A stretch of 64,000 nt of DNA from the NCBI GenBank assembly GCA_964493145.1, contig CAZBMV010000001.1, positions 54,623 through 118,622 of the forward strand. The letters run 5' to 3'. The translations under genes were made by a program, and so were the position numbers. The notes beneath the pieces are model-generated. The model saw only the letters and a program-made list of their open reading frames with translations. It was not told the DNA's origin and did no database searches. This document shows, piece after piece, positions 1-64,000 of the stretch. Within the stretch, counting starts at the first letter, position 1, and every line of letters begins with the position of its first letter. Origin of the DNA: an uncultured Candidatus Saccharibacteria bacterium (GTDB taxonomy: Bacteria > Patescibacteriota > Minisyncoccia > Phycocordibacterales > UBA918).

Positions 1-2567
1 GCGTACATGTAGAGATCAGAAATTTCTTTTCCTGAGGTGCCGCTGAAGAAAATGTTGAGCGACTGTGACTGGTCAATCCACTTTCCTCGTGTTGCGCCCG
101 CCTTCATAATCCAGCGCATGTCAATCTCAAACGTCTCCTTGTACTTCTGTTTGAGTTCAACGGGAACACTCGGGATGTCTCTCAGACTTCCATCGTTGTA
201 CTTGATTGCCGAGAGCATTTCAGTATTCCACAAGCCGATTTTTTTGAGATCTTCCACGAGGTACGGGTTCACGATAATGAAGTCTCCGGAAATATTTGAT
301 TTCACGTAGATGTTTTTGTAAATCGGCTCGTTCCCCGGAATGGAACCGGCAATGTTTGCAATGGTTGCCGTCGGCGCAATCGCCATGGTATTTGAATTTC
401 GCATACCGTACTGCTTCACCGCATCGCGTACAACACTCCAGTCAAGTCGCTCGGTGCGGTCAATGCCCGTGGGGATACCACGCTCCTCTTCCACGAGTGC
501 AATGGTATCCACAGGGAAGATTCCTCTGTCCCACTTTGAGCCTCTGAAGCTTTGGTACGCACCGCGTTCGCGTGCGAGATCGGTTGACGCGAGGATGGTG
601 TAGTACGCGATAATCTCCATTGAGGTATCAGAGAATTCTGCACACTCTTCCGACGCAAATGGAATATTGAGCATGTAGAGCGCATCTTGGAAACCCATAA
701 TACCTAAGCCCACGGGACGGTGCTTCATGTTTGAGTTCCGTGCCTCAACCGTTGGATAAAAGTTGAGATCAATGACGTTGTCAAGCATGCGCATCGCTGT
801 CGTTGTCGTCTCGCGAACCATTTCACGATCAAAGGACCCGTTCACGATATGCTTCGGATAGTTGATGGAGCCCAAGTTACATACGGCAGTTTCCTCCGCG
901 GAGGTGTTGAGCGTAATTTCCGTACAGAGGTTGGAGCTATGAATGACGCCAACGTGATCTTGCGGTGAACGAATGTTTGAAGGGTCTTTGAATGTAATCC
1001 ATGGGTGACCAGTTTCAAAGAGCATGGAGAGCATTTTTTTCCAAAGGTCGCGCGCTTTCATTCGCTTCCAAATTTTCATTTCCCCACGACGTGCCATTTC
1101 CTCATACTTCACGTACAGTTCCTCAAACTTCTTTCCGTACGTTTCGGTGAGGTCCACTGCCTCATCGGGTGAAAAGAGTGTCCACTCGGCGTCATCGCGC
1201 ACGCGCTTCATGAAGAGGTCGGAAACCCACGCCGCAGTGTTCATGTCGTGTGTACGACGTCGCTCATCTCCGGTGTTTTTGCGAAGTTCAAGAAAATCCT
1301 CAAAATCAACGTGCCAATTTTCCATGTACACGCACGATGCACCGCGGCGGCGACCAGAGCGGTTGATGGCGACCGTGACGTCGTTTGCAATCTTAAGAAA
1401 CGGAATGACCCCCTGTGAGGTGATGCCCGCCGCCTTGATTTCGGCACCCATACCGCGAAGTTTGCTCCACGCGGTTCCGATGCCGCCCGCCCACTTTGAG
1501 AGCATCGCGTTGTCGCCGTACACCTTGAAAATATGCTTTAGGTCGTCCTCAACAACATTGAGGTAACACGAGGAAAGTTGCGGGTGTGGTGTCCCGGCGT
1601 GGAAGAGTGTCGGTGTAGACGGGACGAAGCGCATGAGCGACATGATGTTGTAAAACTCAACCGCGCGCGTCTCTTTTTCCTGTTCATTGAGCGCGAGTCC
1701 CATGGCGATACGCATCCACATCATCTGTGGTGTCTCTATGAGTTTCCCCTCAACGCGAATGAAGTATCGGTCATTGAGTGTTTCAATGCCAATGTATTTA
1801 AAGAGGTCGTCGCGAGAGGGGTCAATGTGTTCGGCGAGTTTTTCAAGATTGAAGGAGAGCATCGTGGCGTCGTACTTCTTCGCCTCAACGCCTCGGCGCA
1901 TGTTACGGACAAACGCGTCTCGGTATACCTTTACCCGTTCCTCACGCGAAACCGAACTCAGGTTCCCCACCGCCTCATCGGCGATGCGTCGTGCGAGTTG
2001 GCGTGCGGCGACAACCGAGTACGCGGGGTCTTCCTCAATGCGTGAGCGCAACACGAGTGTCACGAGTTTGGATAGTTCTGCTGTCTTAATGCCGTCGTAC
2101 ACCTCTCGCTCCACCTGCGCGACGATGTCTTCGGTGCGGATTTCATTTTCATGCCCTGCGGTAAACTCAGAAAGGTACGCGCGCATTTTTTCGCGAGAGA
2201 ATTGTTCCTTGCTCCCGTCAGATCGTTCCACCGTGAGGCGCTGCTCTTCAATTTCTTTGACCACCTCCTGCTTTCGTTCTTCGCTCTGCTTGAAGCGATA
2301 CAAAATATACGCCTTCGCAACACCGAAGTACCCCTGCTCCATGAGCGCGTTCTCCACGAGGTCTTGCACCTGCTCGACGGTCGGACAATGTTCTTTCCCC
2401 TCGCAGAGAGTACCGAGGTTCGCTACAACCCGCTCAGTCATCTGTTCCAGTGTCACATCATCAACAGACACCTGTTCGGCGGCAAACGCCTTCTTCATGA
2501 CGATGACAATCTTCGTCGGATCAAAGGGGGCCGACATTCCGTTTCGTTTGATAATTGTGGTGATCAT
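1..2567 (-). CDS. ribonucleotide reductase catalytic (large) subunit, partial; C-terminus runs off the window start
   Basis: Minus-strand reading frame open to the window edge, start codon complement at 2565-2567. Translation begins MITTIIKRNGMSAPFDPTKI (ATP-cone-like) and carries SSNLCTEITLN and CNLGSINY motifs typical of RNR large subunits. Missing from the ORF track only because there is no in-window stop. Confidence 0.8.
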   Translation of the reverse strand, partial: MITTIIKRNGMSAPFDPTKIVIVMKKAFAAEQVSVDDVTLEQMTERVVANLGTLCEGKEHCPTVEQVQDLVENALMEQGYFGVAKAYILYRFKQSEERKQEVVKEIEEQRLTVERSDGSKEQFSREKMRAYLSEFTAGHENEIRTEDIVAQVEREVYDGIKTAELSKLVTLVLRSRIEEDPAYSVVAARQLARRIADEAVGNLSSVSREERVKVYRDAFVRNMRRGVEAKKYDATMLSFNLEKLAEHIDPSRDDLFKYIGIETLNDRYFIRVEGKLIETPQMMWMRIAMGLALNEQEKETRAVEFYNIMSLMRFVPSTPTLFHAGTPHPQLSSCYLNVVEDDLKHIFKVYGDNAMLSKWAGGIGTAWSKLRGMGAEIKAAGITSQGVIPFLKIANDVTVAINRSGRRRGASCVYMENWHVDFEDFLELRKNTGDERRRTHDMNTAAWVSDLFMKRVRDDAEWTLFSPDEAVDLTETYGKKFEELYVKYEEMARRGEMKIWKRMKARDLWKKMLSMLFETGHPWITFKDPSNIRSPQDHVGVIHSSNLCTEITLNTSAEETAVCNLGSINYPKHIVNGSFDREMVRETTTTAMRMLDNVIDLNFYPTVEARNSNMKHRPVGLGIMGFQDALYMLNIPFASEECAEFSDTSMEIIAYYTILASTDLARERGAYQSFRGSKWDRGIFPVDTIALVEEERGIPTGIDRTERLDWSVVRDAVKQYGMRNSNTMAIAPTATIANIAGSIPGNEPIYKNIYVKSNISGDFIIVNPYLVEDLKKIGLWNTEMLSAIKYNDGSLRDIPSVPVELKQKYKETFEIDMRWIMKAGATRGKWIDQSQSLNIFFSGTSGKEISDLYMY

Positions 2568-2888
2568 AGCGCTGTATCGTTATGTATAAATAATCCGTTC
2601 GTACATTTTTTTGAGGGCTCTTAAGCACGCCACCTGTCTTGTGGTTTCTGAAATTTCTAATGTGCCCTTTCCGACACACGAAGAGCAAAGGCGTGTGTTA
2701 TACGCATAATAGCATGTCGTGCAAAACTCAAAATTTCGCCTATTCTATGAGACGAGCCGATGCTCTTAAGCAAAATATGGGTTTTTGTGACAGGGTGTAC
2801 AAAACCCACACAAAAGGTGCTGTGGATAGCAATATTTATCTTCGTGGGGCAAGACTTGAAACAGGATTTTTATTGTTTCCGAATGAAC

Positions 2889-2917
2889 AAAACCCCGTGC
2901 CGAAGGCGCGGGGTTTT
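2889..2917. terminator. GC-rich hairpin flanked by A- and T-runs; likely bidirectional intrinsic terminator after mscL
   Basis: AAAACCCCGTGCC-GAAG-GCGCGGGGTTTT, immediately 3' of the mscL stop. Confidence 0.55.
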
Positions 2918-2929
2918 GTTCATCAGCCA

Positions 2930-3298
2930 CTATTTTTTGAGACTGTCTCTGATTTCCCTAAGGAGGAGAATTTCTTCGCTTGGCGAAGGTGCTTCTTGCT
3001 TCTGCGACTTTTGGAAACGATTGAGTGCACGCAGTGTGAGGAAGATAACGAAAGCAATGATGGTGAAATCAATCACCGCCTGAATGAATTTTCCGTACTG
3101 AAGTGATATCGTGCCAACCGATACGGAGAGGCTAGTAAAATCAAGACCACCGAGAAAGATGCCGATGATGGGCATGAACATCGTATCAACGAGCGATGAG
3201 ACGATTTTGCCGAATGCGGTACCGATAATGACCGCAACCGCAAGATCAACAACGTTGCCCCGAATCGCGAACGCTTTAAATTCTTCTAGTATTTTCAT
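2930..3298 (-). CDS. mscL: large-conductance mechanosensitive channel
   Basis: 122 aa. FKAFAIRGNVVDLAVAVIIGTAFGKIVSSLVD...MPIIG matches the MscL N-terminal signature almost residue for residue. Confidence 0.9.
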   Translation of the reverse strand: MKILEEFKAFAIRGNVVDLAVAVIIGTAFGKIVSSLVDTMFMPIIGIFLGGLDFTSLSVSVGTISLQYGKFIQAVIDFTIIAFVIFLTLRALNRFQKSQKQEAPSPSEEILLLREIRDSLKK

Positions 3299-3324
3299 AC
3301 ATAACAGTATACACTTTTCTAAAT

Positions 3325-4107
3325 ATGCTCACATACATTTTCATAGCAACACTCAGCATTGCACTACTTTCCCTCGTTGGAAGTTTTTTCTTTAACACAA
3401 AAGACACCGCAAACAAAACGCACACCTTCGTCCTCCCCGTTGCGGTCGGCGTCTTTCTCGGTGTCGTTTTTTTTGAACTTCTCCCAGAGACGTACGAAGC
3501 TTCTCACGTGTGGGGCCCTGTTGCCATTGCGTGCGGCTTTTTCGGATTTTACATACTCTCGCACATGCTCCACACATTCCATCACCACCATGCACATGAT
3601 GAAGACTCGTGCGTGGGAACCGGTGGCAAGATGCTTCTCATTGGTGATGCAATCCACAACGTGGCCGACGGCGTCGTCATCGCATCTGCATTCATGGTAA
3701 ATCCACTTGCGGGTGTTGTGACAACGGTGGGCATAGCACTCCATGAAATTCCTCAAGAAATTGCAGAGTTTGGCGTGCTCCTCCGTTCGGGATACTCACG
3801 CCAGAAAGCGCGTGTGCTCAATTTCATATCGGCGACAAGCGTTTTTGTCGGTGCGCTTTTCACCTATTTTTTTGCACAAACCACTGAGGGATACGTCTTC
3901 GTCCTCACCGGTATAGCAGCCGGTAACCTTCTTTATATTGCATCCGCTGATCTCATTCCCGAACTTCGCGAATCACACAAAGAGCACTTCGCCGCGACAC
4001 TCGTTGCAACGCTCGCGGGATTCGTACTCATCGGCGGACTTATTTCATACACACACGAGAACTTGCCTGAATACGGTAATTCTTCGGAAGAATTCCACGA
4101 TTTATAG
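3325..4107 (+). CDS. zupT: ZIP-family zinc/metal transporter (ZupT-like)
   Basis: 260 aa polytopic protein with a His-rich loop (HHHHAHDED) and the ZIP motifs HNVADG and HEIPQEIAEFGVLL. Confidence 0.75.
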   Translation: MLTYIFIATLSIALLSLVGSFFFNTKDTANKTHTFVLPVAVGVFLGVVFFELLPETYEASHVWGPVAIACGFFGFYILSHMLHTFHHHHAHDEDSCVGTGGKMLLIGDAIHNVADGVVIASAFMVNPLAGVVTTVGIALHEIPQEIAEFGVLLRSGYSRQKARVLNFISATSVFVGALFTYFFAQTTEGYVFVLTGIAAGNLLYIASADLIPELRESHKEHFAATLVATLAGFVLIGGLISYTHENLPEYGNSSEEFHDL

Positions 4108-4563
4108 ACCCCAAAGAAGACGGGCGATATAGTACCCAAATCCCGCACCTATCACAAAAATGAGAATGGCAGTGCCAATGATATCTGTTGAACTCATTCC
4201 TCCATTATACGTGAATGTATATTTCTGTCTCATTTGTTGACTTTAAAACGGGGTCATAGTATACATATGCCTTTCCATCGTACGAATTTCAGTGAAACAA
4301 CACAGGCAGTGTGCTCGGAACGAACGTTTTTGTCACACTGCCTGTGTGGTTTTGCAGGCATCTGTTCAAACAACAACCTGAGGTACGTTAGATGGAAAAT
4401 ACACAAGAAATAGACCTGAACAAAACCCAAGAACAAGGAGGCCTTGGGAATGGCAACGAGGGGAATCCACAGCACATCTCGCATCACCACGAGTTCGGAA
4501 AAATGCTCGCGGTAACGAGAATGTACTGGGGCATCGTAGAGTAGCCACATCAGGTCAACAGTC

Positions 4564-4592
4564 AAAGCCGGAGCATTCGCTCCGGCTTTTTT
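4564..4592. terminator. intrinsic terminator-like hairpin + T-run
   Basis: AAAGCCGGAGC-ATTC-GCTCCGGCTTTTTT. Confidence 0.5.
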
Positions 4593-4595
4593 ATT

Positions 4596-4613
4596 TGGGC
4601 GGCTACCGGGAAT
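4596..4613 (-). repeat. 18-nt duplicate of the tRNA-His 3' end (TGGGCGGCTACCGGGAAT), att-like
   Basis: Identical to 7335-7352 (the 3' end of the tRNA-His gene). A further 14-nt copy lies at 7061-7074 and an inverted 16-nt copy at 4745-4760. Confidence 0.55.
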
Positions 4614-4755
4614 ATCGGTCATTACATGACCAGTATCCGTTCAGGATATTTTTGTTCGTCTGACGACTCCAAAACTATCTCTGAACAGCTTCGATTCGCG
4701 TTACGGCTTTTCTGTTTCGTTGTCACCTCACAGAAAACCCTACGCCCGGTAGCCG

Positions 4756-4799
4756 CCCAGAATATAAAAAACTCCCGAAGGAGTTTTTTATATTCTGGG
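4756..4799. repeat. 20-bp perfect-stem hairpin (CCCAGAATATAAAAAACTCC-CGAAGG-GGAGTTTTTTATATTCTGGG)
   Basis: Inverted repeat seen directly; abuts the inverted tRNA-His 3' copy. Confidence 0.5.
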
Positions 4800-4888
4800 C
4801 GACGTCGTAGAGGACGTTAGAACTGTGTTTGAGAGGTTGGGGGATGCGAGTATTTATATTCCGACGTTCTTCTCCACCCCTGAGTGCA

Positions 4889-5503
4889 CTATTTCTTGAG
4901 TAGATACTTGAGCCAGACCGTTTTCTTTCCTGGGTTGGTCCAAGCATCTTGTTTGATGACTTTCAAATTATATTGCTGAAAAATTTCTTGCAACTTTTCT
5001 GGTTGCCAGTATGAGAAGAACCTCTGATACTCATACCCGTAATCATTTTCCACAACTACTTTTTCGTCGTCACCCTCTTTAAGAGCAATGTGGAGTATCC
5101 CGCTTGGTTTGAGTATGCGACAAATTTCACCAAAAACAAAATTGATTTTTTCTTTTGGAATATGGAGTAGCGACGCTTTTGCAAACACTCCATCAAAATA
5201 CTCGTCGGCATAAGGCAAGACGGAAAGCATATCTCCTTGCAGAAAAGTTGCTGATGGTAATTTCTCACGAGCAATCTTTAAGAGGCCTTCTGATAAATCA
5301 AACCCCTGTACATCAAAACCTCGGAGCGTGAGTTTCTTTGTTTCAACGCCAGGACCGCAACCTAAATCTAAAACTTTTGCATTTTGGAAAAGTGCTTCAC
5401 TAAAAAAGTCCACGAAGTCATTGTCCCAGCTATCGTTCTCGTGGTCCTTTGAGTAATCGCTGGCAATTTTGTTATATGTATCTGCAAGTATGTTCGTTTC
5501 CAT
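4889..5503 (-). CDS. class I SAM-dependent methyltransferase
   Basis: 204 aa with motif I VLDLGCGPG and the acidic post-I region; small-molecule MTase-like. Confidence 0.75.
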   Translation of the reverse strand: METNILADTYNKIASDYSKDHENDSWDNDFVDFFSEALFQNAKVLDLGCGPGVETKKLTLRGFDVQGFDLSEGLLKIAREKLPSATFLQGDMLSVLPYADEYFDGVFAKASLLHIPKEKINFVFGEICRILKPSGILHIALKEGDDEKVVVENDYGYEYQRFFSYWQPEKLQEIFQQYNLKVIKQDAWTNPGKKTVWLKYLLKK

Positions 5504-5540
5504 TCAAAAAGTATATCAAATTACCCCACACTCTGGTTCA

Positions 5541-6068
5541 CTACACATTAACCTCAATAATCCCTCCATCACCAATTTTGTCAGGAATACTTTTTCCTAA
5601 ATGTGCGAGTATCTGTTTAATTGGTCCACCGTGAGATACGACCGCTATCGTGTTGTATTCCTTCTGTGTTATTTTTCCAAACGTATCTAAAACTCTGTTT
5701 CTAAAATCAGCAAAACTTTCCCCTTCAGGGTCAGTATTCAAAGGGTCCTTGTGTGCCTCAACCACTTCAGGATATTTCTCCAAAGCTTCTGCCTTCGTAA
5801 GACCAGAGAGTACTCCGTAACTCCTTTCTTCAAGTCCATTCACAATCTCAACAGGACACTCTATTTTTGAGCTTATGATTTCGGCACTTTCCCTCGCTCT
5901 AATTAAAGGGCTGACGAAAATAATTTCAATGCCTTTGCCAACTAAATTATCAGCCGTTACGGTGAGCTGTTCCTTTCCCAAGTCAGTAAGGTTGTCATCG
6001 TAGCTCCCGCCGTATCTGTCTTCCACATCACCCGTCGTCTCCCCGTGCCTTACCAAAAATATTTTCAT
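5541..6068 (-). CDS. histidine phosphatase family protein (phosphoglycerate-mutase-like)
   Basis: 175 aa; N-terminal LVRHGET (RHG catalytic motif) and a downstream SHGG. Confidence 0.75.
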   Translation of the reverse strand: MKIFLVRHGETTGDVEDRYGGSYDDNLTDLGKEQLTVTADNLVGKGIEIIFVSPLIRARESAEIISSKIECPVEIVNGLEERSYGVLSGLTKAEALEKYPEVVEAHKDPLNTDPEGESFADFRNRVLDTFGKITQKEYNTIAVVSHGGPIKQILAHLGKSIPDKIGDGGIIEVNV

Positions 6069-6083
6069 ACTTACCTTAACTAT

Positions 6084-6992
6084 TTATTTAATCCAAGAAG
6101 CTAACGCGTCTGCCAAATTTTGCTCAAAACCGTTATACCCGTGGTCAGCATCACCGAGAATATTCGTCTCAACCTTGGGTGAGTTGAGTAAAGCCCCCTT
6201 TATCCTATTCATTGTCTCCTCAATTGAAACTACGAGGGCATCATCTTTCCTTCCCATAATTGCATATGTTGGAATGGTTATCTTTGCGAGGAGTGGGAGT
6301 GTATCACTGGGGTTATGAAAGTTGAATATTGCGACAGGCGAATGTTCTCCGCCAAGACTAATGTACGACTTCGCCGAAAGCGGACTTTCATCCCATAATG
6401 CAGGGTTCGGCAGAAGTTCATCGCCCCTCCCTTCGGCAACCATTTGTTGTGCGGTGTTCATATCTACCTCATAATTTTTATCCAACTTTATGAGACCGAC
6501 CATATCGGAGGGTGAAAGGAAAATGACCGAGGAAAGTCTTTCGTCATTTGCCTCTGCGGAATAATATGCAACCTTCGGAGCACCGAGACTGTGTCCCGAG
6601 AGATGAATGTTTGAGAAACCTCTTGACGAGACAAAATCAATCGCTGTTCGTATATCAATCAGACTGTCTTCAAATTTCTCATATGCGTTTCCAATTCTCA
6701 CAATCGTCCGCTTTCCGTCCATAATTTTCGTTAGGTCCTTCATCAGTTCGCAACCACGATTATTGAAAGCGAGGAATGCAATATTATTGCTTGTTAGAGT
6801 TTCGGCAATAGCATCTAGGAATTTGTTTTCATAAAAATTACCCGCCATTCCGTGAACGTGCACAAGGATTTTGCCAGTTGTCTGCTCTGGTTCATACAAA
6901 AGACCAACTAGCTCTAGACCGTCTTGTGTGACCATCCTATGGAATGATGTTTTCATAATGGTGATAGAAGTATACCAAAAATTAATTCTCAC
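6084..6992 (-). CDS. alpha/beta-fold hydrolase
   Basis: 302 aa; HVHGMAGN oxyanion-region motif and GHSLGA nucleophile elbow. Confidence 0.7.
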   Translation of the reverse strand: MRINFWYTSITIMKTSFHRMVTQDGLELVGLLYEPEQTTGKILVHVHGMAGNFYENKFLDAIAETLTSNNIAFLAFNNRGCELMKDLTKIMDGKRTIVRIGNAYEKFEDSLIDIRTAIDFVSSRGFSNIHLSGHSLGAPKVAYYSAEANDERLSSVIFLSPSDMVGLIKLDKNYEVDMNTAQQMVAEGRGDELLPNPALWDESPLSAKSYISLGGEHSPVAIFNFHNPSDTLPLLAKITIPTYAIMGRKDDALVVSIEETMNRIKGALLNSPKVETNILGDADHGYNGFEQNLADALASWIK

Positions 6993-7009
6993 TAGGGTAT
7001 CGTTTGGCT

Positions 7010-7059
7010 AGAACCAAAATGTCCCCTGTTTAGGGGATATTTTGGTTCTTTTTTTCTTT
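7010..7059 (+). terminator. strong plus-strand intrinsic terminator (11-bp outer + 6-bp inner stem, then TTTTTTCTTT)
   Basis: AGAACCAAAAT GTCCCCT GTTT AGGGGAT ATTTTGGTTCT TTTTTTCTTT. No plus-strand gene lies upstream. Confidence 0.45.
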
Positions 7060-7073
7060 AGGGCGGCTACCGG

Positions 7074-7163
7074 GTGAGAAAGTGCGGGGCACTTTTGCAA
7101 GAGGTTGTCGACAGTTTGAGGACACGAGAACTGTCATACAACCTGAACAGTTCCTGTAAGGAA
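7074..7163. ncRNA. structured repeat element, family 2, copy 1 (candidate small RNA / 3'-UTR element)
   Basis: GTGAGAAAGTGC-GGGG-GCACTTTTGCAAGAGGTTGTCGACAG...CTGTCATACAACCTGAACAG-TTC-CTGTAAGGAA. A second copy at 61283-61379 keeps the stems through compensatory changes. Confidence 0.35.
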
Positions 7164-7289
7164 TCGGCGTCCAACTCTAGTTCACTACGTTCACAAGAGT
7201 TACCTGCCCGCGGTTCGCTGGTTCGTCGCATTATGAGAGCGACTTACATCGCGAACCGTTCGATTCCGGACGCGAGCTCCGCTCGCTTA

Positions 7290-7345
7290 GCCGCCCAGAC
7301 ATGTGAAAAGCCCCTTACGGGGCCTTCACATGTCTGGGCGGCTAC
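7290..7345. repeat. 18-bp perfect inverted repeat (GCCGCCCAGACATGTGAA...TTCACATGTCTGGGCGGC) enclosing a GCCCC/GGGGC inner hairpin; overlaps the tRNA-His 3' end
   Basis: Seen directly. Likely processing or terminator structure downstream of tRNA-His on the minus strand. Confidence 0.5.
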
Positions 7346-7408
7346 CGGGAATCGAACCCGAGACACAAGTGCCACAAACTTGAGTTTTACCACTAAACTA
7401 TAGCCGCC
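7335..7408 (-). tRNA. tRNA-His (anticodon GTG), with extra 5' G
   Basis: RC reads GGCGGCTATAGTTTAGTGGTAAAACTCAAGTTTGTGGCACTTGTGTCTCGGGTTCGATTCCCGGTAGCCGCCCA. Cloverleaf folds, anticodon loop is TTGTGGC, T-loop is TTCGATT. Confidence 0.85.
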
Positions 7409-7437
7409 ATGTGCGCATAGTTATAGCGGTTTTCTTG

Positions 7438-8337
7438 TCACTTGTCGAGGTGTTCCCCTTTCAAAAAGCGCGTGCTGTCTTGAAAGACACTCCCCTCCTT
7501 GAACTCGTTGTGAAATTCGGATGGCAGAAGCTGAATGTCGTCGTCCGGTAAAATCCATCGCACTTCGTCTATTTCGTGCGCGTGAGTCTTCTCTCTTTCA
7601 TCGTGCGTAAGGTAATCAGCACCGTTTGCAATCTCAAAGAAAAATTCAACTGACTGTACTCCGCCGGTATTTACAAATGTGTACACGTATAAGAGTCTGC
7701 CTACCACCGGTTTCACGCCAAGCTCTTCTACGAGTTCCCGTTCTATACACTCTTTCGGATTTTCTCCAACATCAAGATGTCCCCCCGGAAGTGCGTAAAA
7801 ATCTCGCTCCGGGTGATGGACGGCGAGAAGTTTCCCATCGTGAATGATAACCGCGCGACTGCGGACGGTGTGTGTATGCATGGACGTAAGTATACAAGAA
7901 AAACGAGTGCGGGAGCACTCGTTTGATGGACATTCGTTTGGTGACTTTGGTGGAAGATCATTGAGTAAGCTTAAAACCATTGCGCGTTTTTCGGCAAAAT
8001 CAAAATGTGGGTGTGTTTGACTGCACCAATCAATCGCTCGCACCCATGCGCACACGAGGCGCCTCCCTTCCAGGGAGAGCCCTATGTACACTCCGGGGTT
8101 CCGGTAAAACCACTCAATGAAACAGGCCGATGCGTTGCACTCAGCCCGTATTGCCGCGAGTGCATTGTATGCTCTGCAAACGTTACGAAATTCAAACGCC
8201 AAGTACACCGTAATAACGGTAAAGCACACGACTACTCCCTGTATCATGTGAACCTCCCGAGAGAACGAATACTTCATATACTGTACACAATAAAAGAGAA
8301 ACATGGAACAATCTTCCCAAATCCTCTGCCCATACAA
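7438..8337 (-). CDS. NUDIX hydrolase; the functional protein probably starts at the internal Met (7881), giving ~147 aa
   Basis: C-terminal half carries the Nudix box GGHLDVGENPKECIERELVEELG. The N-terminal 150 aa of the long ORF is low-quality sequence running toward tRNA-Leu. Confidence 0.7.
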   Translation of the reverse strand: MYGQRIWEDCSMFLFYCVQYMKYSFSREVHMIQGVVVCFTVITVYLAFEFRNVCRAYNALAAIRAECNASACFIEWFYRNPGVYIGLSLEGRRLVCAWVRAIDWCSQTHPHFDFAEKRAMVLSLLNDLPPKSPNECPSNECSRTRFSCILTSMHTHTVRSRAVIIHDGKLLAVHHPERDFYALPGGHLDVGENPKECIERELVEELGVKPVVGRLLYVYTFVNTGGVQSVEFFFEIANGADYLTHDEREKTHAHEIDEVRWILPDDDIQLLPSEFHNEFKEGSVFQDSTRFLKGEHLDK

Positions 8338-8364
8338 AAAGACCGGCAGAAAGCCGGTCTTTTT
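8336..8364. terminator. hairpin + T-run (AAAAAGACCGGC-AGAA-AGCCGGTCTTTTT)
   Basis: Seen directly, between the tRNA-Leu 3' end and the NUDIX ORF. Confidence 0.5.
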
Positions 8365-8367
8365 GTA

Positions 8368-8454
8368 TGGTGCTCAGGAGAGGATTTGAACCTCCATGCC
8401 CGTGAAGGCGCTACCACCTCAAGGTAGTGCGTCTACCAATTTCGCCACCTGAGC
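8368..8454 (-). tRNA. tRNA-Leu (anticodon GAG), CCA encoded
   Basis: RC reads GCTCAGGTGGCGAAATTGGTAGACGCACTACCTTGAGGTGGTAGCGCCTTCACGGGCATGGAGGTTCAAATCCTCTCCTGAGCACCA. Long variable arm, anticodon loop CTTGAGG. Confidence 0.85.
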
Positions 8455-8511
8455 ATCTTTCAGGAAAAATCCTGAGAACGCAGTATAACTAATATTATCT
8501 TTATTTTCAAC

Positions 8512-8545
8512 AAAAACCGCGCGGCCTTTGGCCGCGCGGTTTTTG
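8512..8545. terminator. bidirectional intrinsic terminator (AAAAACCGCGCGGCC-TTT-GGCCGCGCGGTTTTT)
   Basis: Perfect 12-bp GC stem with an A-run on one side and a T-run on the other; lies 3' of rplS. Confidence 0.65.
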
Positions 8546-8555
8546 TTGGTACGTA

Positions 8556-9200
8556 TTATTTCGCTTCTTCTGTCGTTGCTTCAGTTGCCGGCTCTGTCGC
8601 TTCGGTAACTGGTGTTTCCGGCTCAACTTCTGTTGCGGTGTTTGTCTCTTCTGATGCTTTCGCTTCTTCCGCTACCTTTGCTGCGGCTTCTGCCTCTGCT
8701 TTTACCTTTGCTTCTTCAGCGAGTCGCGCCTCCTCCGCTGCCTTTGCGGCCGCTTCTTCTGCGGCGATACGTTCCCGCTCCGCCTTCATTTCAATTTCTG
8801 ATTCGGAAGAAAGACTCATGAGGCGCATACGACGCATCTGTCGCTTGATTTCACGAGCAACCTTCTCGCGGATGTAGTAGAGTTTCGCGCGTCGGACGGT
8901 GCTTCGTCTCACAATCTCAATCTTATCAATGAGCGGTGAATGGAGTGGGAAAATCTTTTCAACCCCGATGCCGTCCACAACCTTTCGTACCGTAAACGTG
9001 GCACCTGCCTCGCCACCATGCTTGCGCGCGAGCACAATTCCCTCAAACACCTGAATGCGTGTTTTGCCCTTATCCTCAATCTTCTGGTGCACGCGAACGG
9101 TGTCCCCCGCCTTGATGCCGAGATTCTTTCGGTCTTCCATGTTGACGGAAGAAATGGTGATTCCTGCTACGGTATTCATGATACGAATGACTAACTGCAA
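8556..9200 (-). CDS. rplS: 50S ribosomal protein L19 with ~90-aa Ala/Glu-rich C-terminal tail
   Basis: Core region [32 protein letters not shown]...TFTVRK...[13 protein letters not shown]...[10 protein letters not shown] matches L19. The true start may be the Met at 9179 (MNTVAG...). The tail is low-complexity [15 protein letters not shown]. Confidence 0.85.
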
Positions 9201-9242
9201 TTACTGCCTAAAATATAAACGTGCTGTACTCTAACACATGAA

Positions 9243-10004
9243 TCATTGCGTCGCAATAGACGCGAGCGCGCGCGAGAAATCGGGCGGAAGTTCGGCAACG
9301 TACGTTCTTTCTTCCCCTCTGGGGAGCACAAGTGTGAGGCTGTACGCGTGGAGAGCGAGTCGTGAAAAGCCGAGGTTGTCGTTTTGTTCGGTCTCCTTCG
9401 GTGCGTAGAGTGTGTCTCCCACAATCGGCTTTCCTATTGAGCGGAGGTGGACGCGAATCTGGTGCGTACGTCCCGTTTTCGGGAGGACTCGTACGTACGC
9501 ATGTGTGCTTGATTGCCCTAAAAGTTCCCAGTTCGTTGTTGCACTGCGGAGCATCCCACGCGCACCTCGTTCTGCAGAACGCAAGCGAAAATCTCGCGGA
9601 CTCCTCCCGATGGGGCGTTTGATTGTTCCCCATTTTTCTTTCAGTGTTCCGTAGATGAACGCGCGGTACTCCTTCCGAACGAGACGCTCGTGAAACTGCT
9701 CTTTGAGGTGTGTGAATCCACTCGGTGTTTTTGCGAGGATGAGCACTCCGGACGTTTCTCTATCAAGGCGGTGAACGACCCCCGAGCGTTCAAGGGGGGT
9801 CCCATCTTGAGCCAGCCCCGGTTCACCGACCCCACGCGCCGTAGGCGCGTGGGCAAGAAACCAATCAACGACCGTCGGCTCGGTACTTCGGCCATCACCA
9901 TGCACCATAATTCCCGACGGTTTATCAATGACGAGAACGTCCTCATCCTCGTAGAGAATCGTAATGTCACCGACCTTTTCTTCGCTCGCGTGTTGCATAT
10001 TCAT
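9243..10004 (-). CDS. RluA-family pseudouridine synthase (RluD-like)
   Basis: Contains VLVIDKPSGIMVH, HRLDRETSGVLILAKT and a THQIRVHL-like motif. The ORF-track start at 10175 overlaps uppS by ~200 nt; the internal Met near 10004 (MNMQHASEEK) is the likelier start. Confidence 0.7.
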   Translation of the reverse strand: MNMQHASEEKVGDITILYEDEDVLVIDKPSGIMVHGDGRSTEPTVVDWFLAHAPTARGVGEPGLAQDGTPLERSGVVHRLDRETSGVLILAKTPSGFTHLKEQFHERLVRKEYRAFIYGTLKEKWGTIKRPIGRSPRDFRLRSAERGARGMLRSATTNWELLGQSSTHAYVRVLPKTGRTHQIRVHLRSIGKPIVGDTLYAPKETEQNDNLGFSRLALHAYSLTLVLPRGEERTYVAELPPDFSRALASIATQ

Positions 10005-10653
10005 GTAGGATACTCTGAAATTGAGATTCTCCAAAATCGGGCCAGAGTGTTTTTGTAAAAAAGAGTTCACTGTACGCCGATTGCCAGAGGAGAAAATTTG
10101 ATGTGCGCATTTCGCCACTCGTGCGAATGATGAGGTCGGGGTCCGGCATGCCGTGAGTCCACAACATTCCACCAAAAGATTCTTCGCTCACCAAGGTCCC
10201 CGCAGAAACTGCCCTATTTACCGCATCTACGATTTCTCGTCTCCCACCGTACGAGAGCGCAACCCAGACGGTGAGGTCGGGGTCATCATAATTTTTTGAT
10301 TCCGCATCCGTAACCGCCTCGCGCAGTTTTTGTGAGAGTGCACCCAATTCCCCTATTACACGCAAATTTATTTTACCTTTCTTTTGCAAGAGATTGGGAA
10401 GTTCAGCAAGTGCCTGTTCAAGAAGTGACATGAGATACCCGACTTCCTCTTCCGTACGCTTCCAATTTTCCGTTGAGAATGCGTAGCATACCATGTGTGG
10501 AATATGCGCATCGTACACTGCCTCAACAATGTTTTTAAAAGTGGAATACCCCGCCCGGTGACCATCAAGAAGAGACTTTCCTTGCGCAGTCGCCCACCGA
10601 CGATTGCCATCCATGATGAACCCTACGCACTGTGGCACATTGTTTCGTTCCAT
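9967..10653 (-). CDS. uppS: undecaprenyl-diphosphate synthase (cis-prenyltransferase)
   Basis: IMDGNRRWA, ENWKR and RTSGEMRTSNFLLWQ motifs. Confidence 0.85.
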   Translation of the reverse strand: MERNNVPQCVGFIMDGNRRWATAQGKSLLDGHRAGYSTFKNIVEAVYDAHIPHMVCYAFSTENWKRTEEEVGYLMSLLEQALAELPNLLQKKGKINLRVIGELGALSQKLREAVTDAESKNYDDPDLTVWVALSYGGRREIVDAVNRAVSAGTLVSEESFGGMLWTHGMPDPDLIIRTSGEMRTSNFLLWQSAYSELFFTKTLWPDFGESQFQSILHEYATRERRKGR

Positions 10654-10656
10654 ACG

Positions 10657-10968
10657 CTACTGGCTTATAACTCTAAATTCATCAAAATGTTTCTCCGGTG
10701 TCCGCCAATCAATCGCGAGTGATTCAATCTTCGCGAGCGGTGAACCTGTGTTCAGTGCCTCAATACTCCCCTTGAGTTCATCGGTGGTGCCCTGCAAAAC
10801 AACCTCAACCGAACCATCCTCACTATTTCGTACCCACCCGAAGAGGCCGTGTTCACGTGCGTACCGCTCAATGTAATCTCGGTATCCAACCCGCTGCACC
10901 TTCCCCTTTACGACAGCATGAATTTCTAAAAACATACCTGAAGTATACCTGTATTGAAATAATTTCAA
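10657..10968 (-). CDS. acyP: acylphosphatase
   Basis: VKGKVQRVGYR...GLFGWVRNSEDGSVEVVLQG signature; the start could instead be the Met at ~10935. Confidence 0.7.
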   Translation of the reverse strand: MKLFQYRYTSGMFLEIHAVVKGKVQRVGYRDYIERYAREHGLFGWVRNSEDGSVEVVLQGTTDELKGSIEALNTGSPLAKIESLAIDWRTPEKHFDEFRVISQ

Positions 10969-10998
10969 AAAACGGTACTATGGTGCGTACCGTTTTAA

Positions 10999-11071
10999 GG
11001 GCGCTTAGCTCAGTTGGTAGAGCAACTCGTTTACACCGAGAAGGTCAGGGGTTCGAGTCCCTTAGCGCCCA
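10999..11071 (+). tRNA. tRNA-Val (anticodon TAC)
   Basis: GGGCGCTTAGCTCAGTTGGTAGAGCAACTCGTTTACACCGAGAAGGTCAGGGGTTCGAGTCCCTTAGCGCCCA; cloverleaf folds with anticodon loop TTTACAC. Confidence 0.85.
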
Positions 11072-11291
11072 CAAAGAAAACCCGCTCTGTGGGTTTTTGA
11101 CTGGGCGCTAAGCACAGCACCTGCGTGCTGTGCGTGAGGGCTCGAAAAGAATTTGTATATTTTTTCTATACGAAATGAAAAAATACAAATTCTCGGGTAG
11201 AAAAAAGTTATGAACGTAGTGAATTACTTTTTGACACCGAGACCTCCACCGCCCACACATACAAAAAATCGCATCGGCGGTTTTTTGTTTT

Positions 11292-11314
11292 TGTGCCTCG
11301 ACCAGGAATCGAAC
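11292..11314 (-). repeat. 23-nt duplicate of the tRNA-Arg(TCT) 3' end (TGTGCCTCGACCAGGAATCGAAC)
   Basis: Identical to 11438-11460; lies 125 bp beyond the tRNA 3' end and itself sits inside a CCAGGAATCGAA...TTCGATTCCTGG inverted repeat. Confidence 0.55.
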
Positions 11315-11439
11315 ATTACATGTTCAGTACACCTTGTCGCTATTTTGTTTCCTTACGTCACAAAATAGCTGGCAAGGTCTTCGATTCCTGGACCCAATCA
11401 CAGAAAAACCGGCATGGAGCCGGTATTTTTGTGATTGTG

Positions 11440-11512
11440 TGCCTCGACCAGGAATCGAACCTGGAATAACGGCTTAGAAGTCCGCAGTTATATCCATTTA
11501 ACTATCGAGGCA
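11440..11512 (-). tRNA. tRNA-Arg (anticodon TCT), imperfect anticodon stem
   Basis: RC reads GCCTCGATAGTTAAATGGATATAACTGCGGACTTCTAAGCCGTTATTCCAGGTTCGATTCCTGGTCGAGGCA. Acceptor and T-arm are canonical; loop is CTTCTAA. Confidence 0.6.
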
Positions 11513-11569
11513 TAACTTATCTGTTTAGAACGAACGTAGTGTACAGAGGAGACTGGCTCCCCGCAAGAC

Positions 11570-11950
11570 CTACTGCATCTCAATTCTTTCCACAACAACC
11601 TCATCGCTACTTTGTGGTTCTTCGGGCACGACGGGCTTTTCAATATACACGACCTCCTTACGTTCACTTCGCAAACGGTTAAAGATTATTTCCCTCTCCT
11701 TAAACCTGCTACCCTGTTCCCGAACCGCACGTTCGTCGTACTGAAGTGGTGTTTCTGAAACAGTAACGCCTTCTTCGCGTTCAATGATCTGCGTGTGAAA
11801 ATCGTACGCAATGTACGCAATGCCACACACAAGTATGACAAACGCACACGTTAAGCCAATCAACCAATCACGTACTGGGTTTACAAACTCCCGTGCACGA
11901 TACTGCGTCATTCCTTTTTTCTTTTTTAAACCAAGAAAAGCAAACTTCAT
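11570..11950 (-). CDS. hypothetical membrane protein, last gene of the pilMNO operon (PilP position)
   Basis: 126 aa with one TM helix; start overlaps the stop of the preceding gene (translational coupling). Confidence 0.4.
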   Translation of the reverse strand: MKFAFLGLKKKKGMTQYRAREFVNPVRDWLIGLTCAFVILVCGIAYIAYDFHTQIIEREEGVTVSETPLQYDERAVREQGSRFKEREIIFNRLRSERKEVVYIEKPVVPEEPQSSDEVVVERIEMQ

Positions 11951-12477
11951 ACCTTTTTAAATTTTGTTACGCGTACCTCGCACGCCCCCTTCCACAACAG
12001 CCCACTTTCTGTCGCACCCTTTTCCAGCCGAACGGAACTCAACACACCCTGATATGGAAGATGCTCAAGAATTTTAAATGTGTGAAGAACAGCATCATGT
12101 TCGCCCTCAATACTCACATTCACGACGAGCGTTTCAAACGTTTCGTCTATTGGCTGTACCGTGAGCGAGTTTGTCACGAGCGTGACTCGTTGTTCTCGTG
12201 CGATATCCTCAACGAGAGTGAGGAACGTAATAACGTCCGCTTCTTCAAGGATTCTTGAAGCGACAAATTCTCTCTCCGCCTTCGTATTCTCAAGAGCGGT
12301 CGTGAGAGTTGCGAGCGACTTTTTGTGGAACTCAATCTCCGCCTGCTCAGTGCTCTTTGTGTGAAGTACGACTTTTCGTTTCTCCACTTCACGAACAAAG
12401 AACGCTGTTGCAATGATGGTGCCGCAGAGAAAGAGTCCTCCGATAGCAGCAACAATTTTTGAATGGTGTGAAAACAT
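11947..12477 (-). CDS. pilO: type IV pilus assembly protein PilO-like
   Basis: 176 aa: N-terminal TM helix, coiled coil and periplasmic domain; sits between pilN and the last operon gene. Confidence 0.45.
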   Translation of the reverse strand: MFSHHSKIVAAIGGLFLCGTIIATAFFVREVEKRKVVLHTKSTEQAEIEFHKKSLATLTTALENTKAEREFVASRILEEADVITFLTLVEDIAREQRVTLVTNSLTVQPIDETFETLVVNVSIEGEHDAVLHTFKILEHLPYQGVLSSVRLEKGATESGLLWKGACEVRVTKFKKV

Positions 12478-12486
12478 ATGAATGAC

Positions 12487-13020
12487 TTATGGTGCCACGG
12501 TGACGGTAAGGGTGAACGGGAGATTCACATCACGCGCGAGGTCTGCAATGGGAATATTCGCAGCTTCAAAAAGATCGGTATTCTCCACCGCCCGCTTAAA
12601 AGATACGAGTGTCTCACGCGTTGTCGCGGTACCCTGTACTTGGATGGTATCAATTCGCCCCTTGACCTCTTGTATAAGAAACGTCTTAAATGAAATACCC
12701 TGCGGTGCACGTTCTTCAAGAGTTGCAATAGCGTGACTCGGTGATATTGTTTCTTGCTGTTTTTTTAGTTGCGTGAGAATTTTCGTTATATCGCTTATCT
12801 CATGTGTTGCGGTCGCCAACATTTGCTCTTCTATGCGCTCTTTTTCCGACACAAGTGCCATAGAGTGAATTTGTGCACCGACGAGCACATACGTCGGCAC
12901 GTGTGCGACACCAAGAATGACGGCGACACATCCGAAGAGAAACGAGAGTGTCGCTCCTGCGCGGTACATGTACTCCCGCTTAACCACTCTGTGTCCTTCT
13001 GATGGAATGAGATTAATCAT
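12487..13020 (-). CDS. pilN: type IV pilus assembly protein PilN
   Basis: Begins MINLIPSE (canonical PilN INLLP start), followed by a TM helix and coiled coil. Confidence 0.6.
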   Translation of the reverse strand: MINLIPSEGHRVVKREYMYRAGATLSFLFGCVAVILGVAHVPTYVLVGAQIHSMALVSEKERIEEQMLATATHEISDITKILTQLKKQQETISPSHAIATLEERAPQGISFKTFLIQEVKGRIDTIQVQGTATTRETLVSFKRAVENTDLFEAANIPIADLARDVNLPFTLTVTVAP

Positions 13021-14117
13021 AGGTGAGAAAAATTTCTGAGTGCAAGACCGATTGCCGTCGCGTACCCGTACGAGTACCTCCGTGTGATGTCGGGGATATT
13101 CGTTTCAAGTGAGAGAGCGTTCACCCACACCTGCGCACATTCTGCCTTCACGCCGAGTTTTTCGGTGAGATACTCGGGAAGACCGAGAAGGTTCGCGCTC
13201 CCGCCACAGATAATCACCTTTTGTATCTCGCGCGCCTCCCGATCAATATCGCGAGTGTTCCAATAGTGCATGCGGATGCTGAGCTCGTCTATGATGATGT
13301 CCGCATGCTTCATGAGTACTGCGGCAATACGCTCATTCTCCTTTGACCGAATCAGACCGCGAGTATTTTTGATTTTTGTCAGTTCAGATTCTGCGACATC
13401 GCCCAGAATTGCCCGCATGTCTTGACTCATCTGATTCCCCGCGACGTCTATTGTTGACGTGTACATGAGTACCCCGTGATGCACGATACCGATACCCATT
13501 CGCGTCTTCCCAAAATCAACGATCATGTACGTTCCGCTCAGTTCCTCGGGGACCGTCGCCCGTGCAATTGCTTGCGCCTCAATCTCAAACGCGAGGGGGA
13601 TGAGCCCGGCTTTGGTGCACGCCTCATAGTACGTATTGATGGTTGACTGCGCGTACACCGAAACCGCAATGCGCAACGTGCGATTTTCCTCGTCTCTTCC
13701 CACAATCGCGTAGTCAAAGTACGCGTCACGAGGCGAGAGAGGAACATTCTCCTCAAGACGGAACTCGAGGAGTCCCCGAATATCCTTCTCGGGTGTCTGG
13801 ATGGGAAGTGTCGTTTCAAAAAGGTACGCGCGCTCCTCCGGAAGCGATACATTAACGTAGGTGGCATTTGTATGCTTTTTCATTTCCTTGAGTGTCGCAA
13901 TGAGTTTCTCTACATCGTGTACGTTACCGCGTTCAACGACTCCGACAGGAATCTCTATGTCGCCCCACACCTTGAGTGTGAGGTCTGTACTGTATGTGTG
14001 CTCACGAACAAATTGGACATACTTGAGAGAAGTGTCAGAAATATCAACCCCGACACAGGGAAACGACATGAGGCTCGGTGGCGGAAAAACGCGTTGTACG
14101 AGAGAAAGAACCGACAT
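13017..14117 (-). CDS. pilM: type IV pilus assembly ATPase-like protein PilM (actin/FtsA fold)
   Basis: 366 aa; GVDISDTSLKYVQF phosphate-1-like start, MIVDFGKTRMGIGIV second ATPase-fold segment, operon partner of pilN. Confidence 0.7.
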   Translation of the reverse strand: MSVLSLVQRVFPPPSLMSFPCVGVDISDTSLKYVQFVREHTYSTDLTLKVWGDIEIPVGVVERGNVHDVEKLIATLKEMKKHTNATYVNVSLPEERAYLFETTLPIQTPEKDIRGLLEFRLEENVPLSPRDAYFDYAIVGRDEENRTLRIAVSVYAQSTINTYYEACTKAGLIPLAFEIEAQAIARATVPEELSGTYMIVDFGKTRMGIGIVHHGVLMYTSTIDVAGNQMSQDMRAILGDVAESELTKIKNTRGLIRSKENERIAAVLMKHADIIIDELSIRMHYWNTRDIDREAREIQKVIICGGSANLLGLPEYLTEKLGVKAECAQVWVNALSLETNIPDITRRYSYGYATAIGLALRNFSHL

Positions 14118-14177
14118 ACGATGTACTTATATTATACACGTATACGCGGGATTCTCGCCCTTCAATTCCACACAAAA

Positions 14178-14762
14178 CTATGACTTGAGGTAGAGCATGA
14201 CGGCGTATAGCGCCACGCCAGCGCAAACTGCAAACGTGACGAGAGCGAATCGCTTATTCAAGCGCGCGAGAGCGTACTCGCCAAACTTGTGACAAATGTA
14301 TCCGATAAGGATGAAGCGCCCGAATCTCCCTATGATGGACGCGAGGATAAAACTCGCAATGTGTATGTGGAGCATGCCGCCGGCGATTGCGGTGAGTTTA
14401 TACGGAATTGGGGTAAACGCCCCGAGGAGGGTGAACCAAAACGCCCCCTCGTTCATCGCTTCGCTCGCCTTCGCAAAAAGATTCTCAAGGTGGTAGAGAG
14501 TGATAATCTTTGTGCCAATAAGGTCAAAGAAAACCGCACCGATGAGGTACCCGAATATACCCCCGAGAACCGATGCGGTGCCCGCAATGAATATGTACCG
14601 CACCCAGTGGTGAGGCTTCGCAAGCGTCATTGCGAGAAGAAACGGGTCAATGAGCACAGGAAGGAACGATGACTCCGCAAACGAAATGAGACCGAGGAAC
14701 CAGTCACCGTACGTTGCTTTCGGTTTTTTCACCACACCATTGTCTGTTTCCACTTTTTCCAT
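14178..14762 (-). CDS. DedA/YqaA-like integral membrane protein
   Basis: 194 aa, 4-5 TM helices; family assignment is tentative. Confidence 0.4.
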   Translation of the reverse strand: MEKVETDNGVVKKPKATYGDWFLGLISFAESSFLPVLIDPFLLAMTLAKPHHWVRYIFIAGTASVLGGIFGYLIGAVFFDLIGTKIITLYHLENLFAKASEAMNEGAFWFTLLGAFTPIPYKLTAIAGGMLHIHIASFILASIIGRFGRFILIGYICHKFGEYALARLNKRFALVTFAVCAGVALYAVMLYLKS

Positions 14763-14764
14763 AC

Positions 14765-15109
14765 CTATTTTATTTTCGTACCCGACGGCACATCGTTTGT
14801 CGGTTCAAGGAGCGCGAGTACCCCCTCGTGACTTGCCGCGAGTATCATTCCCTGACTCTCAAACCCTCTTATAGTGCGCGGTGCGAGATTCACCACGTAC
14901 GGAAACTTCTTCCCCACGAGGACCTGCGGATCATCAAAGTACTCTCGTATTCCCGAGAGAATTTGTCGTGGAACGCGGTTCCCTTCCGCATCAACATCCC
15001 CCACATCAACCATACACCGGAGCAGTTTATCGGCCCCGTCCACAATCTCAACAGAGAGTATCTCGCCGATGCGAATCTCCACTTTTGTAAAATCGTCGTA
15101 GGTAATCAT
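14765..15109 (-). CDS. csaA: tRNA-binding protein (CsaA/EMAP-like OB fold)
   Basis: YDDFTKVEIRIGEI...NLAPRTIRGFESQGMIL...PSGTKI aligns with B. subtilis CsaA (IDDFEKLDIRTG...PNGTKI). Confidence 0.7.
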   Translation of the reverse strand: MITYDDFTKVEIRIGEILSVEIVDGADKLLRCMVDVGDVDAEGNRVPRQILSGIREYFDDPQVLVGKKFPYVVNLAPRTIRGFESQGMILAASHEGVLALLEPTNDVPSGTKIK

Positions 15110-15111
15110 GT

Positions 15112-15516
15112 TTATTTTTTCTTATTCTGCGTACGCACAATGTAACTGTTGAGAATAACTGAGGCGGCACTCGCGTCCGTCATCTCGTTCCGTCCCTGAA
15201 AACGGATAGCCTCTTGCGTGGTGTACTGCTCGGGCTCAAGTTCAACAGGAATTCCGAGGTTGAGGGTAATGTCCTGAATGAATTCTTCAACCTGCGTGTG
15301 GACCTTGTTGGGCGCGCCGTCTCTCCCCAAGGAGTGACCCATGATGATTTGGGTGACTTTTTCTTTCTCCGCAAGAGAAGAAATATTTTGCAACAGTTTC
15401 GCGTCGTTTGGAAAAACCGTATGTGGAAACGCCATCATTCCCCTATCATCACTGAGCGCAACGCCCACACGTTTCGTTCCATAATCAATTCCCATGAGTC
15501 TCATTGGGAGTAGCAT
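15112..15516 (-). CDS. ruvX: Holliday-junction resolvase-like RNase H fold protein RuvX/YqgF
   Basis: MRLMGIDYGTKRVGVALSD. The ORF-track start (15663) would overlap the tRNA-Ser gene, so an internal Met (15516 or 15504) is assumed. Confidence 0.75.
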   Translation of the reverse strand: MLLPMRLMGIDYGTKRVGVALSDDRGMMAFPHTVFPNDAKLLQNISSLAEKEKVTQIIMGHSLGRDGAPNKVHTQVEEFIQDITLNLGIPVELEPEQYTTQEAIRFQGRNEMTDASAASVILNSYIVRTQNKKK

Positions 15517-15573
15517 AGCACGTTTGGAAGTCTTCGTTTTTTCTGGTACTATCCTTGCTACAAAAGAATACAC

Positions 15574-15660
15574 GGAAGGGTGACAGAGTGGTCGATTGTA
15601 CCTGTCTTGAAAACAGGAGTCTGGGAAACCGGACCGCGAGTTCGAATCTCGCCCCTTCCG
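15574..15660 (+). tRNA. tRNA-Ser (anticodon TGA), long variable arm
   Basis: GGAAGGGTGACAGAGTGGTCGATTGTACCTGTCTTGAAAACAGGAGTCTGGGAAACCGGACCGCGAGTTCGAATCTCGCCCCTTCCG. Confidence 0.85.
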
Positions 15661-15787
15661 CAAAACTAGAAAATTCAGGGTTCTTCCCTGGATTTTTTAG
15701 TTTCTGCGCAGGAGATTCGAAGCTGTTCAGAGATATTTTGGGAGTGATAGCGAACAAAAATATCCTGAACGGGTACTGAAACTGTAA

Positions 15788-15811
15788 GTTTCGAATCTCG
15801 CCCCTTCCGCC
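15788..15811 (+). repeat. near-identical (22/24) duplicate of the tRNA-Ser 3' end, ~130 bp downstream; followed by a terminator hairpin at 15821-15850
   Basis: GTTTCGAATCTCGCCCCTTCCGCC versus the tRNA 3' end AGTTCGAATCTCGCCCCTTCCGCA. Confidence 0.55.
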
Positions 15812-15909
15812 AAAATTGGAAAGCCCATATACGATATGTGGGCTTTTTAGTTTTTCACACTTCAACACAGAGAACAAAATTCACATAGACAGCGTGCTAC
15901 AATACACAC

Positions 15910-16380
15910 ATGAATGAAATGGCTCGTTCGGTGTACTGGGAAGCACCGGAACACAACCACATTGAAAAGACGGGTGATTGGTACTGGATTCTCGGCATCC
16001 TCGCCGTTGCGGGTTCGGTCGCGAGCATGATTTTCAACAACGTCCTCTTTGGCGTGGTCATTCTCCTCGCGGCAATGCTCATGTTTATCACCGGCAACAG
16101 AAAGCCGCGAATGCTTGAGTTTGAGGTGTCGGCAAACGGTGTCCGCATTGAGCACGATCTCTACCCATACGCAACGCTTGAGTCGTACTACCTTGATGAG
16201 TTTAATCTCATGAATCCGCAACTCATTCTGAAGTCACAGAAACTTTTCATGCCTCTCATTATCATTCCTATTCCGGAGGAGTACATTGTGATTATTGAGC
16301 AACTCGTTTCAACACGTCTCCCCGAGGAACACCTGGAGGAACCGCTCGCGCACAAAATACTGGAATTTTTTGGATTTTAA
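15910..16380 (+). CDS. hypothetical membrane protein
   Basis: 156 aa with two central TM helices; no recognisable motif. Confidence 0.4.
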   Translation: MNEMARSVYWEAPEHNHIEKTGDWYWILGILAVAGSVASMIFNNVLFGVVILLAAMLMFITGNRKPRMLEFEVSANGVRIEHDLYPYATLESYYLDEFNLMNPQLILKSQKLFMPLIIIPIPEEYIVIIEQLVSTRLPEEHLEEPLAHKILEFFGF

Positions 16381-16397
16381 TGTATTCTTTTGGTCAC

Positions 16398-16472
16398 GTC
16401 CTCATAGTTTAATGGATAGAACGCGAGTTTGCGGTACTCGTAATCCAGGTTCGATTCCTGGTGAGGGCACCA
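16398..16472 (+). tRNA. tRNA with anticodon GCG (Arg, unusual isoacceptor), CCA encoded
   Basis: GTCCTCATAGTTTAATGGATAGAACGCGAGTTTGCGGTACTCGTAATCCAGGTTCGATTCCTGGTGAGGGCACCA. D- and T-arms closely resemble the tRNA-Arg(TCT) at 11440. Anticodon stem CGAGT/ACTCG, loop TTGCGGT. Confidence 0.55.
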
Positions 16473-16475
16473 CGG

Positions 16476-16517
16476 TATACGAAAAACACGTCACGTATGT
16501 GACGTGTTTTTCGTATA
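16476..16517. terminator. 19-bp perfect palindrome hairpin (TATACGAAAAACACGTCAC-GTAT-GTGACGTGTTTTTCGTATA) directly after the tRNA
   Basis: Seen directly; symmetric A/T runs allow bidirectional termination or processing. Confidence 0.5.
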
Positions 16518-16794
16518 GCACGCAAACTGCTTTGCGTGCGTACAGTGGTGCCAAGTGGAACCATGTTTCGGCTATTACTAATGCCGAAACAGGCGAGCTC
16601 GGGGTGAGAAGCGAATACTTGGAGCTTCGCAAGACCTTGAGCACGCTAGTGCGAAAGGTGTACCGCTTCTGTAAGAAGAAAGTGCTTACTATTTTGGAAA
16701 CGAAGTAGAACAAAATAGTTAGCAACTTGACCCCACCGTGCCCTCATCAGCCGCAACCAAAATCTAGCGTCTATTGCTTGCTTCAAAACTTAGT

Positions 16795-16864
16795 GCGGGA
16801 TGCGAGAATCGAACTCGCGTCTGATGCTTGGGAAGCATCCATCCTGCCACTAAACGAATCCCGC
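16795..16864 (-). tRNA. tRNA-Gly (anticodon CCC)
   Basis: RC reads GCGGGATTCGTTTAGTGGCAGGATGGATGCTTCCCAAGCATCAGACGCGAGTTCGATTCTCGCATCCCGCA. Confidence 0.85.
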
Positions 16865-16910
16865 GCTAAGTTTTGAACTCGGGAAACAAAATGTCTGGGA
16901 GACATTTTGT

Positions 16911-16935
16911 CATCCTGCCACTGAACGATACCCGC
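16911..16935 (-). repeat. 21/25 duplicate of the tRNA-Gly 5' region, next to the palindrome ACAAAATGTC-TGGGA-GACATTTTGT
   Basis: CATCCTGCCACTGAACGATACCCGC versus the tRNA segment CATCCTGCCACTAAACGAATCCCGC. Confidence 0.45.
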
Positions 16936-16968
16936 GTCGCATAATAGTAACGCACGTAAACTATTATG

Positions 16969-17000
16969 CAAAACCCCGTGCTTCGCACGGGGTTTTGTTT
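16969..17000. terminator. intrinsic terminator (AAAACCCCGTGC-TTCG-GCACGGGGTTTTGTTTT) after rpsT
   Basis: Perfect stem, flanking A/T runs, 3 nt from the rpsT stop. Confidence 0.65.
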
Positions 17001-17002
17001 TG

Positions 17003-17269
17003 CTACTTCGCTCCCTTCTTGAGTGAGGCGACGAGGCGGGACTTCTTGCGGTCGGCGGTGTTTGATTTGATGATGCCGCGGTTTGTCGCTTTATCTATTG
17101 CCTTAAATACTTGCGGGAGGAGTGCTTCTGCCTCTTTGGTGTTTCCCTTCGTGACGTGGTCTCGGTACACCTTCACGGTGTCGTGGAGGATTGCCTTTCT
17201 TCGTACGTTGTACACACGCTTCTTAAGAGACGTGCGGTGTGCCTTCTTTGCGTTTGTGGTGATTGCCAT
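17003..17269 (-). CDS. rpsT: 30S ribosomal protein S20
   Basis: 88 aa, MAITTNAKKAHRTSLKKRVYNVRRKA...; basic throughout and matches the S20 pattern. Confidence 0.85.
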   Translation of the reverse strand: MAITTNAKKAHRTSLKKRVYNVRRKAILHDTVKVYRDHVTKGNTKEAEALLPQVFKAIDKATNRGIIKSNTADRKKSRLVASLKKGAK

Positions 17270-17348
17270 ATGTGAGCGATACTATAGCGTATGGTGGGGT
17301 GATTGGCAATCAAATTCAACCTAAATGACACAATCTTGTTACACTCAC

Positions 17349-18170
17349 TTATTTACTCTCAAGCATGCGGATGTTTGATTCAATGGAATTCTGCATCGCC
17401 CTGAACTCGGCTTCGTAGATGTCGGGGTCCACGCTTGGGTATGGAATCTTTGGTTGGTGCTGTGACAGTACGTATGCGGCCTCTTGCGCATTAAAGAGCG
17501 CCTTCTTTGCCTCTTCATACCTTCCGAGACTCAGGAGTACGAGACCGTACGTATTTTGTACCCACGGATTATCCTCGTTGTCCTTAGCGATTGGTTCAAT
17601 GGTCTGAAGTGCCCCGCGGACGTCGCCTGCACGAAATTGCACCCACGCCTTATCGTTTCTTCCCACCCAACTCGTGGAGTACTTTTCAATAAAGATGGAA
17701 AACTCCTCAATCGCTCTCTCGTTGTCACCGAGGTGTCCGTACGCGAGCGCGAGAACGTACCGTGTTTGAGTGTGATCCGGGTACACATCAAGTTCACGTT
17801 CTGCTTCTCTGCGTGAACCTTCAAGATCGCCCAGTATGAAAAGCGTTCGGGAAAGTTGGTGGTGTGCGTATGGCGCCGCCTTCCCAACGGGAGGGTACGA
17901 AGCGTACGTGAAGAGGTATTTTGCAATCTGTACGTTGTAGAGCGAGGGGACTTCTCCAAAAAAAGTGACCCCTGCTTTGTAGTAGAGCGCTGGAGACAAG
18001 AGTCCGTATACGATGAGAATGACGATTGTCGCCACGATCCCGTACCCGACCCAATCCTTGTTTTTGTGTTTTTGACCAAAGGTCATTTGGCTGAGCATGG
18101 GCAAATTGTACCATCTCATGCTGTTTGTGTACCACGAGCGAGGTGCGCTATCATGTACGTATGATTGCAA
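17349..18170 (-). CDS. TPR-repeat protein with N-terminal TM anchor
   Basis: Several 34-aa TPR-like repeats (ALAYGHLGDNERAIEEF etc.). The true start may be the Met at ~18119, avoiding overlap with ruvA. Confidence 0.55.
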   Translation of the reverse strand: MQSYVHDSAPRSWYTNSMRWYNLPMLSQMTFGQKHKNKDWVGYGIVATIVILIVYGLLSPALYYKAGVTFFGEVPSLYNVQIAKYLFTYASYPPVGKAAPYAHHQLSRTLFILGDLEGSRREAERELDVYPDHTQTRYVLALAYGHLGDNERAIEEFSIFIEKYSTSWVGRNDKAWVQFRAGDVRGALQTIEPIAKDNEDNPWVQNTYGLVLLSLGRYEEAKKALFNAQEAAYVLSQHQPKIPYPSVDPDIYEAEFRAMQNSIESNIRMLESK

Positions 18171-18730
18171 AACTCACAGGCGAAGTGGTTGAGGTTATGG
18201 TCGCACAGGTAGTGGTGGACGTCGGTGGTATGGGGTATCTCGTTTCTGTAACAAACGGGAGCGGATACAGTGTGGGGGAACGAATTACGCTTCACACCTA
18301 TCTCGCGGTGCGCGAGAATGCCATGGACCTGTATGGATTCGGAACGCGTGAAGAGCTCCGCATGTTCCAAGAGCTCATCAAGATTCCAAAAATTGGTCCG
18401 AAGACCGCCCTCCAAATACTCTCCCAGACGACACTCGCGATGCTCGCGCACGCCGTGCGAACCGATGACCCGACGTACCTCTCCAAAATGTCCGGCATGG
18501 GCAAGAAGAGCGCGGAAAAAATCGTCTCGGGGCTTCGGGACGTCTTGGGTGATGAGGGAATTTCCGGAGAGTACACGGGAACCAAAAATGGAGACAGTGA
18601 CGTCATTGACGCGCTCATGGTCCTCGGATACTCACAGCGGGACGCGCTTGAGGCGATCCAGCACATCCCGCCTGAAATCACCGAAACGAACGAACGGATC
18701 AGGTACGCGCTCAGGGCGGTCGGTTCCTAA
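18161..18730 (+). CDS. ruvA: Holliday junction branch-migration complex subunit RuvA
   Basis: MIAKLTGEVVEV...VVVDVGGMGYLVSV, HhH region IPKIGPKTALQIL; C-terminal domain III. Start trimmed to the internal Met. Confidence 0.8.
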   Translation: MIAKLTGEVVEVMVAQVVVDVGGMGYLVSVTNGSGYSVGERITLHTYLAVRENAMDLYGFGTREELRMFQELIKIPKIGPKTALQILSQTTLAMLAHAVRTDDPTYLSKMSGMGKKSAEKIVSGLRDVLGDEGISGEYTGTKNGDSDVIDALMVLGYSQRDALEAIQHIPPEITETNERIRYALRAVGS

Positions 18731-18754
18731 TCTTTTTTTGATACGCGGTGAAAA

Positions 18755-20062
18755 ATGGGTATACTGAAGGGATTCTCCATGGACAATATTCTCTATTACA
18801 TAAAGCAACTTATCCCTTCGGGGGTGTTTCGGCTCGTGCAACCTTTTTACCACTACGTCCTCGCGCTCATTGGGGCCGTGTATTACCGCTTCCCCTCAAA
18901 GGAAATCACCGTCATCGGGGTAACCGGGACGAAGGGAAAGTCTACGGTCGTGGAACTCATCAATGCCATCTTTGAGGCCGATGGAAAACGCACCGCAGTC
19001 GCCGGAACCATCCGTTTCAAAATCGGCGAGAAGAGCGAGCGCAACATGTTCAAGATGACGATGCCGGGACGCTTCTTCATGCAAAAATTTCTCCGTGACG
19101 CGGTGAACGCGGGATGTGATGTTGCGATTGTGGAGATGACCTCGCAGGGAGTGCTCCAATCTCGCCACAAGTTCATCCACCTTGATGCGCTCGTGTTCAC
19201 CAACCTCTCACCCGAACACATTGAATCGCACGGTTCGTACGAAAAGTACATCGTCGCAAAACTTGAACTCGCGCGCGCGCTCGAAGAATCACAGAAGCGC
19301 CCTCGGTACATGGTTGCAAACAAGGACGACGAACACGGCGCGCGCTTCCTTGAACGGAGCGTTGAGCACGCTCTCCCCTACGGACTCTCAGACCTTGAAC
19401 TCTACACGCTCAACAAGGAGGATATTAGTCTCGTGATACAGGGATCAACGCTCCGTGTCCCGCTCATCGGTCTCTTCAACGTATACAACACACTCGCGGC
19501 GATAACGTGCGCACGCGCACTCGGCGTACCAATGAAGACGATTCACACCGCACTTACGAACCTTCCGCCTATCAAGGGGCGTGTGGAGCGGTTCAAGTCG
19601 CCAAAGGGTGCAGAACGAAAGGTGACCGCAATTGTTGACTACGCGCACACTCCAGACTCACTTGAGAAACTGTACCTCGCATTTGAAAAAGAAAAGAAAG
19701 TATGCGTACTTGGGAACACCGGTGGGGGGCGAGACACGTGGAAGCGACCGGAAATGGGAAGAATCGCCGATAAGTACTGTGATCGCATTATTTTCACGAA
19801 CGAGGACCCGTACGACGAAGACCCGCGAGAAATCATTGACGACATGGTGCGTGGTATTGAACACGAATCAAAACTCACCATCATTATGGACAGGAGAAAG
19901 GCGATTCGTACGGCACTTGAGGAAGCGCCGGATGGGAGTGTGGTAATTATTTCCGGAAAGGGAACCGACCCGTACATTATGGGCCCGCACAATACCAAAA
20001 CACCTTGGAGCGATGCGAAGGTGGTTCAACAGGAGATGAATGCTCTCTTTGGAGAAGGGTAG
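18755..20062 (+). CDS. murE: Mur ligase family protein (MurE-like, shortened N-domain)
   Basis: P-loop GVTGTKGKST, then GRVERF...VDYAHTPDSLEKL...LGNTGGGRD...TNEDPYDEDP, which follows the MurE C-domain pattern. Substrate specificity cannot be called. Confidence 0.6.
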   Translation: MGILKGFSMDNILYYIKQLIPSGVFRLVQPFYHYVLALIGAVYYRFPSKEITVIGVTGTKGKSTVVELINAIFEADGKRTAVAGTIRFKIGEKSERNMFKMTMPGRFFMQKFLRDAVNAGCDVAIVEMTSQGVLQSRHKFIHLDALVFTNLSPEHIESHGSYEKYIVAKLELARALEESQKRPRYMVANKDDEHGARFLERSVEHALPYGLSDLELYTLNKEDISLVIQGSTLRVPLIGLFNVYNTLAAITCARALGVPMKTIHTALTNLPPIKGRVERFKSPKGAERKVTAIVDYAHTPDSLEKLYLAFEKEKKVCVLGNTGGGRDTWKRPEMGRIADKYCDRIIFTNEDPYDEDPREIIDDMVRGIEHESKLTIIMDRRKAIRTALEEAPDGSVVIISGKGTDPYIMGPHNTKTPWSDAKVVQQEMNALFGEG

Positions 20063-20065
20063 TTC

Positions 20066-20542
20066 CTATTTTCTTTTCGCATCTCGCGCGTGAAAGAGAA
20101 CGATTCCCGCACACACGGAAACGTTGAGGGATTCCTTTGCACCACTCATGGGTATGTGGAGGTGTGTGGTTGCGTCGGTAAGTACTTCACTTTCCACTCC
20201 CGTAATCTCATTCCCAAAAATGAATGCGGTGTCTTCTTTCGTAACGAGCGTTGTATATGGAACGGCGTGTGTCGTTTGCTCTACGGCGACAACGTGGACA
20301 CTTTCCTTCTTCAGTCGTTCTATGAGAGAAACAATACCTTCAACCACCTCGTATGGCACTGTCTCTGTTGCACCGAGCGACGTTTTTTTTATTTCCGCAT
20401 TCTCTCGGCCGAAACGATCCCGCGGAGCGGGTGTGTACCCGGTGATGAAAATTTTGGACACGCCTGCCCCATCCGCAGTCCTGAAAATTGAGCCGACGTT
20501 GTGTGCGCTTCGTATGTTGTGGAGAATGACGTACGTGTGCAT
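20066..20542 (-). CDS. SpoU/TrmH-family RNA 2'-O-methyltransferase
   Basis: The C-terminal 158 aa carry the SPOUT motifs (HNVGSIFRTADGAG, FIFGNEITGV, LHIPMSG). The ORF-track N-terminal 179 aa is charged low-complexity sequence and overlaps the opposite-strand membrane-protein gene. Confidence 0.7.
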   Translation of the reverse strand: MHTYVILHNIRSAHNVGSIFRTADGAGVSKIFITGYTPAPRDRFGRENAEIKKTSLGATETVPYEVVEGIVSLIERLKKESVHVVAVEQTTHAVPYTTLVTKEDTAFIFGNEITGVESEVLTDATTHLHIPMSGAKESLNVSVCAGIVLFHARDAKRK

Positions 20543-20623
20543 GGCTGTGTGTCGCACATCATACACCCATTTTTCGTAGACGCTATTCCTTAACAAGGTT
20601 ACATGGACACGGTACACTGAAGT

Positions 20624-21022
20624 ATGCTCAACATTTTCCCCATTCAGTTTCTCGCTCCGTTTGCATACATGATTCTGCGCGTCGGCATCGGTTTCGTACT
20701 CTTTGTTCTCGGTGTTCGTCACCTTCGTAATCGCTTCGCCCTTCGTGACACGTTCACGTTCCGCCTCTTCCCGTACGGCTTCTTCTTCGCGTGGTATCTC
20801 GCTATTGTGGAAATGGTTATTGGCGTCATGTACCTGCTCGGCCTTTTTACCCAAATCGCCGCTCTCCTCACCATACTCATGTCGCTCAAGTTTCTCATCA
20901 TGCATCGCACTTTCTCGCATCCGCTCATTCCGTCTCGCCTCACATACTTTTTTATGCTCCTTATCTCGGTTTCGCTCCTCATCACCGGCGGTGGCGTGCT
21001 GGGTTTTGATTTGCCGATATAA
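20624..21022 (+). CDS. DoxX-like small membrane protein
   Basis: 132 aa with four TM helices; tentative family. Confidence 0.4.
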   Translation: MLNIFPIQFLAPFAYMILRVGIGFVLFVLGVRHLRNRFALRDTFTFRLFPYGFFFAWYLAIVEMVIGVMYLLGLFTQIAALLTILMSLKFLIMHRTFSHPLIPSRLTYFFMLLISVSLLITGGGVLGFDLPI

Positions 21023-21203
21023 ATAGACATCTGCGGTGCCTGTGGTATAGTTTTGGTGCGCAGGAATGCGCTTTTTCATTTTCTTTTTTGTCTTTACAAA
21101 TTAGAATATAAACATGTTTGGTATATTTCCACACATCCGCCTTACAGGCGCTGTACACCTTTAGGGTATTTTTGTTCGTAAACTCCAATAATTCCACTAA
21201 AGG

Positions 21204-21232
21204 TCCGGAAAAGTGCCCCGCACTTTTCCGCC
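21204..21232. repeat. hairpin AAAAGTGC-CCC-GCACTTTT abutting the tRNA-Lys 5' end; same stem as the first hairpin of the 7074 element, inverted
   Basis: Seen directly. Confidence 0.4.
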
Positions 21233-21237
21233 CATAG

Positions 21238-21310
21238 CTCAGCCGGTAGAGCAGCTCCCTTTTAAGGAGAAGGTCCCAGGTTCGATCCCTGGTGGGCGGA
21301 CAAAATTTTT
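21238..21310 (+). tRNA. tRNA-Lys (anticodon TTT)
   Basis: CCGCCCATAGCTCAGCCGGTAGAGCAGCTCCCTTTTAAGGAGAAGGTCCCAGGTTCGATCCCTGGTGGGCGGA; loop CTTTTAA. Confidence 0.8.
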
Positions 21311-21340
21311 AAAGAAAATTTTGGACGCACAAAAAACTGT

Positions 21341-21366
21341 CCGGGGGACAGTTTTTAAGGGATCGA
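21341..21366 (+). terminator. intrinsic terminator AAAAAACTGTCC-GGG-GGACAGTTTTT
   Basis: Seen directly, 30 nt after tRNA-Lys. Confidence 0.55.
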
Positions 21367-21430
21367 AGACCTTGCGAGATACCTTTGCGAGTGAAGCGAA
21401 GCAAAGTATCCGCAAGGTGTACTGCTCGTG

Positions 21431-21447
21431 TAACGAGAGATACCCTG
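21431..21447 (+). repeat. 17-nt direct duplicate of the tRNA-Lys 3' end (CCCTGGTGGGCGGACAA)
   Basis: Identical to 21297-21313. Confidence 0.5.
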
Positions 21448-21549
21448 GTGGGCGGACAAGCGTTAAGAAACCCTGACCTTCGTCAGGGTTTTAGCTTGTC
21501 CGAGCCGCAGCGATGTTTTGCCGACCGCAAGGAAGCAAAACCGCGAGGC

Positions 21550-22022
21550 GGGGTCGCGAGTGCTTAGATAAATATTTATGAAATTAATATTTAACTTAGC
21601 AACTCGTGACGACAAGGTTTGTTTAGTACGCAAACCACTTTGCGTACGGCGCTTGTCCGAGCCGCAGCGATGTGGCCAGAAAATAACGAGCGTAGCGAAT
21701 ATATTTTCTGAGTCTGTCTTAAAATTCTATTCAAAATGAATTTTAAGACGAAAGCTGTCAAAAAGGCAAAACCGCGAGGCGGGGTCGCGAGTGCTTATGA
21801 GCGAAGCGAATTAGGAACAGCAGTCTGGGAGACTGCTGTTCCGTGACGACAACGCCATTGGGGTCGCGAGTGCTTAACGAACGCAGTGAGTTTAGGAATA
21901 ATAATCTGGGAGATTGTTATTCCGTGACGACAAGATTTGTTTAAGCGAGCTGGGGTCGCGAGTGCTTATGAGCGAAGCGAATTAGGAACAGCAGTCTGGG
22001 AGACTGCTGTTCCGTGACGACA
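21550..22022 (+). repeat. tandem array of four homologous ~66-74-nt structured units (21550-21615, 21781-21852, 21860-21933, 21952-22022)
   Basis: Each unit is GGGGTCGCGAGTGCTTA + variable region ending in a 12-13-bp hairpin + CGTGACGACA(A). Units 2 and 4 are identical; unit 3 keeps its hairpin through compensatory changes. Upstream partial repeats GCAAAACCGCGAGGC x2 and CTTGTCCGAGCCGCAGCGATGT x2. Confidence 0.6.
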
Positions 22023-22107
22023 GGACCAAAGAAGGTTTTGGCACAAAAAGTGATGTCTTTCGCATGGTGGCGAAAAGTGCTACATTTAACTCCATAATCT
22101 AACGTCT

Positions 22108-22848
22108 ATGTTTGAATCCTTTGGCAGTAGTGCGCACGAAAAAAAGGTACTCATTTTATCTCCGGAACGATACGAGGAAACCTTTAAAAAGAACATTGAA
22201 GAGCTACACGATGCGGTTGAGAGTGGCGACACGGAAACCATTGCGAAAGTGCGTTTCTATATTGAAAAACATAAACGCGAGATGTCAGAGTATGTCCGTG
22301 GCATTGATGAAATAGACACCAGCCTTTCAAATGAAATCCTTTCAGATGCCTCAAAAGCAATTCTTATTGACAACCGAATTCTCTTGGAGAAAATTGTTGG
22401 TAACCTTGAACGGTACATTCACGAATACCAAGAAGTGCTCACGGAAAGTACTGATGCGATGTCTTCAGGTGTTTCCAGCGCGGTGGATCCTTTTAAAGAA
22501 CGCGCCGTTCACGTTGAGCGTACCGGCGTTTCTGCACGATACTCACTCGCTGAGGTGCGGCAGTACCGACAAATTTTAAATGACGCGGCGCAAAGTGGTG
22601 ATGCGCAAATACTAAACCTTCTTGAAGAGGCGGTGACAAAGTACACCACAGAAGTGACTTCCTATGAGGTGGCAATCGGCGAAATTGATACTCTGCTTAG
22701 GCGTGAAGAAAATTCGGATGTCACGATTGCCCTCTACACAAACAATAAGATTCTTCTTGAACAAACCATTGCTGAAACGCAACAGCTCATTGATGACTAC
22801 CGAGCGCTTCTCACAAAAGAACTTGGAACGTCAGCATCAACGCTTTAA
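22108..22848 (+). CDS. hypothetical protein with two ~75-aa internal repeats
   Basis: ETIAKVRFYIEKHKREMSEYVRGIDEIDTSL... is repeated as QILNLLEEAVTKYTTEVTSYEVAIGEIDTLL...; both followed by NRILLEK/NKILLEQ. Confidence 0.4.
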   Translation: MFESFGSSAHEKKVLILSPERYEETFKKNIEELHDAVESGDTETIAKVRFYIEKHKREMSEYVRGIDEIDTSLSNEILSDASKAILIDNRILLEKIVGNLERYIHEYQEVLTESTDAMSSGVSSAVDPFKERAVHVERTGVSARYSLAEVRQYRQILNDAAQSGDAQILNLLEEAVTKYTTEVTSYEVAIGEIDTLLRREENSDVTIALYTNNKILLEQTIAETQQLIDDYRALLTKELGTSASTL

Positions 22849-23543
22849 AGCTTGAGCACCCACTGCTCAAGCGCTGTGGCTATGTCGCGCTTTCCGAGAT
22901 GTCCATCGTGGTAGAGCGTGACCAAATTTTTTGTAAGCTCTTCAACCTCACCTGCCTTGAACTTTGTGAGCGCTCGCTTCGCTTTCTGGTATACAAACGG
23001 CTTAAGCCCTGCCTCCTCTGCACCTGCGGTCTTTCCCGCAAGAAGCATTGTCTTCAGTTGCCAAAAAAGAATGCCCACGATTTCCTCCACAGGGACACCT
23101 TCGCGAATATTGGTGATGAGATGCACCCAGAGCACCCTCTTGTCGCGTGCGGCAAGTGCGTCGCTGAGTGCAAACACATTGAGTTTTTCCTCTTCGGCCT
23201 TGCATTCACAGCACACATCGGCAATTTTTGAAAAGATTTTTTTGTCTTCCGCCGGACGTGCGGTCTCAATGACAATGAAATGATGCGAAGACTCCTTGAG
23301 AGCCGCCAAATGTGCGAGAAACGCATCATAAAAGGTGGCGTCTTCGCTCGGTGTATCAAGGAGGATAACTTCCGTTCCTCCGAAGAGCGGCGTGCTCTGC
23401 GCGAGTTCGGAGAGCATACCGTCTTCGTAGGTATCCGCAGTGATGCGAAGCGGTGCTCTATCGCTACCGAGCGTTTCGTGCGCACGTGCAAGTGCCTTCT
23501 GTCGCACCTCGTCGGTATTTTTTCCAAAATAAATATCAAGCAT
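22845..23543 (-). CDS. holA: DNA polymerase III delta subunit-like (short form)
   Basis: PLFGG...VILL segment and C-terminal LSDALAARDKRVLWVHLITNIREGVPVEEIVGILFWQLKTMLLA follow the HolA pattern; immediately downstream of polA. Confidence 0.45.
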   Translation of the reverse strand: MLDIYFGKNTDEVRQKALARAHETLGSDRAPLRITADTYEDGMLSELAQSTPLFGGTEVILLDTPSEDATFYDAFLAHLAALKESSHHFIVIETARPAEDKKIFSKIADVCCECKAEEEKLNVFALSDALAARDKRVLWVHLITNIREGVPVEEIVGILFWQLKTMLLAGKTAGAEEAGLKPFVYQKAKRALTKFKAGEVEELTKNLVTLYHDGHLGKRDIATALEQWVLKL

Positions 23544-25947
23544 GATTCATGTATTCCATCTCATCCCAATTCTTCCCCATTTTCACCTCGGCGGCAATCG
23601 GCACGTCGTGTGTTTCTTCTTTGGTGAGGACTTGCTCCATGATTTCTTTAATTCGGAAAACGACCTCTTTCACGTACGCGTCCTCAATTTCAAACACGAG
23701 CTCGTCGTGTACCTGCAGAAGCATTTTCGCACGTGCACCATTCTTTTCTTTTGCAAGGTAGTCGTGAATTCGTACCATTGCAATGCGAATGATGTCAGCG
23801 GCAGTTCCCTGTACGGGCGCGTTGATTGCCATGCGCTCCGCTTGCGCTCGGATAAAAGGTGCGGAGGAGTTCATGCCGGGGAAATAGCGGCGCCGTCCAA
23901 AGTACGTCTTAGTGTACCCGTGTGCGCGAGCAAATGCTTTTGTCTCTTCAAGGTATTCGGCGAGCCGGGTGAAGGTATTGAAATACGCATTGTAAAACTC
24001 CTGCGCTTCTGCACGCGTCGTCGTATCACCAAGGTTCGCACGGAGCGCATTCACGCCCATGCCGTAGAGAATACCGAAATTAATAACCTTCGCCTCGCGT
24101 CGCATCTCGCGCGTTACCTCCGCAAATGGAACATGGAAAACGCGCGAGGCGACGCCTTGATGCACGTCCTCGCCGTTTTTAAAGATTTCAATCATTTTCT
24201 TGTCGCCGGAGAGAAACGCGGCGATGCGTAACTCAACCTGTGAGTAGTCTATGGAAACGAGCGTGCGCCCATGGTCCGCAATGAATGCTTTTCGTATCTC
24301 GCGACCTTCTTCGGTGCGTACGGGGATGTTTTGAATGTTCGGATTCTGTGATGCCATACGCCCCGTAGTCGTTCCCGCCTGAAGAAACGTCGTGTGGAGT
24401 CGGCCGTCGGCACCGACCATAGTGGGGATGGTGTCCACGTACGTAGATACGAGTTTTTGGATTTCACGGTACCGCAAAATTTCCTCAATGATGGGGTGTG
24501 CGTCTTTCAGTTTTTCCAGTTCCGATTCGCGCGTAGAGCGTTGCCCTGTTGCGGTGTGCTTTTGATTCTTCGGCTTGAGTGCAAGCGTATCGTAGAGAAT
24601 TTCACCGAGCTGTTTCGGCGAATTAACATTGAATTCCTTACCGGCGTGCGCATAGATGCGTTTTTCAAGCTCTGCAATCTCACGATGTATTTTTGCGGAA
24701 AGCGCTTGTAGGTGCGACACATCTATGCGCACTCCCGTTTTCTCCATCTCGCGCAAAACGGGCATGAGTGGCAACTCAATGTCCTCATACACTTTCACAA
24801 GTTCGCGTTTACTGAGTTCCTCTCTGATGTGTGCCTGAATCTGGGAAAAGTCGGAAAGGTTGTGCGCTCGCCCATACTGCACAATGTCGTCGTACGTCGG
24901 ATTTGTCGTTTCGGACGAGAGGAGCCAGAGCGCGAGTGCTGTTTTTTCCACTTCTCCCTCCGGAATCGCACTTTGTTCTTTTGTCGGTACGTCGGTTTTT
25001 ACACTGAAAAGATTTTTCACCCTCGTCGCGAGCGTACGAAAGCCGAGTTCCGCAAAGAGCGTGAGTGCCTTCTCCACATCAAAACCATCTCGCCACGTCT
25101 CCACGGGCAGGGTAAACGTGATGGGCGCATCGCGCCTGATGGTTGCGAGCATTTTAGAAAAGAGCGCCTCTTCTTCATTTGCTTTGAGAAGTTCCACCAT
25201 GCGATCTTTAATTCCCTTTGCGCGGAGCGTTCCTTCGTCTTTCTTGAGCGCGCGATATATTCCCTCAACCGTCTTAAAATGCACAATGAGTTCCGTCGCA
25301 GTCTTCTCTCCCACTCCCTTAATCCCCGGAATATTGTCGGACGGATCACCCCGAAGCCCCTTGTAGTCGGGAATCTGTGAAGGACCGAAGCCGAAGCGTC
25401 CCACAACTCCCCGTTCATCGTAGAGGACGGTGTCGTTTATTCCTTTCTTGAGGGTGTACACGAGCACTCGTTTGTCATCAACGAGTTGGAGTGTGTCCAT
25501 ATCGCCCGATGCAATGATGACGCGCAGGGTTTCGTCTTTTTTCATCTGTTCTGCAATGGTGCCCAAGATATCGTCCGCCTCAAAACCGGGGTACGAGTAC
25601 ACGGGCACGTTGCAGGCATGGAACACATCGTACGAGCGCTGTATCTGTGTGATGAGCGCGTCTTCGGTCTTTGCTCTCCCCGCTTTGTACTCTTTATACA
25701 CTTCGTGGCGGTACGTCGGTTCGGGAAGGTCGTAGCAGGCGACGAGGTAGTCGGGCTTCAGTTCCTCAACGATTTTGAGGAGCATGGCGACAACTCCGTA
25801 GAGTGCACCGGTGGGTTCCCCTGTAGGCGATGCGAAATCGGGAAGCGCGTGGTACGCGCGGTGGAGAATGGCGTGCGCGTCCAGAAGGACAAGTGTCCGT
25901 TCCTTCTCTTCTTTTTTGGTTTTATTTTTTTGCATTTTAAGTTCCAT
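23536..25947 (-). CDS. polA: DNA polymerase I (5'-3' exonuclease + Klenow-like polymerase)
   Basis: 5' nuclease region LVLLDAHAILHRAYHALP and polymerase motifs (DYSQVELRIAAFLSGD, KVINFGILYGMG, QVHDELVFE). Start trimmed to the internal Met; the ORF-track N-terminus overlaps tsaE. Confidence 0.85.
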   Translation of the reverse strand: MELKMQKNKTKKEEKERTLVLLDAHAILHRAYHALPDFASPTGEPTGALYGVVAMLLKIVEELKPDYLVACYDLPEPTYRHEVYKEYKAGRAKTEDALITQIQRSYDVFHACNVPVYSYPGFEADDILGTIAEQMKKDETLRVIIASGDMDTLQLVDDKRVLVYTLKKGINDTVLYDERGVVGRFGFGPSQIPDYKGLRGDPSDNIPGIKGVGEKTATELIVHFKTVEGIYRALKKDEGTLRAKGIKDRMVELLKANEEEALFSKMLATIRRDAPITFTLPVETWRDGFDVEKALTLFAELGFRTLATRVKNLFSVKTDVPTKEQSAIPEGEVEKTALALWLLSSETTNPTYDDIVQYGRAHNLSDFSQIQAHIREELSKRELVKVYEDIELPLMPVLREMEKTGVRIDVSHLQALSAKIHREIAELEKRIYAHAGKEFNVNSPKQLGEILYDTLALKPKNQKHTATGQRSTRESELEKLKDAHPIIEEILRYREIQKLVSTYVDTIPTMVGADGRLHTTFLQAGTTTGRMASQNPNIQNIPVRTEEGREIRKAFIADHGRTLVSIDYSQVELRIAAFLSGDKKMIEIFKNGEDVHQGVASRVFHVPFAEVTREMRREAKVINFGILYGMGVNALRANLGDTTTRAEAQEFYNAYFNTFTRLAEYLEETKAFARAHGYTKTYFGRRRYFPGMNSSAPFIRAQAERMAINAPVQGTAADIIRIAMVRIHDYLAKEKNGARAKMLLQVHDELVFEIEDAYVKEVVFRIKEIMEQVLTKEETHDVPIAAEVKMGKNWDEMEYMNHA

Positions 25948-26374
25948 ACGTAACGGTTCTCGTTTGTTCGTGGAGCGTGAATGAAATGGGGTACGCATCC
26001 TCAGGGATAAGGCGTTCAATTTTTTCCGGCCACTCAATACAGACGAGGCGTGTGGGGTCCTTCAAAAGTTCTTCAAAGCCGAGAACGCGCATCTCGTCGT
26101 CAGACTCAATACGGTACGCATCAATGTGCGTGAGTGTTTTAAAAAATGGGTGGCTTTTAATTGGGTATGATTTCATAATGACGAACGTCGGGCTCGTGAT
26201 TGTCTCTTCAATCGTGAGCACTTTTCCAATCTCCTTCACAAAAGCCGTTTTCCCTGCACCGAGGTCTCCCTGAAGTGCGAGAACGTGTGCATTATTTTTG
26301 AGAGCAAGTCCGTTCACAATTTCATGCGCAAAAGCATACAGCTCATCAATGGTACCGATATCGCGCTTCTCCAT
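25937..26374 (-). CDS. tsaE: tRNA t6A37 biosynthesis ATPase TsaE (YjeE)
   Basis: LALQGDLGAGKTAFVKEI P-loop in a ~145-aa protein. Confidence 0.75.
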   Translation of the reverse strand: MEKRDIGTIDELYAFAHEIVNGLALKNNAHVLALQGDLGAGKTAFVKEIGKVLTIEETITSPTFVIMKSYPIKSHPFFKTLTHIDAYRIESDDEMRVLGFEELLKDPTRLVCIEWPEKIERLIPEDAYPISFTLHEQTRTVTYGT

Positions 26375-26419
26375 TTGGTCATTCTACCATTTTTATCAGA
26401 GAGCGCAGGCAAAAGAAAA

Positions 26420-26455
26420 GGCCGGTTTGCGAGAGTAAACTCTCGCAAACCGGCC
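26420..26455. terminator. 16-bp perfect hairpin GGCCGGTTTGCGAGAG-TAAA-CTCTCGCAAACCGGCC after the lipoprotein gene
   Basis: Seen directly. Confidence 0.55.
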
Positions 26456-26470
26456 CTAGACCAGCCACCA

Positions 26471-26866
26471 TCACCGGATATGGATTCCTCCATATGGGTT
26501 GTGATGCGGCGAAGGAACAGGAATAACCTGTACGCCCTGCCGGCAAACCGGGTGGTAGTCATTGCGATGTGCGTTCCTGTCGTCGCACATCCACGGCACC
26601 GTCTTAGGTGGCACCACCATCATGGGCGGGTAATCATAATGATGATGGTGTCGCGGTTGCCGATATTGCGGCACCACTACCACGGGCGGTGGTGCATACA
26701 TCGGACCGCCACCGTAGTACGGAGGACGCGGCATCGGTTGGGCATTGCTCGCCATCCCGCCAAGGGTGACGTGCTTATCGCGATACGCACCACCGGCGGT
26801 TGCAAGACAGCCCGACATCAGTATCGCCACGAAGGCGATGAAGAGCGTTTTGAAAAGAACGTTCAT
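26471..26866 (-). CDS. Pro/His/Tyr-rich lipoprotein
   Basis: Signal peptide with lipobox LMSGC, then a low-complexity PPYYGGGP...HHHHYDYPP region. Confidence 0.5.
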   Translation of the reverse strand: MNVLFKTLFIAFVAILMSGCLATAGGAYRDKHVTLGGMASNAQPMPRPPYYGGGPMYAPPPVVVVPQYRQPRHHHHYDYPPMMVVPPKTVPWMCDDRNAHRNDYHPVCRQGVQVIPVPSPHHNPYGGIHIR

Positions 26867-26993
26867 GATTTTACCCTCCTTGGTAAAAATTGAATTGTCT
26901 TAATTATACCACAATCACTATTCCTGTCAATAATCCCCAAAAGGGCTTTGTTCTCCGTGCTTTTGGGTATCCTTCGCGTGGTACCATACATAC

Positions 26994-28649
26994 ATGCCCC
27001 AATTTGATGATTCTCTCACCAATGCCCGCCTCGCTTCGCTTCACCGTTCTGAGGAAGAGCGCCTCGTGGAAGCGCTCGCGCCAAAATACGGCTACCGGTA
27101 TGCCAATCTTGAGCGGACCCCCCTCAACGTAGAAGCACTCAAGTTGCTCTCTGAAGAGGAGTCACGAGGTGCGGAACTCGCGATCTTTGCCCGAACAAAC
27201 GAAAAGGTGTCTGTCGCAGTTCGCAACCCTCACAACCCCGACCTTCCCGTCGTTCTCAAAAAACTTGAGGGGATGGGGCTCACCCCAACCGTGTACCTCG
27301 TTTCGCTCCAGAGCGTACTCCACGCGTGGGACCGCTACCACGACGTTGATAGCGCAACCGCTGAGGTGCATGGTGTCCTTGATGTGAATCCGAAAAAAAT
27401 TAAACAAATCGCCGACACCGTCCACTCGTACCTTGATGTGGGCGGAATGGTTACCGCGATTGAAAAGGAGGGTTCTGTCACCCGTACGAGCAGTATCATT
27501 GAAATCGTGTTTGGAGGCGCACTCGCGCTCAACGCATCGGACATTCACATTGAACCTGAAAATCGTACGACGCGTATTCGGTATCGTCTGGACGGCGTCC
27601 TCTTTGACATCTGCGCCATTGAAAAGGGTACGTCGGCACAAATTCTTTCACGTCTGAAACTGCTCTCGGGTCTTAAGTTAAACAGACGGAAGGAATCTCA
27701 AGACGGACGCTTCACGTTTGACGTTGGGACGCGAAAGGTTGAAATTCGTTCCTCACTCATTCCGGGTGCGTACGGAGAATCCATGGTAATGCGCCTCCTT
27801 GACCCCGATGCATCCAGTTTTAAATTGGAGAACCTCGGTCTCAATGCAAAACTCCGCGACATCATTCTCAACGAACTCAGTCGTCCAAATGGCGCGCTCC
27901 TTACTACCGGACCAACCGGGTCGGGAAAGACAACCGCACTTTACTCGTTCCTCATGCACATCCACACGCCTGAACTTAAAATTCTCACCCTTGAGGATCC
28001 TGTTGAGTACAAACTTCCCGGTATTGTGCAGTCGCAGGTGAGCGATGAGTACTCGTTTGCGCAAGGTCTTCGTGCCATGCTCCGCCAAGACCCCGATGTC
28101 ATCCTCATCGGTGAAATTCGCGACCGTGAAGTGGCGGAAACCGCAATTCACGCCGCGCTCACGGGACACCTTGTCTTTTCCACGCTCCACACCAACAGCG
28201 CCGCAGGCGCATTCCCTCGCCTCGTTGATATCGGCGTTGACCCAAGTATGATCGCAAGCGCGGTCAATATCGTCCTCGGGCAACGTCTCGTTCGCCTCCT
28301 CTGTCCCGTGTGTAAAGTGGAGCGAGAAATGACAACTGAAGAACAGGCGCTCATACAACGGGTGCTCGGTGTTCCCGTTGCGATTCACACTGTCTTTGAT
28401 GCGGCGGGGTGTGATGCGTGCGGTATGAGTGGGTACAGGGGACGAGTGGGTGTCTTTGAAGCAATTCGCATTGATACCGCGGTTGAAAATGCCCTCGCAT
28501 CAGACCCGCGCGAACGTGTCATTCTTGAAGCAGCCAAATCTCAGGAGATCCCCACCATGCAACAGGATGCGCTCTATAAGGTGCTCGGCGGCATTACCTC
28601 ACTTGATGAGGCGTCGCGAGTACTTGACCTGTATCACATTGACGACTAG
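26994..28649 (+). CDS. pilB: type IV pilus/type II secretion assembly ATPase (GspE/PilB family)
   Basis: Walker A TTGPTGSGKTT, Asp box LRQDPDVILIGEIRD, His box GHLVFSTLHTN, Walker B, and a CPVCK...C..C tetracysteine. Confidence 0.85.
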   Translation: MPQFDDSLTNARLASLHRSEEERLVEALAPKYGYRYANLERTPLNVEALKLLSEEESRGAELAIFARTNEKVSVAVRNPHNPDLPVVLKKLEGMGLTPTVYLVSLQSVLHAWDRYHDVDSATAEVHGVLDVNPKKIKQIADTVHSYLDVGGMVTAIEKEGSVTRTSSIIEIVFGGALALNASDIHIEPENRTTRIRYRLDGVLFDICAIEKGTSAQILSRLKLLSGLKLNRRKESQDGRFTFDVGTRKVEIRSSLIPGAYGESMVMRLLDPDASSFKLENLGLNAKLRDIILNELSRPNGALLTTGPTGSGKTTALYSFLMHIHTPELKILTLEDPVEYKLPGIVQSQVSDEYSFAQGLRAMLRQDPDVILIGEIRDREVAETAIHAALTGHLVFSTLHTNSAAGAFPRLVDIGVDPSMIASAVNIVLGQRLVRLLCPVCKVEREMTTEEQALIQRVLGVPVAIHTVFDAAGCDACGMSGYRGRVGVFEAIRIDTAVENALASDPRERVILEAAKSQEIPTMQQDALYKVLGGITSLDEASRVLDLYHIDD

Positions 28650-28656
28650 AACACGT

Positions 28657-28760
28657 CCTGAATCCCCATATACTTCGGCGCGCTTCAATCAGAAACACTC
28701 ACCATATATGAAATATGCCTCGTATTTCCTCATTCGCGCTTCTTGTCTCTGGGGTTTCAG
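28657..28760 (+). ncRNA. structured repeat element, family 1, copy A (3' of pilB)
   Basis: Outer stem CTGAATCCCCA/TGGGGTTTCAG around a conserved core (CTTCAATCAGAAACACTCACCATATATGAAATATGCCTCGTATTTCCTCATTCG). Homologous copies at 31913-32029 and 61080-61207. Confidence 0.4.
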
Positions 28761-28805
28761 ACCATGCTCTTGTGGTCAATTTAAAATTTCTAGATATACG
28801 TCATC

Positions 28806-28835
28806 AAAAACCATTCGTTTAAACGAATGGTTTTT
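28806..28835. terminator. intrinsic terminator AAAAACCATTCG-TTTAAA-CGAATGGTTTTT
   Basis: Seen directly. Confidence 0.6.
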
Positions 28836-29205
28836 GCTATGCAACTTGTGTTTGGGTAGGTCAAGGAGACGAGGTGGTGGGGTCATGCTATATTCCCTAC
28901 ATCGTGAGTTACGATACTCACTGTTCCTCACATTGAGCGTATAACCCTTGACGCAATAGCTTCCGTAAGAAGTGACACTCCAAAATTAAGGTATGCTCCA
29001 GTGGTCTCATTCAAAGATGAGCACCAAAGCACCCTCATCTTGAGTACCAAGTATTGCGTAAAGGGTTATCAGTTCAATGACCCTGTTTTTTACTCTCTAA
29101 AAAAGAAAACATTCGGAGTCCCGAATGCAATGAACGATACGCCCACATTGTAGCATACCGACATTTTTTGTCAATCCCCTCCCTTTAGGGGGTTTTTCGG
29201 ATACA

Positions 29206-30198
29206 ATGGTGACTATGAGCGACCAAAAAACTTCATACGAACGTGATACCGCTGGAAATCTTGATCAAACACTTCGTCCGCACACCTGGGATGAGTACGT
29301 CGGACAAGCAAAAACGAAGGAGAACCTGCGCATTCTCCTTACCGCGGCACGTGAGCGCGGTCATGCGGCCGAGCACATTCTTCTCTACGGTCCACCGGGG
29401 CTTGGAAAGACGACGCTCGCCCATCTCATTTCACGAACACTCGGAACGAACATGCGCACAACTTCCGGTCCCGCGATTGAGCGCGTTGGTGATCTCGCCG
29501 CAATTCTCACAAACCTCTCTCCCGGTGACGTACTCTTTATTGATGAAATACACCGACTCAGTAAATCAATTGAGGAGGTGCTCTACCCCGCAATGGAATC
29601 CGGTGTTTTGGATATCATCATCGGCAAGGGACCTTCGGCACGCACGGTGCAACTGGATCTCCCTCCATTCACGCTCGTTGCGGCGACGACGCGAATTTCG
29701 CTCATTTCTTCGCCTCTTCGTTCACGTTTTTCTGGAGGAACGTTTCGCTTGGAGTTTTATTCCGATGACGAAATCGCGCGCATTCTCAAACGTTCAGCGG
29801 AACTCCTCAACGTTCGCGTTGCAGATCCTCTTCTCCTCCACATCGCGAGACGCTGTCGGGCAACACCGCGTACGGCAAACTATCTTTTGAAACGGTGCCG
29901 CGACCTCGCGCAACTTGAAACGTGTGATGTAAATGACGCTATCATTGAAAAAACGTTTGACCTTCTTGAGATTGATTCGCTCGGACTCACGAAGCAAGAC
30001 CGATCCCTCCTCTCACTCCTCATCACAAAGTTTGGTGGAGGTCCTGTAGGGCTCAACACTATGGCGGCGGCGACGGGAGAAGAGATGGCGACAATAGAAG
30101 ACGTTTTTGAGCCATACCTCATTCGGCAGGGACTCATAGAACGAACACCTCGTGGTCGTGTTGCGACAACTGTCGCGTACGAACACATAGAAAAATAG
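29206..30198 (+). CDS. ruvB: Holliday junction DNA helicase RuvB
   Basis: LRPHTWDEYVGQ, Walker A GPPGLGKTTLA, Walker B VLFIDEIHRL, sensor TTR...SPLRSRF. Confidence 0.9.
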   Translation: MVTMSDQKTSYERDTAGNLDQTLRPHTWDEYVGQAKTKENLRILLTAARERGHAAEHILLYGPPGLGKTTLAHLISRTLGTNMRTTSGPAIERVGDLAAILTNLSPGDVLFIDEIHRLSKSIEEVLYPAMESGVLDIIIGKGPSARTVQLDLPPFTLVAATTRISLISSPLRSRFSGGTFRLEFYSDDEIARILKRSAELLNVRVADPLLLHIARRCRATPRTANYLLKRCRDLAQLETCDVNDAIIEKTFDLLEIDSLGLTKQDRSLLSLLITKFGGGPVGLNTMAAATGEEMATIEDVFEPYLIRQGLIERTPRGRVATTVAYEHIEK

Positions 30199-30290
30199 TG
30201 TTTGAACGTTAAAAAGTGCGTATAATACTTAGGACCTACCTCACTCTGTGTGGTTCAATGTGAAATGGGTTCTAACAACATATATTCCGT

Positions 30291-30836
30291 ATGAGTGGAC
30301 ACAATAAGTGGAGCAAAATTAAGCACAAAAAAGCCGCGAGCGACGCTCAAAAGAGTAAGGTTTTTTCAAAGCATGCAAGTCTTATCGCAATGGAATCACG
30401 AAAGGCGCGGGGTGACGTAGGTGCCCCGGGTCTCATCGCCGCAATTGAGCGTGCGAAAAAAGATTCAATGCCAAAGGAAAACATTGACCGCGCAGTTTCC
30501 AAAGGAGCTGGTGCCGACGGTGCGTCATTCACTGAGGTGGTGTACGAAATGTATGGCCCGGGAGGAACCGCGATGATTGTTACCGCGGTTACCGACAACC
30601 CAAACAGAACCACCCCGGAAATTAAACACCTCCTCACAAAAAACGGATACCAGCTCGGTGGGAGTGGGTCATCTCTGTGGGCGTTTACAAAAACCGCTGA
30701 TGGGTATGTCCCCAACACCCCAATGACACTCTCTGACGAAGATGGCGAAAAACTCGCAAGTCTTATTGAGGCGCTGGAGACACATGACGACGTGCAAGAT
30801 ATTTTCACCACAGCGGACGACCCAAGTGGTGAATAA
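30291..30836 (+). CDS. yebC: YebC/PmpR-family transcriptional regulator (short form)
   Basis: MSGHNKWSKIKHKKAASDAQKSKVFSK matches the YebC N-terminal consensus. Confidence 0.8.
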   Translation: MSGHNKWSKIKHKKAASDAQKSKVFSKHASLIAMESRKARGDVGAPGLIAAIERAKKDSMPKENIDRAVSKGAGADGASFTEVVYEMYGPGGTAMIVTAVTDNPNRTTPEIKHLLTKNGYQLGGSGSSLWAFTKTADGYVPNTPMTLSDEDGEKLASLIEALETHDDVQDIFTTADDPSGE

Positions 30837-30840
30837 GGGT

Positions 30841-31317
30841 ATGAAAGTTCTCGCCTTTGATCCGGGGTATGATCGTTTAGGAGTCGCGGTACTTGAGCGA
30901 GATGCAGGAAAGGAAAAACTTCTCTTTTCCGAGTGTTTGGAAACCGACAGGAACACCTCTCTCTCTGAACGCTTGTTCCGTGTGGGGCAACATGTTGAGT
31001 TCCTTCTCAAAGAACACGCCCCGACCATCGTTGCACTGGAAACGCTCTTCTTTAATAAAAATGTAAAGACGGCAATTGGTGTTGCCGAGGTACGGGGTAT
31101 TATCCTTTTCCTCGCGCAGAGCGCTGGGTGTTCTGTTGCGGAGTTTGGTCCGCAAGAAATAAAAGTTGCGGTGACCGGCTACGGAAACAGTGATAAGACC
31201 GCTGTTTTCACCATGGTGAAGCGCCTCGTCGGCGGAGTGCCTGAGGGCGCATTGGACGACGAATACGACGCAATTGCGGTGGGTATTACGGCCCTCGCGC
31301 ACAAAAAACATTTGTAA
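30841..31317 (+). CDS. ruvC: crossover junction endodeoxyribonuclease RuvC
   Basis: MKVLAFDPGYDRLGVAV; the ORF-track N-terminal 33 aa would overlap yebC in another frame. Confidence 0.75.
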   Translation: MKVLAFDPGYDRLGVAVLERDAGKEKLLFSECLETDRNTSLSERLFRVGQHVEFLLKEHAPTIVALETLFFNKNVKTAIGVAEVRGIILFLAQSAGCSVAEFGPQEIKVAVTGYGNSDKTAVFTMVKRLVGGVPEGALDDEYDAIAVGITALAHKKHL

Positions 31318-31540
31318 AAACATTCGCCTGCAATACCTCATGAAGCCTGTGGGGTACTCTGGACGAACTGGTAAAAGTCCGCTCCTCCATCCTCCGAGCT
31401 AACGCCCAGGGTATTACGCGGGAGGAATCGGGGATTTTTTCTCGCAGAAGAAATGGCTCTGCCGTTGCTACATTACAGGTTCATTCATCCCCGCCCTGAC
31501 AGGTGGACGAACGAGTAAACAGCATCCCCATTTCACCCTG

Positions 31541-31912
31541 TTGCAGAATGGGCAAAGTTTTGATACAAAAGACCCTAATAAAAAGTTAAGTAAAAAATTG
31601 AATCATATGATCCTTTTTGTCGCCACCAATTATGCAGCCCGTCATGATGATGAGGAAGAAAATGAAAATGAAGACGAGGTGGAAACTGCGGATATTGATG
31701 ATGAGCTTTTGAGTGAACTTGCTGATGATGAAATAGGTGATGATCTTCTTGATGAAGAAATTGATCCTCTCCTTAAGGAAAGTGAGTTCCCACCCAACGA
31801 AGAAACGCCGGAGGGTGTTGTTGATGACGAAGCGAAGCCGTTTGTTGACGATGAAGAAGACGATGAGGAAGATATGGACTATGATTCGTTTGACGACCAC
31901 GACGAACTATAA
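31541..31912 (+). CDS. highly acidic small protein (Asp/Glu ~50% of the C-terminal 90 aa)
   Basis: DDEEENENEDEVETADIDDELLSELADDEIGDDLLDEE...; could start at MILFVATNYAAR. DNA-mimic-like or anti-sigma-like composition. Confidence 0.5.
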   Translation: MQNGQSFDTKDPNKKLSKKLNHMILFVATNYAARHDDEEENENEDEVETADIDDELLSELADDEIGDDLLDEEIDPLLKESEFPPNEETPEGVVDDEAKPFVDDEEDDEEDMDYDSFDDHDEL

Positions 31913-32029
31913 ACTTTTTAAAACAATCTCATACTTTGTTGTCCTTCAATCGGAAACGCTCATCGTATATTGAATACGCCTCGCATTTCCTCATTCGGAC
32001 GCCTCGTCTGAACTTGTTTTGAAAAAGTT
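31913..32029 (+). ncRNA. structured repeat element, family 1, copy B
   Basis: Outer stem ACTTTTAAAACAA/TTGTTTTGAAAAAGT; core CTTCAATCGGAAACGCTCATCGTATATTGAATACGCCTCGCATTTCCTCATTCGG. Confidence 0.4.
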
Positions 32030-32051
32030 TAATAAACCTTTTCAAGGAAAC

Positions 32052-32084
32052 AAAACCGCCGGCATGAAGTGCCGGCGGTTTTGT
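32052..32084. terminator. bidirectional intrinsic terminator AAAACCGCCGGCA-TGAAG-TGCCGGCGGTTTT, 3' of tyrS
   Basis: Seen directly. Confidence 0.65.
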
Positions 32085-32098
32085 GTACCCCCTCTCTC

Positions 32099-33304
32099 TT
32101 ATGGGAGCAGTCGCACAAACCTGCGCTTGCCGATTTTGAGCGTGCGCGGTGTCTCAACTCGTTCCGGAATTGTTTCAAGTTTTTCTCCTGTCTCCGCGTC
32201 GCGTACCCCGCCCGCATCAAGGAGTCGTCTGAGTTCTGTTTTTGAAGAAACTATTCCCTCCTTAAGAATTGTCTCAACGTACCCTCCGGCGATCTCAAGA
32301 ACGTCTTCGGGGACACCGTGGTTTTGAAATGTTTCAATAAATGTTTGCTCTGCCTCGTGTGCCGCTGTGTCTCCGTGATACATTCGTGTAATTTCTCGTG
32401 CGAGCTTCATCTTGATGTCACGAGGGTTTGTGTTGCCGGATGAGAGCGCGTCTCGTATTTCCAAAACTTCTGCCATAGGGAGTCGTGTGCACATCGTAAA
32501 GTATTCGTTTATGTTTGCATCGCTCATGCTCATAACCTTCCCGTACATATCATTGGGAGGCATGGTGAGCGTTATGGTGTTCCCCCAACTTGAGCTCATT
32601 TTGCGTCCGTCCGTTCCTTGAATGATTGGCGTCATGAGAATGTCTTGCGCTTCTTGCCCAAAGTGCGGTTGCAGTACACGCCCCGCGAGCATATTGAAGC
32701 GTTGGTCCGTGCCACCGAGTTCAACGTCTGCGTGAATTGCGACGCTATCGTACCCCTGCATGAGTGGGTAGAGTGTTTCGCGAAGCGACACGCGCTTCCC
32801 CGCATCCAACCGTCGCCTTATGTTGTCTCTCGCAATGAAGTCCGAGACGGAGAAGAGGTCTGCGTGCTCGCCGATTTCCCGATACGTGAGTTTTTCAAGC
32901 CACTCTGAATTGTAGCGAAACTCCACCGCACCAATATCAAGTATTTTCCCAACCTGCTCATAGTACGTTTTTTTATTCTCTTCCACGATGTCCCGCGTGA
33001 GCATTGGGCGCTCGCTATCCTTGTCGGACGTGTCGCCAATGAGTCCTGTGAAGTCACCGACAATGAGAACGATTTGGTGCCCAAGTTCCTGAAAATCACG
33101 AAGTTTAAGGAGGGGGATAGATCGTCCGAGGTGGAGACTCGCGCTCGTTGGGTCAATCCCAAGTTTGACGCGAAGTTGTTTCCCTGAGAGCAATTTTTTC
33201 TTTAGGCTGTCTTTATGGATGACTTCATCAACTCCGCGTGTAAGGAGTTCGTCTATTTTTTGTTCGTGTGTATCAACGCCCATAGTATGCATACTGTACC
33301 ACAT
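32099..33304 (-). CDS. tyrS: tyrosine--tRNA ligase
   Basis: HIGH-class motif region LKLGIDPTSASLHLGRSIPL, KMSSS (KMSKS), C-terminal S4-like domain. Confidence 0.9.
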   Translation of the reverse strand: MWYSMHTMGVDTHEQKIDELLTRGVDEVIHKDSLKKKLLSGKQLRVKLGIDPTSASLHLGRSIPLLKLRDFQELGHQIVLIVGDFTGLIGDTSDKDSERPMLTRDIVEENKKTYYEQVGKILDIGAVEFRYNSEWLEKLTYREIGEHADLFSVSDFIARDNIRRRLDAGKRVSLRETLYPLMQGYDSVAIHADVELGGTDQRFNMLAGRVLQPHFGQEAQDILMTPIIQGTDGRKMSSSWGNTITLTMPPNDMYGKVMSMSDANINEYFTMCTRLPMAEVLEIRDALSSGNTNPRDIKMKLAREITRMYHGDTAAHEAEQTFIETFQNHGVPEDVLEIAGGYVETILKEGIVSSKTELRRLLDAGGVRDAETGEKLETIPERVETPRTLKIGKRRFVRLLP

Positions 33305-33386
33305 TCAATATTTTTTTGGAAAAAACCGAATTGTGTAGCCACCCTTTGCTGTTTATCAATGTGCCATACAGTGCTACTATGGGCAC

Positions 33387-35573
33387 ATGACAACGATACG
33401 AACGTGGGTGCGCGCACACACGCGAGAACTCTTGGTAGATGTGTGCATTGGCGTATTCGTCCTTGGTCTCATTGGAGCGGGGGTGCTTCTCATCTGGGTA
33501 GCGACACTGGACATTCCCGACCTTTCTTCGTTTGAGGAGCGTCGCATCCAACAATCAACAAAAATTTACGATCGCACGGGAGAAATTCTCCTTTACGACC
33601 TCCACCAGGATGTCCGTAGAACGGTCGTTCCCTATGAAGAAATATCGCGCCATATAAAAAATGCGACCGTTGCAATTGAAGATGACACGTTCTTTGAGCA
33701 TCAGGGCGTTCGGCCTCTCGCCATTCTTCGTGCCGCATACGACAACCTTATTGGTGGCAATCTTCTCGGTGGGCGCGGCGGATCAACGATAACCCAGCAG
33801 GTCATTAAGAACTCTGTGCTTGCGCGAGAAAAAACACTCACGAGAAAAATCAAAGAAATGATTCTCGCGTTTCGCCTTGAGCAGGTGCTCACAAAAGAAG
33901 AGATTCTCTCCCACTACCTCAATGAGTCTCCGTACGGCGGGACCATTTATGGAGTAGAGGAGGCGAGTCTCTCGTTTTTTGGAAAGCCGGCATCTGATGT
34001 GACGCTCGCGGAAGCCGCCTACCTTGCCTCGCTCCCACAACTCCCAACGTACTACTCTCCGTACGGAAGTCACATTGATGATTTGGAAAAACGAAAAAAT
34101 CTCGTGCTCCAAAAAATGTTAGAACATGGTTTTATCTCGCAAGAAGAGTATGACGGAGCGATGGGGGAACGAGTTGAATTCAAACCGCAGGTGGCAACCG
34201 GAATTCGTGCGCCGCATTTTGTTTTTTATATCCGAGACTACCTCATAGAAAAGTACGGGGAGGAATCTCTCGCGGAGCGTGGTCTCAAGGTTATCACAAC
34301 GCTTGATTGGGAGTTGCAGGAAAAGGCGGAAGAGATTGTGAAAGAAAAGGCGCTTTTTAACGCAAAAACATACAATGCGGAAAACGCGTCCCTTGTTGCC
34401 GCCGACCCAACAAATGGCGATATTCTGGTTATGGTTGGGTCGCGCGACTACTTTGATACGGAGATAGACGGTAACTACAACATCGCCCTCGCAGAACGTC
34501 AGCCTGGGTCGTCCTTCAAGCCGTTTGTGTACGCAGCCGCGTTTAAAAAAGGATACACCCCCGACACGGTCGTGTTTGATCTAAAAACACAATTTTCAAC
34601 CGCGTGCGCTCCGGACAACTTTACCTCTGTAGACAACTGCTATTCTCCTGAAAACTACGATCACAAATTCCGTGGTCCGGTTTCCTTCAGAAACGCGTTG
34701 GCGCAATCTCTCAACATTCCGGCAGTGAAGGTGCTTTACCTTGCGGGCATTCCTGAGTCCATCAAACTCGCACGGTCACTCGGCATCACGACGCTCATTG
34801 ATCCAAACAAGTACGGGCTCACGCTCGTCCTCGGTGGTGGTGAGGTACGACTCCTTGAAATGGTGGGGGCGTATGGAACATTCGCAAATGAGGGGGTGCG
34901 CAACGAGTTGCGCGGTGTATTACGAATTGAGGATGCGAGTGGTGTCGCACTTGAAGAAACGACACCTGAACCGAAGCATGTGCTTGATAGGAACATTACC
35001 CTTCAAATTTCCGACATTCTTTCTGACAATACTGCACGCACGCCACTCTTTGGTGCAAATTCTCCCCTCTATTTTCCCGGCCGTGATGTCGCGGCAAAAA
35101 CGGGTACTACAAACGATAAGCGAGATGCGTGGGTAGTGGGGTACACTCCAAACCTCGTTGTGGGCGCGTGGGCTGGAAATAATGACAATAGATCAATGAG
35201 TGAGATCTCCGGACTAATCATCACACCATTGTGGCGAGCGTTCATGGATGTGGCACTCCAAAAAATAGAGCCTCGTACGTTTGCCGAGCCACCACAAACA
35301 CCAAACACCATTAAGCCGATTCTCCAGGGGGTGTGGTTTGATCCCCTCTCTCTCATTCCCAACGACGGGGAGGAAGGTGTTCCGCTCAATATTGAAAATG
35401 CTGTTGCGGGGGCACACTCAATTTTATATTTTGTTGATAAAGATAATCCGCTCGGACCGCAACCAACTAACCAGACAGACCCTCAGTTTCCCTTATGGGA
35501 ATACCCGGTGTCTCTATGGAAGAGCTCTCTCATGGGTGTGCCGGGTGTAGATGGAAGTGGGGAAAACGATTAG
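33387..35573 (+). CDS. bifunctional class A penicillin-binding protein (PBP1A)
   Basis: N-terminal TM; GT51 motifs (EDDTFFEHQGV, GGSTITQQ, RKIKEMILAFRLEQ); transpeptidase SSFKP and KTGTT. Confidence 0.85.
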   Translation: MTTIRTWVRAHTRELLVDVCIGVFVLGLIGAGVLLIWVATLDIPDLSSFEERRIQQSTKIYDRTGEILLYDLHQDVRRTVVPYEEISRHIKNATVAIEDDTFFEHQGVRPLAILRAAYDNLIGGNLLGGRGGSTITQQVIKNSVLAREKTLTRKIKEMILAFRLEQVLTKEEILSHYLNESPYGGTIYGVEEASLSFFGKPASDVTLAEAAYLASLPQLPTYYSPYGSHIDDLEKRKNLVLQKMLEHGFISQEEYDGAMGERVEFKPQVATGIRAPHFVFYIRDYLIEKYGEESLAERGLKVITTLDWELQEKAEEIVKEKALFNAKTYNAENASLVAADPTNGDILVMVGSRDYFDTEIDGNYNIALAERQPGSSFKPFVYAAAFKKGYTPDTVVFDLKTQFSTACAPDNFTSVDNCYSPENYDHKFRGPVSFRNALAQSLNIPAVKVLYLAGIPESIKLARSLGITTLIDPNKYGLTLVLGGGEVRLLEMVGAYGTFANEGVRNELRGVLRIEDASGVALEETTPEPKHVLDRNITLQISDILSDNTARTPLFGANSPLYFPGRDVAAKTGTTNDKRDAWVVGYTPNLVVGAWAGNNDNRSMSEISGLIITPLWRAFMDVALQKIEPRTFAEPPQTPNTIKPILQGVWFDPLSLIPNDGEEGVPLNIENAVAGAHSILYFVDKDNPLGPQPTNQTDPQFPLWEYPVSLWKSSLMGVPGVDGSGEND

Positions 35574-35578
35574 AAAGA

Positions 35579-35872
35579 TTATATAATCTCTTTTGGTGCA
35601 CTCTTCTTTCCCAACCGCTCTTCTAGTTTGGTGATGATTTTCTTCTTATAAAGAATGATCTCTGTTTTTAACATCCCTGATGTGTGTATAGAAAGTGTTT
35701 TTGTGGTTGTGTTGTATGTACACACTTCTTTTTTTACAGTGAGGTTGAGTGTTTCTTCCACAATAGAAATAAATGTTTGTATAATCGCTCCTTGTGGGGC
35801 CCTAAGAGAATCGGTATATTTTTTAAAAAGGTTAGAAACATGAATAATTCCTTTCCCTCGCTTCTTTTCCAT
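35579..35872 (-). CDS. DUF721-like small protein downstream of dnaN
   Basis: 97 aa basic protein; family assignment rests on position, not motifs. Confidence 0.35.
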   Translation of the reverse strand: MEKKRGKGIIHVSNLFKKYTDSLRAPQGAIIQTFISIVEETLNLTVKKEVCTYNTTTKTLSIHTSGMLKTEIILYKKKIITKLEERLGKKSAPKEII

Positions 35873-35873
35873 A

Positions 35874-36965
35874 CTATTTGTTCATTGGCATGACGAGATA
35901 CCTAAGTGAATTATCATGTACTCCTTCAATAACCATTGGCCGTCCAAACCCGGCACATTTAAGGATAATGCTCTCGCTCTGTATGTGGGGGAGTGCCTCA
36001 CTAATGTACCGTTGATTGAAGTTAAGGGTTATATCCTCTCCCTCCACAGTCGCTTGGATTGATTCTGTTGTTGCGCCCGCCTCCCCGCTCTGTGCTGAGA
36101 GGGTAAATGTACCACCGGAAATTGTAATGGTGAGCTGAAGAAATTTATTGAGGAAAATGTTTGTTTTCTTTAGTGCTTGTGAAAGGTTGTTTGTGAGGAG
36201 GGTTGTGTTTGTTTTGTACTCTTTAGGAATAATTTGTGTGTAGTCTGGAAACGAGCCGGTGATGAGACGAGAGGTGATGTAGATATTATCAACAGAGAGA
36301 GCGCATTGGTTTTCTGTAATAAAAATTTGTACATCTCCCTGCACCTCTTCAACAACACGCGCGAGCTCAAGTGCGTTTTTATATGGAATTAGAATTGGTT
36401 CCTCAAGGGTAATGTTCTTTTGTGGAATTGTTTTCTCCATTAACCTAAAAGAGTCTGTTGCCACAAATGTGAGGGTATGCTCTTTTTTTTGGTGAATATA
36501 AATACTTCCTAATTCAGGCTTAATTGATGATTGGGACGCGGTAAACGCTGTTGTTTTTATTCCCAGGGCAAAAAGAGATCCTTGGATGGTGTGTGGGGTG
36601 CTCTGTATGTGTGGAATTGTTGGAAAATCCTCAATTGGAATACTTTTAATTTCTGTTCGCGACGCTTTTGATTCAACAACCAACACATCTCCTTCTTTAT
36701 AGAGGGTAACTGTTGGTTGTGTAATAAGATTTATTGTTTGTACAAGAATGTTTGCTGGAACGGCGATACTACCATCCTCTTGTTGTGTCACGTCAACATA
36801 CCCCTCAATTCCAATTTCAAGATTTGTTGCCTTAATGGTGAGTTTTGTGTTTTTTACCTCAAGGAGTACACATTGGAGTATGGGGAGAGTTATGTGTTTT
36901 GTGCATACTTTAGAAACACTCTCAAGTGTTTGTTTAAATTTTTTTATATCAAGTGAGATGTGCAT
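35874..36965 (-). CDS. dnaN: DNA polymerase III beta sliding clamp
   Basis: 363 aa; MHISLDIKKFKQTLESVSKV...LLEVKNTKLTIKATNLEIGIE is the typical domain-I start; directly downstream of dnaA. Confidence 0.8.
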   Translation of the reverse strand: MHISLDIKKFKQTLESVSKVCTKHITLPILQCVLLEVKNTKLTIKATNLEIGIEGYVDVTQQEDGSIAVPANILVQTINLITQPTVTLYKEGDVLVVESKASRTEIKSIPIEDFPTIPHIQSTPHTIQGSLFALGIKTTAFTASQSSIKPELGSIYIHQKKEHTLTFVATDSFRLMEKTIPQKNITLEEPILIPYKNALELARVVEEVQGDVQIFITENQCALSVDNIYITSRLITGSFPDYTQIIPKEYKTNTTLLTNNLSQALKKTNIFLNKFLQLTITISGGTFTLSAQSGEAGATTESIQATVEGEDITLNFNQRYISEALPHIQSESIILKCAGFGRPMVIEGVHDNSLRYLVMPMNK

Positions 36966-37244
36966 ATGTGTGTTTTTCTTTTTTTAAAACCGGACTACGT
37001 TTTACTATTATGTATGTGAATGTGTTGATAGTGCGATAAAAGTACGTAATTGTAGTATTTTTTGTAATATTTTTTTGTATAATTCTGTGTATAGGGTGGT
37101 TATTTTTTCACATAAATATATTTTCTATGTGAATATCTTTTACATTAAAAAATAACGATACTTTTTTTCATACCTATACACACAGTACGATAATACTTTT
37201 CCTATTTTATAAAGAACTTTTCAACACACTTCCCCACCACCCAT
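36966..37244. promoter_or_regulatory. AT-rich dnaA-dnaN intergenic region; candidate oriC/DUE with weak DnaA-box-like 9-mers
   Basis: About 75% A+T with many T/A runs. Degenerate TTATNCACA-like sites: TATTCACAT (complement of ATGTGAATA), ATTCACATA. Confidence 0.45.
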
Positions 37245-38624
37245 CTACTTGAGAAGTAAACGAATTTGAGAAATTTCTTCCTCTAACTCCGTACTCTCTT
37301 TCACCTCATGTTTTATTTTTTCACACGAGTGGATGACGGTGGTGTGGTCACGACCCCCCAACTTTTGCCCAATTGCCGGGTATGAAACTTGAAAATCCTC
37401 TCGGAGGATGTACATGATAAGTTGACGTGGCTTCACAACCTCCTTCCTACGCGTCTTTTCGTAAATACTTGCAGGATCAATGTCATAAAATCGTGCAATT
37501 TTATCCACCACATCAGAAACCGCAAGTGATTTGCGTGGGCGGGTACTGTTTTTTATAAGTACCTTCACCTCATCAAGCGAGAGCGCTCGTCCGAGGAGTT
37601 GTGATTGGCATAAAATGGTATTGAGTGCACCCTCCAACTCACGAACGTTTCCCTCTATGGTCTGTGAGAGGTGTTCAACCACATCCTCACCGAGGACGAG
37701 ACTATTTTGCGCCGCTTTTGATTTGAGAATGGCGCCCCGCGATTCAAAGTCAGGTTCAGGAATATCAACAATCATTCCCTGTGAAAAACGGGAACGGAGA
37801 CGTTCTTCCATATTTGACATGAGTGCCGGGTGAACATCACTTGAGAAGACAATCTGCTTGTTATTGTCATGCATGGCGTTGAAGAGGTGGAAGAGTTCTT
37901 CCTGCGTCTTCTCCTTATTCATAAGAAACTGCACATCGTCCATAATGAGAACGTCATACTGGCGGTACTTGTCCTTAAAATTATTTGCCGTTCCGTTCTG
38001 AAGTGAATTCATGTAGTCAACGGTAAAACGCTCACTTGTGACGTAGTACACCTTCTTCCCCGCCCGCTTCAATTGATTTCCGACAGCCTGAATGAGGTGT
38101 GTTTTTCCATGTCCCGTTTTCCCGTACACAAAGAGTGGGTTGTACGCAATGCCGGGTTTGTTTACGACCGTTCGTGCCGCAGCATGCGCGAGCTCGTTAA
38201 ACGGACCAACGACAAAATTATCAAACACATACTTCGGGTTAAGATTGTCACTCTTATTTATGTAGTACTCCTCAAGAGGAAGCGCGGCATTCACCGTTTG
38301 CTTTCGTGAAGATTCGTGTCGCTTGTCGTTTCGTTGCACAACAATATACTCTATGCTCCGCGCATAAGGAGTGAGGTCGCGAAGTGTTTTTAAAATCAAC
38401 GTCTGAAATTTATCCGCAACCCAGTCACGAACAAAAACACTTGGAACACCAAGCGTTACCGTCCCGTCTTCAAGTGAAACAATGTGTGTATCACGGAACC
38501 ACGTTTTAAAATTTGCGGAGGTTATGGAGAGTTCTATATTGACGAGCGCATCATCCCACAATTTCTTCACATCAATCTGTTCCGTCTGAATAATGTTGGT
38601 AGAGATGTTTGAAATAGAACTCAT
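37245..38624 (-). CDS. dnaA: chromosomal replication initiator DnaA
   Basis: AAA+ motifs GKTGHGKTHL and VLIMDDVQF; C-terminal DNA-binding domain (...IGQKLGGRDHTTVIH). Confidence 0.9.
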   Translation of the reverse strand: MSSISNISTNIIQTEQIDVKKLWDDALVNIELSITSANFKTWFRDTHIVSLEDGTVTLGVPSVFVRDWVADKFQTLILKTLRDLTPYARSIEYIVVQRNDKRHESSRKQTVNAALPLEEYYINKSDNLNPKYVFDNFVVGPFNELAHAAARTVVNKPGIAYNPLFVYGKTGHGKTHLIQAVGNQLKRAGKKVYYVTSERFTVDYMNSLQNGTANNFKDKYRQYDVLIMDDVQFLMNKEKTQEELFHLFNAMHDNNKQIVFSSDVHPALMSNMEERLRSRFSQGMIVDIPEPDFESRGAILKSKAAQNSLVLGEDVVEHLSQTIEGNVRELEGALNTILCQSQLLGRALSLDEVKVLIKNSTRPRKSLAVSDVVDKIARFYDIDPASIYEKTRRKEVVKPRQLIMYILREDFQVSYPAIGQKLGGRDHTTVIHSCEKIKHEVKESTELEEEISQIRLLLK

Positions 38625-38842
38625 AGAAGACGTGTTAAATGACAGAGAGAATTATACCCACCTGTGGAGAAGTGTAAATACGTGAGAAAAAACGGCGCAT
38701 TTAATATCGTGTGTGTACAGGGGATGTGCACAACGTGTGGAGAGAACTGTATACGCAAAGAGTCAATACCACAGACCAAAGCGAAGGTCCCCGCTGTTGA
38801 TTAAATGTGTTTTTTGGTGTAGAGTGTCACGCACATAATCAT
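38625..38842. promoter_or_regulatory. dnaA/rpmH divergent promoter region with DnaA-box-like TGTGGAGAA/TGTGGAGAG (= TTCTCCACA)
   Basis: Two copies of an 8/9 DnaA-box match 50 bp apart, upstream of dnaA. Confidence 0.45.
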
Positions 38843-38980
38843 ATGCCAAAAAGAACGTATCAACCAAAGAAGCGAAAGCGAGCGACAACGCACGGTTTCC
38901 TCGTTCGTGCAAAATCAAGCACAGGCGCAAACGTATTAAAAGCACGCCGACGAAAAGGACGTGCAAAATTAAGCGTTTAA
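38843..38980 (+). CDS. rpmH: 50S ribosomal protein L34
   Basis: 45 aa [45 protein letters not shown]; canonical position before rnpA; below the ORF-track length cutoff. Confidence 0.85.
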
Positions 38981-38995
38981 GATACACTTGTAGAG

Positions 38996-39322
38996 ATGCT
39001 TCCACGAAAAGAACGATTGAGTAGGAAAGAATTCAATCGGTTTTTTTCTTTTGGGAAAAAGGTACACTCGGCATCATTCACACTCGTGTACGCTCCCCAT
39101 GAGGAACTCCACGTATCCGTCGTTGTTTCAAAAAAAGTGGCACCGACAGCAGTTGTGCGAAACAAGGTGCGTCGGAGGGTGTACGACATTGTGAGAAGAG
39201 CGCGCGACGAACGAAACATTCACGGAGTATACATCTTTCTTACAAAACCATCGGTGGCACGCACAGACTACACAACACTCAAGGAAGAGGTTCGCAAGCA
39301 CCTCCACACCATTATAAAGTAA
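38996..39322 (+). CDS. rnpA: ribonuclease P protein component
   Basis: RLSRKEFNRFF...FTLVY... basic 108 aa, immediately after rpmH. Confidence 0.8.
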   Translation: MLPRKERLSRKEFNRFFSFGKKVHSASFTLVYAPHEELHVSVVVSKKVAPTAVVRNKVRRRVYDIVRRARDERNIHGVYIFLTKPSVARTDYTTLKEEVRKHLHTIIK

Positions 39323-39332
39323 CCAACAGACC

Positions 39333-40079
39333 ATGACGTACATTTGGCATACATTTTTCTTTGACCCAATCTATAACAGTCTCATTTTTTTTATTGATGT
39401 TGTTCGCGGAGGCGACGTGGGCGTTGCCATCATTTGTACCGTTGTTCTTGTAAAAACCATCATTCTTCCCCTCTCGCTCAAAGCGGCACGAACGCAACTC
39501 GTCATGCGTGACATAGAACCAAAACTCACTGAAATAAAAGAAAAGTATAAAGACCAACGAGAAACACAGGCACTGAAGACCATGGAGCTATTCCGTGAAG
39601 CAAAGATCAACCCACTCACGAGCATACTTCTCCTGTTCATTCAAATTCCAATCATCATCGCACTCTATTTTTCCGTGTATTCAGGTGGGGGTGTCAAACT
39701 GCCTGAAATAAATGTTGCAATCCTCTACTCGTTTATTCCCACCCCAGAAACGGTCAGTATGATTTTTCTCGGCTTCATGGACATTACCGCAAAGAGCCTC
39801 CCGCTCGCCTTCATTGCCGGCCTCACACAATTCATACACACACACCTCTCACTCCCACCGCAAAAGCCACGAGATCCAAAAGCCGAACCGAATTTTAAAG
39901 ATGACTTTGCGCGAAGTATGCACATACAAATGAAGTACGTCATGCCGATACTCATCTTCGTTGTTGCGTACACCATTTCAGCGGCAATCGCCCTCTACTT
40001 CACCGTGAGCAACCTCATGGCTATCGCACAAGAGTACGTCGTCCGCCACAAAGGCCTTAAGGTAACACACACAAATTAG
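39333..40079 (+). CDS. yidC: membrane protein insertase YidC (short form)
   Basis: 248 aa with 5 TM helices and conserved NPLTS, following rnpA. Confidence 0.75.
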   Translation: MTYIWHTFFFDPIYNSLIFFIDVVRGGDVGVAIICTVVLVKTIILPLSLKAARTQLVMRDIEPKLTEIKEKYKDQRETQALKTMELFREAKINPLTSILLLFIQIPIIIALYFSVYSGGGVKLPEINVAILYSFIPTPETVSMIFLGFMDITAKSLPLAFIAGLTQFIHTHLSLPPQKPRDPKAEPNFKDDFARSMHIQMKYVMPILIFVVAYTISAAIALYFTVSNLMAIAQEYVVRHKGLKVTHTN

Positions 40080-40108
40080 AAATTTAGAAATACAAAAACC
40101 AACACTTT

Positions 40109-40142
40109 TATATTATAATTCCCCATGGGGAATTATAATATA
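40109..40142. repeat. perfect 34-bp palindrome TATATTATAATTCCCCATGGGGAATTATAATATA (copy 1; dyad extends to 40105-40146)
   Basis: Exact copies at 40758-40791 and 53597-53630, each with its own extra dyad-symmetric flanks. Confidence 0.8.
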
Positions 40143-40154
40143 AAAGTGTAATGT

Positions 40155-40724
40155 ATGGAGAAAAAGGAAAAAAAGAATGAGAGAATAAAACTGGGACCAA
40201 TTGGTGAAGCAATACTCGGAGTGGTTGCGGTTACAGGCATGGTTACTGTTTTTGCGGTATTCCCTGGTGTGACAACAGTTATCGCCCCCTTTTTAAAAAA
40301 GAAAAAATACTCACCAAAGCAAGCGATTGAAAGAAATATTAACTCACTCATCAAAAAAGGAGTTCTCAAAAAAGTAACTGACTCATCAGGAAACGAAAAA
40401 CTTGAACTCACAAAACGAGGACGATGGGAGGCCGCTCTCCGGTTTACTTCTCAAGATAGAAAGCAAACAAAATGGGATGGAGTTTGGAGAGTGGTGATAT
40501 TTGACGTACCACAATCAAAAGCAAAAGAACGAGGAGAACTTCGCAGGGCAATGCGTTTTTTCGGATTCAAACTTCTTCAAAAAAGCGTGTGGGTATATCC
40601 TTTTGCATGTGATGACTTCATTACACTTCTCAAAGATCATTTCGGTGTCTCGCGCGATGTTCTCTATATGAAAGTGTCACACATTGAAAACGACAAGCAT
40701 CTTAGGAGAGAGTTTGGTTTGTAA
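40155..40724 (+). CDS. membrane-anchored PaaX-family-like regulator (TM helix + wHTH-like + PaaX_C-like domain)
   Basis: TM helix IGEAILGVVAVTGMVTVFAVF; LIKKGVLKKVTDSSGNEKLELTKRG resembles the PaaX wHTH wing; TKWDGVWRVVIFDVPQSKAKERGELRRAMRFFGFKLLQKSVWVYP resembles the PaaX WDGxW...GFG core. Bracketed by the 34-bp palindromes. Confidence 0.45.
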   Translation: MEKKEKKNERIKLGPIGEAILGVVAVTGMVTVFAVFPGVTTVIAPFLKKKKYSPKQAIERNINSLIKKGVLKKVTDSSGNEKLELTKRGRWEAALRFTSQDRKQTKWDGVWRVVIFDVPQSKAKERGELRRAMRFFGFKLLQKSVWVYPFACDDFITLLKDHFGVSRDVLYMKVSHIENDKHLRREFGL

Positions 40725-40757
40725 ATAAGCCAGCGCAACTTATTTTGTAACACAACT

Positions 40758-40791
40758 TATATTATAATTCCCCATGGGGAATTATAATATA
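40758..40791. repeat. perfect 34-bp palindrome, copy 2 (dyad extends to 40751-40798)
   Basis: CACAACTTA-[core]-TAAGTTGTG. Confidence 0.8.
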
Positions 40792-40844
40792 AGTTGTGTT
40801 CAACGGGAGCATTGGAACAATAGGTATGATTGTTTGAAAACAAG

Positions 40845-41993
40845 TTATTGCAGATCAAACATCCAGAGCGCATTGTCGTTCTTGTTGATGAAGTAGAGCG
40901 CCGATTCATCCGGTGCAATGCCAATCGTGAGCACGTCAACCTCTCGTCCCGTTTCCGTAAGAAAATTGCTTAATACCGTTGCTTTGCCTTCTCTAATATC
41001 AATTCGCCAGAGCACGTCACTGTAGGAGATGCTCCCCATGTACCAATCATCAGGAAATCGCTTCCCTGCACCGAGGTCTTCAGGTGCAGAACAGTACAGG
41101 TATGAAGAACCACTGATACACTTTTCCGGAATGACAGTAATCGGAACAACGGAAGGGTTCCCCTCAGAAAGGTTTGCGAGAGAGTAGACAACACCATCAG
41201 CAAGCACCGTTGTAATCGGTGTTGCGTGGTGCACAATACCCATAAGGCCATACCCACCCGCGGTTACGTACCGAAGCCTATTTTTAGACACTTCATAAAG
41301 TGACCCTCGCTGCATTGCTGTTGGAACAGTGTACACGTACGTTGTCTCGCCCCAAATTACGTGGATATCCCGAAGCGGGATGCTAAACAACTGCACGGTC
41401 GTTTCTTTTTGCACATCGTATGCGTACCCCACAGAACCACTTTCATCCTTGAGTAGGTAGTACAACGTGCTCGTCGCTTCTCCAAAATGTATTTCAGTTG
41501 CTCCTGCCGGTAATTTTTTTCCTACGAATGAGCCACCCTGTGCTGATGCAAGTGTTCCAACGAGCGTTTCTGTATTAAGTTGAGACAGAAGCGTGATCGC
41601 AACAGAAGCGCCGTTTCGTGAAAATACTGCCTCGCGTGCACCAGGGAGCGTTGTGCCACTGATGAGTGACTCAGAACCATTCGCGGTGTTGATTTGGTAG
41701 ATGTGTCCGGTCCCCTGCTCCACGTAACGTATACCACCATCAACAAAACTCGCTCCCGCGACAGGGCGAACGGTAAGTTGTTTCAACTTCTGTATCTTAC
41801 CTGCGATGTTTATATCCTGAACATCAACGACCGAGTCATGAACTGCGACATCAGACGAATTTCCTCCAATACCAAAGTTTGAAAAAACTTCCGAACCATT
41901 CTTGGGAGACCCGAAGGTGAAAAGGTACGCCCACACACCTAGAATGATGAGAATGAGAAGGGTTCCTATAATAATGAGAATTGTTTTTTTCAT
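40845..41993 (-). CDS. secreted/membrane-anchored repeat-rich protein (beta-propeller-like), first gene after the T4SS-like cluster
   Basis: N-terminal TM/signal, Gly/Ser/Thr-rich repeats, no catalytic motifs. Confidence 0.4.
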   Translation of the reverse strand: MKKTILIIIGTLLILIILGVWAYLFTFGSPKNGSEVFSNFGIGGNSSDVAVHDSVVDVQDINIAGKIQKLKQLTVRPVAGASFVDGGIRYVEQGTGHIYQINTANGSESLISGTTLPGAREAVFSRNGASVAITLLSQLNTETLVGTLASAQGGSFVGKKLPAGATEIHFGEATSTLYYLLKDESGSVGYAYDVQKETTVQLFSIPLRDIHVIWGETTYVYTVPTAMQRGSLYEVSKNRLRYVTAGGYGLMGIVHHATPITTVLADGVVYSLANLSEGNPSVVPITVIPEKCISGSSYLYCSAPEDLGAGKRFPDDWYMGSISYSDVLWRIDIREGKATVLSNFLTETGREVDVLTIGIAPDESALYFINKNDNALWMFDLQ

Positions 41994-42736
41994 TGTGGCA
42001 TACCTTGATTTCCGTCATTACCGTAAGACGCATCTCCATAAGTACATTCTCCAACTGAAGCACTTATTATTGTGAACGTACCACTACGTGCGCTACATTG
42101 CGCGCGCGCACCACTATCATCGTAATCAACGATGTTATAACACGAAGGACAAACAGGATCAAAAATAGGAGTAAGTGAGTAACGCTCCGTTTGTATGGTA
42201 ACGTTTGTGTTTCGAATCGCCTCATCGGCAAGTTGTTCTGACGTTCTACCTTCGCCCGTATCGATGCCACCTGCTCCTGTTCCCCGCGAAGACTGATTAA
42301 GTTGAACTTTCGTTGCGTTTTCCAACACATTCAATTTCGTGAGTTCCGGGTTGATGGTGTAGAGCACGATGTACGGGAGGAGGAGTATGGCAAGTCCCAT
42401 GAGCACGCCTTTAATATCATCTTTAGCAGAAGATTTACCAGTCACCACTTCAGTTGTCGCATATTTAACACCCGCGATGGCTATTTTTACAACACCGAAA
42501 AGCGCACCGATGGAAATGAGGAGAATGTATATTTTGTTTATGTAATCAGGAAGGCTCGTCGCACCAGATGTATTGAGTCCGGGGACGTTCACGAGGGGCG
42601 TGTATTTTGCCGTCTGTGCGAGAGTGGGAGTCGCAAAAACAGCAACAAAGAAAAAAACTAAAAAGACAAGAGAAAAAACGCGGGCGAGATGAGTTTTTGT
42701 TGTACATGAAGAAAACATACGCTTATTCAAAAACAA
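41990..42736 (-). CDS. TrbC/VirB2-like pilin candidate with Cys-rich C-terminal extension
   Basis: Signal peptide, then two hydrophobic helices (ILLISIGALFGVVKIAIAGV and VLMGLAILLLPYIVLYTI) separated by a short polar loop, as in VirB2/TrbC. Confidence 0.4.
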   Translation of the reverse strand: MFLNKRMFSSCTTKTHLARVFSLVFLVFFFVAVFATPTLAQTAKYTPLVNVPGLNTSGATSLPDYINKIYILLISIGALFGVVKIAIAGVKYATTEVVTGKSSAKDDIKGVLMGLAILLLPYIVLYTINPELTKLNVLENATKVQLNQSSRGTGAGGIDTGEGRTSEQLADEAIRNTNVTIQTERYSLTPIFDPVCPSCYNIVDYDDSGARAQCSARSGTFTIISASVGECTYGDASYGNDGNQGMPQ

Positions 42737-43733
42737 GATTCAGTGCCTTTTCAATAAATTGTGGGACAGTACCTTTTGTGACCACCCGATACTCCACCTG
42801 TGCGGAGCCCGCCCCGCCCGTGCGTGCCAAAACGAGCGCGTTGGGGATACCTGTCTTTGATTGTACCTCGGTACCGTCAAGTTTCCACACAAAATCAGCA
42901 CTCTGTGCCGTTAAAGCGGTATTGAGGAAAAAGGGCTCACCGAAAAGGGTTGTTTCGTCACTCACAAACGAGAACGGATTTCGCACTTCACGGAGGAGGA
43001 GCCCGAGGAGCGGACTGTGTTCGTAAAAGTGTACCTCGGGTTCAACAAGATTTATTTCCACTTCCCCCCTTCCCACAGAGCGCCCATCATTCGCAAAAAC
43101 TTCAACGGAGATCTCTTCTTCACCAAACAGGGACGACGTGATGGTTACGGCATACCTTCCCTTAACCGGCCCCCCAAAAAGAACAGATCCCGCACGACTC
43201 CATTTATACGTGTACGCGGAGAGGGGCATGCTTGAGCCGTCGTCAACAACAGCGACGAGTTTCATTGGGGTGTTGTGTGTGGGGAGGCGGCGACCTTTGT
43301 AGAATGTGGGAACGTACGAATCTGTTTCAACAACAACATCCACGACGGAAGGTGTAAGGGTAATTTCTTTTGAGAGCGAAGGCGCTCCCGTTTTTGTGAG
43401 GACGACACGAACGGAAAGTTTTTCACCCACGTCACCCGTACGAAGAGAAATGGAGCGTTCGTTCTCAAGGTCAGACCGCCTTTCTCCGTCCACAAACCAT
43501 GAAACAGTCGCACCTATCGCATCTACCGAATAGTCATCAAGCGAAACAACGACAGTTGAGTGGGGGGCGGGGTACGATGGACGTGTGGTGAGCTGAACCC
43601 CAGCGCCGCCCAGTGCGGCAAATTGCGCATGGGCAGGAGAAAAGGAAACAAGAAACAAACCGAAAGCCAACCCAAAAAACCATAGAGAGTGAAGACGTTT
43701 CATGTTCCCAACCATATACAGTAAGTGTATCAC
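42723..43733 (-). CDS. secreted hypothetical protein (signal peptide)
   Basis: 336 aa with signal peptide, beta-rich; coupled to the neighbouring genes by overlaps. Confidence 0.4.
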   Translation of the reverse strand: MIHLLYMVGNMKRLHSLWFFGLAFGLFLVSFSPAHAQFAALGGAGVQLTTRPSYPAPHSTVVVSLDDYSVDAIGATVSWFVDGERRSDLENERSISLRTGDVGEKLSVRVVLTKTGAPSLSKEITLTPSVVDVVVETDSYVPTFYKGRRLPTHNTPMKLVAVVDDGSSMPLSAYTYKWSRAGSVLFGGPVKGRYAVTITSSLFGEEEISVEVFANDGRSVGRGEVEINLVEPEVHFYEHSPLLGLLLREVRNPFSFVSDETTLFGEPFFLNTALTAQSADFVWKLDGTEVQSKTGIPNALVLARTGGAGSAQVEYRVVTKGTVPQFIEKALNLVFE

Positions 43734-43794
43734 GCTACAGACATTCTCTGCTTAACTAATAAACAAAAGAGAGTTATTCCCAGGGTAGTCCTCA

Positions 43795-44490
43795 TTACCG
43801 CACAGCCTTTGTATTTTTGCTAAACAAAATATAACACACCCAAATAACAAGCCACGGAAAGAGATTTGTTACAGGGAAGATATTAAGCGCTAAACAAACA
43901 GCGGTCACAAATGTTGTCATTGTTGTTGCTAGGGGGTCAATTTCAAACAAATAAAATACAAACATGTAACAAATGAAAAGCACAAGAGTCATAACAACAA
44001 CTACAATCCAGAGCGCATACCCGAGAGGTTCAAAAAACAGCCAGTCTTGGAAATCAAACATCTTTCCAAGAAGTTTTCCGTACCACGTTTCATGTCGCAC
44101 ATGCAATACCACGCCATGGAGACCAAAACCAACAAGAGAACCCAATGCACAAACCAACTGGATGACGTACGCAAACAGAATTATTGAAATTGTAAAACGA
44201 AATGCTGTTTTCGTAACAACGCCAGCCGGTTTCATTTTTTTGGTAAGACTCCTTTTCAGGTTTCGTCTAACGTACTCATTCTTTGCCACACGAAGCGCTT
44301 CTGCCGTTTGGGACACAGTCCCCTCGGTACGTTCACCAGGTTCTTCCACAGGAATTTCATTCGTTTCAACACCCCTTTCTTTTTTTTCCCAATAATCAGC
44401 AAGGAGGCGTTCGTCGGTTGTTTGGCGTGATGGTAAGGAAGAAACCTTCTCATTCCAATCCTTTTGCTTGGCTTCATCAATATGTGGCAT
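43795..44490 (-). CDS. polytopic membrane protein of the T4SS-like cluster
   Basis: 231 aa, charged N-terminus plus 4 TM helices. Confidence 0.4.
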   Translation of the reverse strand: MPHIDEAKQKDWNEKVSSLPSRQTTDERLLADYWEKKERGVETNEIPVEEPGERTEGTVSQTAEALRVAKNEYVRRNLKRSLTKKMKPAGVVTKTAFRFTISIILFAYVIQLVCALGSLVGFGLHGVVLHVRHETWYGKLLGKMFDFQDWLFFEPLGYALWIVVVVMTLVLFICYMFVFYLFEIDPLATTMTTFVTAVCLALNIFPVTNLFPWLVIWVCYILFSKNTKAVR

Positions 44491-44495
44491 AGTGT

Positions 44496-46292
44496 CTATG
44501 TACTACCTCGTGCAAGTTCCGCACGCGCTTGCTGTATCTGGAGGAGTTGCGATGGGTCGGACGTGATGATTTGGTCTTCCGTGTATGACGCCATGACCTT
44601 AATCGCGACGTGCTTAAGGCCGACGAAGAAGATACCCTCCCCCACCCCTGACTCTAAAAGCATGAACTTTTCTTCATCGGTGAGGTTGAACACGCTCTGG
44701 AGTGTGTCAATCGCCGTCGGTGATTGCTTCATGAGAAGCTGAATGGATGAATTCGTGATCATCGGAACGCCGTACGGTGAGCGAAGGAAATCGTCCACGT
44801 CTTGTGTGATTGTTGAGAGGCCGAGGTAGTACTTTCGTCCGCGCTTTGCGACATTGTGGAGAAAGGCGGCCGTGTCGGGGGATTTGAGCATCCACCACGC
44901 CTCATCAATGACGAGGAGGCGCTTTTTGAGTTCACGACGAACCGCACCCCAGATGTGGTTCGTGATGATGTACATGGCGATGGTCTTCAACTCCTCCTCC
45001 ATGTCACGGAGAGAGAAGACGATGAACTTTTGATTGATGTCCACATTTGTCGGTTCGTTCATGAAGCCCGCCCACGTACCCGATGTGTACTTTGTGAGGC
45101 GTTGTACCAATGATTCGCTCCCCTCCATTCCCGCGAGTACCATTTCAAAATCCGAGAGGAGGGGTGGCGGGAGGTCGCGATAGTCACCGTTTCCCGTGAT
45201 GTCCTTGAGGGCATACACCTCGTGAAGCGCCGCATCAATGATGGCGTCTTCTTCCGGCGTGAGTCCGCCGAGCATGAGACGCATGAGCCCCACGAGTTCA
45301 ATAATGTGCGAGCGGAGAAGTTCCTTCGGATTTTCATCGGCTTGCGGTACGGGGAGATCAAACGGATTGATGTGGTGACTTGAGGAGAGCGAGATGTTGA
45401 AGAAGCGACCACCGGTTGCTTCCGCGAGGTACTCGTACTCACGTTCCGGATCAATGACGATGACTTCCGTACCGAACATGAGCGAGCGGAGAATTTCCAG
45501 CTTTGTCGTGTACGACTTTCCCGCGCCGGATGTTGCGAAGGTGACCGAGTTGTAGTTTGTGAGCTTGAAGCGATCAAAGAGCACGAGGGAACTGTTGTGA
45601 CGATTGATGCCATAGAGAATGCCGTTGTCCGAGGTGAGATCAAACGAGGTGAACGGGAAAAAACTGGAGAGTGGCGAAGAGTTGAACTTCGTGTGCACGA
45701 GGAGCATGTCGGAAACGGTGGGAATGACACTCAAGAACCCCTCTTCTTGCTGGAAAAGTGCCGGCTTAATGTAGACGAGCCGTGCATCAAGAATACCCTT
45801 TACTTCAGTTTCCATTTTGTTGAGAGTCGCCTCATTGTCGGCGTAGAGCGCAATGTAGAGGCCGACGTTAAAAAGCTTCTCTTCCGCTTGCTGAAGTTTG
45901 TCACGGAGGTCCTCAAGGTTGCGGTATGCGGCATCAAGTTGCGGGTCGCGAACCATCCCCTTCTCGGCACGCTCATTGATTTGGCTCTGAACCTCAGCGA
46001 CCTTTTTTTGGAATTTCTTAAGAGTCTCTGTCGTGTTGATAGGGTGCACAACGATAGACACATCAATTTCCCGCTCAAGGTTGAGGACAGGTTCAAGCCA
46101 CCCGTCATTGAGGTACCGCGGGTACGACACCGCAAAAAAGACACGTGAGAGGCGTCCGCTCACATTGAGACTGCGCGGATTTATACTTATTGCGGACGGA
46201 GCAACAACATCGGTGAGCGAGAGCGGAGTGTTCGCCGGCGTTGCTTCTGTAGCATCTTTCTTTTTTTGTTGTATAAAATCAAAAAGACTCAT
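44496..46292 (-). CDS. virB4: VirB4/TrbE/CagE-family type IV secretion ATPase
   Basis: Walker A FATSGAGKSYTT, Walker B LLVIDEAWWML, the GRKYY motif, and the N-terminal FFAVSYPRYLNDGWL region typical of VirB4. Confidence 0.8.
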   Translation of the reverse strand: MSLFDFIQQKKKDATEATPANTPLSLTDVVAPSAISINPRSLNVSGRLSRVFFAVSYPRYLNDGWLEPVLNLEREIDVSIVVHPINTTETLKKFQKKVAEVQSQINERAEKGMVRDPQLDAAYRNLEDLRDKLQQAEEKLFNVGLYIALYADNEATLNKMETEVKGILDARLVYIKPALFQQEEGFLSVIPTVSDMLLVHTKFNSSPLSSFFPFTSFDLTSDNGILYGINRHNSSLVLFDRFKLTNYNSVTFATSGAGKSYTTKLEILRSLMFGTEVIVIDPEREYEYLAEATGGRFFNISLSSSHHINPFDLPVPQADENPKELLRSHIIELVGLMRLMLGGLTPEEDAIIDAALHEVYALKDITGNGDYRDLPPPLLSDFEMVLAGMEGSESLVQRLTKYTSGTWAGFMNEPTNVDINQKFIVFSLRDMEEELKTIAMYIITNHIWGAVRRELKKRLLVIDEAWWMLKSPDTAAFLHNVAKRGRKYYLGLSTITQDVDDFLRSPYGVPMITNSSIQLLMKQSPTAIDTLQSVFNLTDEEKFMLLESGVGEGIFFVGLKHVAIKVMASYTEDQIITSDPSQLLQIQQARAELARGST

Positions 46293-46297
46293 AGGTG

Positions 46298-46918
46298 TTA
46301 CCGTTGCGGTGCTTGTGAAAGGTCCTCGGGATTAAAAATGTGGTAGTACAGTTCGGTGAGTTCGTCTGTTCCCAGAGGCGCGGTACGGATGCCGATGCGC
46401 GCGAGCCCCTGCTCCACGACAGACACGCGCTGTTCCAACTGCATGCGGTCTTCAAAAAATTTATCTGAGACACCTCCCCCCTTTTTTGTTTTCGGCTTAA
46501 GGAATTTCCCTATACCCTCAACCTCAAGCGACGCTGACCTATACGGCACAATGACAAAGAAATTCTTTGTCATAATTTCCACTTCGCTCGTAAAGGTGGT
46601 AATGAACTCCATGTACTCTCGCAACTGAATGCGCATGAGGTCGTTGTCTTGATGCGATTCTCTCTCTTTGAGGATTTCTAGGTACGGCCGTATATCAAGA
46701 CGTCGCGACTGAGCGTATATTTGGAGAGAAAAGTCCACCGCATTAAGAAATGCCTGAAATTGAGAGAGAATCGCCTGCTGTTCTTCGGATGCTTTGAGCG
46801 CAAAGTTTATGGAAGAGGCGAGGAGCACCATACACATTTGCCCATCTTTAAGAATGACGACATCATCGTGAATGTCTGCAATGGGAACAAATTGTTGCGT
46901 TGCGTTTTGTGTTGTCAT
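46298..46918 (-). CDS. T4SS-associated protein resembling the extreme N-terminus of Gram-positive VirB4 (possible split VirB4 N-fragment)
   Basis: VPIADIHDDVVILKDGQMCMVLLASSINFALKASEEQ resembles the DG.I.KDG...L.V..INF.L.S.EEQ start of TraE/TcpF-type VirB4. Stops 5 nt before the VirB4 start. Confidence 0.4.
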   Translation of the reverse strand: MTTQNATQQFVPIADIHDDVVILKDGQMCMVLLASSINFALKASEEQQAILSQFQAFLNAVDFSLQIYAQSRRLDIRPYLEILKERESHQDNDLMRIQLREYMEFITTFTSEVEIMTKNFFVIVPYRSASLEVEGIGKFLKPKTKKGGGVSDKFFEDRMQLEQRVSVVEQGLARIGIRTAPLGTDELTELYYHIFNPEDLSQAPQR

Positions 46919-46920
46919 AA

Positions 46921-47322
46921 TTAACGTTCGGTTTGATTGAGCTCAAGTTTTTTAGTCAGCGCCGAAATGGAATTTTGGTGAACGGAAGAAAGATCTGATG
47001 TTTGCTGGGCTTCTTCCCCGTAGCCGTTTGTCACCGTCTGTGAGGATTCGCGTTTCCAAAGGTACAGTTTATTCTTTGTCGTATACCGCGCCGCTGACTC
47101 AAGGAAGAGTGAGAACGGGCGATTGTTGACGCGGTGAAATGCGAGCGAAAAAGAGAGGGCGGCAATCGGGAGGCCAAAGAGAATCGCCAAAATAAAAGGA
47201 GCGCTCAAAAAAAGAATGACGAGGATGCCCACTCCACCGGCGAGGTACACGAACTGGCGCCACGTAAGGGGGCCAATAACCTTGTCTTCAATCTCAATGA
47301 ATTGAGGAACCTCAAAGCGCAT
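46921..47322 (-). CDS. PrgI/VirB3-like small membrane protein
   Basis: MRFEVPQFIEIEDKVIGPLTWRQFVYLAGGVGILVILFL...; hydrophobic hairpin, positioned before VirB4 as in Gram-positive T4SS. Confidence 0.45.
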   Translation of the reverse strand: MRFEVPQFIEIEDKVIGPLTWRQFVYLAGGVGILVILFLSAPFILAILFGLPIAALSFSLAFHRVNNRPFSLFLESAARYTTKNKLYLWKRESSQTVTNGYGEEAQQTSDLSSVHQNSISALTKKLELNQTER

Positions 47323-47378
47323 ATATCAGTATTGTACCTTATCCGCACGCCCGCTCCCCCACGGGCGTGCGGATAAAA

Positions 47379-47930
47379 CTACTCACCCGCCCTTTTCCCC
47401 TCCTCGTATGCTTCGTACCCTCGTACGGGAGAGGAGGCACCGGACTCGTCTTTGATAGACGCAATATCTTTTTGCATGGTGCGTGTTGGCGCAATTGCCC
47501 TAAGCACCTCTTCGCGTGTGAGCGGACGCGGGCTATTCTCGTTTGTACCACTCGCGTTCTCAATTCCTTCGGGACGGAGCTCAAGTTTTTCACGAGTGTC
47601 TTTATTTGCACTCGGTAACACAACTGTTTCAGCAGTAGCATTCAGCGAATTAAAAAAGACACCAATAGTTTTTTCAATTTCAGGTATATGCGCAGAATCA
47701 ATTCCCAAAGCAGAAAGTTCATTTTTAAAATCTTCAGGCGACTTAAAACCAAGAATTGTATCGCCAATTAAGTCAATGAAAGCAAGTCTTTTTTGCTCAT
47801 CAAAATTATTTTTTGTTACCAATACACCAATAACTTCTCCTAGCTCTAGGCTACCGTATAGATTTTTTACCGGCACACTAGCATTTCGGTATGCAAGAAG
47901 CCTTTTTTCAGAGGTGATAGTGTCGTTCAT
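47379..47930 (-). CDS. hypothetical protein of the T4SS-like cluster
   Basis: 183 aa, no motif; stop abuts the start of the upstream gene. Confidence 0.35.
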   Translation of the reverse strand: MNDTITSEKRLLAYRNASVPVKNLYGSLELGEVIGVLVTKNNFDEQKRLAFIDLIGDTILGFKSPEDFKNELSALGIDSAHIPEIEKTIGVFFNSLNATAETVVLPSANKDTREKLELRPEGIENASGTNENSPRPLTREEVLRAIAPTRTMQKDIASIKDESGASSPVRGYEAYEEGKRAGE

Positions 47931-47931
47931 A

Positions 47932-50199
47932 TTAGAATCTTGAACCTGCCGGAGTACTAAAGAAATTATTAAATGCGTTATTCCCGTGGATCATTTGAAC
48001 ATTTCGTTTAATGTTCGCTCTCGCCGTGTCGTCAATTGAATCATTATCAAGTATTTTTGTGAGTACATTTGCGTTTAGATGCTGCGCTGCTTTAACATCA
48101 GTAAGAATTTGAACAGGAAGATTTGCTCTCTCAGAATCATTACGAATTCTTCCAAACAAACGTGTTGCTGAAGCGGGGGTTGAAACACCTGCGGGCGCAA
48201 ATTCTGTAATAAGTGAAGTGTTTCGGGCATTTTTGAGAACAGATTTTTCGCTGGGGGTGAGGTTCTTCATGTCGTGGATCTGTTTTGATGTCAAGTGACC
48301 GGCATGTTGGACAAGTGTGTTGAAGTCCATTGCATCAAGATCACTTGCATCTGCTTTGCTAATATTCCCAGCATTTCCTCCTGCGCCTCCCGATACCCCA
48401 TGTTTATTTTGAACGTGAATTGAGCGAGCAGAGCGTAATTTCGCTTTCTTCTCATCGTCAAGGTCTTCAGACTTTGCTTTCATTAAGGATTCAAACTGAG
48501 AAGAAGACATATTTTCCACGAGAGCATTATATTCGGGAGTTCCCTCTTTATGTTTTTCAAGAAGTTTCAAAAGTTGTTCATTTGAAGCGTTTGTGATGGA
48601 ACGTTCCATGTCAATTCTTTGTTGGCTTCCAGTAGGTGCCGAATGACCTGCGGCAATATTGGCACCAATATTACTGACTTGGGCACTTTGTGCCCTAGCT
48701 CTCTTAATTTCTTTTGTTTCATCTTTTTTGTCCTTGAATGTTTTACTGCCACCGTAATTACTTTTCGCCGCTTTTGTTGCAACTGCGTTTATTCCAGTGG
48801 CACGCATAGCTAGGGCACCAATTTGCGCGCCTCTAGTATTGCTTTTGCGTAATGAATCCTGTTTGTCGGCGACCCACTGACCAGCACGACCAATCGTGTT
48901 GCGTCCCATCCACCCGGTAGCACCTTTACGAAGATTATCACCGGCGCCAATCATCATTCCCGCACCCTCAACCCCAAGCTTCTTTGCCACGAGTAGAGAT
49001 TGGATGAGGAAGAAAATGATGACGGAAAAGTTTAGGAACATGTAGTATGAATCCGCCTGTTCCCCATTGGTCATCGCTTTCATGAAACTTCCACCTGAAC
49101 CAATAAGGTTGAGCCCACCAATGAGTGTGAGTGAAATGAGTGTGAGAAAAAGGTAAATTGGTGCGAAAAAAGCTTGTGCAAGCAGTTTTCCCCAAAGTGA
49201 GGACGCCATGCTTGCCGTTTTTGGGAAAATAGTTGCGGCAAAAAGAATCGGTGAGGCAACCATAATGAGAATGAGAATCACAAACCGAATCACGAGCAGT
49301 ACCGCAGCAGCGAAGAACACAAATGCCGCAATGAAGAGAACTAATGCGCCGAGAACGTAGAACCAAACCATGCCAGCTTTTGTTACGTTGTTGAAAGTGT
49401 TCGGGTCAGGTGCTTTGAAAATGGTTGTAATTCCAAGACGATCAGCAACAGCAGCGGAAATGGTACCCCCCCCGTCTGTCATGGAGGTATAAATTTGGTA
49501 TGAAGTATAGTTTCCGAAATCAACAACAAATTTCACAATGAAGAGACTGAAGTTGATGAGGAGCGCACCGATGATGATGCGTGAGAGTGTTTGCTTTATA
49601 AAGTGACTATCCGGGTCAATAATGGCTCTGATGCCGAGGTAGATGAATCCGAAAATAAAAGCCAGGTTTGCAAAGTCACGAACGAGTTTCCACGCGTTAT
49701 CTATCGCCAAACCAAATGATTGTGTATTGACCATGTCGCCCATACCAAAAACAAATTTTTGGAGTGCAGCATCAAGAAGCGTCCCTCCTACCCACGTAAA
49801 CGCGGACGCCATTGTGAGAATGAGGTTACCGATGTACTGACCAACTTGTGACCAAAAACCACCGTCCTCTTTTTTCTTGTCTTTCGCTGTAGCAGCTTGG
49901 TTTTTTGCTTCCGCTTCTCTCCGCACCTCTTCTTGCCACTGTTGGTTGAGGGCGTCGTTTTCAGCCTGTCTTTCATCATAAGTCTGTGTATCGTTTTGAT
50001 CTGCGATAGCGCCAAGATCTACATTTGAGGTATCAACCCCTTGAGTATTGCCGCGCGTATAGTCAACAGCAGTAGGATCAGCGTCTTGAGCAAAACCAAC
50101 ACGCACCATTCCAAAAAAAGAAAAGAGGAAAAGAAGTGCAATCGCCAAAAGGGTTGTTCTCTCCCCGAGCGTATTTTTTTGTTGATGCAGAGAAGTCAT
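47932..50199 (-). CDS. VirB6/TrbL-like polytopic membrane protein with long hydrophilic C-terminal extension
   Basis: Signal-like N-terminus (MTSLHQQKNTLGERTTLLAIALLFLFSFFGMV), ~8 TM helices, then a ~330-aa polar tail. The ORF-track start (50400) overlaps the upstream gene by 200 nt and is trimmed. Confidence 0.45.
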   Translation of the reverse strand: MTSLHQQKNTLGERTTLLAIALLFLFSFFGMVRVGFAQDADPTAVDYTRGNTQGVDTSNVDLGAIADQNDTQTYDERQAENDALNQQWQEEVRREAEAKNQAATAKDKKKEDGGFWSQVGQYIGNLILTMASAFTWVGGTLLDAALQKFVFGMGDMVNTQSFGLAIDNAWKLVRDFANLAFIFGFIYLGIRAIIDPDSHFIKQTLSRIIIGALLINFSLFIVKFVVDFGNYTSYQIYTSMTDGGGTISAAVADRLGITTIFKAPDPNTFNNVTKAGMVWFYVLGALVLFIAAFVFFAAAVLLVIRFVILILIMVASPILFAATIFPKTASMASSLWGKLLAQAFFAPIYLFLTLISLTLIGGLNLIGSGGSFMKAMTNGEQADSYYMFLNFSVIIFFLIQSLLVAKKLGVEGAGMMIGAGDNLRKGATGWMGRNTIGRAGQWVADKQDSLRKSNTRGAQIGALAMRATGINAVATKAAKSNYGGSKTFKDKKDETKEIKRARAQSAQVSNIGANIAAGHSAPTGSQQRIDMERSITNASNEQLLKLLEKHKEGTPEYNALVENMSSSQFESLMKAKSEDLDDEKKAKLRSARSIHVQNKHGVSGGAGGNAGNISKADASDLDAMDFNTLVQHAGHLTSKQIHDMKNLTPSEKSVLKNARNTSLITEFAPAGVSTPASATRLFGRIRNDSERANLPVQILTDVKAAQHLNANVLTKILDNDSIDDTARANIKRNVQMIHGNNAFNNFFSTPAGSRF

Positions 50200-50200
50200 A

Positions 50201-51706
50201 TTAGAAATTTGTCTCCTGACATGCGTTATCAATGGAACCGGTGAAGGACGAAATTTCGGTTTGCAAGTTCGGAATGGTTTGCAATTCAACGGACACGAGT
50301 TGTGGAGCGGAATGCAAATTATTTCCGTCGCGGAACGCCATAAATCGTTCCATAATACGTGATTGTGCTGCGGGGATTGATGTTGCATTGTACTTTTCAA
50401 GGAGTGAGTTTATCGTCGCACCGGGAGTTGATGAATTTTCCAGTGCAGAGTAATCGGCGAGCCAGACGTTAAGTGTTGCAATAACTGTTTGCGCTGAAGC
50501 AATCGCAGTTTGCGCTGAGCTCAGTTGACTTTGGAGCGACGAGGTGAGGTTGCCGGGGGTACAGACCTCGTACACCTCATTTCCGCTATCGTCGGTTGTT
50601 GTCGCTCCGGGGTACACTCGTTCTCGGTACGTTGAGGCATCAGTGATGAGATTGACAATTTGTTGCTGAAGACCGAGGTAGCGTTCCTCATTTGTTATGG
50701 CGGTTCTCAGTGCGGAGTTTGCACCCTCAGAAGCACCGGTAACATCGGTTGAATCTTGCATTGGCTCATCACGCATTCGGTCAAAGTAATCTCCGGAAGA
50801 ACCGTTCCCCGGTTCGGTGAGACCGAGGAGCCCACCGACACCACCTAACGCTTCACCTACGAGTTGTGCAAAGAGAGCTCCGACGAGCTCATTGATCTCA
50901 TCCGCGGCAGCAATTCGTTGGTTCGTAAGACCCAGAGCACTGTTTAATTGGTCTTCAATAACAGAACCGGGAGTGATAATGTTTCCATAATCGTCTTCCC
51001 TGGAGAGAAATCCCTTACCAAACTCAAGAAGTTTAATTTCTTGCCCCTGCGCATTGCTGATGCTTGCGTACATTGCCGTGTTTGCCTCAAGGTATGCACT
51101 GTATGGGTTGTTCCCCGGCATGAGTGCCATTTCGTACCACCCATCCCAGCCACCCGCGAGGAAGTTTCCGTTCATAAAACTTTCCATATTGCTCACGACG
51201 CCACTCAGCGTACATTGCGCTTGGTAGTTGCGACGTTGGTTGTACTGCATCTGGAGTGCAAGTTGAACGTTAAGCTTAAACGGCGAACAGAGAAACTTGA
51301 GCGGTGAACCCCAAATGAAATCACCCGCTACTCTGTCAGCGATATTCATGAGGAATCCCTCAAGGTCGGTCACAAAGGCGGGGCTCCCCTGAAAGCCCGA
51401 GTTCACCCACTTGGTCGTACTCTTGATCATTTGTTGAATAGTGAGGTTGACGAGTTGCCACGCGATTTTATCAAGGACATACTCCTTTGTCGCCAGACTT
51501 TGAATGGAGGCGGACGTTATGGCATCAAACGCCGCGGAGATTGCACTTTGCACCCACGCGCCTATTTCTCCGACGATATTATCATCAAACGAGTGCGCCT
51601 TTTGAACCGTTAACGACTGCGAGACCGGAGCAAAAACAAAACTTGAAACAAGAACAAAGGAGGTGGCGATGAGGGTTACTTTTTTAAGAAATGAAGGCGA
51701 CATCAT
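50201..51706 (-). CDS. secreted hypothetical protein (501 aa)
   Basis: Signal peptide; Gly/Ser/Asn-rich; no motif. Confidence 0.4.
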   Translation of the reverse strand: MMSPSFLKKVTLIATSFVLVSSFVFAPVSQSLTVQKAHSFDDNIVGEIGAWVQSAISAAFDAITSASIQSLATKEYVLDKIAWQLVNLTIQQMIKSTTKWVNSGFQGSPAFVTDLEGFLMNIADRVAGDFIWGSPLKFLCSPFKLNVQLALQMQYNQRRNYQAQCTLSGVVSNMESFMNGNFLAGGWDGWYEMALMPGNNPYSAYLEANTAMYASISNAQGQEIKLLEFGKGFLSREDDYGNIITPGSVIEDQLNSALGLTNQRIAAADEINELVGALFAQLVGEALGGVGGLLGLTEPGNGSSGDYFDRMRDEPMQDSTDVTGASEGANSALRTAITNEERYLGLQQQIVNLITDASTYRERVYPGATTTDDSGNEVYEVCTPGNLTSSLQSQLSSAQTAIASAQTVIATLNVWLADYSALENSSTPGATINSLLEKYNATSIPAAQSRIMERFMAFRDGNNLHSAPQLVSVELQTIPNLQTEISSFTGSIDNACQETNF

Positions 51707-52575
51707 ATGTCAAAAAGATAAAAGAACGCGCCGAGTTCGTCGTTTGCATAGGTAATACCGTTTTCACCGAGAGCTTCGCCCATAGCCTTGAAGGAATTTG
51801 CCATAGCGGTTACATCATCATAGTACTTTCGTACGCGCGCGAGGGCGTAGAGTGGGTCATCAAACGCCTTTTCCATTGCTTCTATGTCGGTGAGAATTGC
51901 TTCGTACGCATTGAGGAGCGCGAGGTGTTCATTGACGAACGAATCCGGCACGCTCATTTTAAGCATGTCATTAATCATGCCGACGTACGCCTCGCGTATG
52001 GGTGCGAGTTTTGCGAGCACGGCGGGGTCGTTCGTATCAAGCGCTTGTTTTAAAATTGTCACCTCATTCACCCCTCCCGTTTGATACTTCACGACGATTT
52101 CCGGTATGCGATTTCCATACTCGCGCATCGCTTCAAAGGTCGCAGGAACGATGGTGAGTTCAAGACGAGAGCGACGTTTGCTCTGTGTGTTTTCTTCAAT
52201 GGCGGTGACGGCATTCCCGACGAGCAGAGACGGGTCGCTGAAATCTTGACCGTTTATTTTCCCCTGAAGGTAGTCTTGAAAAAATGCTTCAGAAAATTTT
52301 CCCGTGAAGGTGGTTGGTTCCTCGTACGGTTCCGCACCCTCTGCTTCATTGTTTGGCGCGGGTGGCGTTATTGCTTTGATACCAAGACTTTCCTCCCAAT
52401 CTTTAATGCCATCATTGTCCGAGTCGGTCGCTTCAATATACGTTCGTTCGGGTGCCACCGCGACGACGACTTGTGCTTCCTGTGGTTGTGCCGTCGTCGC
52501 ATTCACGTGCAAAGCGCCAAGGATGATGACGATCCCCATTGCGACTGCTCCTCCTATACGAATACTCCCTTTCAC
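51703..52575 (-). CDS. secreted/anchored hypothetical protein, first gene of the T4SS-like cluster
   Basis: N-terminal TM/signal and a DSDNDGIKDWEE (calcium-binding-like) segment. Confidence 0.4.
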   Translation of the reverse strand: MKGSIRIGGAVAMGIVIILGALHVNATTAQPQEAQVVVAVAPERTYIEATDSDNDGIKDWEESLGIKAITPPAPNNEAEGAEPYEEPTTFTGKFSEAFFQDYLQGKINGQDFSDPSLLVGNAVTAIEENTQSKRRSRLELTIVPATFEAMREYGNRIPEIVVKYQTGGVNEVTILKQALDTNDPAVLAKLAPIREAYVGMINDMLKMSVPDSFVNEHLALLNAYEAILTDIEAMEKAFDDPLYALARVRKYYDDVTAMANSFKAMGEALGENGITYANDELGAFFYLFDI

Positions 52576-52649
52576 ACGAAGGTGGATTACTCATGTAGTA
52601 TAGCAAGATGTGTGTAAAAACATGTGATTTTTGTGCACACAACGTGTGG

Positions 52650-53531
52650 TTAACTCTGTGGAGAGAGAGGTTGATTTTGATGTGTGTAGAGTTTGTGCGC
52701 GAGCGCGAGCCACTTCTCAAGAGGAACGTCTTCCCCGCGGACGTCTTCCCTAAGGCCGAGTGTGGAAAAAGTGGGGGTAAGAACATCGCGCGCAACCATA
52801 CCGGAAAGATTTCCAATGAGTTGCTTCCGCCTTGACTTGAACCCACAGTGGAGCACCGAGAAGAAAAATTCCTGAAAAGAAGGTGTCTCCCCCGCATTCC
52901 CTAGGGTTCCCCTAGGGAATGCGGGGGGAGACAGGCGGTCTTTTGAAATGTGCTGAACTGCGAGAATGGCCGAATCAATCTTTGGAGGAGGCATGAAATT
53001 GCCTTTTGTGACGGTTTTTACGTACCGTGGTTCACCAAAAACCTTTACAGAGAGCGACAAAACCGACTCCTTCTCGCTTCGTGCAATGCGCTCGGCGACC
53101 TCTTTTTGTACAAGAAAAACGAGAGTTAATGGGGGTATGTCATGCTCAAGAAAATGGCGAAAAAGAAAGCCGGAAATGTAGTAGGGGATGTTTGCTATGA
53201 GTTTGTAGGCACTCGGCCGAAGGCCGAGTGCCCCGAGGTCAACATTCCGTACATCATCATGCACAATAACAAGCTTTTTAGCCGTAATTTCCTCCTCAAA
53301 GGTTTTTTGAAGTGCTTCAACGGCACGTATGTCTGCCTCTATGGCGACAACATTTGCCCCACGAATGAGAAGTTCACGAGTGAGCATGCCGGTCCCGGGG
53401 CCTACCTCAAGCACTACATCACCCCTTTTTACCTCTCCCGCTTCCGCCATTGCCTCTGAAATACGGGGATTTTTGAGAAAATGCTGCCCCAAAGACTTTT
53501 TTGCATCAATCTTTCCTATCCTTTTTTTCAT
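52650..53531 (-). CDS. ksgA: 16S rRNA (adenine1518/1519-N6)-dimethyltransferase
   Basis: LGQHFL, VLEVGPGTGMLT (motif I), NIPYYIS; contains a 46-nt palindromic in-frame segment (see repeat at 52885). Confidence 0.85.
   Translation of the reverse strand: MKKRIGKIDAKKSLGQHFLKNPRISEAMAEAGEVKRGDVVLEVGPGTGMLTRELLIRGANVVAIEADIRAVEALQKTFEEEITAKKLVIVHDDVRNVDLGALGLRPSAYKLIANIPYYISGFLFRHFLEHDIPPLTLVFLVQKEVAERIARSEKESVLSLSVKVFGEPRYVKTVTKGNFMPPPKIDSAILAVQHISKDRLSPPAFPRGTLGNAGETPSFQEFFFSVLHCGFKSRRKQLIGNLSGMVARDVLTPTFSTLGLREDVRGEDVPLEKWLALAHKLYTHQNQPLSPQS
52885..52930. repeat. 21-bp inverted repeat with 3-nt spacer embedded in-frame in ksgA (TCTCCCCCGCATTCCCTAGGG-TTC-CCCTAGGGAATGCGGGGGGAGA)
   Basis: Seen directly; encodes the PAFPRGTLGNAGETPS segment of KsgA. 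Confidence 0.7.
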
Positions 53532-53585
53532 AAAGACAGTATAGGTGTAGGGATATCAAACTGCAAAACATAAACGTAAGCTCAC

Positions 53586-53639
53586 TTCCGCCGCTTATAT
53601 TATAATTCCCCATGGGGAATTATAATATAAGCGGCGGAA
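53586..53639. repeat. 54-nt perfect palindrome containing the third copy of the 34-bp core; abuts the pcrA stop, ~50 nt upstream of the ksgA start
   Basis: TTCCGCCGCTTA-[34-bp core]-TAAGCGGCGGAA. Confidence 0.8.
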
Positions 53640-53640
53640 A

Positions 53641-55593
53641 CTAATCCAAGTACACCGTCCGTTCATAGCCGGATTCGCTCGGGTTTGTACTCTCAAGGAG
53701 TTCTTCGCGGATGTCGCGCAAAAAAGAAGACGGGGCGTTGACGCGTTGGCTTCCAAAAATAGTACGCATGTGCGCGTAGGAGAGAAAAACCTTTTTTTGC
53801 GCGCGCGTGAGCGCAACGTAAAAGAGGCGGCGCTCCTCTTCTTCATCAACACCCTCGTCACTCAAGCGCTCGTGTGGGAAGAGACCATCTTCAAGTCCGG
53901 TGATGAATACGTACGGGAACTCAAGACCTTTGGATGCGTGGATGGTCATGAGACGTACCGCGTCCAGTTCGTCCTTGTCTTTGAGTTCATCCTGGTCGCT
54001 CCCGAGTGCGGAATCTTCAAGGAGGTGCTCTATCGCTTCTTCGGGTTCATACTCGCAATACTTCGTTCCGAGGGAGACGAGTTCGCGTACGTTTTCAAGA
54101 CGTTCAAGCCCCTCTTCTCCATTCTGTCGATACTCCCCCTCCATCCCCGTTCGTTTCATGATGAACGCGAGCGTCTCGTGGACGGGATGACCTTTCGCGT
54201 ACGTCGCGATTTCATCTATGAGTGCATAAAACGCGTCAACTTTCTCACGCGTTTTTGCAGGAAGATCATCGCGCTTCCCCTCCACCACCTTGAGAACGGT
54301 TACCTTGCCTATGCCCCGCGGAGGTGTGTTGATGATACGTACCAGGTCCCCCGTTCCTTCCGGGTTGAGCGCAAAGCGCAGGAACGCGAGAACATCCTTC
54401 ACCTCCTTCCGTTCAAAAAACTTCGTGCCGAGCATTTGGTACGGCACATCGTAGTTGATGAAGGCTTCCTCAAGCGCACGCGACTGAAAGTTGGTACGGA
54501 AGAGAACGGCGATGTGCGAAGGAGACACCCCTTTTTTTATGAGGTCCTTTGCGGTCATGGCAACGTACTCCGCCTCCTCCTGTCCTCCCATCGCGGCGTA
54601 AAGCGAAATGAGTTCCCCGGGGTGATTTTTTGTAAACACTTTTTTCAGAGGGCGGTTCACATTCTTTCCGATGATGTCATTGGACGCCGCAATGATGGTT
54701 TGCGTGGAGCGGTAGTTTTCCTCCAGCATGATTATTTTTGCCTGTGGAAAGTGACGTTCAAATTGCAAAATATTTTTGATGTCAGCACCCCTCCACGAGT
54801 AAATGTTTTGATCCACGTCACCAACGACGCAGAGGTTTGCGCGCTCTCCCACAATGAGCCGTGCAATTTCATACTGGACACGGTTCGTGTCTTGGTACTC
54901 GTCTATGTGGACGTACGTAAAGCGATCGCGGTACTCGGCAACAATTTCGGGGTGACTCTTGAGCATGGAAAGCGTCTTTGCGAGGAGGTCATCAAAATCA
55001 AGTGCGTGTTCGTCTTTGAGAATCGTGTCGTAGTGCGCCCACACTTCCGCCGCCACACGCTCAGGGTACGTGCGGCTTTCTCCCGCGAAGTCGCTACGTG
55101 TCTGTGCGTCTCCCTTCGCGCGTGAAATAATGGAAAGAATTTTACGCGGTTCAAACTGTTTTGGGTCGTGCCCCGCGCGCTCCATCGCCTTTTTTATCGC
55201 ACCTATGGAGTCACTGCGATCGTATATGGCGAACTGCTTTTTGAGTCCGAACACCCCATGGTGCTCTCTGAGCATACGAACGCCGAGAGAGTGGAAGGTA
55301 GTCACGAGGGGGACACCGCCATCGGTACTGCGTGCGCTCCCGTGAAACACCTCTATAAGGTGCATGACACGTTCGCGCATTTCTTTTGCCGCTTTGTTGG
55401 TAAAGGTGACGGCGAGAATTCGCTCAGGTGGTATACCGCTCAGTATGAGGTGGATGATGCGGTGCGTGATGACTCTCGTTTTCCCTGAGCCGGCACCCGC
55501 GAGCACGAGAAGCGGACCCTCGGTTGTCATCACCGCATTTTTTTGTGCCTCGTTGAGACCTTCAAGGTGTTTTTTGGAAAAAGTGTCGTCCAT
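53641..55593 (-). CDS. pcrA: UvrD/PcrA/Rep-family ATP-dependent DNA helicase
   Basis: Motif I GAGSGKTRVITHRI, Ia, II (DEYQDTN), and VGDVDQNIYSWRGA. Confidence 0.9.
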   Translation of the reverse strand: MDDTFSKKHLEGLNEAQKNAVMTTEGPLLVLAGAGSGKTRVITHRIIHLILSGIPPERILAVTFTNKAAKEMRERVMHLIEVFHGSARSTDGGVPLVTTFHSLGVRMLREHHGVFGLKKQFAIYDRSDSIGAIKKAMERAGHDPKQFEPRKILSIISRAKGDAQTRSDFAGESRTYPERVAAEVWAHYDTILKDEHALDFDDLLAKTLSMLKSHPEIVAEYRDRFTYVHIDEYQDTNRVQYEIARLIVGERANLCVVGDVDQNIYSWRGADIKNILQFERHFPQAKIIMLEENYRSTQTIIAASNDIIGKNVNRPLKKVFTKNHPGELISLYAAMGGQEEAEYVAMTAKDLIKKGVSPSHIAVLFRTNFQSRALEEAFINYDVPYQMLGTKFFERKEVKDVLAFLRFALNPEGTGDLVRIINTPPRGIGKVTVLKVVEGKRDDLPAKTREKVDAFYALIDEIATYAKGHPVHETLAFIMKRTGMEGEYRQNGEEGLERLENVRELVSLGTKYCEYEPEEAIEHLLEDSALGSDQDELKDKDELDAVRLMTIHASKGLEFPYVFITGLEDGLFPHERLSDEGVDEEEERRLFYVALTRAQKKVFLSYAHMRTIFGSQRVNAPSSFLRDIREELLESTNPSESGYERTVYLD

Positions 55594-56002
55594 TCGGCAT
55601 CAACTATACCACGGGGTCCTCAGGGGGAGATTTTGTGGATAAAAGAGAGGGAGAAATATTACACAATAAAAAAACACCCTGTAAATACTCCAAAAATGCT
55701 TGTTTTGAGGGCTTAAACTACCCTCACCAGCGCACTGTGGAAAAGGCAAAAAAGCAAGGTTGACCCCCCTTCTCCCTCCGCTATCATGGTAATCGTACCC
55801 TCAAATGAGGATACCGCATGGAGCGTCAATGACCGCTCTTTTTGTTTCAGGCAGACGCCTCACACTTCGCGATACATAATAATGTGTGAGACTAAGCTTC
55901 CCGATTGACCGTAGTGGATGAATTGCGGTGAGACCATAACACACGTATATAAAACAGTTTTTCAAGGACTCTTTTTCACCAAGGATACAAAATGGTGAAA
56001 GG

Positions 56003-57037
56003 ATGACATACATTCATACTCCGTGGTTCGCTCTGGAACTCGGAATTTTTGCTGTGGCGGTTGTTCTTCCCCTCTCGGTCTCGGCTGGCTTCCTAGCCCC
56101 ATTCTTTGGTACGGCGTCAGCAGATACTGAGGAGTGGGCTCCGATGTCTACTCGCACAAACTCACAAACGGTACCCCTCCTCCGTGCCGCACTCAACATT
56201 GATCCGAATCCTGCGAAAGGAGGGGGTGACATCATCATTTCAGAGGGTGCACTCGTTGCGAATGGTGACATTGACGGAGTCGGTGATGTGGCAAACACAA
56301 AAACCATGAATGGCGAGATTAGCGTGTACGTTGTTCGCGAGGGAGACACGCTCTCGCAGATTGCGCAGATGTTTGATATCAGTTCAAAGACGATTCTCTG
56401 GGCAAATGACATTTCAAATCCCTCAAAAATTCGCCCCGGCGACTCACTCCTCATCCTTCCGATTACCGGCGTGCGCCACGTGGTAAAGAAGGGAGACACT
56501 ATTGCATCAATCGCGAAAAAGTACGAGGGTGATGTGGATGACATTCTCGCGTACAATCAGCTCGCGTCGGCAAACGATGTGAGTGTTGGTGACACGATCG
56601 TTGTTCCGGGTGGTACGATTGCGACTCCCGCACCAGCGAAGAAGACCGCGCCATCGTACGCGGGGAGCAGGATTGTGGCAACAGGAAACGGTAGTTCGGG
56701 ATACACACATCCACTCCCAGGAGCGGTACGCACCCAAGGGCTCCACGGATACAACGGTGTTGATTACGGGGCGCCTGCAGGCACACCTATATACGCAGCT
56801 GCGGATGGAGAGGTCATCGTTGCAAAAAATTCGGGATGGAATGGAGGGTACGGGCTCTACGTTGTCGTGAAGCATGCGAACGGCACACAAACCCTCTACG
56901 CGCACAACTCACGAAATGCGGTCGCCGTAGGAGAGGTTGTCTCGGCGGGACAGGTTATCGGATACGTCGGAAGCACCGGTAAGTCTACGGGTAATCATCT
57001 CCACTTTGAGGTACGTGGTGCGAAAAATCCTTTCTAA
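56003..57037 (+). CDS. LysM-domain M23 peptidoglycan DD-metalloendopeptidase
   Basis: Two LysM repeats (YVVREGDTLSQIAQMF, HVVKKGDTIASIAKKY) and M23 motifs HNGVDYGAPAGTPIYAAADG and HLHFEV. Confidence 0.85.
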   Translation: MTYIHTPWFALELGIFAVAVVLPLSVSAGFLAPFFGTASADTEEWAPMSTRTNSQTVPLLRAALNIDPNPAKGGGDIIISEGALVANGDIDGVGDVANTKTMNGEISVYVVREGDTLSQIAQMFDISSKTILWANDISNPSKIRPGDSLLILPITGVRHVVKKGDTIASIAKKYEGDVDDILAYNQLASANDVSVGDTIVVPGGTIATPAPAKKTAPSYAGSRIVATGNGSSGYTHPLPGAVRTQGLHGYNGVDYGAPAGTPIYAAADGEVIVAKNSGWNGGYGLYVVVKHANGTQTLYAHNSRNAVAVGEVVSAGQVIGYVGSTGKSTGNHLHFEVRGAKNPF

Positions 57038-57073
57038 ATCCGGAAACGCCGCGGCTTCACCCACGGCGTTTTG

Positions 57074-57712
57074 CTATTTTTTGTTCTGAATAAAAAACAG
57101 TGCGGTGGCGGTTACGGCACCGAGCGTATCGGCGAGCATGTCTTTCTGCGCGTCCCACATGTCGCCTTGACTTCCGAGGTACGCCGCGCCAAGTTCAGGT
57201 GCGGCGTTTGCGGCATACAGCCACTCTATGAGTTCGTATCCCATCGCGATTGTCGCAATGGTGAAAATGGGATAGGTAAAGAGGAGAAAACGATTCGCAA
57301 CAAGTTTCTTTACAGAGAGCCACTCGGCAATCGCGTACGCATAGAACCCAACCGAAAAGTGCGCAATCCGGTCAAAGTGGTTTCGCTCAAAATCAAAGAG
57401 GTCGGTAACAAAGCCGAAGGGAACCTGTGCAAACGTCCAGTGCCCGCCGATGGTGTGGAGGTAGATGAGCACAAACATGAGCCCGTACGCCGCCTTTGAA
57501 AACGTCACACCGCGCGCATAGAGAATCAAAATAATTCCGACGATGATCCACACCGTAAGATTTTCAACAAACCACGTCGCGCGGTCGGTGGGGTGGAATG
57601 CGAGAACGGTAAAGAGAATAGAATAAATGATAAGCAGTGTTCGTAAAAAAGTATGTTGAAGCATGCTTGTAGTATATAACGCCGCCAGCCACTTTTTATA
57701 ATAAAACCGCAA
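57074..57712 (-). CDS. polytopic membrane protein (YjdF/DUF2238-like)
   Basis: 212 aa, 6 TM helices; tentative family. Confidence 0.4.
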   Translation of the reverse strand: MRFYYKKWLAALYTTSMLQHTFLRTLLIIYSILFTVLAFHPTDRATWFVENLTVWIIVGIILILYARGVTFSKAAYGLMFVLIYLHTIGGHWTFAQVPFGFVTDLFDFERNHFDRIAHFSVGFYAYAIAEWLSVKKLVANRFLLFTYPIFTIATIAMGYELIEWLYAANAAPELGAAYLGSQGDMWDAQKDMLADTLGAVTATALFFIQNKK

Positions 57713-57779
57713 GCCATTCGGGCTTTTTCTTTTTCAACGGTCAGTACTTTCTCTCCCAAAAAATTAGGAAAATCACATT

Positions 57780-57813
57780 TATACCATAACGCGCATATGC
57801 GCGTTATGGTATA
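57780..57813. promoter_or_regulatory. perfect 34-bp palindrome TATACCATAACGCGCAT|ATGCGCGTTATGGTATA between the TrmB-like regulator gene and the membrane-protein gene; candidate operator
   Basis: Seen directly; 8 nt after the regulator stop and ~70 nt before the downstream start. Confidence 0.45.
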
Positions 57814-57821
57814 AACGGTGG

Positions 57822-58610
57822 TTACGGGAGTTTGATATGTTTTGGTTTCTCAAATTCCCCGCGAGTCCGTTCCCAGAGTATCTCAAAGATGTCTTTCATT
57901 GCGCGGGCGAGCTTTTCACTTTCAATAATGAGTGCTTGCTTTGAACCTGGGATAACAATGCGGACTCCCCATTCAAACATCTCAAACGAAGTATCTGCCG
58001 CATAGAGATTTGTTGGGAGAAAGCGTGCAACTATGCCACCGTCACCGGTGAGAAATTTTTCATACGATGCAAGCGAGGCGTCATCAGGAGTAAAGGCACG
58101 TACCGCGATGTTGTGTTTTTGCTTATATTCATTCCACGGTAAAAAAACAGATTTCTCAAGTTCAACATCAACATCGGTTGCACGTGCAAAAAACCCGACG
58201 ATTTCTTTCCCGTGAAATTCTTTGAGGCGGTAGTCGTATGCCTGCTTGAGACCATCAGTTCCCTCAAAGTAGAGGATATTCGGCTTTTCACTGGTTTTTC
58301 GTTGAAGCGCCATGAGTTCCGGAAGTGCGCGCTTCACCGAGCGGAGTTTCTGTTCGGCGTCCTCAACATACGCTTCCGGTGATCGTGCCATGTATAGTTT
58401 ATTTTTCTCTCCGGTCACCTGTATGATGAGTCCTTTCTCAACAAGTTCCTCTGCGATGACGTAGGCGGTCGGCCGCTTGAGCCGCGCACGCTTGGCGATT
58501 TTATAAGGAGTTGATGGACCAAGTTCAAGGAGCGCGAGGTACACACGTGCCGCTTTATCACTCAAGTTTAGATTCTTCAGTTGTTCAACGAGATCTTCCA
58601 TATAGCGCAC
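57822..58610 (-). CDS. TrmB-family transcriptional regulator
   Basis: N-terminal wHTH LSDKAARVYLALLELGPSTPYKIAKRARLKRPTAYVIAEELVEKGLI plus TrmB-like C-domain. Confidence 0.7.
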   Translation of the reverse strand: MRYMEDLVEQLKNLNLSDKAARVYLALLELGPSTPYKIAKRARLKRPTAYVIAEELVEKGLIIQVTGEKNKLYMARSPEAYVEDAEQKLRSVKRALPELMALQRKTSEKPNILYFEGTDGLKQAYDYRLKEFHGKEIVGFFARATDVDVELEKSVFLPWNEYKQKHNIAVRAFTPDDASLASYEKFLTGDGGIVARFLPTNLYAADTSFEMFEWGVRIVIPGSKQALIIESEKLARAMKDIFEILWERTRGEFEKPKHIKLP

Positions 58611-58728
58611 ATGGTACTACAGAGTAATATTATAGTCAATAAAATTGACAAATACAAACTAAAGCACAAATTATCCTTATGATAAAACAAAAAATAAAGA
58701 AAGCAGATAAAATAGATAGTCAGATATA

Positions 58729-58757
58729 TTGACGAGAATGATACCGTGTGGTAGTAT
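58729..58757 (+). promoter_or_regulatory. sigma70-like promoter TTGACG-N17-TAGTAT
   Basis: Near-consensus -35 and -10 with 17-nt spacer, ~90 nt upstream of the small ORF whose RBS is AAGGAGAG. Confidence 0.5.
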
Positions 58758-58844
58758 ATACGCAGATGATACGGAAGTATCAAGAACTTTGAATCCGCGA
58801 AATTCTTCGCACCGCACCTCGGGCACTGGGGTAAGGAGAGACAA

Positions 58845-59105
58845 ATGGATATCTACTTGGTAAGGAATACATACGGATGGGATGGCGCCGAGATGTGGGG
58901 GCGAACTGTCGGCGATGTGGCACACGGACCTGTTGGTGTGTTTTTCACCCCAGAACTTGCCGCAGATGCCTGCATCGCCATGAGAATGAAATTCGTTTTC
59001 TCCGGCGATTGGTCATATCCCGAAATCCGTCCTGAATGGAAAGATTGGTTTGACGACAAATACCATAATGTTTACATAGAAAAATGGAACATTATGGGTT
59101 CGTAA
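58845..59105 (+). CDS. hypothetical small protein (86 aa)
   Basis: Strong SD (TAAGGAGAG) 6 nt before the ATG, with the promoter upstream. Confidence 0.55.
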   Translation: MDIYLVRNTYGWDGAEMWGRTVGDVAHGPVGVFFTPELAADACIAMRMKFVFSGDWSYPEIRPEWKDWFDDKYHNVYIEKWNIMGS

Positions 59106-59378
59106 TCAATCTTTCCACGCAGACCCCAGTCTGACTGCGTGTAATAAATGAATGGGACGCTCGTAGAGAATACAAGTACGAGCATGGTGGGGCATAAAAG
59201 ACCGAACCCCTTCCAAAAGCTTTTCCGGTAGATACGCTTAGACTACCCGTTCGCCCTTACGTGAAAGTGGTCTGGCGAGTTGAGTGAATTCACCTCCTCG
59301 CCATCTTTATACAGTTTTTAAGGAAACTTGAAAACTTTTAGAGATTTGTTCCTTCAAAATCAACCTGAGGAGACGAAC

Positions 59379-59651
59379 ATGAGTGAACAGCAACCGAGAA
59401 TGAGCGTTTCGGGAACCATTGTTGAGGTTCTCAACGAGGGGCTTGCCACCTTCAAGGTGAAGACGAAACTGGGTTTCGCATTCGTCTGGGTGTGGGAGGA
59501 AGTTGAAGTGAACTTCCGCGTCGGTTCGGCCTTTGAGGTCACCGATGCGCCGGTCACATTTGACGGCGGCTACCCCATAGCGACAATCAAGCCCGGTACC
59601 ATGTTCTTCCTCAACGGAACGAGGTACGAGACACATGACCCCGAGGCCTAA
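59379..59651 (+). CDS. hypothetical small protein (90 aa)
   Basis: SD GAGGAG 6 nt upstream of ATG (MSEQQPRM...); beta-rich. Confidence 0.5.
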   Translation: MSEQQPRMSVSGTIVEVLNEGLATFKVKTKLGFAFVWVWEEVEVNFRVGSAFEVTDAPVTFDGGYPIATIKPGTMFFLNGTRYETHDPEA

Positions 59652-59910
59652 CATGGAGCAGGTTCCGAGGCGACCTGAACAAAACGTCTCAAACAACACG
59701 CCCGAATGGTGGAATCACTTTCACCCTTCGGGCTTTTTCTTTTTGGGCACGTATACCATAAGTTCCGATCGGAACTTATGGTATAAATATTTTTTGTGGA
59801 ATCTTAAGTGCAAACCGTTACACGTCCCGCGTATCCTACGCACACCCGTATGTCTATTGACGGTAATATATAAATTTGCTACACTTTATATACAGTAAAT
59901 TCATATATTT

Positions 59911-61053
59911 ATGAAACCAATAATTAAGCGATTTTACACGAGCAAAATCAATTCCCTTCTTGAACCCGGCAAGGTGCTTGTGGTGTACGGACCGCGTCAG
60001 GTTGGGAAAACGACACTCATTCATGGGTTCCTTGAGGGGTATGAGGGAAGGGTGTACCAAGGAACCGGCGAGAACGCTCCTCTCGCCGAAGTGCTTGAGT
60101 CACACGACGTGGCAAAGATAACGTCGTATTTCAGTGGGTACGACCTCATCTTTATAGATGAGGCACAACGGATAGAGAAGATCGGTCTCGCACTCAAACT
60201 CATTGTCGACCATCTTCCTCATGTGCGTGTCATCGCGACCGGCTCATCGTCGTTCGAACTCTCAAACAAGATTGGCGAACCACTCGTTGGAAGACAGCGC
60301 ATTGTCACACTGTTTCCGCTCTCCGTCATGGAACTCGTCGGACATTTCGGCGGAGCATTCCCGCATGAACGGCTCGGTGAGCTTCTCGTTTTCGGCGCGT
60401 ACCCTGAGGTACTCACCACGCTGTCGCTTGAGAAGAAAAAAGAAACCCTCGCGCTCCTCCGTGACGGGTATCTGTATCGAGACATTCTGGAGCTTGAGAA
60501 TCTGCGCAACAGCAAAAAGGTACTCGACCTTCTTCGACTCATCGCGTTTCAGATCGGGAAAGAGGTGTCAATTCAAGAACTTGGAACGATGCTCGGCATG
60601 AGTCGGAAAACGGTTGAACGGTACCTGGATCTTTTGGAGAAGGCGTTTGTCCTGTTTAATGTGCGCGGATTTTCAAGGAACCTTCGCAATGAAGTGACGA
60701 AGACATCGCGGTACTACTTCTACGATATCGGCGTTCGCAACGCGGTGATTGATAATTTTAACGCCATCAACGTTCGCTCGGGTGATGATGTCGGCATGCT
60801 CTGGGAAAACTTTGTCATCGCTGAGCGCATGAAAAAAAGAATGTACCACGGCATTCACGCCAACATGCATTTTTGGCGCACATGGCAGCAGCAGGAGATC
60901 GACCTCGTGGAAGAGCGCGATGGAAAATTGTTCGGATATGAACTGAAGTATGCAAAACGTAAAACAAAAATTCCGCCACAGTGGAGGGAAACGTACCCCG
61001 CCGCCTTTTTTGAAACAATCAGTACGGACAACTATCTTCCGTTCATTACGTGA
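59911..61053 (+). CDS. AAA-family ATPase with DUF4143-like C-terminal domain
   Basis: Walker A GPRQVGKTT, Walker B LIFIDEAQ, and a C-terminal helix-turn-helix-like segment. Confidence 0.7.
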   Translation: MKPIIKRFYTSKINSLLEPGKVLVVYGPRQVGKTTLIHGFLEGYEGRVYQGTGENAPLAEVLESHDVAKITSYFSGYDLIFIDEAQRIEKIGLALKLIVDHLPHVRVIATGSSSFELSNKIGEPLVGRQRIVTLFPLSVMELVGHFGGAFPHERLGELLVFGAYPEVLTTLSLEKKKETLALLRDGYLYRDILELENLRNSKKVLDLLRLIAFQIGKEVSIQELGTMLGMSRKTVERYLDLLEKAFVLFNVRGFSRNLRNEVTKTSRYYFYDIGVRNAVIDNFNAINVRSGDDVGMLWENFVIAERMKKRMYHGIHANMHFWRTWQQQEIDLVEERDGKLFGYELKYAKRKTKIPPQWRETYPAAFFETISTDNYLPFIT

Positions 61054-61079
61054 TGAGGGCGAACGATGTTTTGAAACGT

Positions 61080-61207
61080 TCTAGAACTCATTTCAAACCC
61101 CATCTGCTTTGTTGCGTTCGTCGCTCAAACACTCATCGTATATTGAATACGCCTCGTGTTCTCGCTTCTCCGCGTCTCGCATCTTAGGTTTTGAAATGAG
61201 TTCTAGG
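61080..61207 (+). ncRNA. structured repeat element, family 1, copy C
   Basis: 20-bp outer inverted repeat TCTAGAACTCATTTCAAACC/GGTTTTGAAATGAGTTCTAG around the core CTCAAACACTCATCGTATATTGAATACGCCTCG. Confidence 0.4.
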
Positions 61208-61282
61208 TCTTCATTCTGAAGCTGGGCGCTTCAAGCACGTGTGACTCTTTCAGTGCATCGGATTCTTCAAGGTCGGCTATCG

Positions 61283-61379
61283 TGAGAAAGTCCGGGGGAC
61301 TTTCGCAAGAGGTTGTCGACAAATTTTGGTTTGTGTAAACCAAAATTTGTCATACAACCTGAACAGGTTCTGTAAGAAA
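61283..61379. ncRNA. structured repeat element, family 2, copy 2
   Basis: GTGAGAAAGTCC-GGGG-GGACTTTCGCAAGAGGTTGTCGACAA-[hairpin AATTTTGGTTT-GTGTA-AACCAAAATTT]-GTCATACAACCTGAACAG-GTT-CTGTAAGAAA. Outer stem GGTCGGCTATC/GATAGCCGACC overlaps the comM stop. Confidence 0.4.
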
Positions 61380-61389
61380 GATAGCCGAC

Positions 61390-62913
61390 CTATGTTTTGG
61401 CGCGATAGTGGAGTGCTTCAAGAACGTGCGCTTCCTTGAGGTCGGGCGAATCGTCCAAGTCAGCGATTGTCTGCGAAACTTTAATGAGGCGATGGTAACT
61501 TCGCGGGGAGAGTCCAAGTTTTTCTGCTGAGCGCTTGAGAAGGTCGCGAACCGCGGGTGTCATGTGCACGCGTTCATCAATATCACGTGACGACATTTCT
61601 CCGTTTGCGTTGATGCCACTTCCCCTGAATCGCTCGTACTGGCGTTTGCGCGCGTGCATGATTTGTTCACGTGCACGGTCAGTTTCACCACGAGTTCCAG
61701 GAGAGGATACCCTCTTTTCCGTGAGCGTATTGTAGTCAACGTGCGGTACCGAGAGCCAGAGATCAATACGGTCAAGAATTGGCCCGGAAATTTTGTGCTT
61801 GTACGTTTGGAGCATCTGTTGCGTGTAGTCGCCGCGCTCATCGCCACCGCGAGTTGGGTTCATTGCCGCGACGAGAATAAAATCTGCGGGAAAAAGTGCG
61901 CTCGCCTGAACACGAGAAATGGACACGACCCTGTCCTCAAGCGGTTGACGGAGCGCATCTATCGCACGTCGCTCAAATTCGGGAAACTCATCCAGAAAGA
62001 GCACCCCCTTATGGGCGAGGGTCACCTCTCCCGGACGCGGGTGCGTACCGCCACCGACGAGCGCGGTGTATGACGCGGTGTGATGTGGTGCACGAAAGGG
62101 CGGGCAGAGTGAAACGCTCTCCCCAGTTCCTGCAACCGAGTGAATGGAAGTCACCTCGAGCGCCTCTTCGCGCGTGAGTGGCGGAAGAATTCCTCGGAGT
62201 GCTCTCGCGAGCATCGTCTTCCCCGTCCCCGGTGGACCGACCATGATGACGTTGTGCCTCCCGGCGGCAGCGATCATAAGTCCGCGCTTCGCAGACTCTT
62301 GCCCGCGAACGTCTTCAAGACGGACGGCACTTTCACTCCAGAGTGTCTCAATTTGGGTTGGTGGTATTTCGGGTATGCGTGCGTGATCATCACGCGTCGT
62401 ATCAATGTGCCTGATAACCTCGGTGAGCGTGCGCGCAGGCGTGATGCGTATTCCTGAAATGAGTGCCGCCTCCTCTCTGTTCTCATAGGGGACAACGACT
62501 TCGGAAAAGTGTGCGGATAGCGCTTTGCGCACAATGGGGAGGACACCGCGTACCGGGCGGAGTGTACCATCAAGGGAGAGTTCACCAATGAAGCAGATAC
62601 TTGAGACATCGGCGCGCAGTTCTTCTTTCGCCATGAGGTACGAAATCGCAATGGGCAAATCAAAGAGAGGACCTTCCTTCTTGAGGTCTGCGGGAGCGAG
62701 CGAAATAACCACTTTGTGATTCTCGCCCTTTGGTGCGGAGAAGCCGGAATTCTTAAGGGCGCTGTTCACCCTGTCGCGCGCTTCCTCCACCGCCTTCCCC
62801 GGAAGACCGACAATGGTAAACGCAAACAGACCTCGCGAGAGGTCTGTCTCCACCGTAACGATGTCGGCGCTCGTGAGCGAAGGCTGTGCGGAGTGAACAC
62901 GTGCGATCGCCAT
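61390..62913 (-). CDS. comM: YifB/ComM-family Mg-chelatase-like AAA+ ATPase
   Basis: N-terminal Lon-protease-like region, Walker A GPPGTGKTMLA, and a C-terminal Mg-chelatase subunit ChlI-like domain. Confidence 0.8.
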   Translation of the reverse strand: MAIARVHSAQPSLTSADIVTVETDLSRGLFAFTIVGLPGKAVEEARDRVNSALKNSGFSAPKGENHKVVISLAPADLKKEGPLFDLPIAISYLMAKEELRADVSSICFIGELSLDGTLRPVRGVLPIVRKALSAHFSEVVVPYENREEAALISGIRITPARTLTEVIRHIDTTRDDHARIPEIPPTQIETLWSESAVRLEDVRGQESAKRGLMIAAAGRHNVIMVGPPGTGKTMLARALRGILPPLTREEALEVTSIHSVAGTGESVSLCPPFRAPHHTASYTALVGGGTHPRPGEVTLAHKGVLFLDEFPEFERRAIDALRQPLEDRVVSISRVQASALFPADFILVAAMNPTRGGDERGDYTQQMLQTYKHKISGPILDRIDLWLSVPHVDYNTLTEKRVSSPGTRGETDRAREQIMHARKRQYERFRGSGINANGEMSSRDIDERVHMTPAVRDLLKRSAEKLGLSPRSYHRLIKVSQTIADLDDSPDLKEAHVLEALHYRAKT

Positions 62914-62922
62914 ACCCTTTTA

Positions 62923-63294
62923 CTACGCGAGCGTCCCCTCTTCTTCGCGGTGCGCGATGCACGTGCGCGCAGTAGGATTTATCATGAGACGCTTCTCTTC
63001 AATTGCGCCTCCACAAATTTCACACGCACCGAATTTCCCCTCTTCAATTTTTGCGAGCGCGCGAAGGATGCCGTTGTATCGCTTCTCAAGCACCGCGACG
63101 AGTGCGGTGCGTTCATCCCACGCCTCCACACTGTCGGCGGCGAGATTTTGGTCCGGCTCTTCCGCATCCAATTCTTCGGGAACCGCAATCCAGTCGCTCG
63201 GATTTTCCGGGTTGTGAATGCCAATGACGGAAAGTTCATTGGTAATGTCCGCAAGCATTCCTTGAAGTTGTGTTTTGTAGTCGTGTGTACTCAT
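62923..63294 (-). CDS. DksA/TraR-family zinc-finger protein
   Basis: C-terminal CEICGGAI...TARTCIAH zinc-finger-like motif. Confidence 0.5.
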   Translation of the reverse strand: MSTHDYKTQLQGMLADITNELSVIGIHNPENPSDWIAVPEELDAEEPDQNLAADSVEAWDERTALVAVLEKRYNGILRALAKIEEGKFGACEICGGAIEEKRLMINPTARTCIAHREEEGTLA

Positions 63295-63324
63295 GGTAAA
63301 AAGTATACCACTTTTCAGAATCTA

Positions 63325-63978
63325 TTAGAATCGTTCTATGATTTCTGTGAGCGCGCCACTTCCCGCTGTAATCACAACGGTGTCTTGGTTAACGAACGAG
63401 TATACGACAACCTCGTTCCCCACGTCGTCATAGAGGACGCGGGCGGGTTTGTTGTTCACAATCGTGTCCCTGAAGAACATGCTCGTAATCGGCGACGAGG
63501 AGGTAAAGAGCGGCGTGAGGTCGGCAAACATGTACTTTTCCCACGTGAGAAGTCCCACAAAGAGTGCGTCAAAGTTGTACGATCTGATGACGATGAACGG
63601 AACTTTTTCATTCATGGCAACGCCACCAATCATGAGGGCTGGTTCAAGTGCGCGTATTGTTTCTTCACTGAGCCGTGTCCCGAGGAAAGCAAACAACTCC
63701 TCTGCAGTCGCAACGTGTGAAACGGGATCACCCATCACGACCGGGTAGAGTTGAACCGACGCGTGAGAAGAATGCGCAACTTCATTTTTAAGTGCGGTGA
63801 GAAACGAAACAGGGTCAGATTCAAGTGCGATTGAAAGTTGCTCCTCGGTTTTGAAAAAGGCGGGAATGGTGAGTGTCTCTTGTGCACCGTCACCGGTCTC
63901 ACCGCGGAACAGCATGACGGATACGCTCGCGCCAATCGCGAGAATAATTCCCACAACAACGGCACCCCCGAGCATCAT
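63325..63978 (-). CDS. membrane-anchored hypothetical protein
   Basis: N-terminal TM helix; the reading frame stays open to the window end, so the true start may lie beyond 64000. Confidence 0.4.
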   Translation of the reverse strand: MMLGGAVVVGIILAIGASVSVMLFRGETGDGAQETLTIPAFFKTEEQLSIALESDPVSFLTALKNEVAHSSHASVQLYPVVMGDPVSHVATAEELFAFLGTRLSEETIRALEPALMIGGVAMNEKVPFIVIRSYNFDALFVGLLTWEKYMFADLTPLFTSSSPITSMFFRDTIVNNKPARVLYDDVGNEVVVYSFVNQDTVVITAGSGALTEIIERF

Positions 63979-64000
63979 CCATGTTGTTTGGGAAAGTTCA

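What the first reader, a model, noticed from the sequence alone, without database searches (positions are those of the whole stretch)
11292..11512. Most tRNA genes in the window carry a partial duplicate of one end 30-170 bp away
- Besides tRNA-His, duplicates of a tRNA 3' end are seen for tRNA-Arg(TCT) (23 nt, 125 bp away), tRNA-Ser (22/24 nt, 128 bp away) and tRNA-Lys (17 nt, 120 bp away).
- Partial copies of the 5' end are seen for tRNA-Gly (21/25 nt, 46 bp away) and tRNA-Val (10/11 nt, 30 bp away).
- A partial inverted copy of the 3' end follows tRNA-Arg(GCG) (16730-16750).
- The segments between a tRNA and its duplicate carry strong hairpins or terminators but no ORFs.
- The prevalence suggests serial visits by small tRNA-targeting integrative elements that later decayed, or a lineage-specific tRNA-linked repeat mechanism.
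Basis: seen in the sequence. Interest (0 to 1): 0.5.

Follow-up and report, generated by a model that had tools for sequence, protein, structure and literature searches.

The report
Structured mini-insertions that copy tRNA ends
The partial tRNA duplicates are real: each is one arm of a roughly 100-base folded element, apparently undescribed, that sits as an insertion behind tRNA genes in Saccharibacteria and carries a second copy of the tRNA's 3' end.

Summary
Direct copies of the tRNA 3' end lie downstream of His, Arg(TCT), Ser and Lys (14-22 nt), and none of 300 random window segments matches as well. Inverted copies of the T-loop or 3' end lie 30-70 nt downstream of six tRNAs.

The duplicates are not random debris. 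Each is the 3' strand of the closing stem of one conserved three-way-junction element ("module A"). Its order is: complement of the T-loop/3' end, GAAG, long hairpin P2, GUACNG, 5-bp hairpin P3 with a GUA loop, then the copy running from the T-loop to the tRNA 3' end.

A covariance model finds 29 copies in 212 kb of related Saccharibacteria DNA. It confirms 115-128 of the copies that a DNA-pattern scan pulled from metagenomes. About 91% of cells are paired and 30 of 32 pairs show compensatory changes. No Rfam family matches.

The units behave as insertions:
- filled and empty orthologous sites exist;
- tandem arrays occur, and the outer copies are more decayed;
- the same core is found at different tRNAs;
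- one tRNA-His-type unit sits at a non-tRNA pseudo-site.

My best reading is that these are miniature, non-autonomous integrative elements that recombine in the block from the T-loop to the 3' end. No enzyme was identified. About half of the metagenome copies are not next to a tRNA. An RNA role is not excluded.

The parts
11439..11511 (-). tRNA-Arg(TCT); CCA is not encoded
   Evidence: ARAGORN; Rfam tRNA 62 bits
11395..11438 (-). Terminator hairpin with A- and T-tracts, lying between the tRNA and the module
   Evidence: Sequence; terminator scan hits on both strands at 11408-11424
11290..11396 (-). Module A of Arg(TCT). Anti-arm CCAGGAATCGAA at 11380-11391, then P2, GTACTG and P3, then the 22-nt copy of the tRNA 3' end at 11293-11314
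   Evidence: CM R1 111.7 bits; RNA fold -40.8 kcal/mol, z = -5.3; direct repeat 0/300 in the null
15574..15661 (+). tRNA-Ser(TGA)
15705..15813 (+). Module A of Ser. Anti-arm GAGATTCGAA; 21-nt copy of the 3' end at 15790-15810
   Evidence: CM 112.7 bits; orthologous copy in L003 with matching changes in the tRNA, the copy and the anti-arm
21228..21301 (+). tRNA-Lys(TTT)
21351..21459 (+). Module A of Lys. The copy of the 3' end lies at 21443-21457. Its T-loop part has decayed, and the anti-arm pairs better with the real tRNA
   Evidence: CM 95.8 bits; duplex energies -17.1 against -8.7 kcal/mol
7336..7407 (-). tRNA-His(GTG)
7061..7335 (-). Long composite unit behind tRNA-His. It runs terminator, GGGCGGCTA (complement of the acceptor 3' strand, forming a perfect palindrome with the tRNA end), GGAATCGAAC, several hairpins, then CCCGGTAGCCGCCC at 7061-7074
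   Evidence: fold -129 kcal/mol closed by the anti-X/X helix
4595..4790 (-). Orphan 'His-far' unit. It runs terminator, GGGCGGCTACCGGG, Px hairpin, module A core, then ATTCCCGGTAGCCGCCC (4597-4613). It is a ~185-nt insertion absent from the orthologous site in L003
   Evidence: CM 64.3 bits; filled/empty comparison
10999..11072 (+). tRNA-Val(TAC)
11073..11265 (+). Long composite unit behind tRNA-Val. It runs terminator, TGGGCGCTAAG (inverted copy of the 3' end, 11102-11112), hairpins, then ..CCGCCCAC
   Evidence: weak CM hit at 11131-11259 (21.5 bits); fold
8250..8367 (-). Behind tRNA-Leu: terminator, anti-arm AGAGGATTTG (8318-8327) and a degenerate module. L003 carries a full ~300-nt insertion at this point
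16473..16792 (+). Spacer between Arg(GCG) and Gly. It holds a rearranged composite module (core at 16616-16700) and inverted copies of the Arg(GCG) 3' end (TGGTGCC near 16545; GTGCCCTCATCAG at 16738-16750)
   Evidence: CM 19 bits; homologous piece in L009
16865..16935 (-). Truncated older tRNA-Gly upstream of tRNA-Gly. It keeps a 21/25 copy of the 5' end and an extended anticodon-arm hairpin, and breaks off in its T-loop (GAGTTCAAAA)
21118..21220 (-). Module A copy on the opposite strand, just upstream of tRNA-Lys; it has no tRNA-derived arms
   Evidence: CM 39.7 bits
61262..61392 (+). Module A copy with non-tRNA arms (AGGTCGGCTATC / GATAGCCGACCT). It abuts the stop codon of a ComM-like gene
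   Evidence: CM 26.1 bits

Best explanation
Each duplicate belongs to a small, non-coding insertion unit that cannot move on its own.

**Layout of a tRNA-linked unit.** The order is: terminator hairpin; complement of the tRNA's T-loop/T-stem, and in long forms of the acceptor 3' strand as well; junction GAAG; long hairpin P2; junction GUACNG; 5-bp hairpin P3 with a GUA loop; then a second copy of the tRNA from its T-loop to its 3' end.

**Shown by the data.**
- The structure is conserved by compensatory change.
- The units are insertions and are polymorphic between relatives.
- They form tandem arrays.
- The same cores occur at different tRNAs.
- One unit carrying the tRNA-His end landed at a non-tRNA site.

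**Inferred.** The unit integrates by recombination inside the identity block that runs from the T-loop to the tRNA 3' end.
- The tRNA is regenerated from the element-borne copy, which brings its own terminator.
- The old 3' end is pushed outward.
- This is the logic of tRNA-targeting genomic islands, shrunk to 125-190 nt.
- The folded, strand-specific structure would be the recombination substrate (single-stranded DNA) or a cofactor.
- The enzyme would act in trans from elsewhere in the genome. It was not identified.
For: Repeats are beyond chance:
- 0/300 null segments match as well for five tRNAs.

Structure:
- In 29 related copies, 90.9% of cells are paired and 27/32 pairs have changes on both sides; 0/500 shuffles reach this, and slid controls give about 42%.
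- In 115 metagenome copies, 91.2% of cells are paired and 30/32 pairs have double changes.
- In P2 and P3, G.U outnumbers A.C by 50 to 6 once one conserved C.A column is set aside. The fold is therefore read on the tRNA-sense strand.

Insertion behaviour:
- The His-far unit is a ~185-nt insertion between GACGTCGCC and the resident terminator, and the site is empty in L003.
- L003 has a ~300-nt insertion behind tRNA-Leu that the window lacks.
- L003 lacks the Val and Arg(TCT) units altogether.
- L014 and L015 have the same PilM protein but differ by 148 nt at tRNA-Arg.
- An identical tRNA-Arg(TCT) carries different core subfamilies in different genomes.

Island-like signature:
- 32 of 45 tRNA-linked metagenome copies have a direct repeat of at least 12 nt. 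By my reading of the listed repeats, about 22 of these start at the T-loop (TTCGA..) or at the G before it. They run to the tRNA end or up to about 12 nt beyond it.
- Distal copies are fossils of other tRNA alleles in L001, L014 and L011.
- Outer copies in tandem arrays are more degenerate.
- In Lys the anti-arm still matches the real tRNA while the distal copy has decayed.
Against: - No integrase or transposase lies in the window.
- No such gene recurs near 120 metagenome loci.
- 70 of the 115 metagenome copies assessed for this have no tRNA within 400 nt upstream, and only 3 of those 70 have a direct repeat.
- Classical attachment sites are not covariation-conserved hairpins.
- The direct-repeat extent varies widely: 4-6 nt at the pseudo-site, about 55 nt including the terminator at L003 Leu.
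- A 125-190-nt double-stranded circle is implausibly small, so a single-stranded intermediate has to be assumed.
- No excised form or circle junction was observed.
Confidence: 0.42

Rival explanations
1. The module is a functional RNA. It would be a cis-acting structure in tRNA trailers and other 3' regions, for example a processing, stability or decoy element, or a self-cleaving RNA. The tRNA-end copy would merely serve as one strand of its closing stem.
For: - Covariation is strong, and junction and loop bases are conserved while P1 varies freely.
- G.U exceeds A.C on the tRNA-sense strand in P2 and P3.
- All tRNA-linked copies are co-oriented with the tRNA.
- Each unit is followed by its own terminator.
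- A read-through transcript folds as a tRNA with a ~150-nt insertion in the T-loop.
Against: - The unit sits behind a strong intrinsic terminator, and no promoter-like site lies in front of it.
- Copies away from tRNAs show only a weak orientation bias relative to neighbouring genes, 28 against 18.
- Selection for a stem does not explain 20-33-nt exact duplicates of the tRNA end.
- It also does not explain the filled/empty sites or the pseudo-site insertion.
- No Rfam family matches, including the known ribozymes.
Confidence: 0.25
2. No dedicated enzyme is involved. The layout of tRNA end, hairpin, inverted copy, core and direct copy would arise from replication errors: snap-back priming at terminator hairpins and template switching at T-loop microhomology. 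Cores would then spread by gene conversion.
For: - In long forms the inverted copy abuts the foot of the terminator hairpin, giving a perfect palindrome of tRNA end, terminator and complement (His, Val, and L015 Arg).
- The inverted copy is the Watson-Crick complement of the 3' strand even where the tRNA stem has a G.U pair (Val).
- Junctions fall at GTTCRA-like sequences, including a D-arm pseudo-site in L008.
- Direct-repeat lengths are variable.
Against: - It does not explain why P2, P3 and the junction bases stay conserved, with compensatory changes, across 115 metagenome copies.
- It does not explain the many copies that lack tRNA-derived arms.
- In short forms the inverted copy skips the acceptor strand, so the palindrome is not continuous.
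Confidence: 0.12
3. The family is a REP/REPIN-like set of repeats moved as single-stranded DNA by a single-copy RAYT-type Y1 (IS200-like) transposase.
For: - A RAYT-like PF01797 gene lies 14 nt from a module in L090 and 660 nt from one in L105.
- That protein family is very large and highly conserved in Patescibacteria, with 7872 proteins at E <= 1e-20.
- The conserved hairpins are strand-specific, and the units have no linked ORF, no conserved terminal repeats and no fixed target duplication.
Against: - At the RAYT loci of two further lineages (six contigs searched) no module flanks the gene. One lineage has no module within 4 kb, even beside a tRNA-His.
- Two adjacencies among about 120 loci is only weakly above chance by my own estimate.
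- No RAYT gene lies in the window.
Confidence: 0.1
4. One reading: the units are ordinary decayed remnants of integrase-bearing tRNA-targeting islands.
For: - The direct-repeat signature and tandem accretion fit.
- Variable cargo genes lie next to the same tRNAs in relatives, and large serine recombinases lie beside tRNAs in L011 and L012.
Against: - The segments between the repeats are one conserved, structured family, not assorted debris.
- No integrase pseudogene lies within any unit.
- Unit sizes are tightly clustered at about 105-190 nt.
Confidence: 0.06

Closest known systems
tRNA-targeting genomic islands and prophages with T-loop-sublocation integration (the Islander database, PMC4383910, listed; the sublocation classes of Williams 2002 are cited from my own knowledge)
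   Same: - A displaced copy of the tRNA 3' part marks the far end of the insertion.
- The identity block starts in the T-loop and runs to or past the tRNA end.
- The element restores the tRNA.
- Tandem accretion occurs, with older copies lying further out.
   Different: - The units are 125-190 nt, with no integrase and mostly no cargo.
- The interior is a conserved three-way-junction fold.
- An inverted copy of the tRNA end is also present.
- Many family members are not at tRNAs.
Integron attC sites and other folded single-strand recombination sites such as CTX phage attP (from my own knowledge)
   Same: - Structure is conserved while sequence varies.
- The fold is strand-specific.
- The folded strand would recreate a duplex copy of the target core.
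- The units sit at the ends of small variable gene blocks.
   Different: - The R''/R' consensus (RYYYAAC / GTTRRRY) is absent.
- No intI-like gene was found.
- The direct repeats of 14-33 nt are not an integron feature.
REP/REPIN elements with RAYT, and palindromic repeats of reduced genomes such as Rickettsia palindromic elements and Correia elements (small repeats reviewed in PMC3184786, listed; the rest from my own knowledge)
   Same: - They are short, non-coding, multi-copy and hairpin-forming.
- They lie mostly in intergenic DNA near gene ends.
- No linked transposase gene is present.
- They occur in small genomes.
   Different: - The conserved part is internal and the ends vary, so there are no family-wide terminal repeats.
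- The fold is a three-way junction rather than a simple palindrome.
- The closing stem derives from the tRNA.
- The RAYT gene is not flanked by modules in the loci tested.
Casposons and CRISPR repeat duplication (Cas1-type integration; from my own knowledge)
   Same: - A long duplication of the target is produced, and the target is often the 3' end of a tRNA gene.
   Different: - No Cas1 gene was seen.
- The duplication length is not fixed.
- The elements have no terminal inverted repeats.

Membership tests
tRNA-targeting integrative element (genomic island type) | A displaced direct copy of the tRNA 3' part lies at the distal end | tested here: met
   His, Arg(TCT), Ser and Lys in the window; 32/45 tRNA-linked metagenome copies
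tRNA-targeting integrative element (genomic island type) | The identity block begins in the T-loop (or anticodon loop) and reaches the tRNA 3' end | tested here: met
   Repeats start at (G)TTCGA/TTCAA and end at the discriminator base or up to ~12 nt beyond it
tRNA-targeting integrative element (genomic island type) | An integrase gene lies inside the element next to the attachment site | tested here: not met
   No ORF lies in the units. No recombinase domain was found in the window's larger ORFs or recurrently near 120 loci
tRNA-targeting integrative element (genomic island type) | Orthologous sites are occupied in some genomes and empty in others | tested here: met
   His-far unit; L003 Leu; L003 Arg/Val spacer; L014 against L015
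MITE | Terminal inverted repeats are conserved across copies | tested here: not met
   P1 arms differ from copy to copy (tRNA-specific or unrelated). Only the interior is conserved
MITE | A short target-site duplication of fixed length | tested here: not met
   Repeat lengths range from 4-6 nt to ~55 nt, and most copies away from tRNAs have none
REP/REPIN with RAYT | The RAYT gene is flanked by the repeats | tested here: not met
   A module is adjacent in L090 only. No module flanks the RAYT gene in L143-L152
REP/REPIN with RAYT | A conserved GTAG tetranucleotide 5' of a simple palindrome, cleaved by RAYT | not testable with these tools
   The module has conserved GTAC and GTA(A) motifs within a three-way junction. 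Cleavage cannot be tested here
Integron attC | R''/R' core sites (RYYYAAC ... GTTRRRY) with extrahelical bases | tested here: not met
   The arms read ..GAATCGAAG and GTTCGATTCC, where C at position 4 breaks GTTRRRY
Integron attC | An adjacent intI gene and attI site | tested here: not met
   No tyrosine recombinase was found in the window ORFs scanned or among the 150 ORFs nearest to modules
Any Rfam family, including hammerhead, twister, pistol, hatchet and HDV-like ribozymes | A match to the curated covariance model | tested here: not met
   Only the eight tRNAs reach the gathering score. Nothing on the modules reaches a family's gathering score at E <= 5; the only overlap is a chance-level microRNA match (23 bits, E = 1.1) on the Arg(TCT) P2 hairpin
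Conserved structured single-strand element (generic) | Compensatory base changes beyond shuffled and slid controls | tested here: met
   Caveat: both alignments were fitted to the model

The most novel reading that the evidence does not exclude
Module A would be a folded single-strand attachment site, analogous to attC. Its closing stem would recreate a duplex copy of the tRNA T-arm. If so, Saccharibacteria would have a cassette system aimed at tRNA genes that inserts, stacks and swaps small units and cargo genes, including whole replacement tRNA alleles, at T-loops. A trans-acting recombinase would drive it.
Probability: 0.15. Interest if true: 0.85.

Novelty: new variant of a known kind. Interest (0 to 1): 0.62.

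Why it matters
Saccharibacteria have genomes of about 1 Mb with very little non-coding DNA. Even so, dozens of sites carry a folded element of 100-190 nt.

If these units are mobile, several things follow.
- They would be the smallest known insertions that regenerate a tRNA gene.
- They would explain why variable genes and alternative tRNA alleles cluster at tRNA genes in this lineage.
- They would point to a recombination activity, not yet found, that reads the T-loop.

If they are instead RNA elements, they are a large unannotated RNA family in an abundant and poorly studied group of bacteria.

Either way, genome annotation and island-finding tools that rely on displaced tRNA fragments will be misled by them.

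Tried and rejected
- **Rfam.** Scans at gathering score and at E <= 5 returned only tRNAs and chance-level matches.
- **Motif GAACGTAGTGAA.** It is not enriched across the window (12 matches against 6.1 expected). It matters only as a hairpin loop in the long units.
- **Viral contigs.** A core pattern gave 7 matches, none of which scores with the covariance model, so all are chance.
- **A 2.7-kb island at tRNA-His.** I first read the region from tRNA-His to the far copy as one island with three cargo genes. Comparison with L003 showed the far unit is a separate 185-nt insertion in conserved intergenic DNA.
- **DNA-level structure.** The first count (G.U 20, A.C 19) suggested no strand preference. 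The larger set reversed this once a conserved C.A column was recognised.
- **A linked protein.**
  - ORF clustering and Pfam scans of neighbouring ORFs found only housekeeping families.
  - The RAYT-like gene was followed up, but modules do not flank it elsewhere.
  - The large serine recombinases beside tRNAs in L011 and L012 could not be tied to the modules.
- **Hammerhead topology.** I compared the junction lengths and conserved bases by eye, and they do not fit.
- **Literature.** Three searches found no description of this element.
- **Protein structure tools.** They were not relevant, because the units have no ORF.

Full report
**Setting.** The window is a bacterial chromosome segment.
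- It carries PolA, ribosomal protein L19, UppS, PilM/PilN, a Mur ligase, a penicillin-binding protein, RuvB, TyrRS, DnaA/DnaN and a type IV secretion-like cluster.
- The closest species genomes are uncultured Candidatus Saccharibacteria MAGs, with PilM 73-79% identical.
- Eight tRNA genes lie between 7.3 and 21.3 kb. Six of them do not encode CCA.

**The observation.**
- I scored the best ungapped match of each tRNA to its 300-nt flanks. I compared it with 300 random 300-nt window segments per query.
- The direct 3'-end copies behind His (14 nt), Arg(TCT) (22), Ser (21) and Lys (15), and the 21/25 5'-end copy before Gly, were never equalled (0/300 each).
- A 12-mer search found a third copy of the tRNA-His end 2.7 kb downstream, together with its inverted copy.
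- Six tRNAs also have an inverted copy of the T-loop/T-stem or acceptor 3' strand 30-70 nt downstream. Each has 0-10/300 null segments at least as good.
- The Val '5'-end copy' is better read as one of these inverted 3'-end copies.
- An independent Logan assembly reproduces the Arg(TCT) unit for the 133 nt its contig covers (L007), so this is not an assembly artefact.

**What the duplicates belong to.**
- The segments behind Arg(TCT), Ser and Lys align with each other.
- They fold into the same three-way junction, with z-scores of -5.3, -3.2 and -4.0.
- The layout is: closing stem P1 (complement of the T-loop/T-stem paired with the duplicate), junction GAAG, long hairpin P2, junction GTACNG, and a 5-bp hairpin P3 with a GTA loop that runs straight into the duplicate.
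- A motif search finds five such cores in the window, all in tRNA flanks.
- A covariance model built from five copies finds further window copies:
  - 4595-4705 (the 'His-far' unit),
  - 21118-21220 (upstream of tRNA-Lys, opposite strand),
  - 61302-61392 (non-tRNA arms),
  - weak hits inside the long composite units behind His, Val and Arg(GCG).
- The long units start with the exact complement of the acceptor 3' strand. As a result, tRNA end, terminator and complement form one long palindrome, and the whole unit is closed by the helix between the complement and the copy.
- No Rfam family matches the modules.

**Relatives.**
- I fetched syntenic loci from related genomes through PilM homologues and a neighbouring protein.
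- The model finds 29 copies at E < 1e-5 in 212 kb, almost all beside tRNAs.
- On that alignment 90.9% of cells are paired and 27 of 32 pairs change on both sides. No shuffle out of 500 reaches this, and slid controls give about 42%.
- A second model confirms 128 copies in the first 100 of those loci.
- The 115 best copies show 91.2% paired cells and 30 of 32 pairs with double changes.
- These alignments were fitted to the model, which favours the structure. The gap to both controls is nevertheless large.

**Which strand folds.**
- In the first set, G.U and A.C cells were equal (20 against 19).
- In the larger set, 48 of the 86 A.C cells come from a single conserved C.A position.
- Apart from that column, P2 and P3 have 50 G.U against 6 A.C cells.
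- The fold is therefore selected on the tRNA-sense strand, either as RNA or as that strand of DNA.

**The units are insertions.** The window and L003 are 82-86% identical in DNA across the region.
- *His-far unit.* Terminator, complement, Px hairpin, core and tRNA-His-end copy together form a ~185-nt insertion. It lies between GACGTCGCC and the resident terminator AAAAAAGCCGGAGCGAATGCTCCGGC. L003 has the empty site. The target resembles only the last bases of the tRNA-His end, so the unit brought that copy with it.
- *L003 Leu.* L003 has a ~300-nt insertion behind tRNA-Leu that the window lacks. It is flanked by a ~55-nt direct repeat made of the terminator plus the anti-arm.
- *L003 Val and Arg(TCT).* L003 lacks both units and keeps only a 26-nt remnant.
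- *L014 against L015.* They encode the same PilM protein but differ by a 148-nt block upstream of tRNA-Arg(TCT). The block is the 5' 48 nt of another tRNA-Arg allele followed by a module. L008 and L012 carry similar remnants.
- *Window tRNA-Gly.* It is preceded by an older tRNA-Gly that breaks off in its T-loop.
- *Core subfamilies.* Three recur at different tRNAs, and an identical tRNA-Arg(TCT) carries different subfamilies in different genomes.

**Signature of the repeats.**
- Among the metagenome copies, 45 lie 40-250 nt downstream of a tRNA on the same strand, covering at least 16 amino-acid specificities.
- Of these, 32 have a direct repeat of at least 12 nt.
- By my reading of the listed repeats, about 22 of the 32 begin at the T-loop (TTCGA/TTCAA) or at the G before it. 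They run to the tRNA end or up to about 12 nt beyond it.
- Several distal copies match a different tRNA allele rather than the resident one (L001 and L014 Ser, L011 Val).
- In tandem arrays the outer copy is usually the more degenerate.
- In the window's Lys unit the anti-arm pairs with the real tRNA at -17.1 kcal/mol, but with the decayed distal copy at only -8.7 kcal/mol.
- This is the pattern expected if the element supplies the proximal copy and the old chromosomal end is left to decay.

**What does not fit a purely tRNA-bound element.**
- 70 of the 115 metagenome copies assessed have no tRNA within 400 nt upstream, and only 3 of those 70 have a repeat.
- Some of these still carry tRNA-like arms and look like orphans.
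- Others have unrelated arms.
- In two loci the anti-arm is the complement of the last 11 nt of an L11-like gene.
- The three-copy layout (sequence, complement, copy) is mainly a feature of tRNA-linked copies: 21/43 against 10/53.
- Orientation relative to neighbouring ORFs is only weakly biased, 28 against 18.

**Search for an enzyme.**
- No recombinase lies in the window.
- No protein family recurs near the modules.
- A RAYT-like Y1 transposase lies next to a module in L090 and L105. It belongs to a very large and conserved Patescibacteria family.
- At the RAYT loci of two further lineages (six contigs searched), however, no module flanks the gene.
- Large serine recombinases sit beside tRNAs in L011 and L012, but I could not link them to modules.

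**Interpretation.**
- Shown: a conserved, strand-specific fold; insertion polymorphism; a direct-repeat signature like that of tRNA-targeting islands; tandem accretion; carriage of the tRNA-end copy by the unit.
- Inferred: integration by recombination within the block from the T-loop to the tRNA 3' end; a trans-acting enzyme; a single-stranded intermediate.
- The main rival is a functional RNA in tRNA trailers.
  - The covariation and the strand asymmetry favour it.
  - The terminator in front of each unit, the missing promoter and the insertion behaviour argue against it.
- The two readings are not mutually exclusive.
- I found no description of the family in three literature searches. I therefore rate it a new variant of a known kind: small non-autonomous structured repeats, combined with tRNA-end regeneration.

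Noticed in passing
window 21480-21560 and 21772-21790; L003 13440-13560: A second repeated structured piece ('module B') follows module A behind Lys in the window and behind Leu in L003. Its sequence is GAGCCGsAGCGATGkTTTG..CAAAACCGCGAGGCsGGG, followed by a hairpin. The window has two copies of its TCGCGACCCCGCCTCGCGG stem.
   Followed up: partly
window 7181-7192 (-), 11212-11223 (+), 11532-11543 (+): GAACGTAGTGAA forms the loop of a hairpin (GGGCAGG-stem-loop-stem-GACGCC) in the long His and Val units. Its complement resembles the TACACT -10 region upstream of tRNA-Arg(TCT).
   Followed up: partly
window ~7085-7105 (-) and ~21205-21225 (+): The same small hairpin, AAAAGTGCCCCGCACTTT, occurs just before the tRNA-His-end copy and just upstream of tRNA-Lys.
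   Followed up: no
window 4889-6992: Three genes (alpha/beta hydrolase, histidine phosphatase, methyltransferase) lie between tRNA-His and conserved DNA. L003 has an unrelated 126-aa gene there instead, so this is a variable gene slot next to the tRNA.
   Followed up: partly
L009, L010, L011, L012 between tRNA-Arg(TCT) and tRNA-Val: Relatives carry different cargo genes between these two convergent tRNAs, which are adjacent in the window. The cargo includes rhodanese with a metallo-beta-lactamase fold protein, a GDSL lipase with OMP decarboxylase, and an AF_0692-like protein.
   Followed up: no
L003, L008, L012, L014 at tRNA-Arg(TCT): Two quite different tRNA-Arg(TCT) alleles (GCCTCG.. and GTCCCC../GTTCCC..) replace each other at the same locus. 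Each replacement leaves 5' remnants of the loser upstream.
   Followed up: partly
L011 654-2156; L012 20332-21095: Large serine recombinase genes lie immediately beside tRNA-Arg(GCG) and tRNA-His. In L011 the ORF end overlaps a module.
   Followed up: partly
L095 ~12260-12390; L058 ~240-360: A module sits directly after the stop codon of an L11-like ribosomal protein gene. Its 5' arm is the complement of the gene's last 11 nt.
   Followed up: no
L105 5684-6352; L090 48-839: A RAYT-like Y1 transposase family (PF01797) is very widespread across Patescibacteria, and its members are 60-80% identical (7872 proteins at E <= 1e-20).
   Followed up: partly
window 35874-40079: dnaN, dnaA and yidC lie together in the lowest-GC stretch of the window (0.40). 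This is probably the replication origin region.
   Followed up: no
window 40845-52575: A block of genes with no Pfam match lies around TraG-like and TrbL/VirB6-like proteins, forming a type IV secretion-like cluster. T4SS pilin genes were also the most frequent neighbours of modules in the metagenome loci.
   Followed up: no

What the first reader, a model, noticed from the sequence alone, without database searches (positions are those of the whole stretch)
21535..22022. Tandem array of four ~70-nt structured repeat units downstream of tRNA-Lys
- Units lie at 21550-21615, 21781-21852, 21860-21933 and 21952-22022.
- They share a 17-nt 5' box (GGGGTCGCGAGTGCTTA) and a 10-nt 3' box (CGTGACGACA).
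- Between the boxes, each unit ends in a 12-13-bp hairpin. Unit 3 differs from units 2 and 4 yet keeps the pairing (GAACAGCAGTCTC/GAGACTGCTGTTC versus GGAATAATAATCT/AGATTGTTATTCC), and unit 1 has a different AT-rich hairpin.
- Spacing: units 2-4 are separated by only 7-18 nt, while units 1 and 2 are separated by a 165-nt region containing further partial repeats (GCAAAACCGCGAGGC x2, CTTGTCCGAGCCGCAGCGATGT x2).
- Context: the array follows a tRNA gene plus a 17-nt duplicate of its 3' end, and precedes a repeat-containing hypothetical protein gene.
- Two identical units and no unique spacers argue against CRISPR.
- Candidate roles: a multi-copy small RNA, a protein-binding array (iteron-like), or remnants of serial insertions of a hairpin element.
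Basis: seen in the sequence. Interest (0 to 1): 0.65.

Follow-up and report, generated by a model that had tools for sequence, protein, structure and literature searches.

The report
Structured insertion modules behind tRNA genes
The four repeats are copies, one intact and three interrupted, altered or truncated, of an apparently undescribed structured non-coding element that has stacked up behind a tRNA-Lys gene; related elements follow many tRNA genes and some ribosomal-protein genes across Patescibacteria, each carrying an arm complementary to the end of its host gene.

Summary
The repeats are real and sit at the stated coordinates. However, the ~70-nt "unit" is only the 3' hairpin domain (P3/H2) of a larger ~105-125-nt element that I call type A.

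- **Anatomy.** Type A has a 5' arm complementary to the 3' end of the upstream gene, a 3-bp helix P2, an invariant GGA/GA internal loop, a variable hairpin H1, a GGG linker, and then P3/H2.
- **Copies in the window.** Unit 1 belongs to an intact copy. Unit 2 belongs to a copy with an insertion in H1. Units 3 and 4 are 5'-truncated.
- **A second element.** A different structured element (type B) lies between the tRNA and the 17-nt duplicate of its 3' end. A relative with an identical tRNA-Lys lacks this insert.
- **Family.** A covariance model finds more than 50 copies in Patescibacteria loci. Nearly all lie downstream of tRNA genes on the tRNA strand; a few follow rplL or rplB. Base-pair covariation is strong. 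Neither Rfam nor the literature I searched has a match.
- **Pairing.** The pairing under selection is between the 5' arm and the upstream gene end (12 G.U-type versus 1 A.C-type mismatches). The downstream duplicate decays.
- **Best reading.** This is an accretion array of non-coding, RNA-structured, gene-3'-end-targeting insertion modules. The enzyme that inserts them is unknown.
- **Rejected.** CRISPR, iterons and a type III toxin-antitoxin system.

The parts
21228..21301 (+). tRNA-Lys(UUU), the host gene and insertion target
   Evidence: ARAGORN; Rfam tRNA, 67 bits. Identical in sequence to the tRNA-Lys of relative L058.
21287..21303 (+). Proximal copy of the 17-nt repeat CCCTGGTGGGCGGACAA (T-stem 3' strand to the tRNA end plus 2 nt). 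This is the copy now used by the tRNA.
   Evidence: Direct repeat D8. The empty site in L058 has a single copy.
21304..21442 (+). Type B insertion. It comprises a new trailer, a terminator-like hairpin (21332-21356), the arm AGGGATCGAA (21358-21367) complementary to the tRNA T-loop/T-stem (21281-21290), a long hairpin with apical GAGUGAAGCGAA, the junction UGUACUG, and a small hairpin with a UGUAA loop.
   Evidence: Inverted repeats I10 and I12. Homologous elements follow tRNA-Ser and tRNA-Arg(tct) in the window and tRNA-Lys in L070. Absent from L058, which has the identical tRNA.
21443..21459 (+). Displaced original tRNA 3' end (distal copy of the 17-nt repeat), continuing into the native trailer
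   Evidence: D8. The sequence that follows, GCGTTAAGAAA, matches the tRNA-Lys trailers of relatives (ACGTTAAGAAAAAC, ACGTAAAGAAAAAC).
21460..21493 (+). Native trailer with a terminator-like hairpin (arms 21468-21477 and 21482-21491)
   Evidence: Inverted repeat I14; fold.
21494..21617 (+). Type A element A1, intact. It comprises the arm GCTTGTCCG (21494-21502) complementary to CGGACAAGC of the tRNA end and trailer, the core 21503-21610 (P2, GCA/GA internal loop (family consensus GGA/GA), H1, GGG, P3/H2), and the flank GACAAGG.
   Evidence: Covariance-model hit, 88 bits, E 1e-18, full length. Alignment and consensus structure. Fold.
21626..21647 (+). H0 hairpin GUACGCAAAC-CAC-UUUGCGUAC, a module that recurs just 5' of the arm in several elements
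   Evidence: Fold. The same module occurs at window 16517-16538 and in L019, L044, L007 and L031.
21651..21855 (+). Type A element A2, interrupted. It has the same arm and P2 start as A1 (21651-21673). H1 is broken by a ~95-nt insertion carrying two further hairpins. Then come GCGAGGC and unit 2 (21781-21852), whose P3 3' strand holds an extra 13-bp hairpin (21814-21842).
   Evidence: Repeats D3 and D6. Weak model hit 21746-21831, 25 bits. Fold.
21860..21933 (+). Unit 3: a 5'-truncated type A copy (P3/H2 only) with the extra hairpin at 21895-21923. Its H2 (ACGAACGCAGTGAGT) and 3' flank (GACAAGATTTGT) are those of the single element in relative L058.
21952..22022 (+). Unit 4: a 5'-truncated type A copy, 97% identical to unit 2. 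It is preceded by GACAAGATTTGTTTAAGCGAGCT, a deletion derivative of the A1-A2 junction.
   Evidence: Repeats D1 and D7. Weak model hit 21943-22002.
16540..16735 (+). Second type A locus in the window, downstream of tRNA-Arg(gcg). It has the arm CAGTGGTGCC complementary to the tRNA end, P2/H1, and a P3 whose 5' strand is interrupted by a type-B-like piece. H2 is canonical.
   Evidence: Model hit 16680-16728, 36.7 bits. Sequence. Fold.

Best explanation
The locus is an accretion array of small non-coding insertion modules that target the 3' end of tRNA-Lys.

**Composition of a module.** Each complete module brings four things:
1. its own copy of the last part of the host gene, so the gene stays intact;
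2. a terminator-like hairpin;
3. a 5' arm complementary to that gene end;
4. a conserved structured RNA core.

**What insertion does.** The host's original 3' end is pushed downstream as a direct repeat and then decays. New modules enter next to the gene. Older modules move distally and are interrupted or truncated, and unequal recombination between copies reshuffles them.

**RNA behaviour.** The modules have the polarity of the host gene, so they can only be transcribed by read-through from it. In that RNA the arm pairs with the host RNA's own 3' end.

**Shown.**
- The anatomy and its covariation.
- The strand specificity.
- That pairing selection acts on the arm and the upstream gene end.
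- The target duplication.
- One filled-versus-empty site.
- Family-wide association with gene 3' ends in Patescibacteria.

**Inferred.**
- That insertion happens by recombination between the module-borne copy of the gene end and the chromosomal gene, with enzymes supplied in trans. These could be a site-specific recombinase, or host homologous recombination after DNA uptake.
- That the RNA structure serves the module's spread or its harmless residence.
For: **Structure**
- 38 of 38 unique P3/H2 units fold better on the tRNA strand, by 7.3 kcal/mol on average.
- RNAalifold on a MAFFT alignment of 34 cores gives 28 pairs, 15 with compensatory changes. The middle pair of P2 appears as CG 13, GC 9, AU 7, UA 4.
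- On 55 model-aligned copies, 94.9% of cells are paired, against 76% in shuffles and 30-42% with slid partners. 21 of 28 pairs show double changes.

**Context**
- Hits lie 45-90 nt after a tRNA on the same strand.
- In L034 every tRNA of a cluster is followed by 1-4 copies.
- Copies also follow rplL (L028, L057) and rplB (L007).
- Of 60 non-redundant tRNAs, 23 have a direct copy of their tail of at least 10 nt downstream, and 29 have an inverted copy of at least 9 nt. The upstream controls are 2/55 and 1/55.
- In the window itself, at least six of the eight tRNA genes show it; tRNA-Leu has only the inverted arm.

**Which pairing is selected**
- Transition mismatches between the arm and the upstream gene end are 12 G.U-compatible against 1 A.C. 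Between the arm and the downstream copy they are 5 against 5.
- Trailer and anti-trailer change in step among orthologous tRNA-Lys loci.

**Insertion**
- L058 has the identical tRNA-Lys without the 156-nt type B segment and with only one copy of the 17-mer.
- Tail copies start in the T-loop at position 55/56 and run to the tRNA end plus 1-3 nt. They are near-exact (at most one mismatch) over 21-25 nt in L008, L027, L036, L055 and L056, and degenerate elsewhere.
- In L051 two 97%-identical type A copies flank a type B element.
- The two copies of the rplL 3' end in L028 differ at 8 of 54 positions, all synonymous, so both evolved as coding sequence in different lineages.
- Unit 3, apparently the oldest copy (it shares H2 and the 3' flank with L058's single element), is distal and truncated.

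**Polarity**
- Polarity follows the tRNA strand (3 on -, 4 on +), not the side of dnaA.
Against: - No recombinase, transposase or reverse transcriptase was found beside any copy or among 30 Pfam-scanned ORFs of the window. The insertion machinery is therefore unidentified.
- Type A follows tRNA-Lys(UUU) in every relative where the region was captured (window, L005, L018, L023, L058, L062, L070). It stays attached even where the tRNA-plus-element module is inverted relative to its neighbours. That also fits a host-beneficial cis element.
- Cores at different tRNAs of one genome are diverged rather than recent copies of each other.
- A terminator-like hairpin sits between the gene and the core, and no promoter was detected, so expression is unproven.
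- Part of the array (A1-A2 against units 3-4) looks like a block duplication rather than independent insertions.
- The loci were mostly found by the motif itself, so prevalence figures are biased upward.
Confidence: 0.55

Rival explanations
1. The modules are host-serving cis-acting RNA modules of tRNA and r-protein transcription units. The arm plus core would form a 3'-end structure for read-through transcripts, serving processing, decay control or termination insulation. It would be inherited vertically with the gene. The direct repeats and arrays would come from local duplication and gene conversion, not from mobility.
For: tRNA-Lys(UUU) and type A stay together in all relatives, even when the pair is inverted as a block. 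There are compensatory changes between trailer and arm, and the 12:1 excess of G.U over A.C shows RNA-level selection on pairing with the host RNA. Cores at different tRNAs are old and diverged yet keep their structure. No mobility gene was found.
Against: Type B is present or absent at an identical tRNA, with a clean 17-bp duplication. Copies are nested and 5'-truncated. Copies of the rplL end differ only synonymously. The downstream tail copy shows no pairing selection and decays. Only some tRNAs carry a module, and the same tRNA can carry different types. An exact 16-mer is shared between Saccharibacteria and Parcubacteria-type lineages.
Confidence: 0.22
2. The modules are miniature integrative elements moved by a tyrosine integrase acting in trans. 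The module would essentially be an attP-sized circle that recombines with the T-loop-to-3'-end attB of the tRNA gene, as phages and islands do. The repeats would be attL and attR.
For: The identity block runs from the T-loop (positions 53-61) to a few nt past the tRNA end. From my own knowledge, that is the classical sublocation for integrase attB sites. The element carries a replacement 3' end, tandem accretion occurs at the regenerated site, and the insert size of 130-250 bp is close to a minimal attP. Synonymous-only differences between the two rplL ends fit an element-borne gene end.
Against: No integrase lies near any of more than 50 copies. No larger autonomous element shares these ends. 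There were no hits in phage, plasmid or IMG/VR collections. The sequence left of the distal repeat does not resemble the T-stem 5' half-site a core site would need. Hairpin covariation, G.U strand asymmetry and an arm complementary to the target are not expected of protein-binding attP arms. Type A at tRNA-Lys shares only 3-6 nt with its target.
Confidence: 0.13
3. The array is neutral tandem duplication or assembly noise: four copies of a locally duplicated hairpin with no wider meaning.
For: Units 2 and 4 are near-identical, and the A1-A2 and unit 3-unit 4 junctions are paralogous.
Against: The same element occurs in more than 50 places in about 40 independent contigs from several Patescibacteria classes, with covariation.
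Confidence: 0.02
4. The array is a degenerate CRISPR array, an iteron set, or a type III antitoxin repeat array.
For: Same-orientation repeats stand in front of an ORF of unknown function.
Against: Spacers are 7-18 nt or are further pieces of the repeat itself. There is no cas, rep or toxN-like gene: the downstream ORF has no Pfam hit and is not conserved at other loci. Elsewhere the repeat is single-copy behind tRNAs.
Confidence: 0.01

Closest known systems
tRNA-targeting integrative elements (phage/island attL-attR at the T-loop sublocation)
   Same: The insertion leaves the tRNA intact because the element carries the T-loop-to-3'-end segment. The displaced original end remains as a direct repeat of about 14-25 bp. 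Repeated integration at the regenerated site builds tandem arrays.
   Different: The element is only about 130-250 nt and non-coding. No integrase is in sight. It carries an arm complementary to the target and RNA-type covarying hairpins with G.U asymmetry. It also uses the 3' ends of protein genes and the very last 3-6 nt of tRNA-Lys.
R2 retrotransposon 5' ribozyme and group II intron EBS-IBS pairing
   Same: An inserted element is co-transcribed with a highly expressed host RNA gene, and its RNA contains a segment that base-pairs with the host sequence just upstream of it. 5'-truncated copies occur.
   Different: No reverse transcriptase was found. There is no match to HDV-like or group II models. 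One study reports no group II introns in Patescibacteria (PMC13011429). The synonymous-only rplL differences argue against a simple target-site duplication.
Integron cassette arrays (attC hairpins)
   Same: Promoterless units accumulate in one orientation next to a fixed site, newest first. Each unit ends in a ~60-70-nt imperfect hairpin with conserved boxes, a variable centre, a bulged base and strand asymmetry. The crossover point sits at the 3' foot of the hairpin.
   Different: There are no RYYYAAC/GTTRRRY boxes and no intI. The 'cassette' is itself a conserved RNA-like core. The duplication is 14-25 nt rather than GTT. Polarity follows transcription.
REP/BIME and other extragenic palindromic repeats or MITEs
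   Same: They are short, non-coding, hairpin-forming repeats that cluster after the 3' ends of genes.
   Different: There are no terminal inverted repeats. They are not scattered genome-wide: there were no further model hits below E = 0.01 in the 64-kb window away from tRNA flanks. Each copy is tailored to its host gene by a complementary arm.
Group I introns in Patescibacteria tRNA genes (PMC13011429)
   Same: They are small RNA elements resident in tRNA genes of the same phylum, without homing endonuclease genes. The order of the arm's pairing (3' side first, then 2 nt of the 5' side) formally resembles an internal guide sequence forming P10 and P1.
   Different: The modules lie after a complete tRNA, not in the anticodon loop. 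There is no Rfam group I hit and no terminal G. The core is about 100 nt.

Membership tests
CRISPR array | Short direct repeats (about 23-50 nt) separated by unique spacers of similar length | tested here: not met
   Units are about 70 nt with variable interiors. The gaps are 7, 18 and 165 nt, and the 165-nt gap is made of further parts of the same element.
CRISPR array | cas genes nearby | tested here: not met
   No Cas domain in 30 Pfam-scanned ORFs of the window, and no recurrent neighbour gene. Not every ORF of the window was scanned.
Iterons / replication origin repeats | Double-strand protein-binding direct repeats next to a rep gene or origin | tested here: not met
   The repeats are covarying hairpins with strand asymmetry. 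dnaA and dnaN lie about 15 kb away. There is no rep gene.
Type III toxin-antitoxin (ToxIN-like) | Tandem ~34-40-nt RNA repeats directly upstream of an endoribonuclease toxin gene | tested here: not met
   Unit size and spacing do not fit. The downstream 246-aa ORF has no Pfam hit and is absent at other loci carrying the element.
Integron cassette array | attC sites with R''/R' core boxes (RYYYAAC ... GTTRRRY) | tested here: not met
   The boxes are GGGGTCGCGAGTGCTTA ... TTAGCAACTYGTGAC. There is no GTTRRRY at the 3' boundary.
Integron cassette array | intI integrase and attI adjacent to the array | tested here: not met
   The array abuts a tRNA gene. No integrase was found.
Integrase-type integrative element at a tRNA gene | Direct repeats made of the tRNA 3' portion flank the insert, and the tRNA is restored | tested here: met
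   There is a 17-nt repeat at tRNA-Lys, 21-23 nt at tRNA-Ser and tRNA-Arg(tct), and 21-25 nt in five other loci. An empty site exists in L058.
Integrase-type integrative element at a tRNA gene | Element encodes, or is accompanied by, a tyrosine or serine recombinase | tested here: not met
   None within the 8-kb loci or the scanned window ORFs. Whole genomes could not be examined.
Any Rfam 15 RNA family (including group I/II introns, small ribozymes, HEARO, IS605-orfB RNAs) | Covariance-model score at or near the family's gathering threshold | tested here: not met
   Only tRNA and tmRNA were found at gathering scores in 20 loci. Nothing overlapped the elements at E up to 5-10 in the window region or in six further loci.
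MITE | Terminal inverted repeats and a short fixed-length target-site duplication, with copies dispersed | tested here: not met
   The ends (trailer ... GTGAC) are not inverted repeats. The duplication is 3-25 nt and defined by the gene end. Copies are confined to gene 3' flanks.
Retroelement (TPRT-type or group II) | Reverse transcriptase in the element or genome | not testable with these tools
   None was seen near copies or in the window. Complete genomes were not available. PMC13011429 reports no group II introns in 95 complete Patescibacteria genomes.
Structured non-coding RNA (generic) | Conserved secondary structure supported by compensatory changes, and strand specificity | tested here: met
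Structured non-coding RNA (generic) | Evidence of transcription | not testable with these tools
   No expression data were available. No promoter-like site was found, and a terminator-like hairpin lies upstream.

The most novel reading that the evidence does not exclude
These could be a new class of protein-less, RNA-guided mobile elements, 'self-complementing intron-like' modules. The RNA's 5' arm would act as a guide that selects the 3' end of a highly expressed gene. Insertion would occur at the edge of the guide-target duplex (position 55/56 of the T-loop, or wherever the arm's complementarity ends). The element would carry its own copy of the displaced '3' exon', so it would never need to be spliced out. 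The conserved junction of three helices (the arm helix, P2/H1 and P3/H2) would be either a small ribozyme or the handle for a host enzyme that performs the strand transfer. Spread between Patescibacteria would go through DNA uptake.
Probability: 0.2. Interest if true: 0.92.

Novelty: new variant of a known kind. Interest (0 to 1): 0.75.

Why it matters
Patescibacteria have tiny genomes with little non-coding DNA. In this window, most tRNA genes nonetheless drag along 130-600 nt of conserved, structured, non-coding modules. The modules fall into at least two related types that share apical loop motifs.

If the modules are mobile, they are the smallest gene-end-specific insertion elements known to me, and they carry a guide-like arm matched to each target. 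That would make the question of how a protein-less element chooses and enters a site directly testable. If instead they serve the host, they are a phylum-wide, undescribed layer of tRNA and r-protein transcript biology.

Either way, the family supplies:
- a well-supported new RNA structure (a covariance model with more than 50 members);
- a practical marker for annotating Patescibacteria genomes;
- an explanation for the tRNA 3'-end duplicates that could otherwise be mistaken for prophage att sites.

Tried and rejected
- **Rfam.** Searched at permissive thresholds on the window region and 26 loci. Only tRNA and tmRNA were found.
- **Literature.** Five searches, plus one call rejected for a syntax error, and two papers read. 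These covered group I introns at tRNA position 35/36 (PMC13011429) and a patescibacterial epibiont with its phages (PMC13059738). Neither describes these elements.
- **Neighbouring genes.** ORF clustering around 41 loci gave only syntenic housekeeping genes.
- **Window ORFs.** A Pfam scan of 30 ORFs found no recombinase, transposase, RT or Cas.
- **Phage and plasmid collections.** No match.
- **IMG/VR.**
  - The type A pattern gave nothing.
  - The 16-mer gave one chance hit.
  - The type B pattern gave 95 hits, none with type B features.
- **L017.** This 6.3-kb GC-rich plasmid-like contig has the 16-mer at both ends. I checked it as a possible autonomous element. Model scores were only 13-19 bits, so I rejected it.
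- **Small ORF.** An ORF across P3/H2 (GTG ... TGA in L009) was rejected because the start is not conserved and H2 lengths are not multiples of three.
- **Internal promoter.** A promoter inside H2 is not supported.
- **Closing helix P1.** Pairing between the arm and the downstream tail as the functional pairing was rejected. It is weak for Lys-type copies and shows no G.U bias.
- **Tail copy as cDNA.** The tail copy as a cDNA of mature tRNA was rejected because no CCA is present where the gene lacks it.
- **Ribozyme and K-turn motifs.** By inspection only, hammerhead, hairpin and K-turn assignments of the junction do not fit the consensus order or loop sizes.
Full report
**1. The observation**

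The region 21535-22022 holds four same-strand units. Each begins with the exact 17-mer GGGGTCGCGAGTGCTTA (four exact copies in 64 kb against 0.11 expected). Each ends with CGTGACGACA.
- Units 2 and 4 are 97% identical over 78 nt.
- Unit 3 has a 13-bp hairpin that differs from theirs at several positions on both arms and still pairs.
- Every unit folds much better than shuffled sequence, and better on the + strand than on the - strand.
- tRNA-Lys(UUU) lies at 21228-21301. The last 15 nt of the tRNA plus 2 nt of trailer recur at 21443-21459.

The description is therefore correct. What it misses is that the "partial repeats" between units 1 and 2 are the 5' half of the same element.

**2. The unit is half of a larger, widespread element**

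An exact scan of one genome per species for the 16-mer returned 36 loci. About 22 are Patescibacteria: Saccharibacteria, Kaiser-, Campbell- and Paceibacteria, and other Parcubacteria. A two-box pattern found 20 more loci in metagenomes.

In these loci the canonical form looks like unit 1. The order is ...AG-NCGGAG-[hairpin H1]-GAGNYG-GGGGUCGCGAGUGCUUA-[hairpin H2]-UUAGCAACUYGUGAC.

A MAFFT alignment of 34 full cores folded by RNAalifold gives the following:
- a 3-bp helix P2, whose middle pair occurs as CG 13, GC 9, AU 7, UA 4;
- an internal loop, 5' GGA and 3' GA, with invariant A and GA;
- H1, with covarying closing pairs;
- a GGG linker;
- P3: 9 bp with one invariant and one frequent G.U, a bulged A, then GCU/AGC and a U.U mismatch;
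- a variable H2 stem, capped by GA[RC-RNA-GY]GAA.

A covariance model built from this alignment finds more than 50 copies in the loci held, including many without the 16-mer. On 55 model-aligned copies, 94.9% of cells pair. This compares with 76% after shuffling and 30-42% with slid partners. 21 of 28 pairs show changes on both sides.

All 38 unique P3/H2 units are more stable on the strand of the neighbouring tRNA, by 7.3 kcal/mol on average. No Rfam 15 family matches, even at E up to 10.

**3. Context: the 3' ends of genes**

Nearly every copy lies 45-90 nt downstream of a tRNA gene on the same strand. The tRNAs include Lys, Gly, Trp, Thr, His, Pro, Glu, Ile, Leu, Ser, Asp, Cys, Met and Arg.

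In L034 each tRNA of a four-gene cluster is followed by one to four copies. A few copies instead follow rplL (L028, L057), rplB (L007) or another protein gene (L002).

The layout is constant and has four parts in order:
1. the gene's 3' end;
2. a terminator-like hairpin whose stem often continues as a perfect palindrome of 20-25 bp;
3. an "arm" that is the reverse complement of the gene's last 10-25 nt, which for tRNAs starts at T54 of the T-loop;
4. the core, followed directly after GUGAC by a second, direct copy of the gene end.

For tRNAs that second copy runs from position 55/56 to the tRNA end plus 1-3 nt. It is near-exact (at most one mismatch) over 21-25 nt in L008, L027, L036, L055 and L056, and partly degenerate in others.

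I compared 60 non-redundant Patescibacteria tRNAs with their upstream regions as controls:

| Feature within 420 nt | Downstream | Upstream control |
|---|---|---|
| Direct copy of the tail, at least 10 nt | 23/60 | 2/55 |
| Inverted copy of the tail, at least 9 nt | 29/60 | 1/55 |

In the window itself, at least six of the eight tRNA genes show the pattern:
- His, Val, Arg(tct), Ser, Arg(gcg) and Lys show it.
- Leu has only the inverted arm, with no recognisable core or tail copy.
- Ser and Arg(tct) have exact 21- and 23-nt tail copies.
- Only tRNA-Gly(ccc) clearly lacks one of its own. Its downstream region is occupied by the tRNA-Arg(gcg) element on the other strand.

**4. A second core type**

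The segment between tRNA-Lys and the 17-nt repeat (21304-21442) is not spacer. It is a different structured element, type B, with these parts:
- a terminator-like hairpin;
- the arm AGGGAUCGAA, complementary to the T-loop and T-stem of tRNA-Lys;
- a long hairpin, closed by CCUUGC/GCAAGG in this copy, with the same kind of apical loop as H2 (GAGUGAAGCGAA);
- the junction UGUACUG;
- a small hairpin with a UGUAA loop.

Homologues with compensatory changes follow tRNA-Ser and tRNA-Arg(tct) in the window and tRNA-Lys in L070. A longer relative lies in L051, and a type-B-like piece is nested inside the type A copy behind tRNA-Arg(gcg).

Two other modules recur in different positions of different copies:
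- the H0 hairpin, GCAAAC-NNN-UUUGC;
- a hairpin with a CUGGGAG loop, the one inserted in units 2-4.

The family is therefore modular.

**5. Which pairing matters**

The arm could pair with the upstream gene end or with the downstream copy. Duplex energies favour the upstream partner: mean -27 kcal/mol (z -5.2) against -14 (z -2.1). The downstream pairing is at chance level for Lys-type copies.

More tellingly, I counted transition-type mismatches in sequence-only alignments:

| Arm aligned against | G.U-compatible | A.C |
|---|---|---|
| Upstream gene end | 12 | 1 |
| Downstream copy | 5 | 5 |

Orthologous tRNA-Lys loci also show paired changes in trailer and arm: GGACAAC/GTTGTCC, GGACAGC/GCTGTCC and GGACAAGC/GCTTGTCC.

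So selection acts on a single-stranded molecule of gene polarity, in which the arm pairs with the host gene's own 3' end. The downstream copy is a passive leftover.

Polarity follows the tRNA strand on either DNA strand (3 on -, 4 on +), all on one side of dnaA/dnaN. That points to a transcript rather than replication-linked single-stranded DNA. This last step is an inference.

**6. Evidence for insertion**

- *Empty site.* Relative L058 was fetched through its TrmH homologue, so it was not chosen for the motif. Its tRNA-Lys is identical to the window's and is followed directly by trailer, hairpin, arm and one type A copy. The window has an extra 156 nt (type B plus one copy of CCCTGGTGGGCGGACAA). 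After the distal repeat the window resumes with GCGTTAAGAAA, the trailer typical of relatives. That is a filled-versus-empty site with a 17-bp duplication. L070 also carries type B at tRNA-Lys. L023, L005, L058 and L062 do not.
- *Re-insertion.* In L051 two 97%-identical type A copies, each including hairpin and arm, flank a type B element. That element's arm still matches the tRNA 250 nt away. This indicates a later insertion of type A at ...GGGCG|GAC between the tRNA and type B.
- *Gene ends from different lineages.* In L028 the two copies of the rplL 3' end differ at 8 of 54 positions, and all eight are synonymous. Both copies therefore evolved as coding sequence, which means the module brought a gene end from another lineage.
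- *Decay with distance.* In the window the copies are ordered from the tRNA as follows:
  - type B, intact;
  - A1, intact (88 bits);
  - A2, with H1 interrupted by about 95 nt (25 bits);
  - unit 3, 5'-truncated;
  - unit 4, 5'-truncated.

  Unit 3 shares its H2 sequence and its 3' flank GACAAGATTTGT with L058's single copy, so it appears to be the ancestral resident.

The junction before unit 4 is a deletion derivative of the A1-A2 junction, and unit 4 is nearly identical to unit 2. Unequal recombination between copies has therefore also shaped the array.

**7. What was not found**

- No integrase, transposase, reverse transcriptase or Cas protein lies near the copies or among 30 Pfam-scanned ORFs of the window. 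The window is an ordinary Saccharibacteria-like chromosomal stretch with ruvA, murE-like, trmH, polA, holA, pilB, ruvB, dnaA/dnaN and type IV secretion-like genes.
- No larger element shares these ends.
- Nothing similar occurs in phage, plasmid or IMG/VR collections.
- No promoter-like site precedes the cores, and a terminator-like hairpin does. Transcription can therefore only be read-through, and it is unproven.
- Five literature searches and two papers read gave no description of these elements.

**8. Interpretation**

The best-supported reading is that the four units are the 3' domains of a family of non-coding, RNA-structured modules that insert at the 3' ends of tRNA genes and a few protein genes in Patescibacteria.
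- Each module replaces the gene end with its own copy and displaces the original.
- Modules pile up by repeated insertion at the regenerated site.
- Older copies decay and recombine.
- The arm-to-gene-end helix is under RNA-level selection.

Whether that helix serves the module (target recognition, processing from the host transcript) or the host (handling of read-through transcripts) cannot be decided here.

The main rival is a vertically inherited, host-serving cis-RNA. It is favoured by the unbroken association of type A with tRNA-Lys(UUU) in all relatives, even where the pair is inverted as a block. A turnover model explains the same fact, because the proximal copy is always the youngest.

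An integrase acting in trans would explain the DNA-level pattern. It would not explain the arm, the covariation or the strand asymmetry.

**9. Comparison and novelty**

- The DNA-level behaviour is that of tRNA-targeting integrative elements.
- The RNA-level pairing with upstream host sequence recalls R2 ribozymes and group II EBS-IBS.
- The array logic recalls integron cassettes.

The defining features of each of these were tested and not met, or could not be tested: recombinase, RT or intI, core boxes, and Rfam models. I file the finding as a new variant of gene-3'-end integrative elements built around an undescribed structured RNA family. There is a real chance (about 0.2) that it is a categorically new, protein-less, guide-bearing mobile element.

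Noticed in passing
window 15662-15810 (+), 11292-11438 (-), 7061-7335 (-), 11073-11260 (+), 8300-8367 (-): tRNA-Ser, tRNA-Arg(tct), tRNA-His and tRNA-Val, and possibly tRNA-Leu, are each followed by a terminator hairpin and an arm complementary to their own T-loop/T-stem. All but Leu also have a structured core and a direct copy of their 3' end. That copy is exact over 21 nt for Ser, 23 nt for Arg(tct) and 14 nt for His, and degenerate for Val. The Ser and Arg(tct) cores are type B.
   Followed up: partly
window 16473-16792: The sequence after the type A copy behind tRNA-Arg(gcg) (CCACCGTGCCCTCATCAG) is an inverted, not direct, copy of the tRNA-Arg 3' end. The convergent tRNA-Gly(ccc) has no module of its own. 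The region looks rearranged.
   Followed up: no
window 21626-21647 and 16517-16538; L019, L044, L007, L031: A small hairpin module, GCAAAC-NNN-UUUGC with flanking pairs, recurs immediately 5' of the complementary arm in a subset of elements. In L070 and L051 it splits the arm into an acceptor-strand part and a T-arm part.
   Followed up: partly
window 21814-21842, 21895-21923, 21985-22013; L028 H1; L056 H1; L010 flank: A hairpin with a CUGGGAG-type loop recurs as a movable module in different positions of different copies. In the window it is inside P3; in L028 and L056 it is inside H1.
   Followed up: no
L028 (minus strand, around 1500-1900), L057 4250-4420, L007 4400-4600: Type A copies sit at the 3' ends of rplL and rplB, with arms complementary to the last codons. 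In L028 two serial insertions entered at different points of rplL, about 25 nt and about 57 nt before the stop codon.
   Followed up: partly
window 20066-21079 (-): The TrmH/SpoU ORF is 337 aa as listed, but homologues are 153-199 aa, mostly 153-166. The E/K-rich N-terminal ~180 aa is probably not translated, or is a lineage-specific extension. Relatives have a DoxX gene between trmH and tRNA-Lys. This window lacks it and has an unrelated 246-aa ORF with no Pfam hit instead.
   Followed up: no
window 35874-38624 and 44496-50400: dnaN and dnaA lie at 35.9-38.6 kb. The cumulative GC-skew minimum is near 30 kb, so the replication origin should be close. A VirB4/TraG-like ATPase and a TrbL/VirB6-like protein lie at 44-50 kb.
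   Followed up: no
L017 (6396-nt contig, 16-mer at 83-98 and 6332-6347): This is a GC-rich, apparently circular plasmid-like contig binned as Alphaproteobacteria. It carries CCGAGGCCGGGTCGCGAGTGCTTA in its terminal overlap. The covariance model scores only 13-19 bits, so this is probably a chance match.
   Followed up: yes
window 21772-21790 and 21541-21559 (- strand): The pairing CCGCGAGGCGGGGUCGCGA, between the H1 closing strand and the start of P3, forms an alternative hairpin. On the minus strand it scores as a terminator followed by a T-run. It is seen only in Lys-type copies.
   Followed up: no
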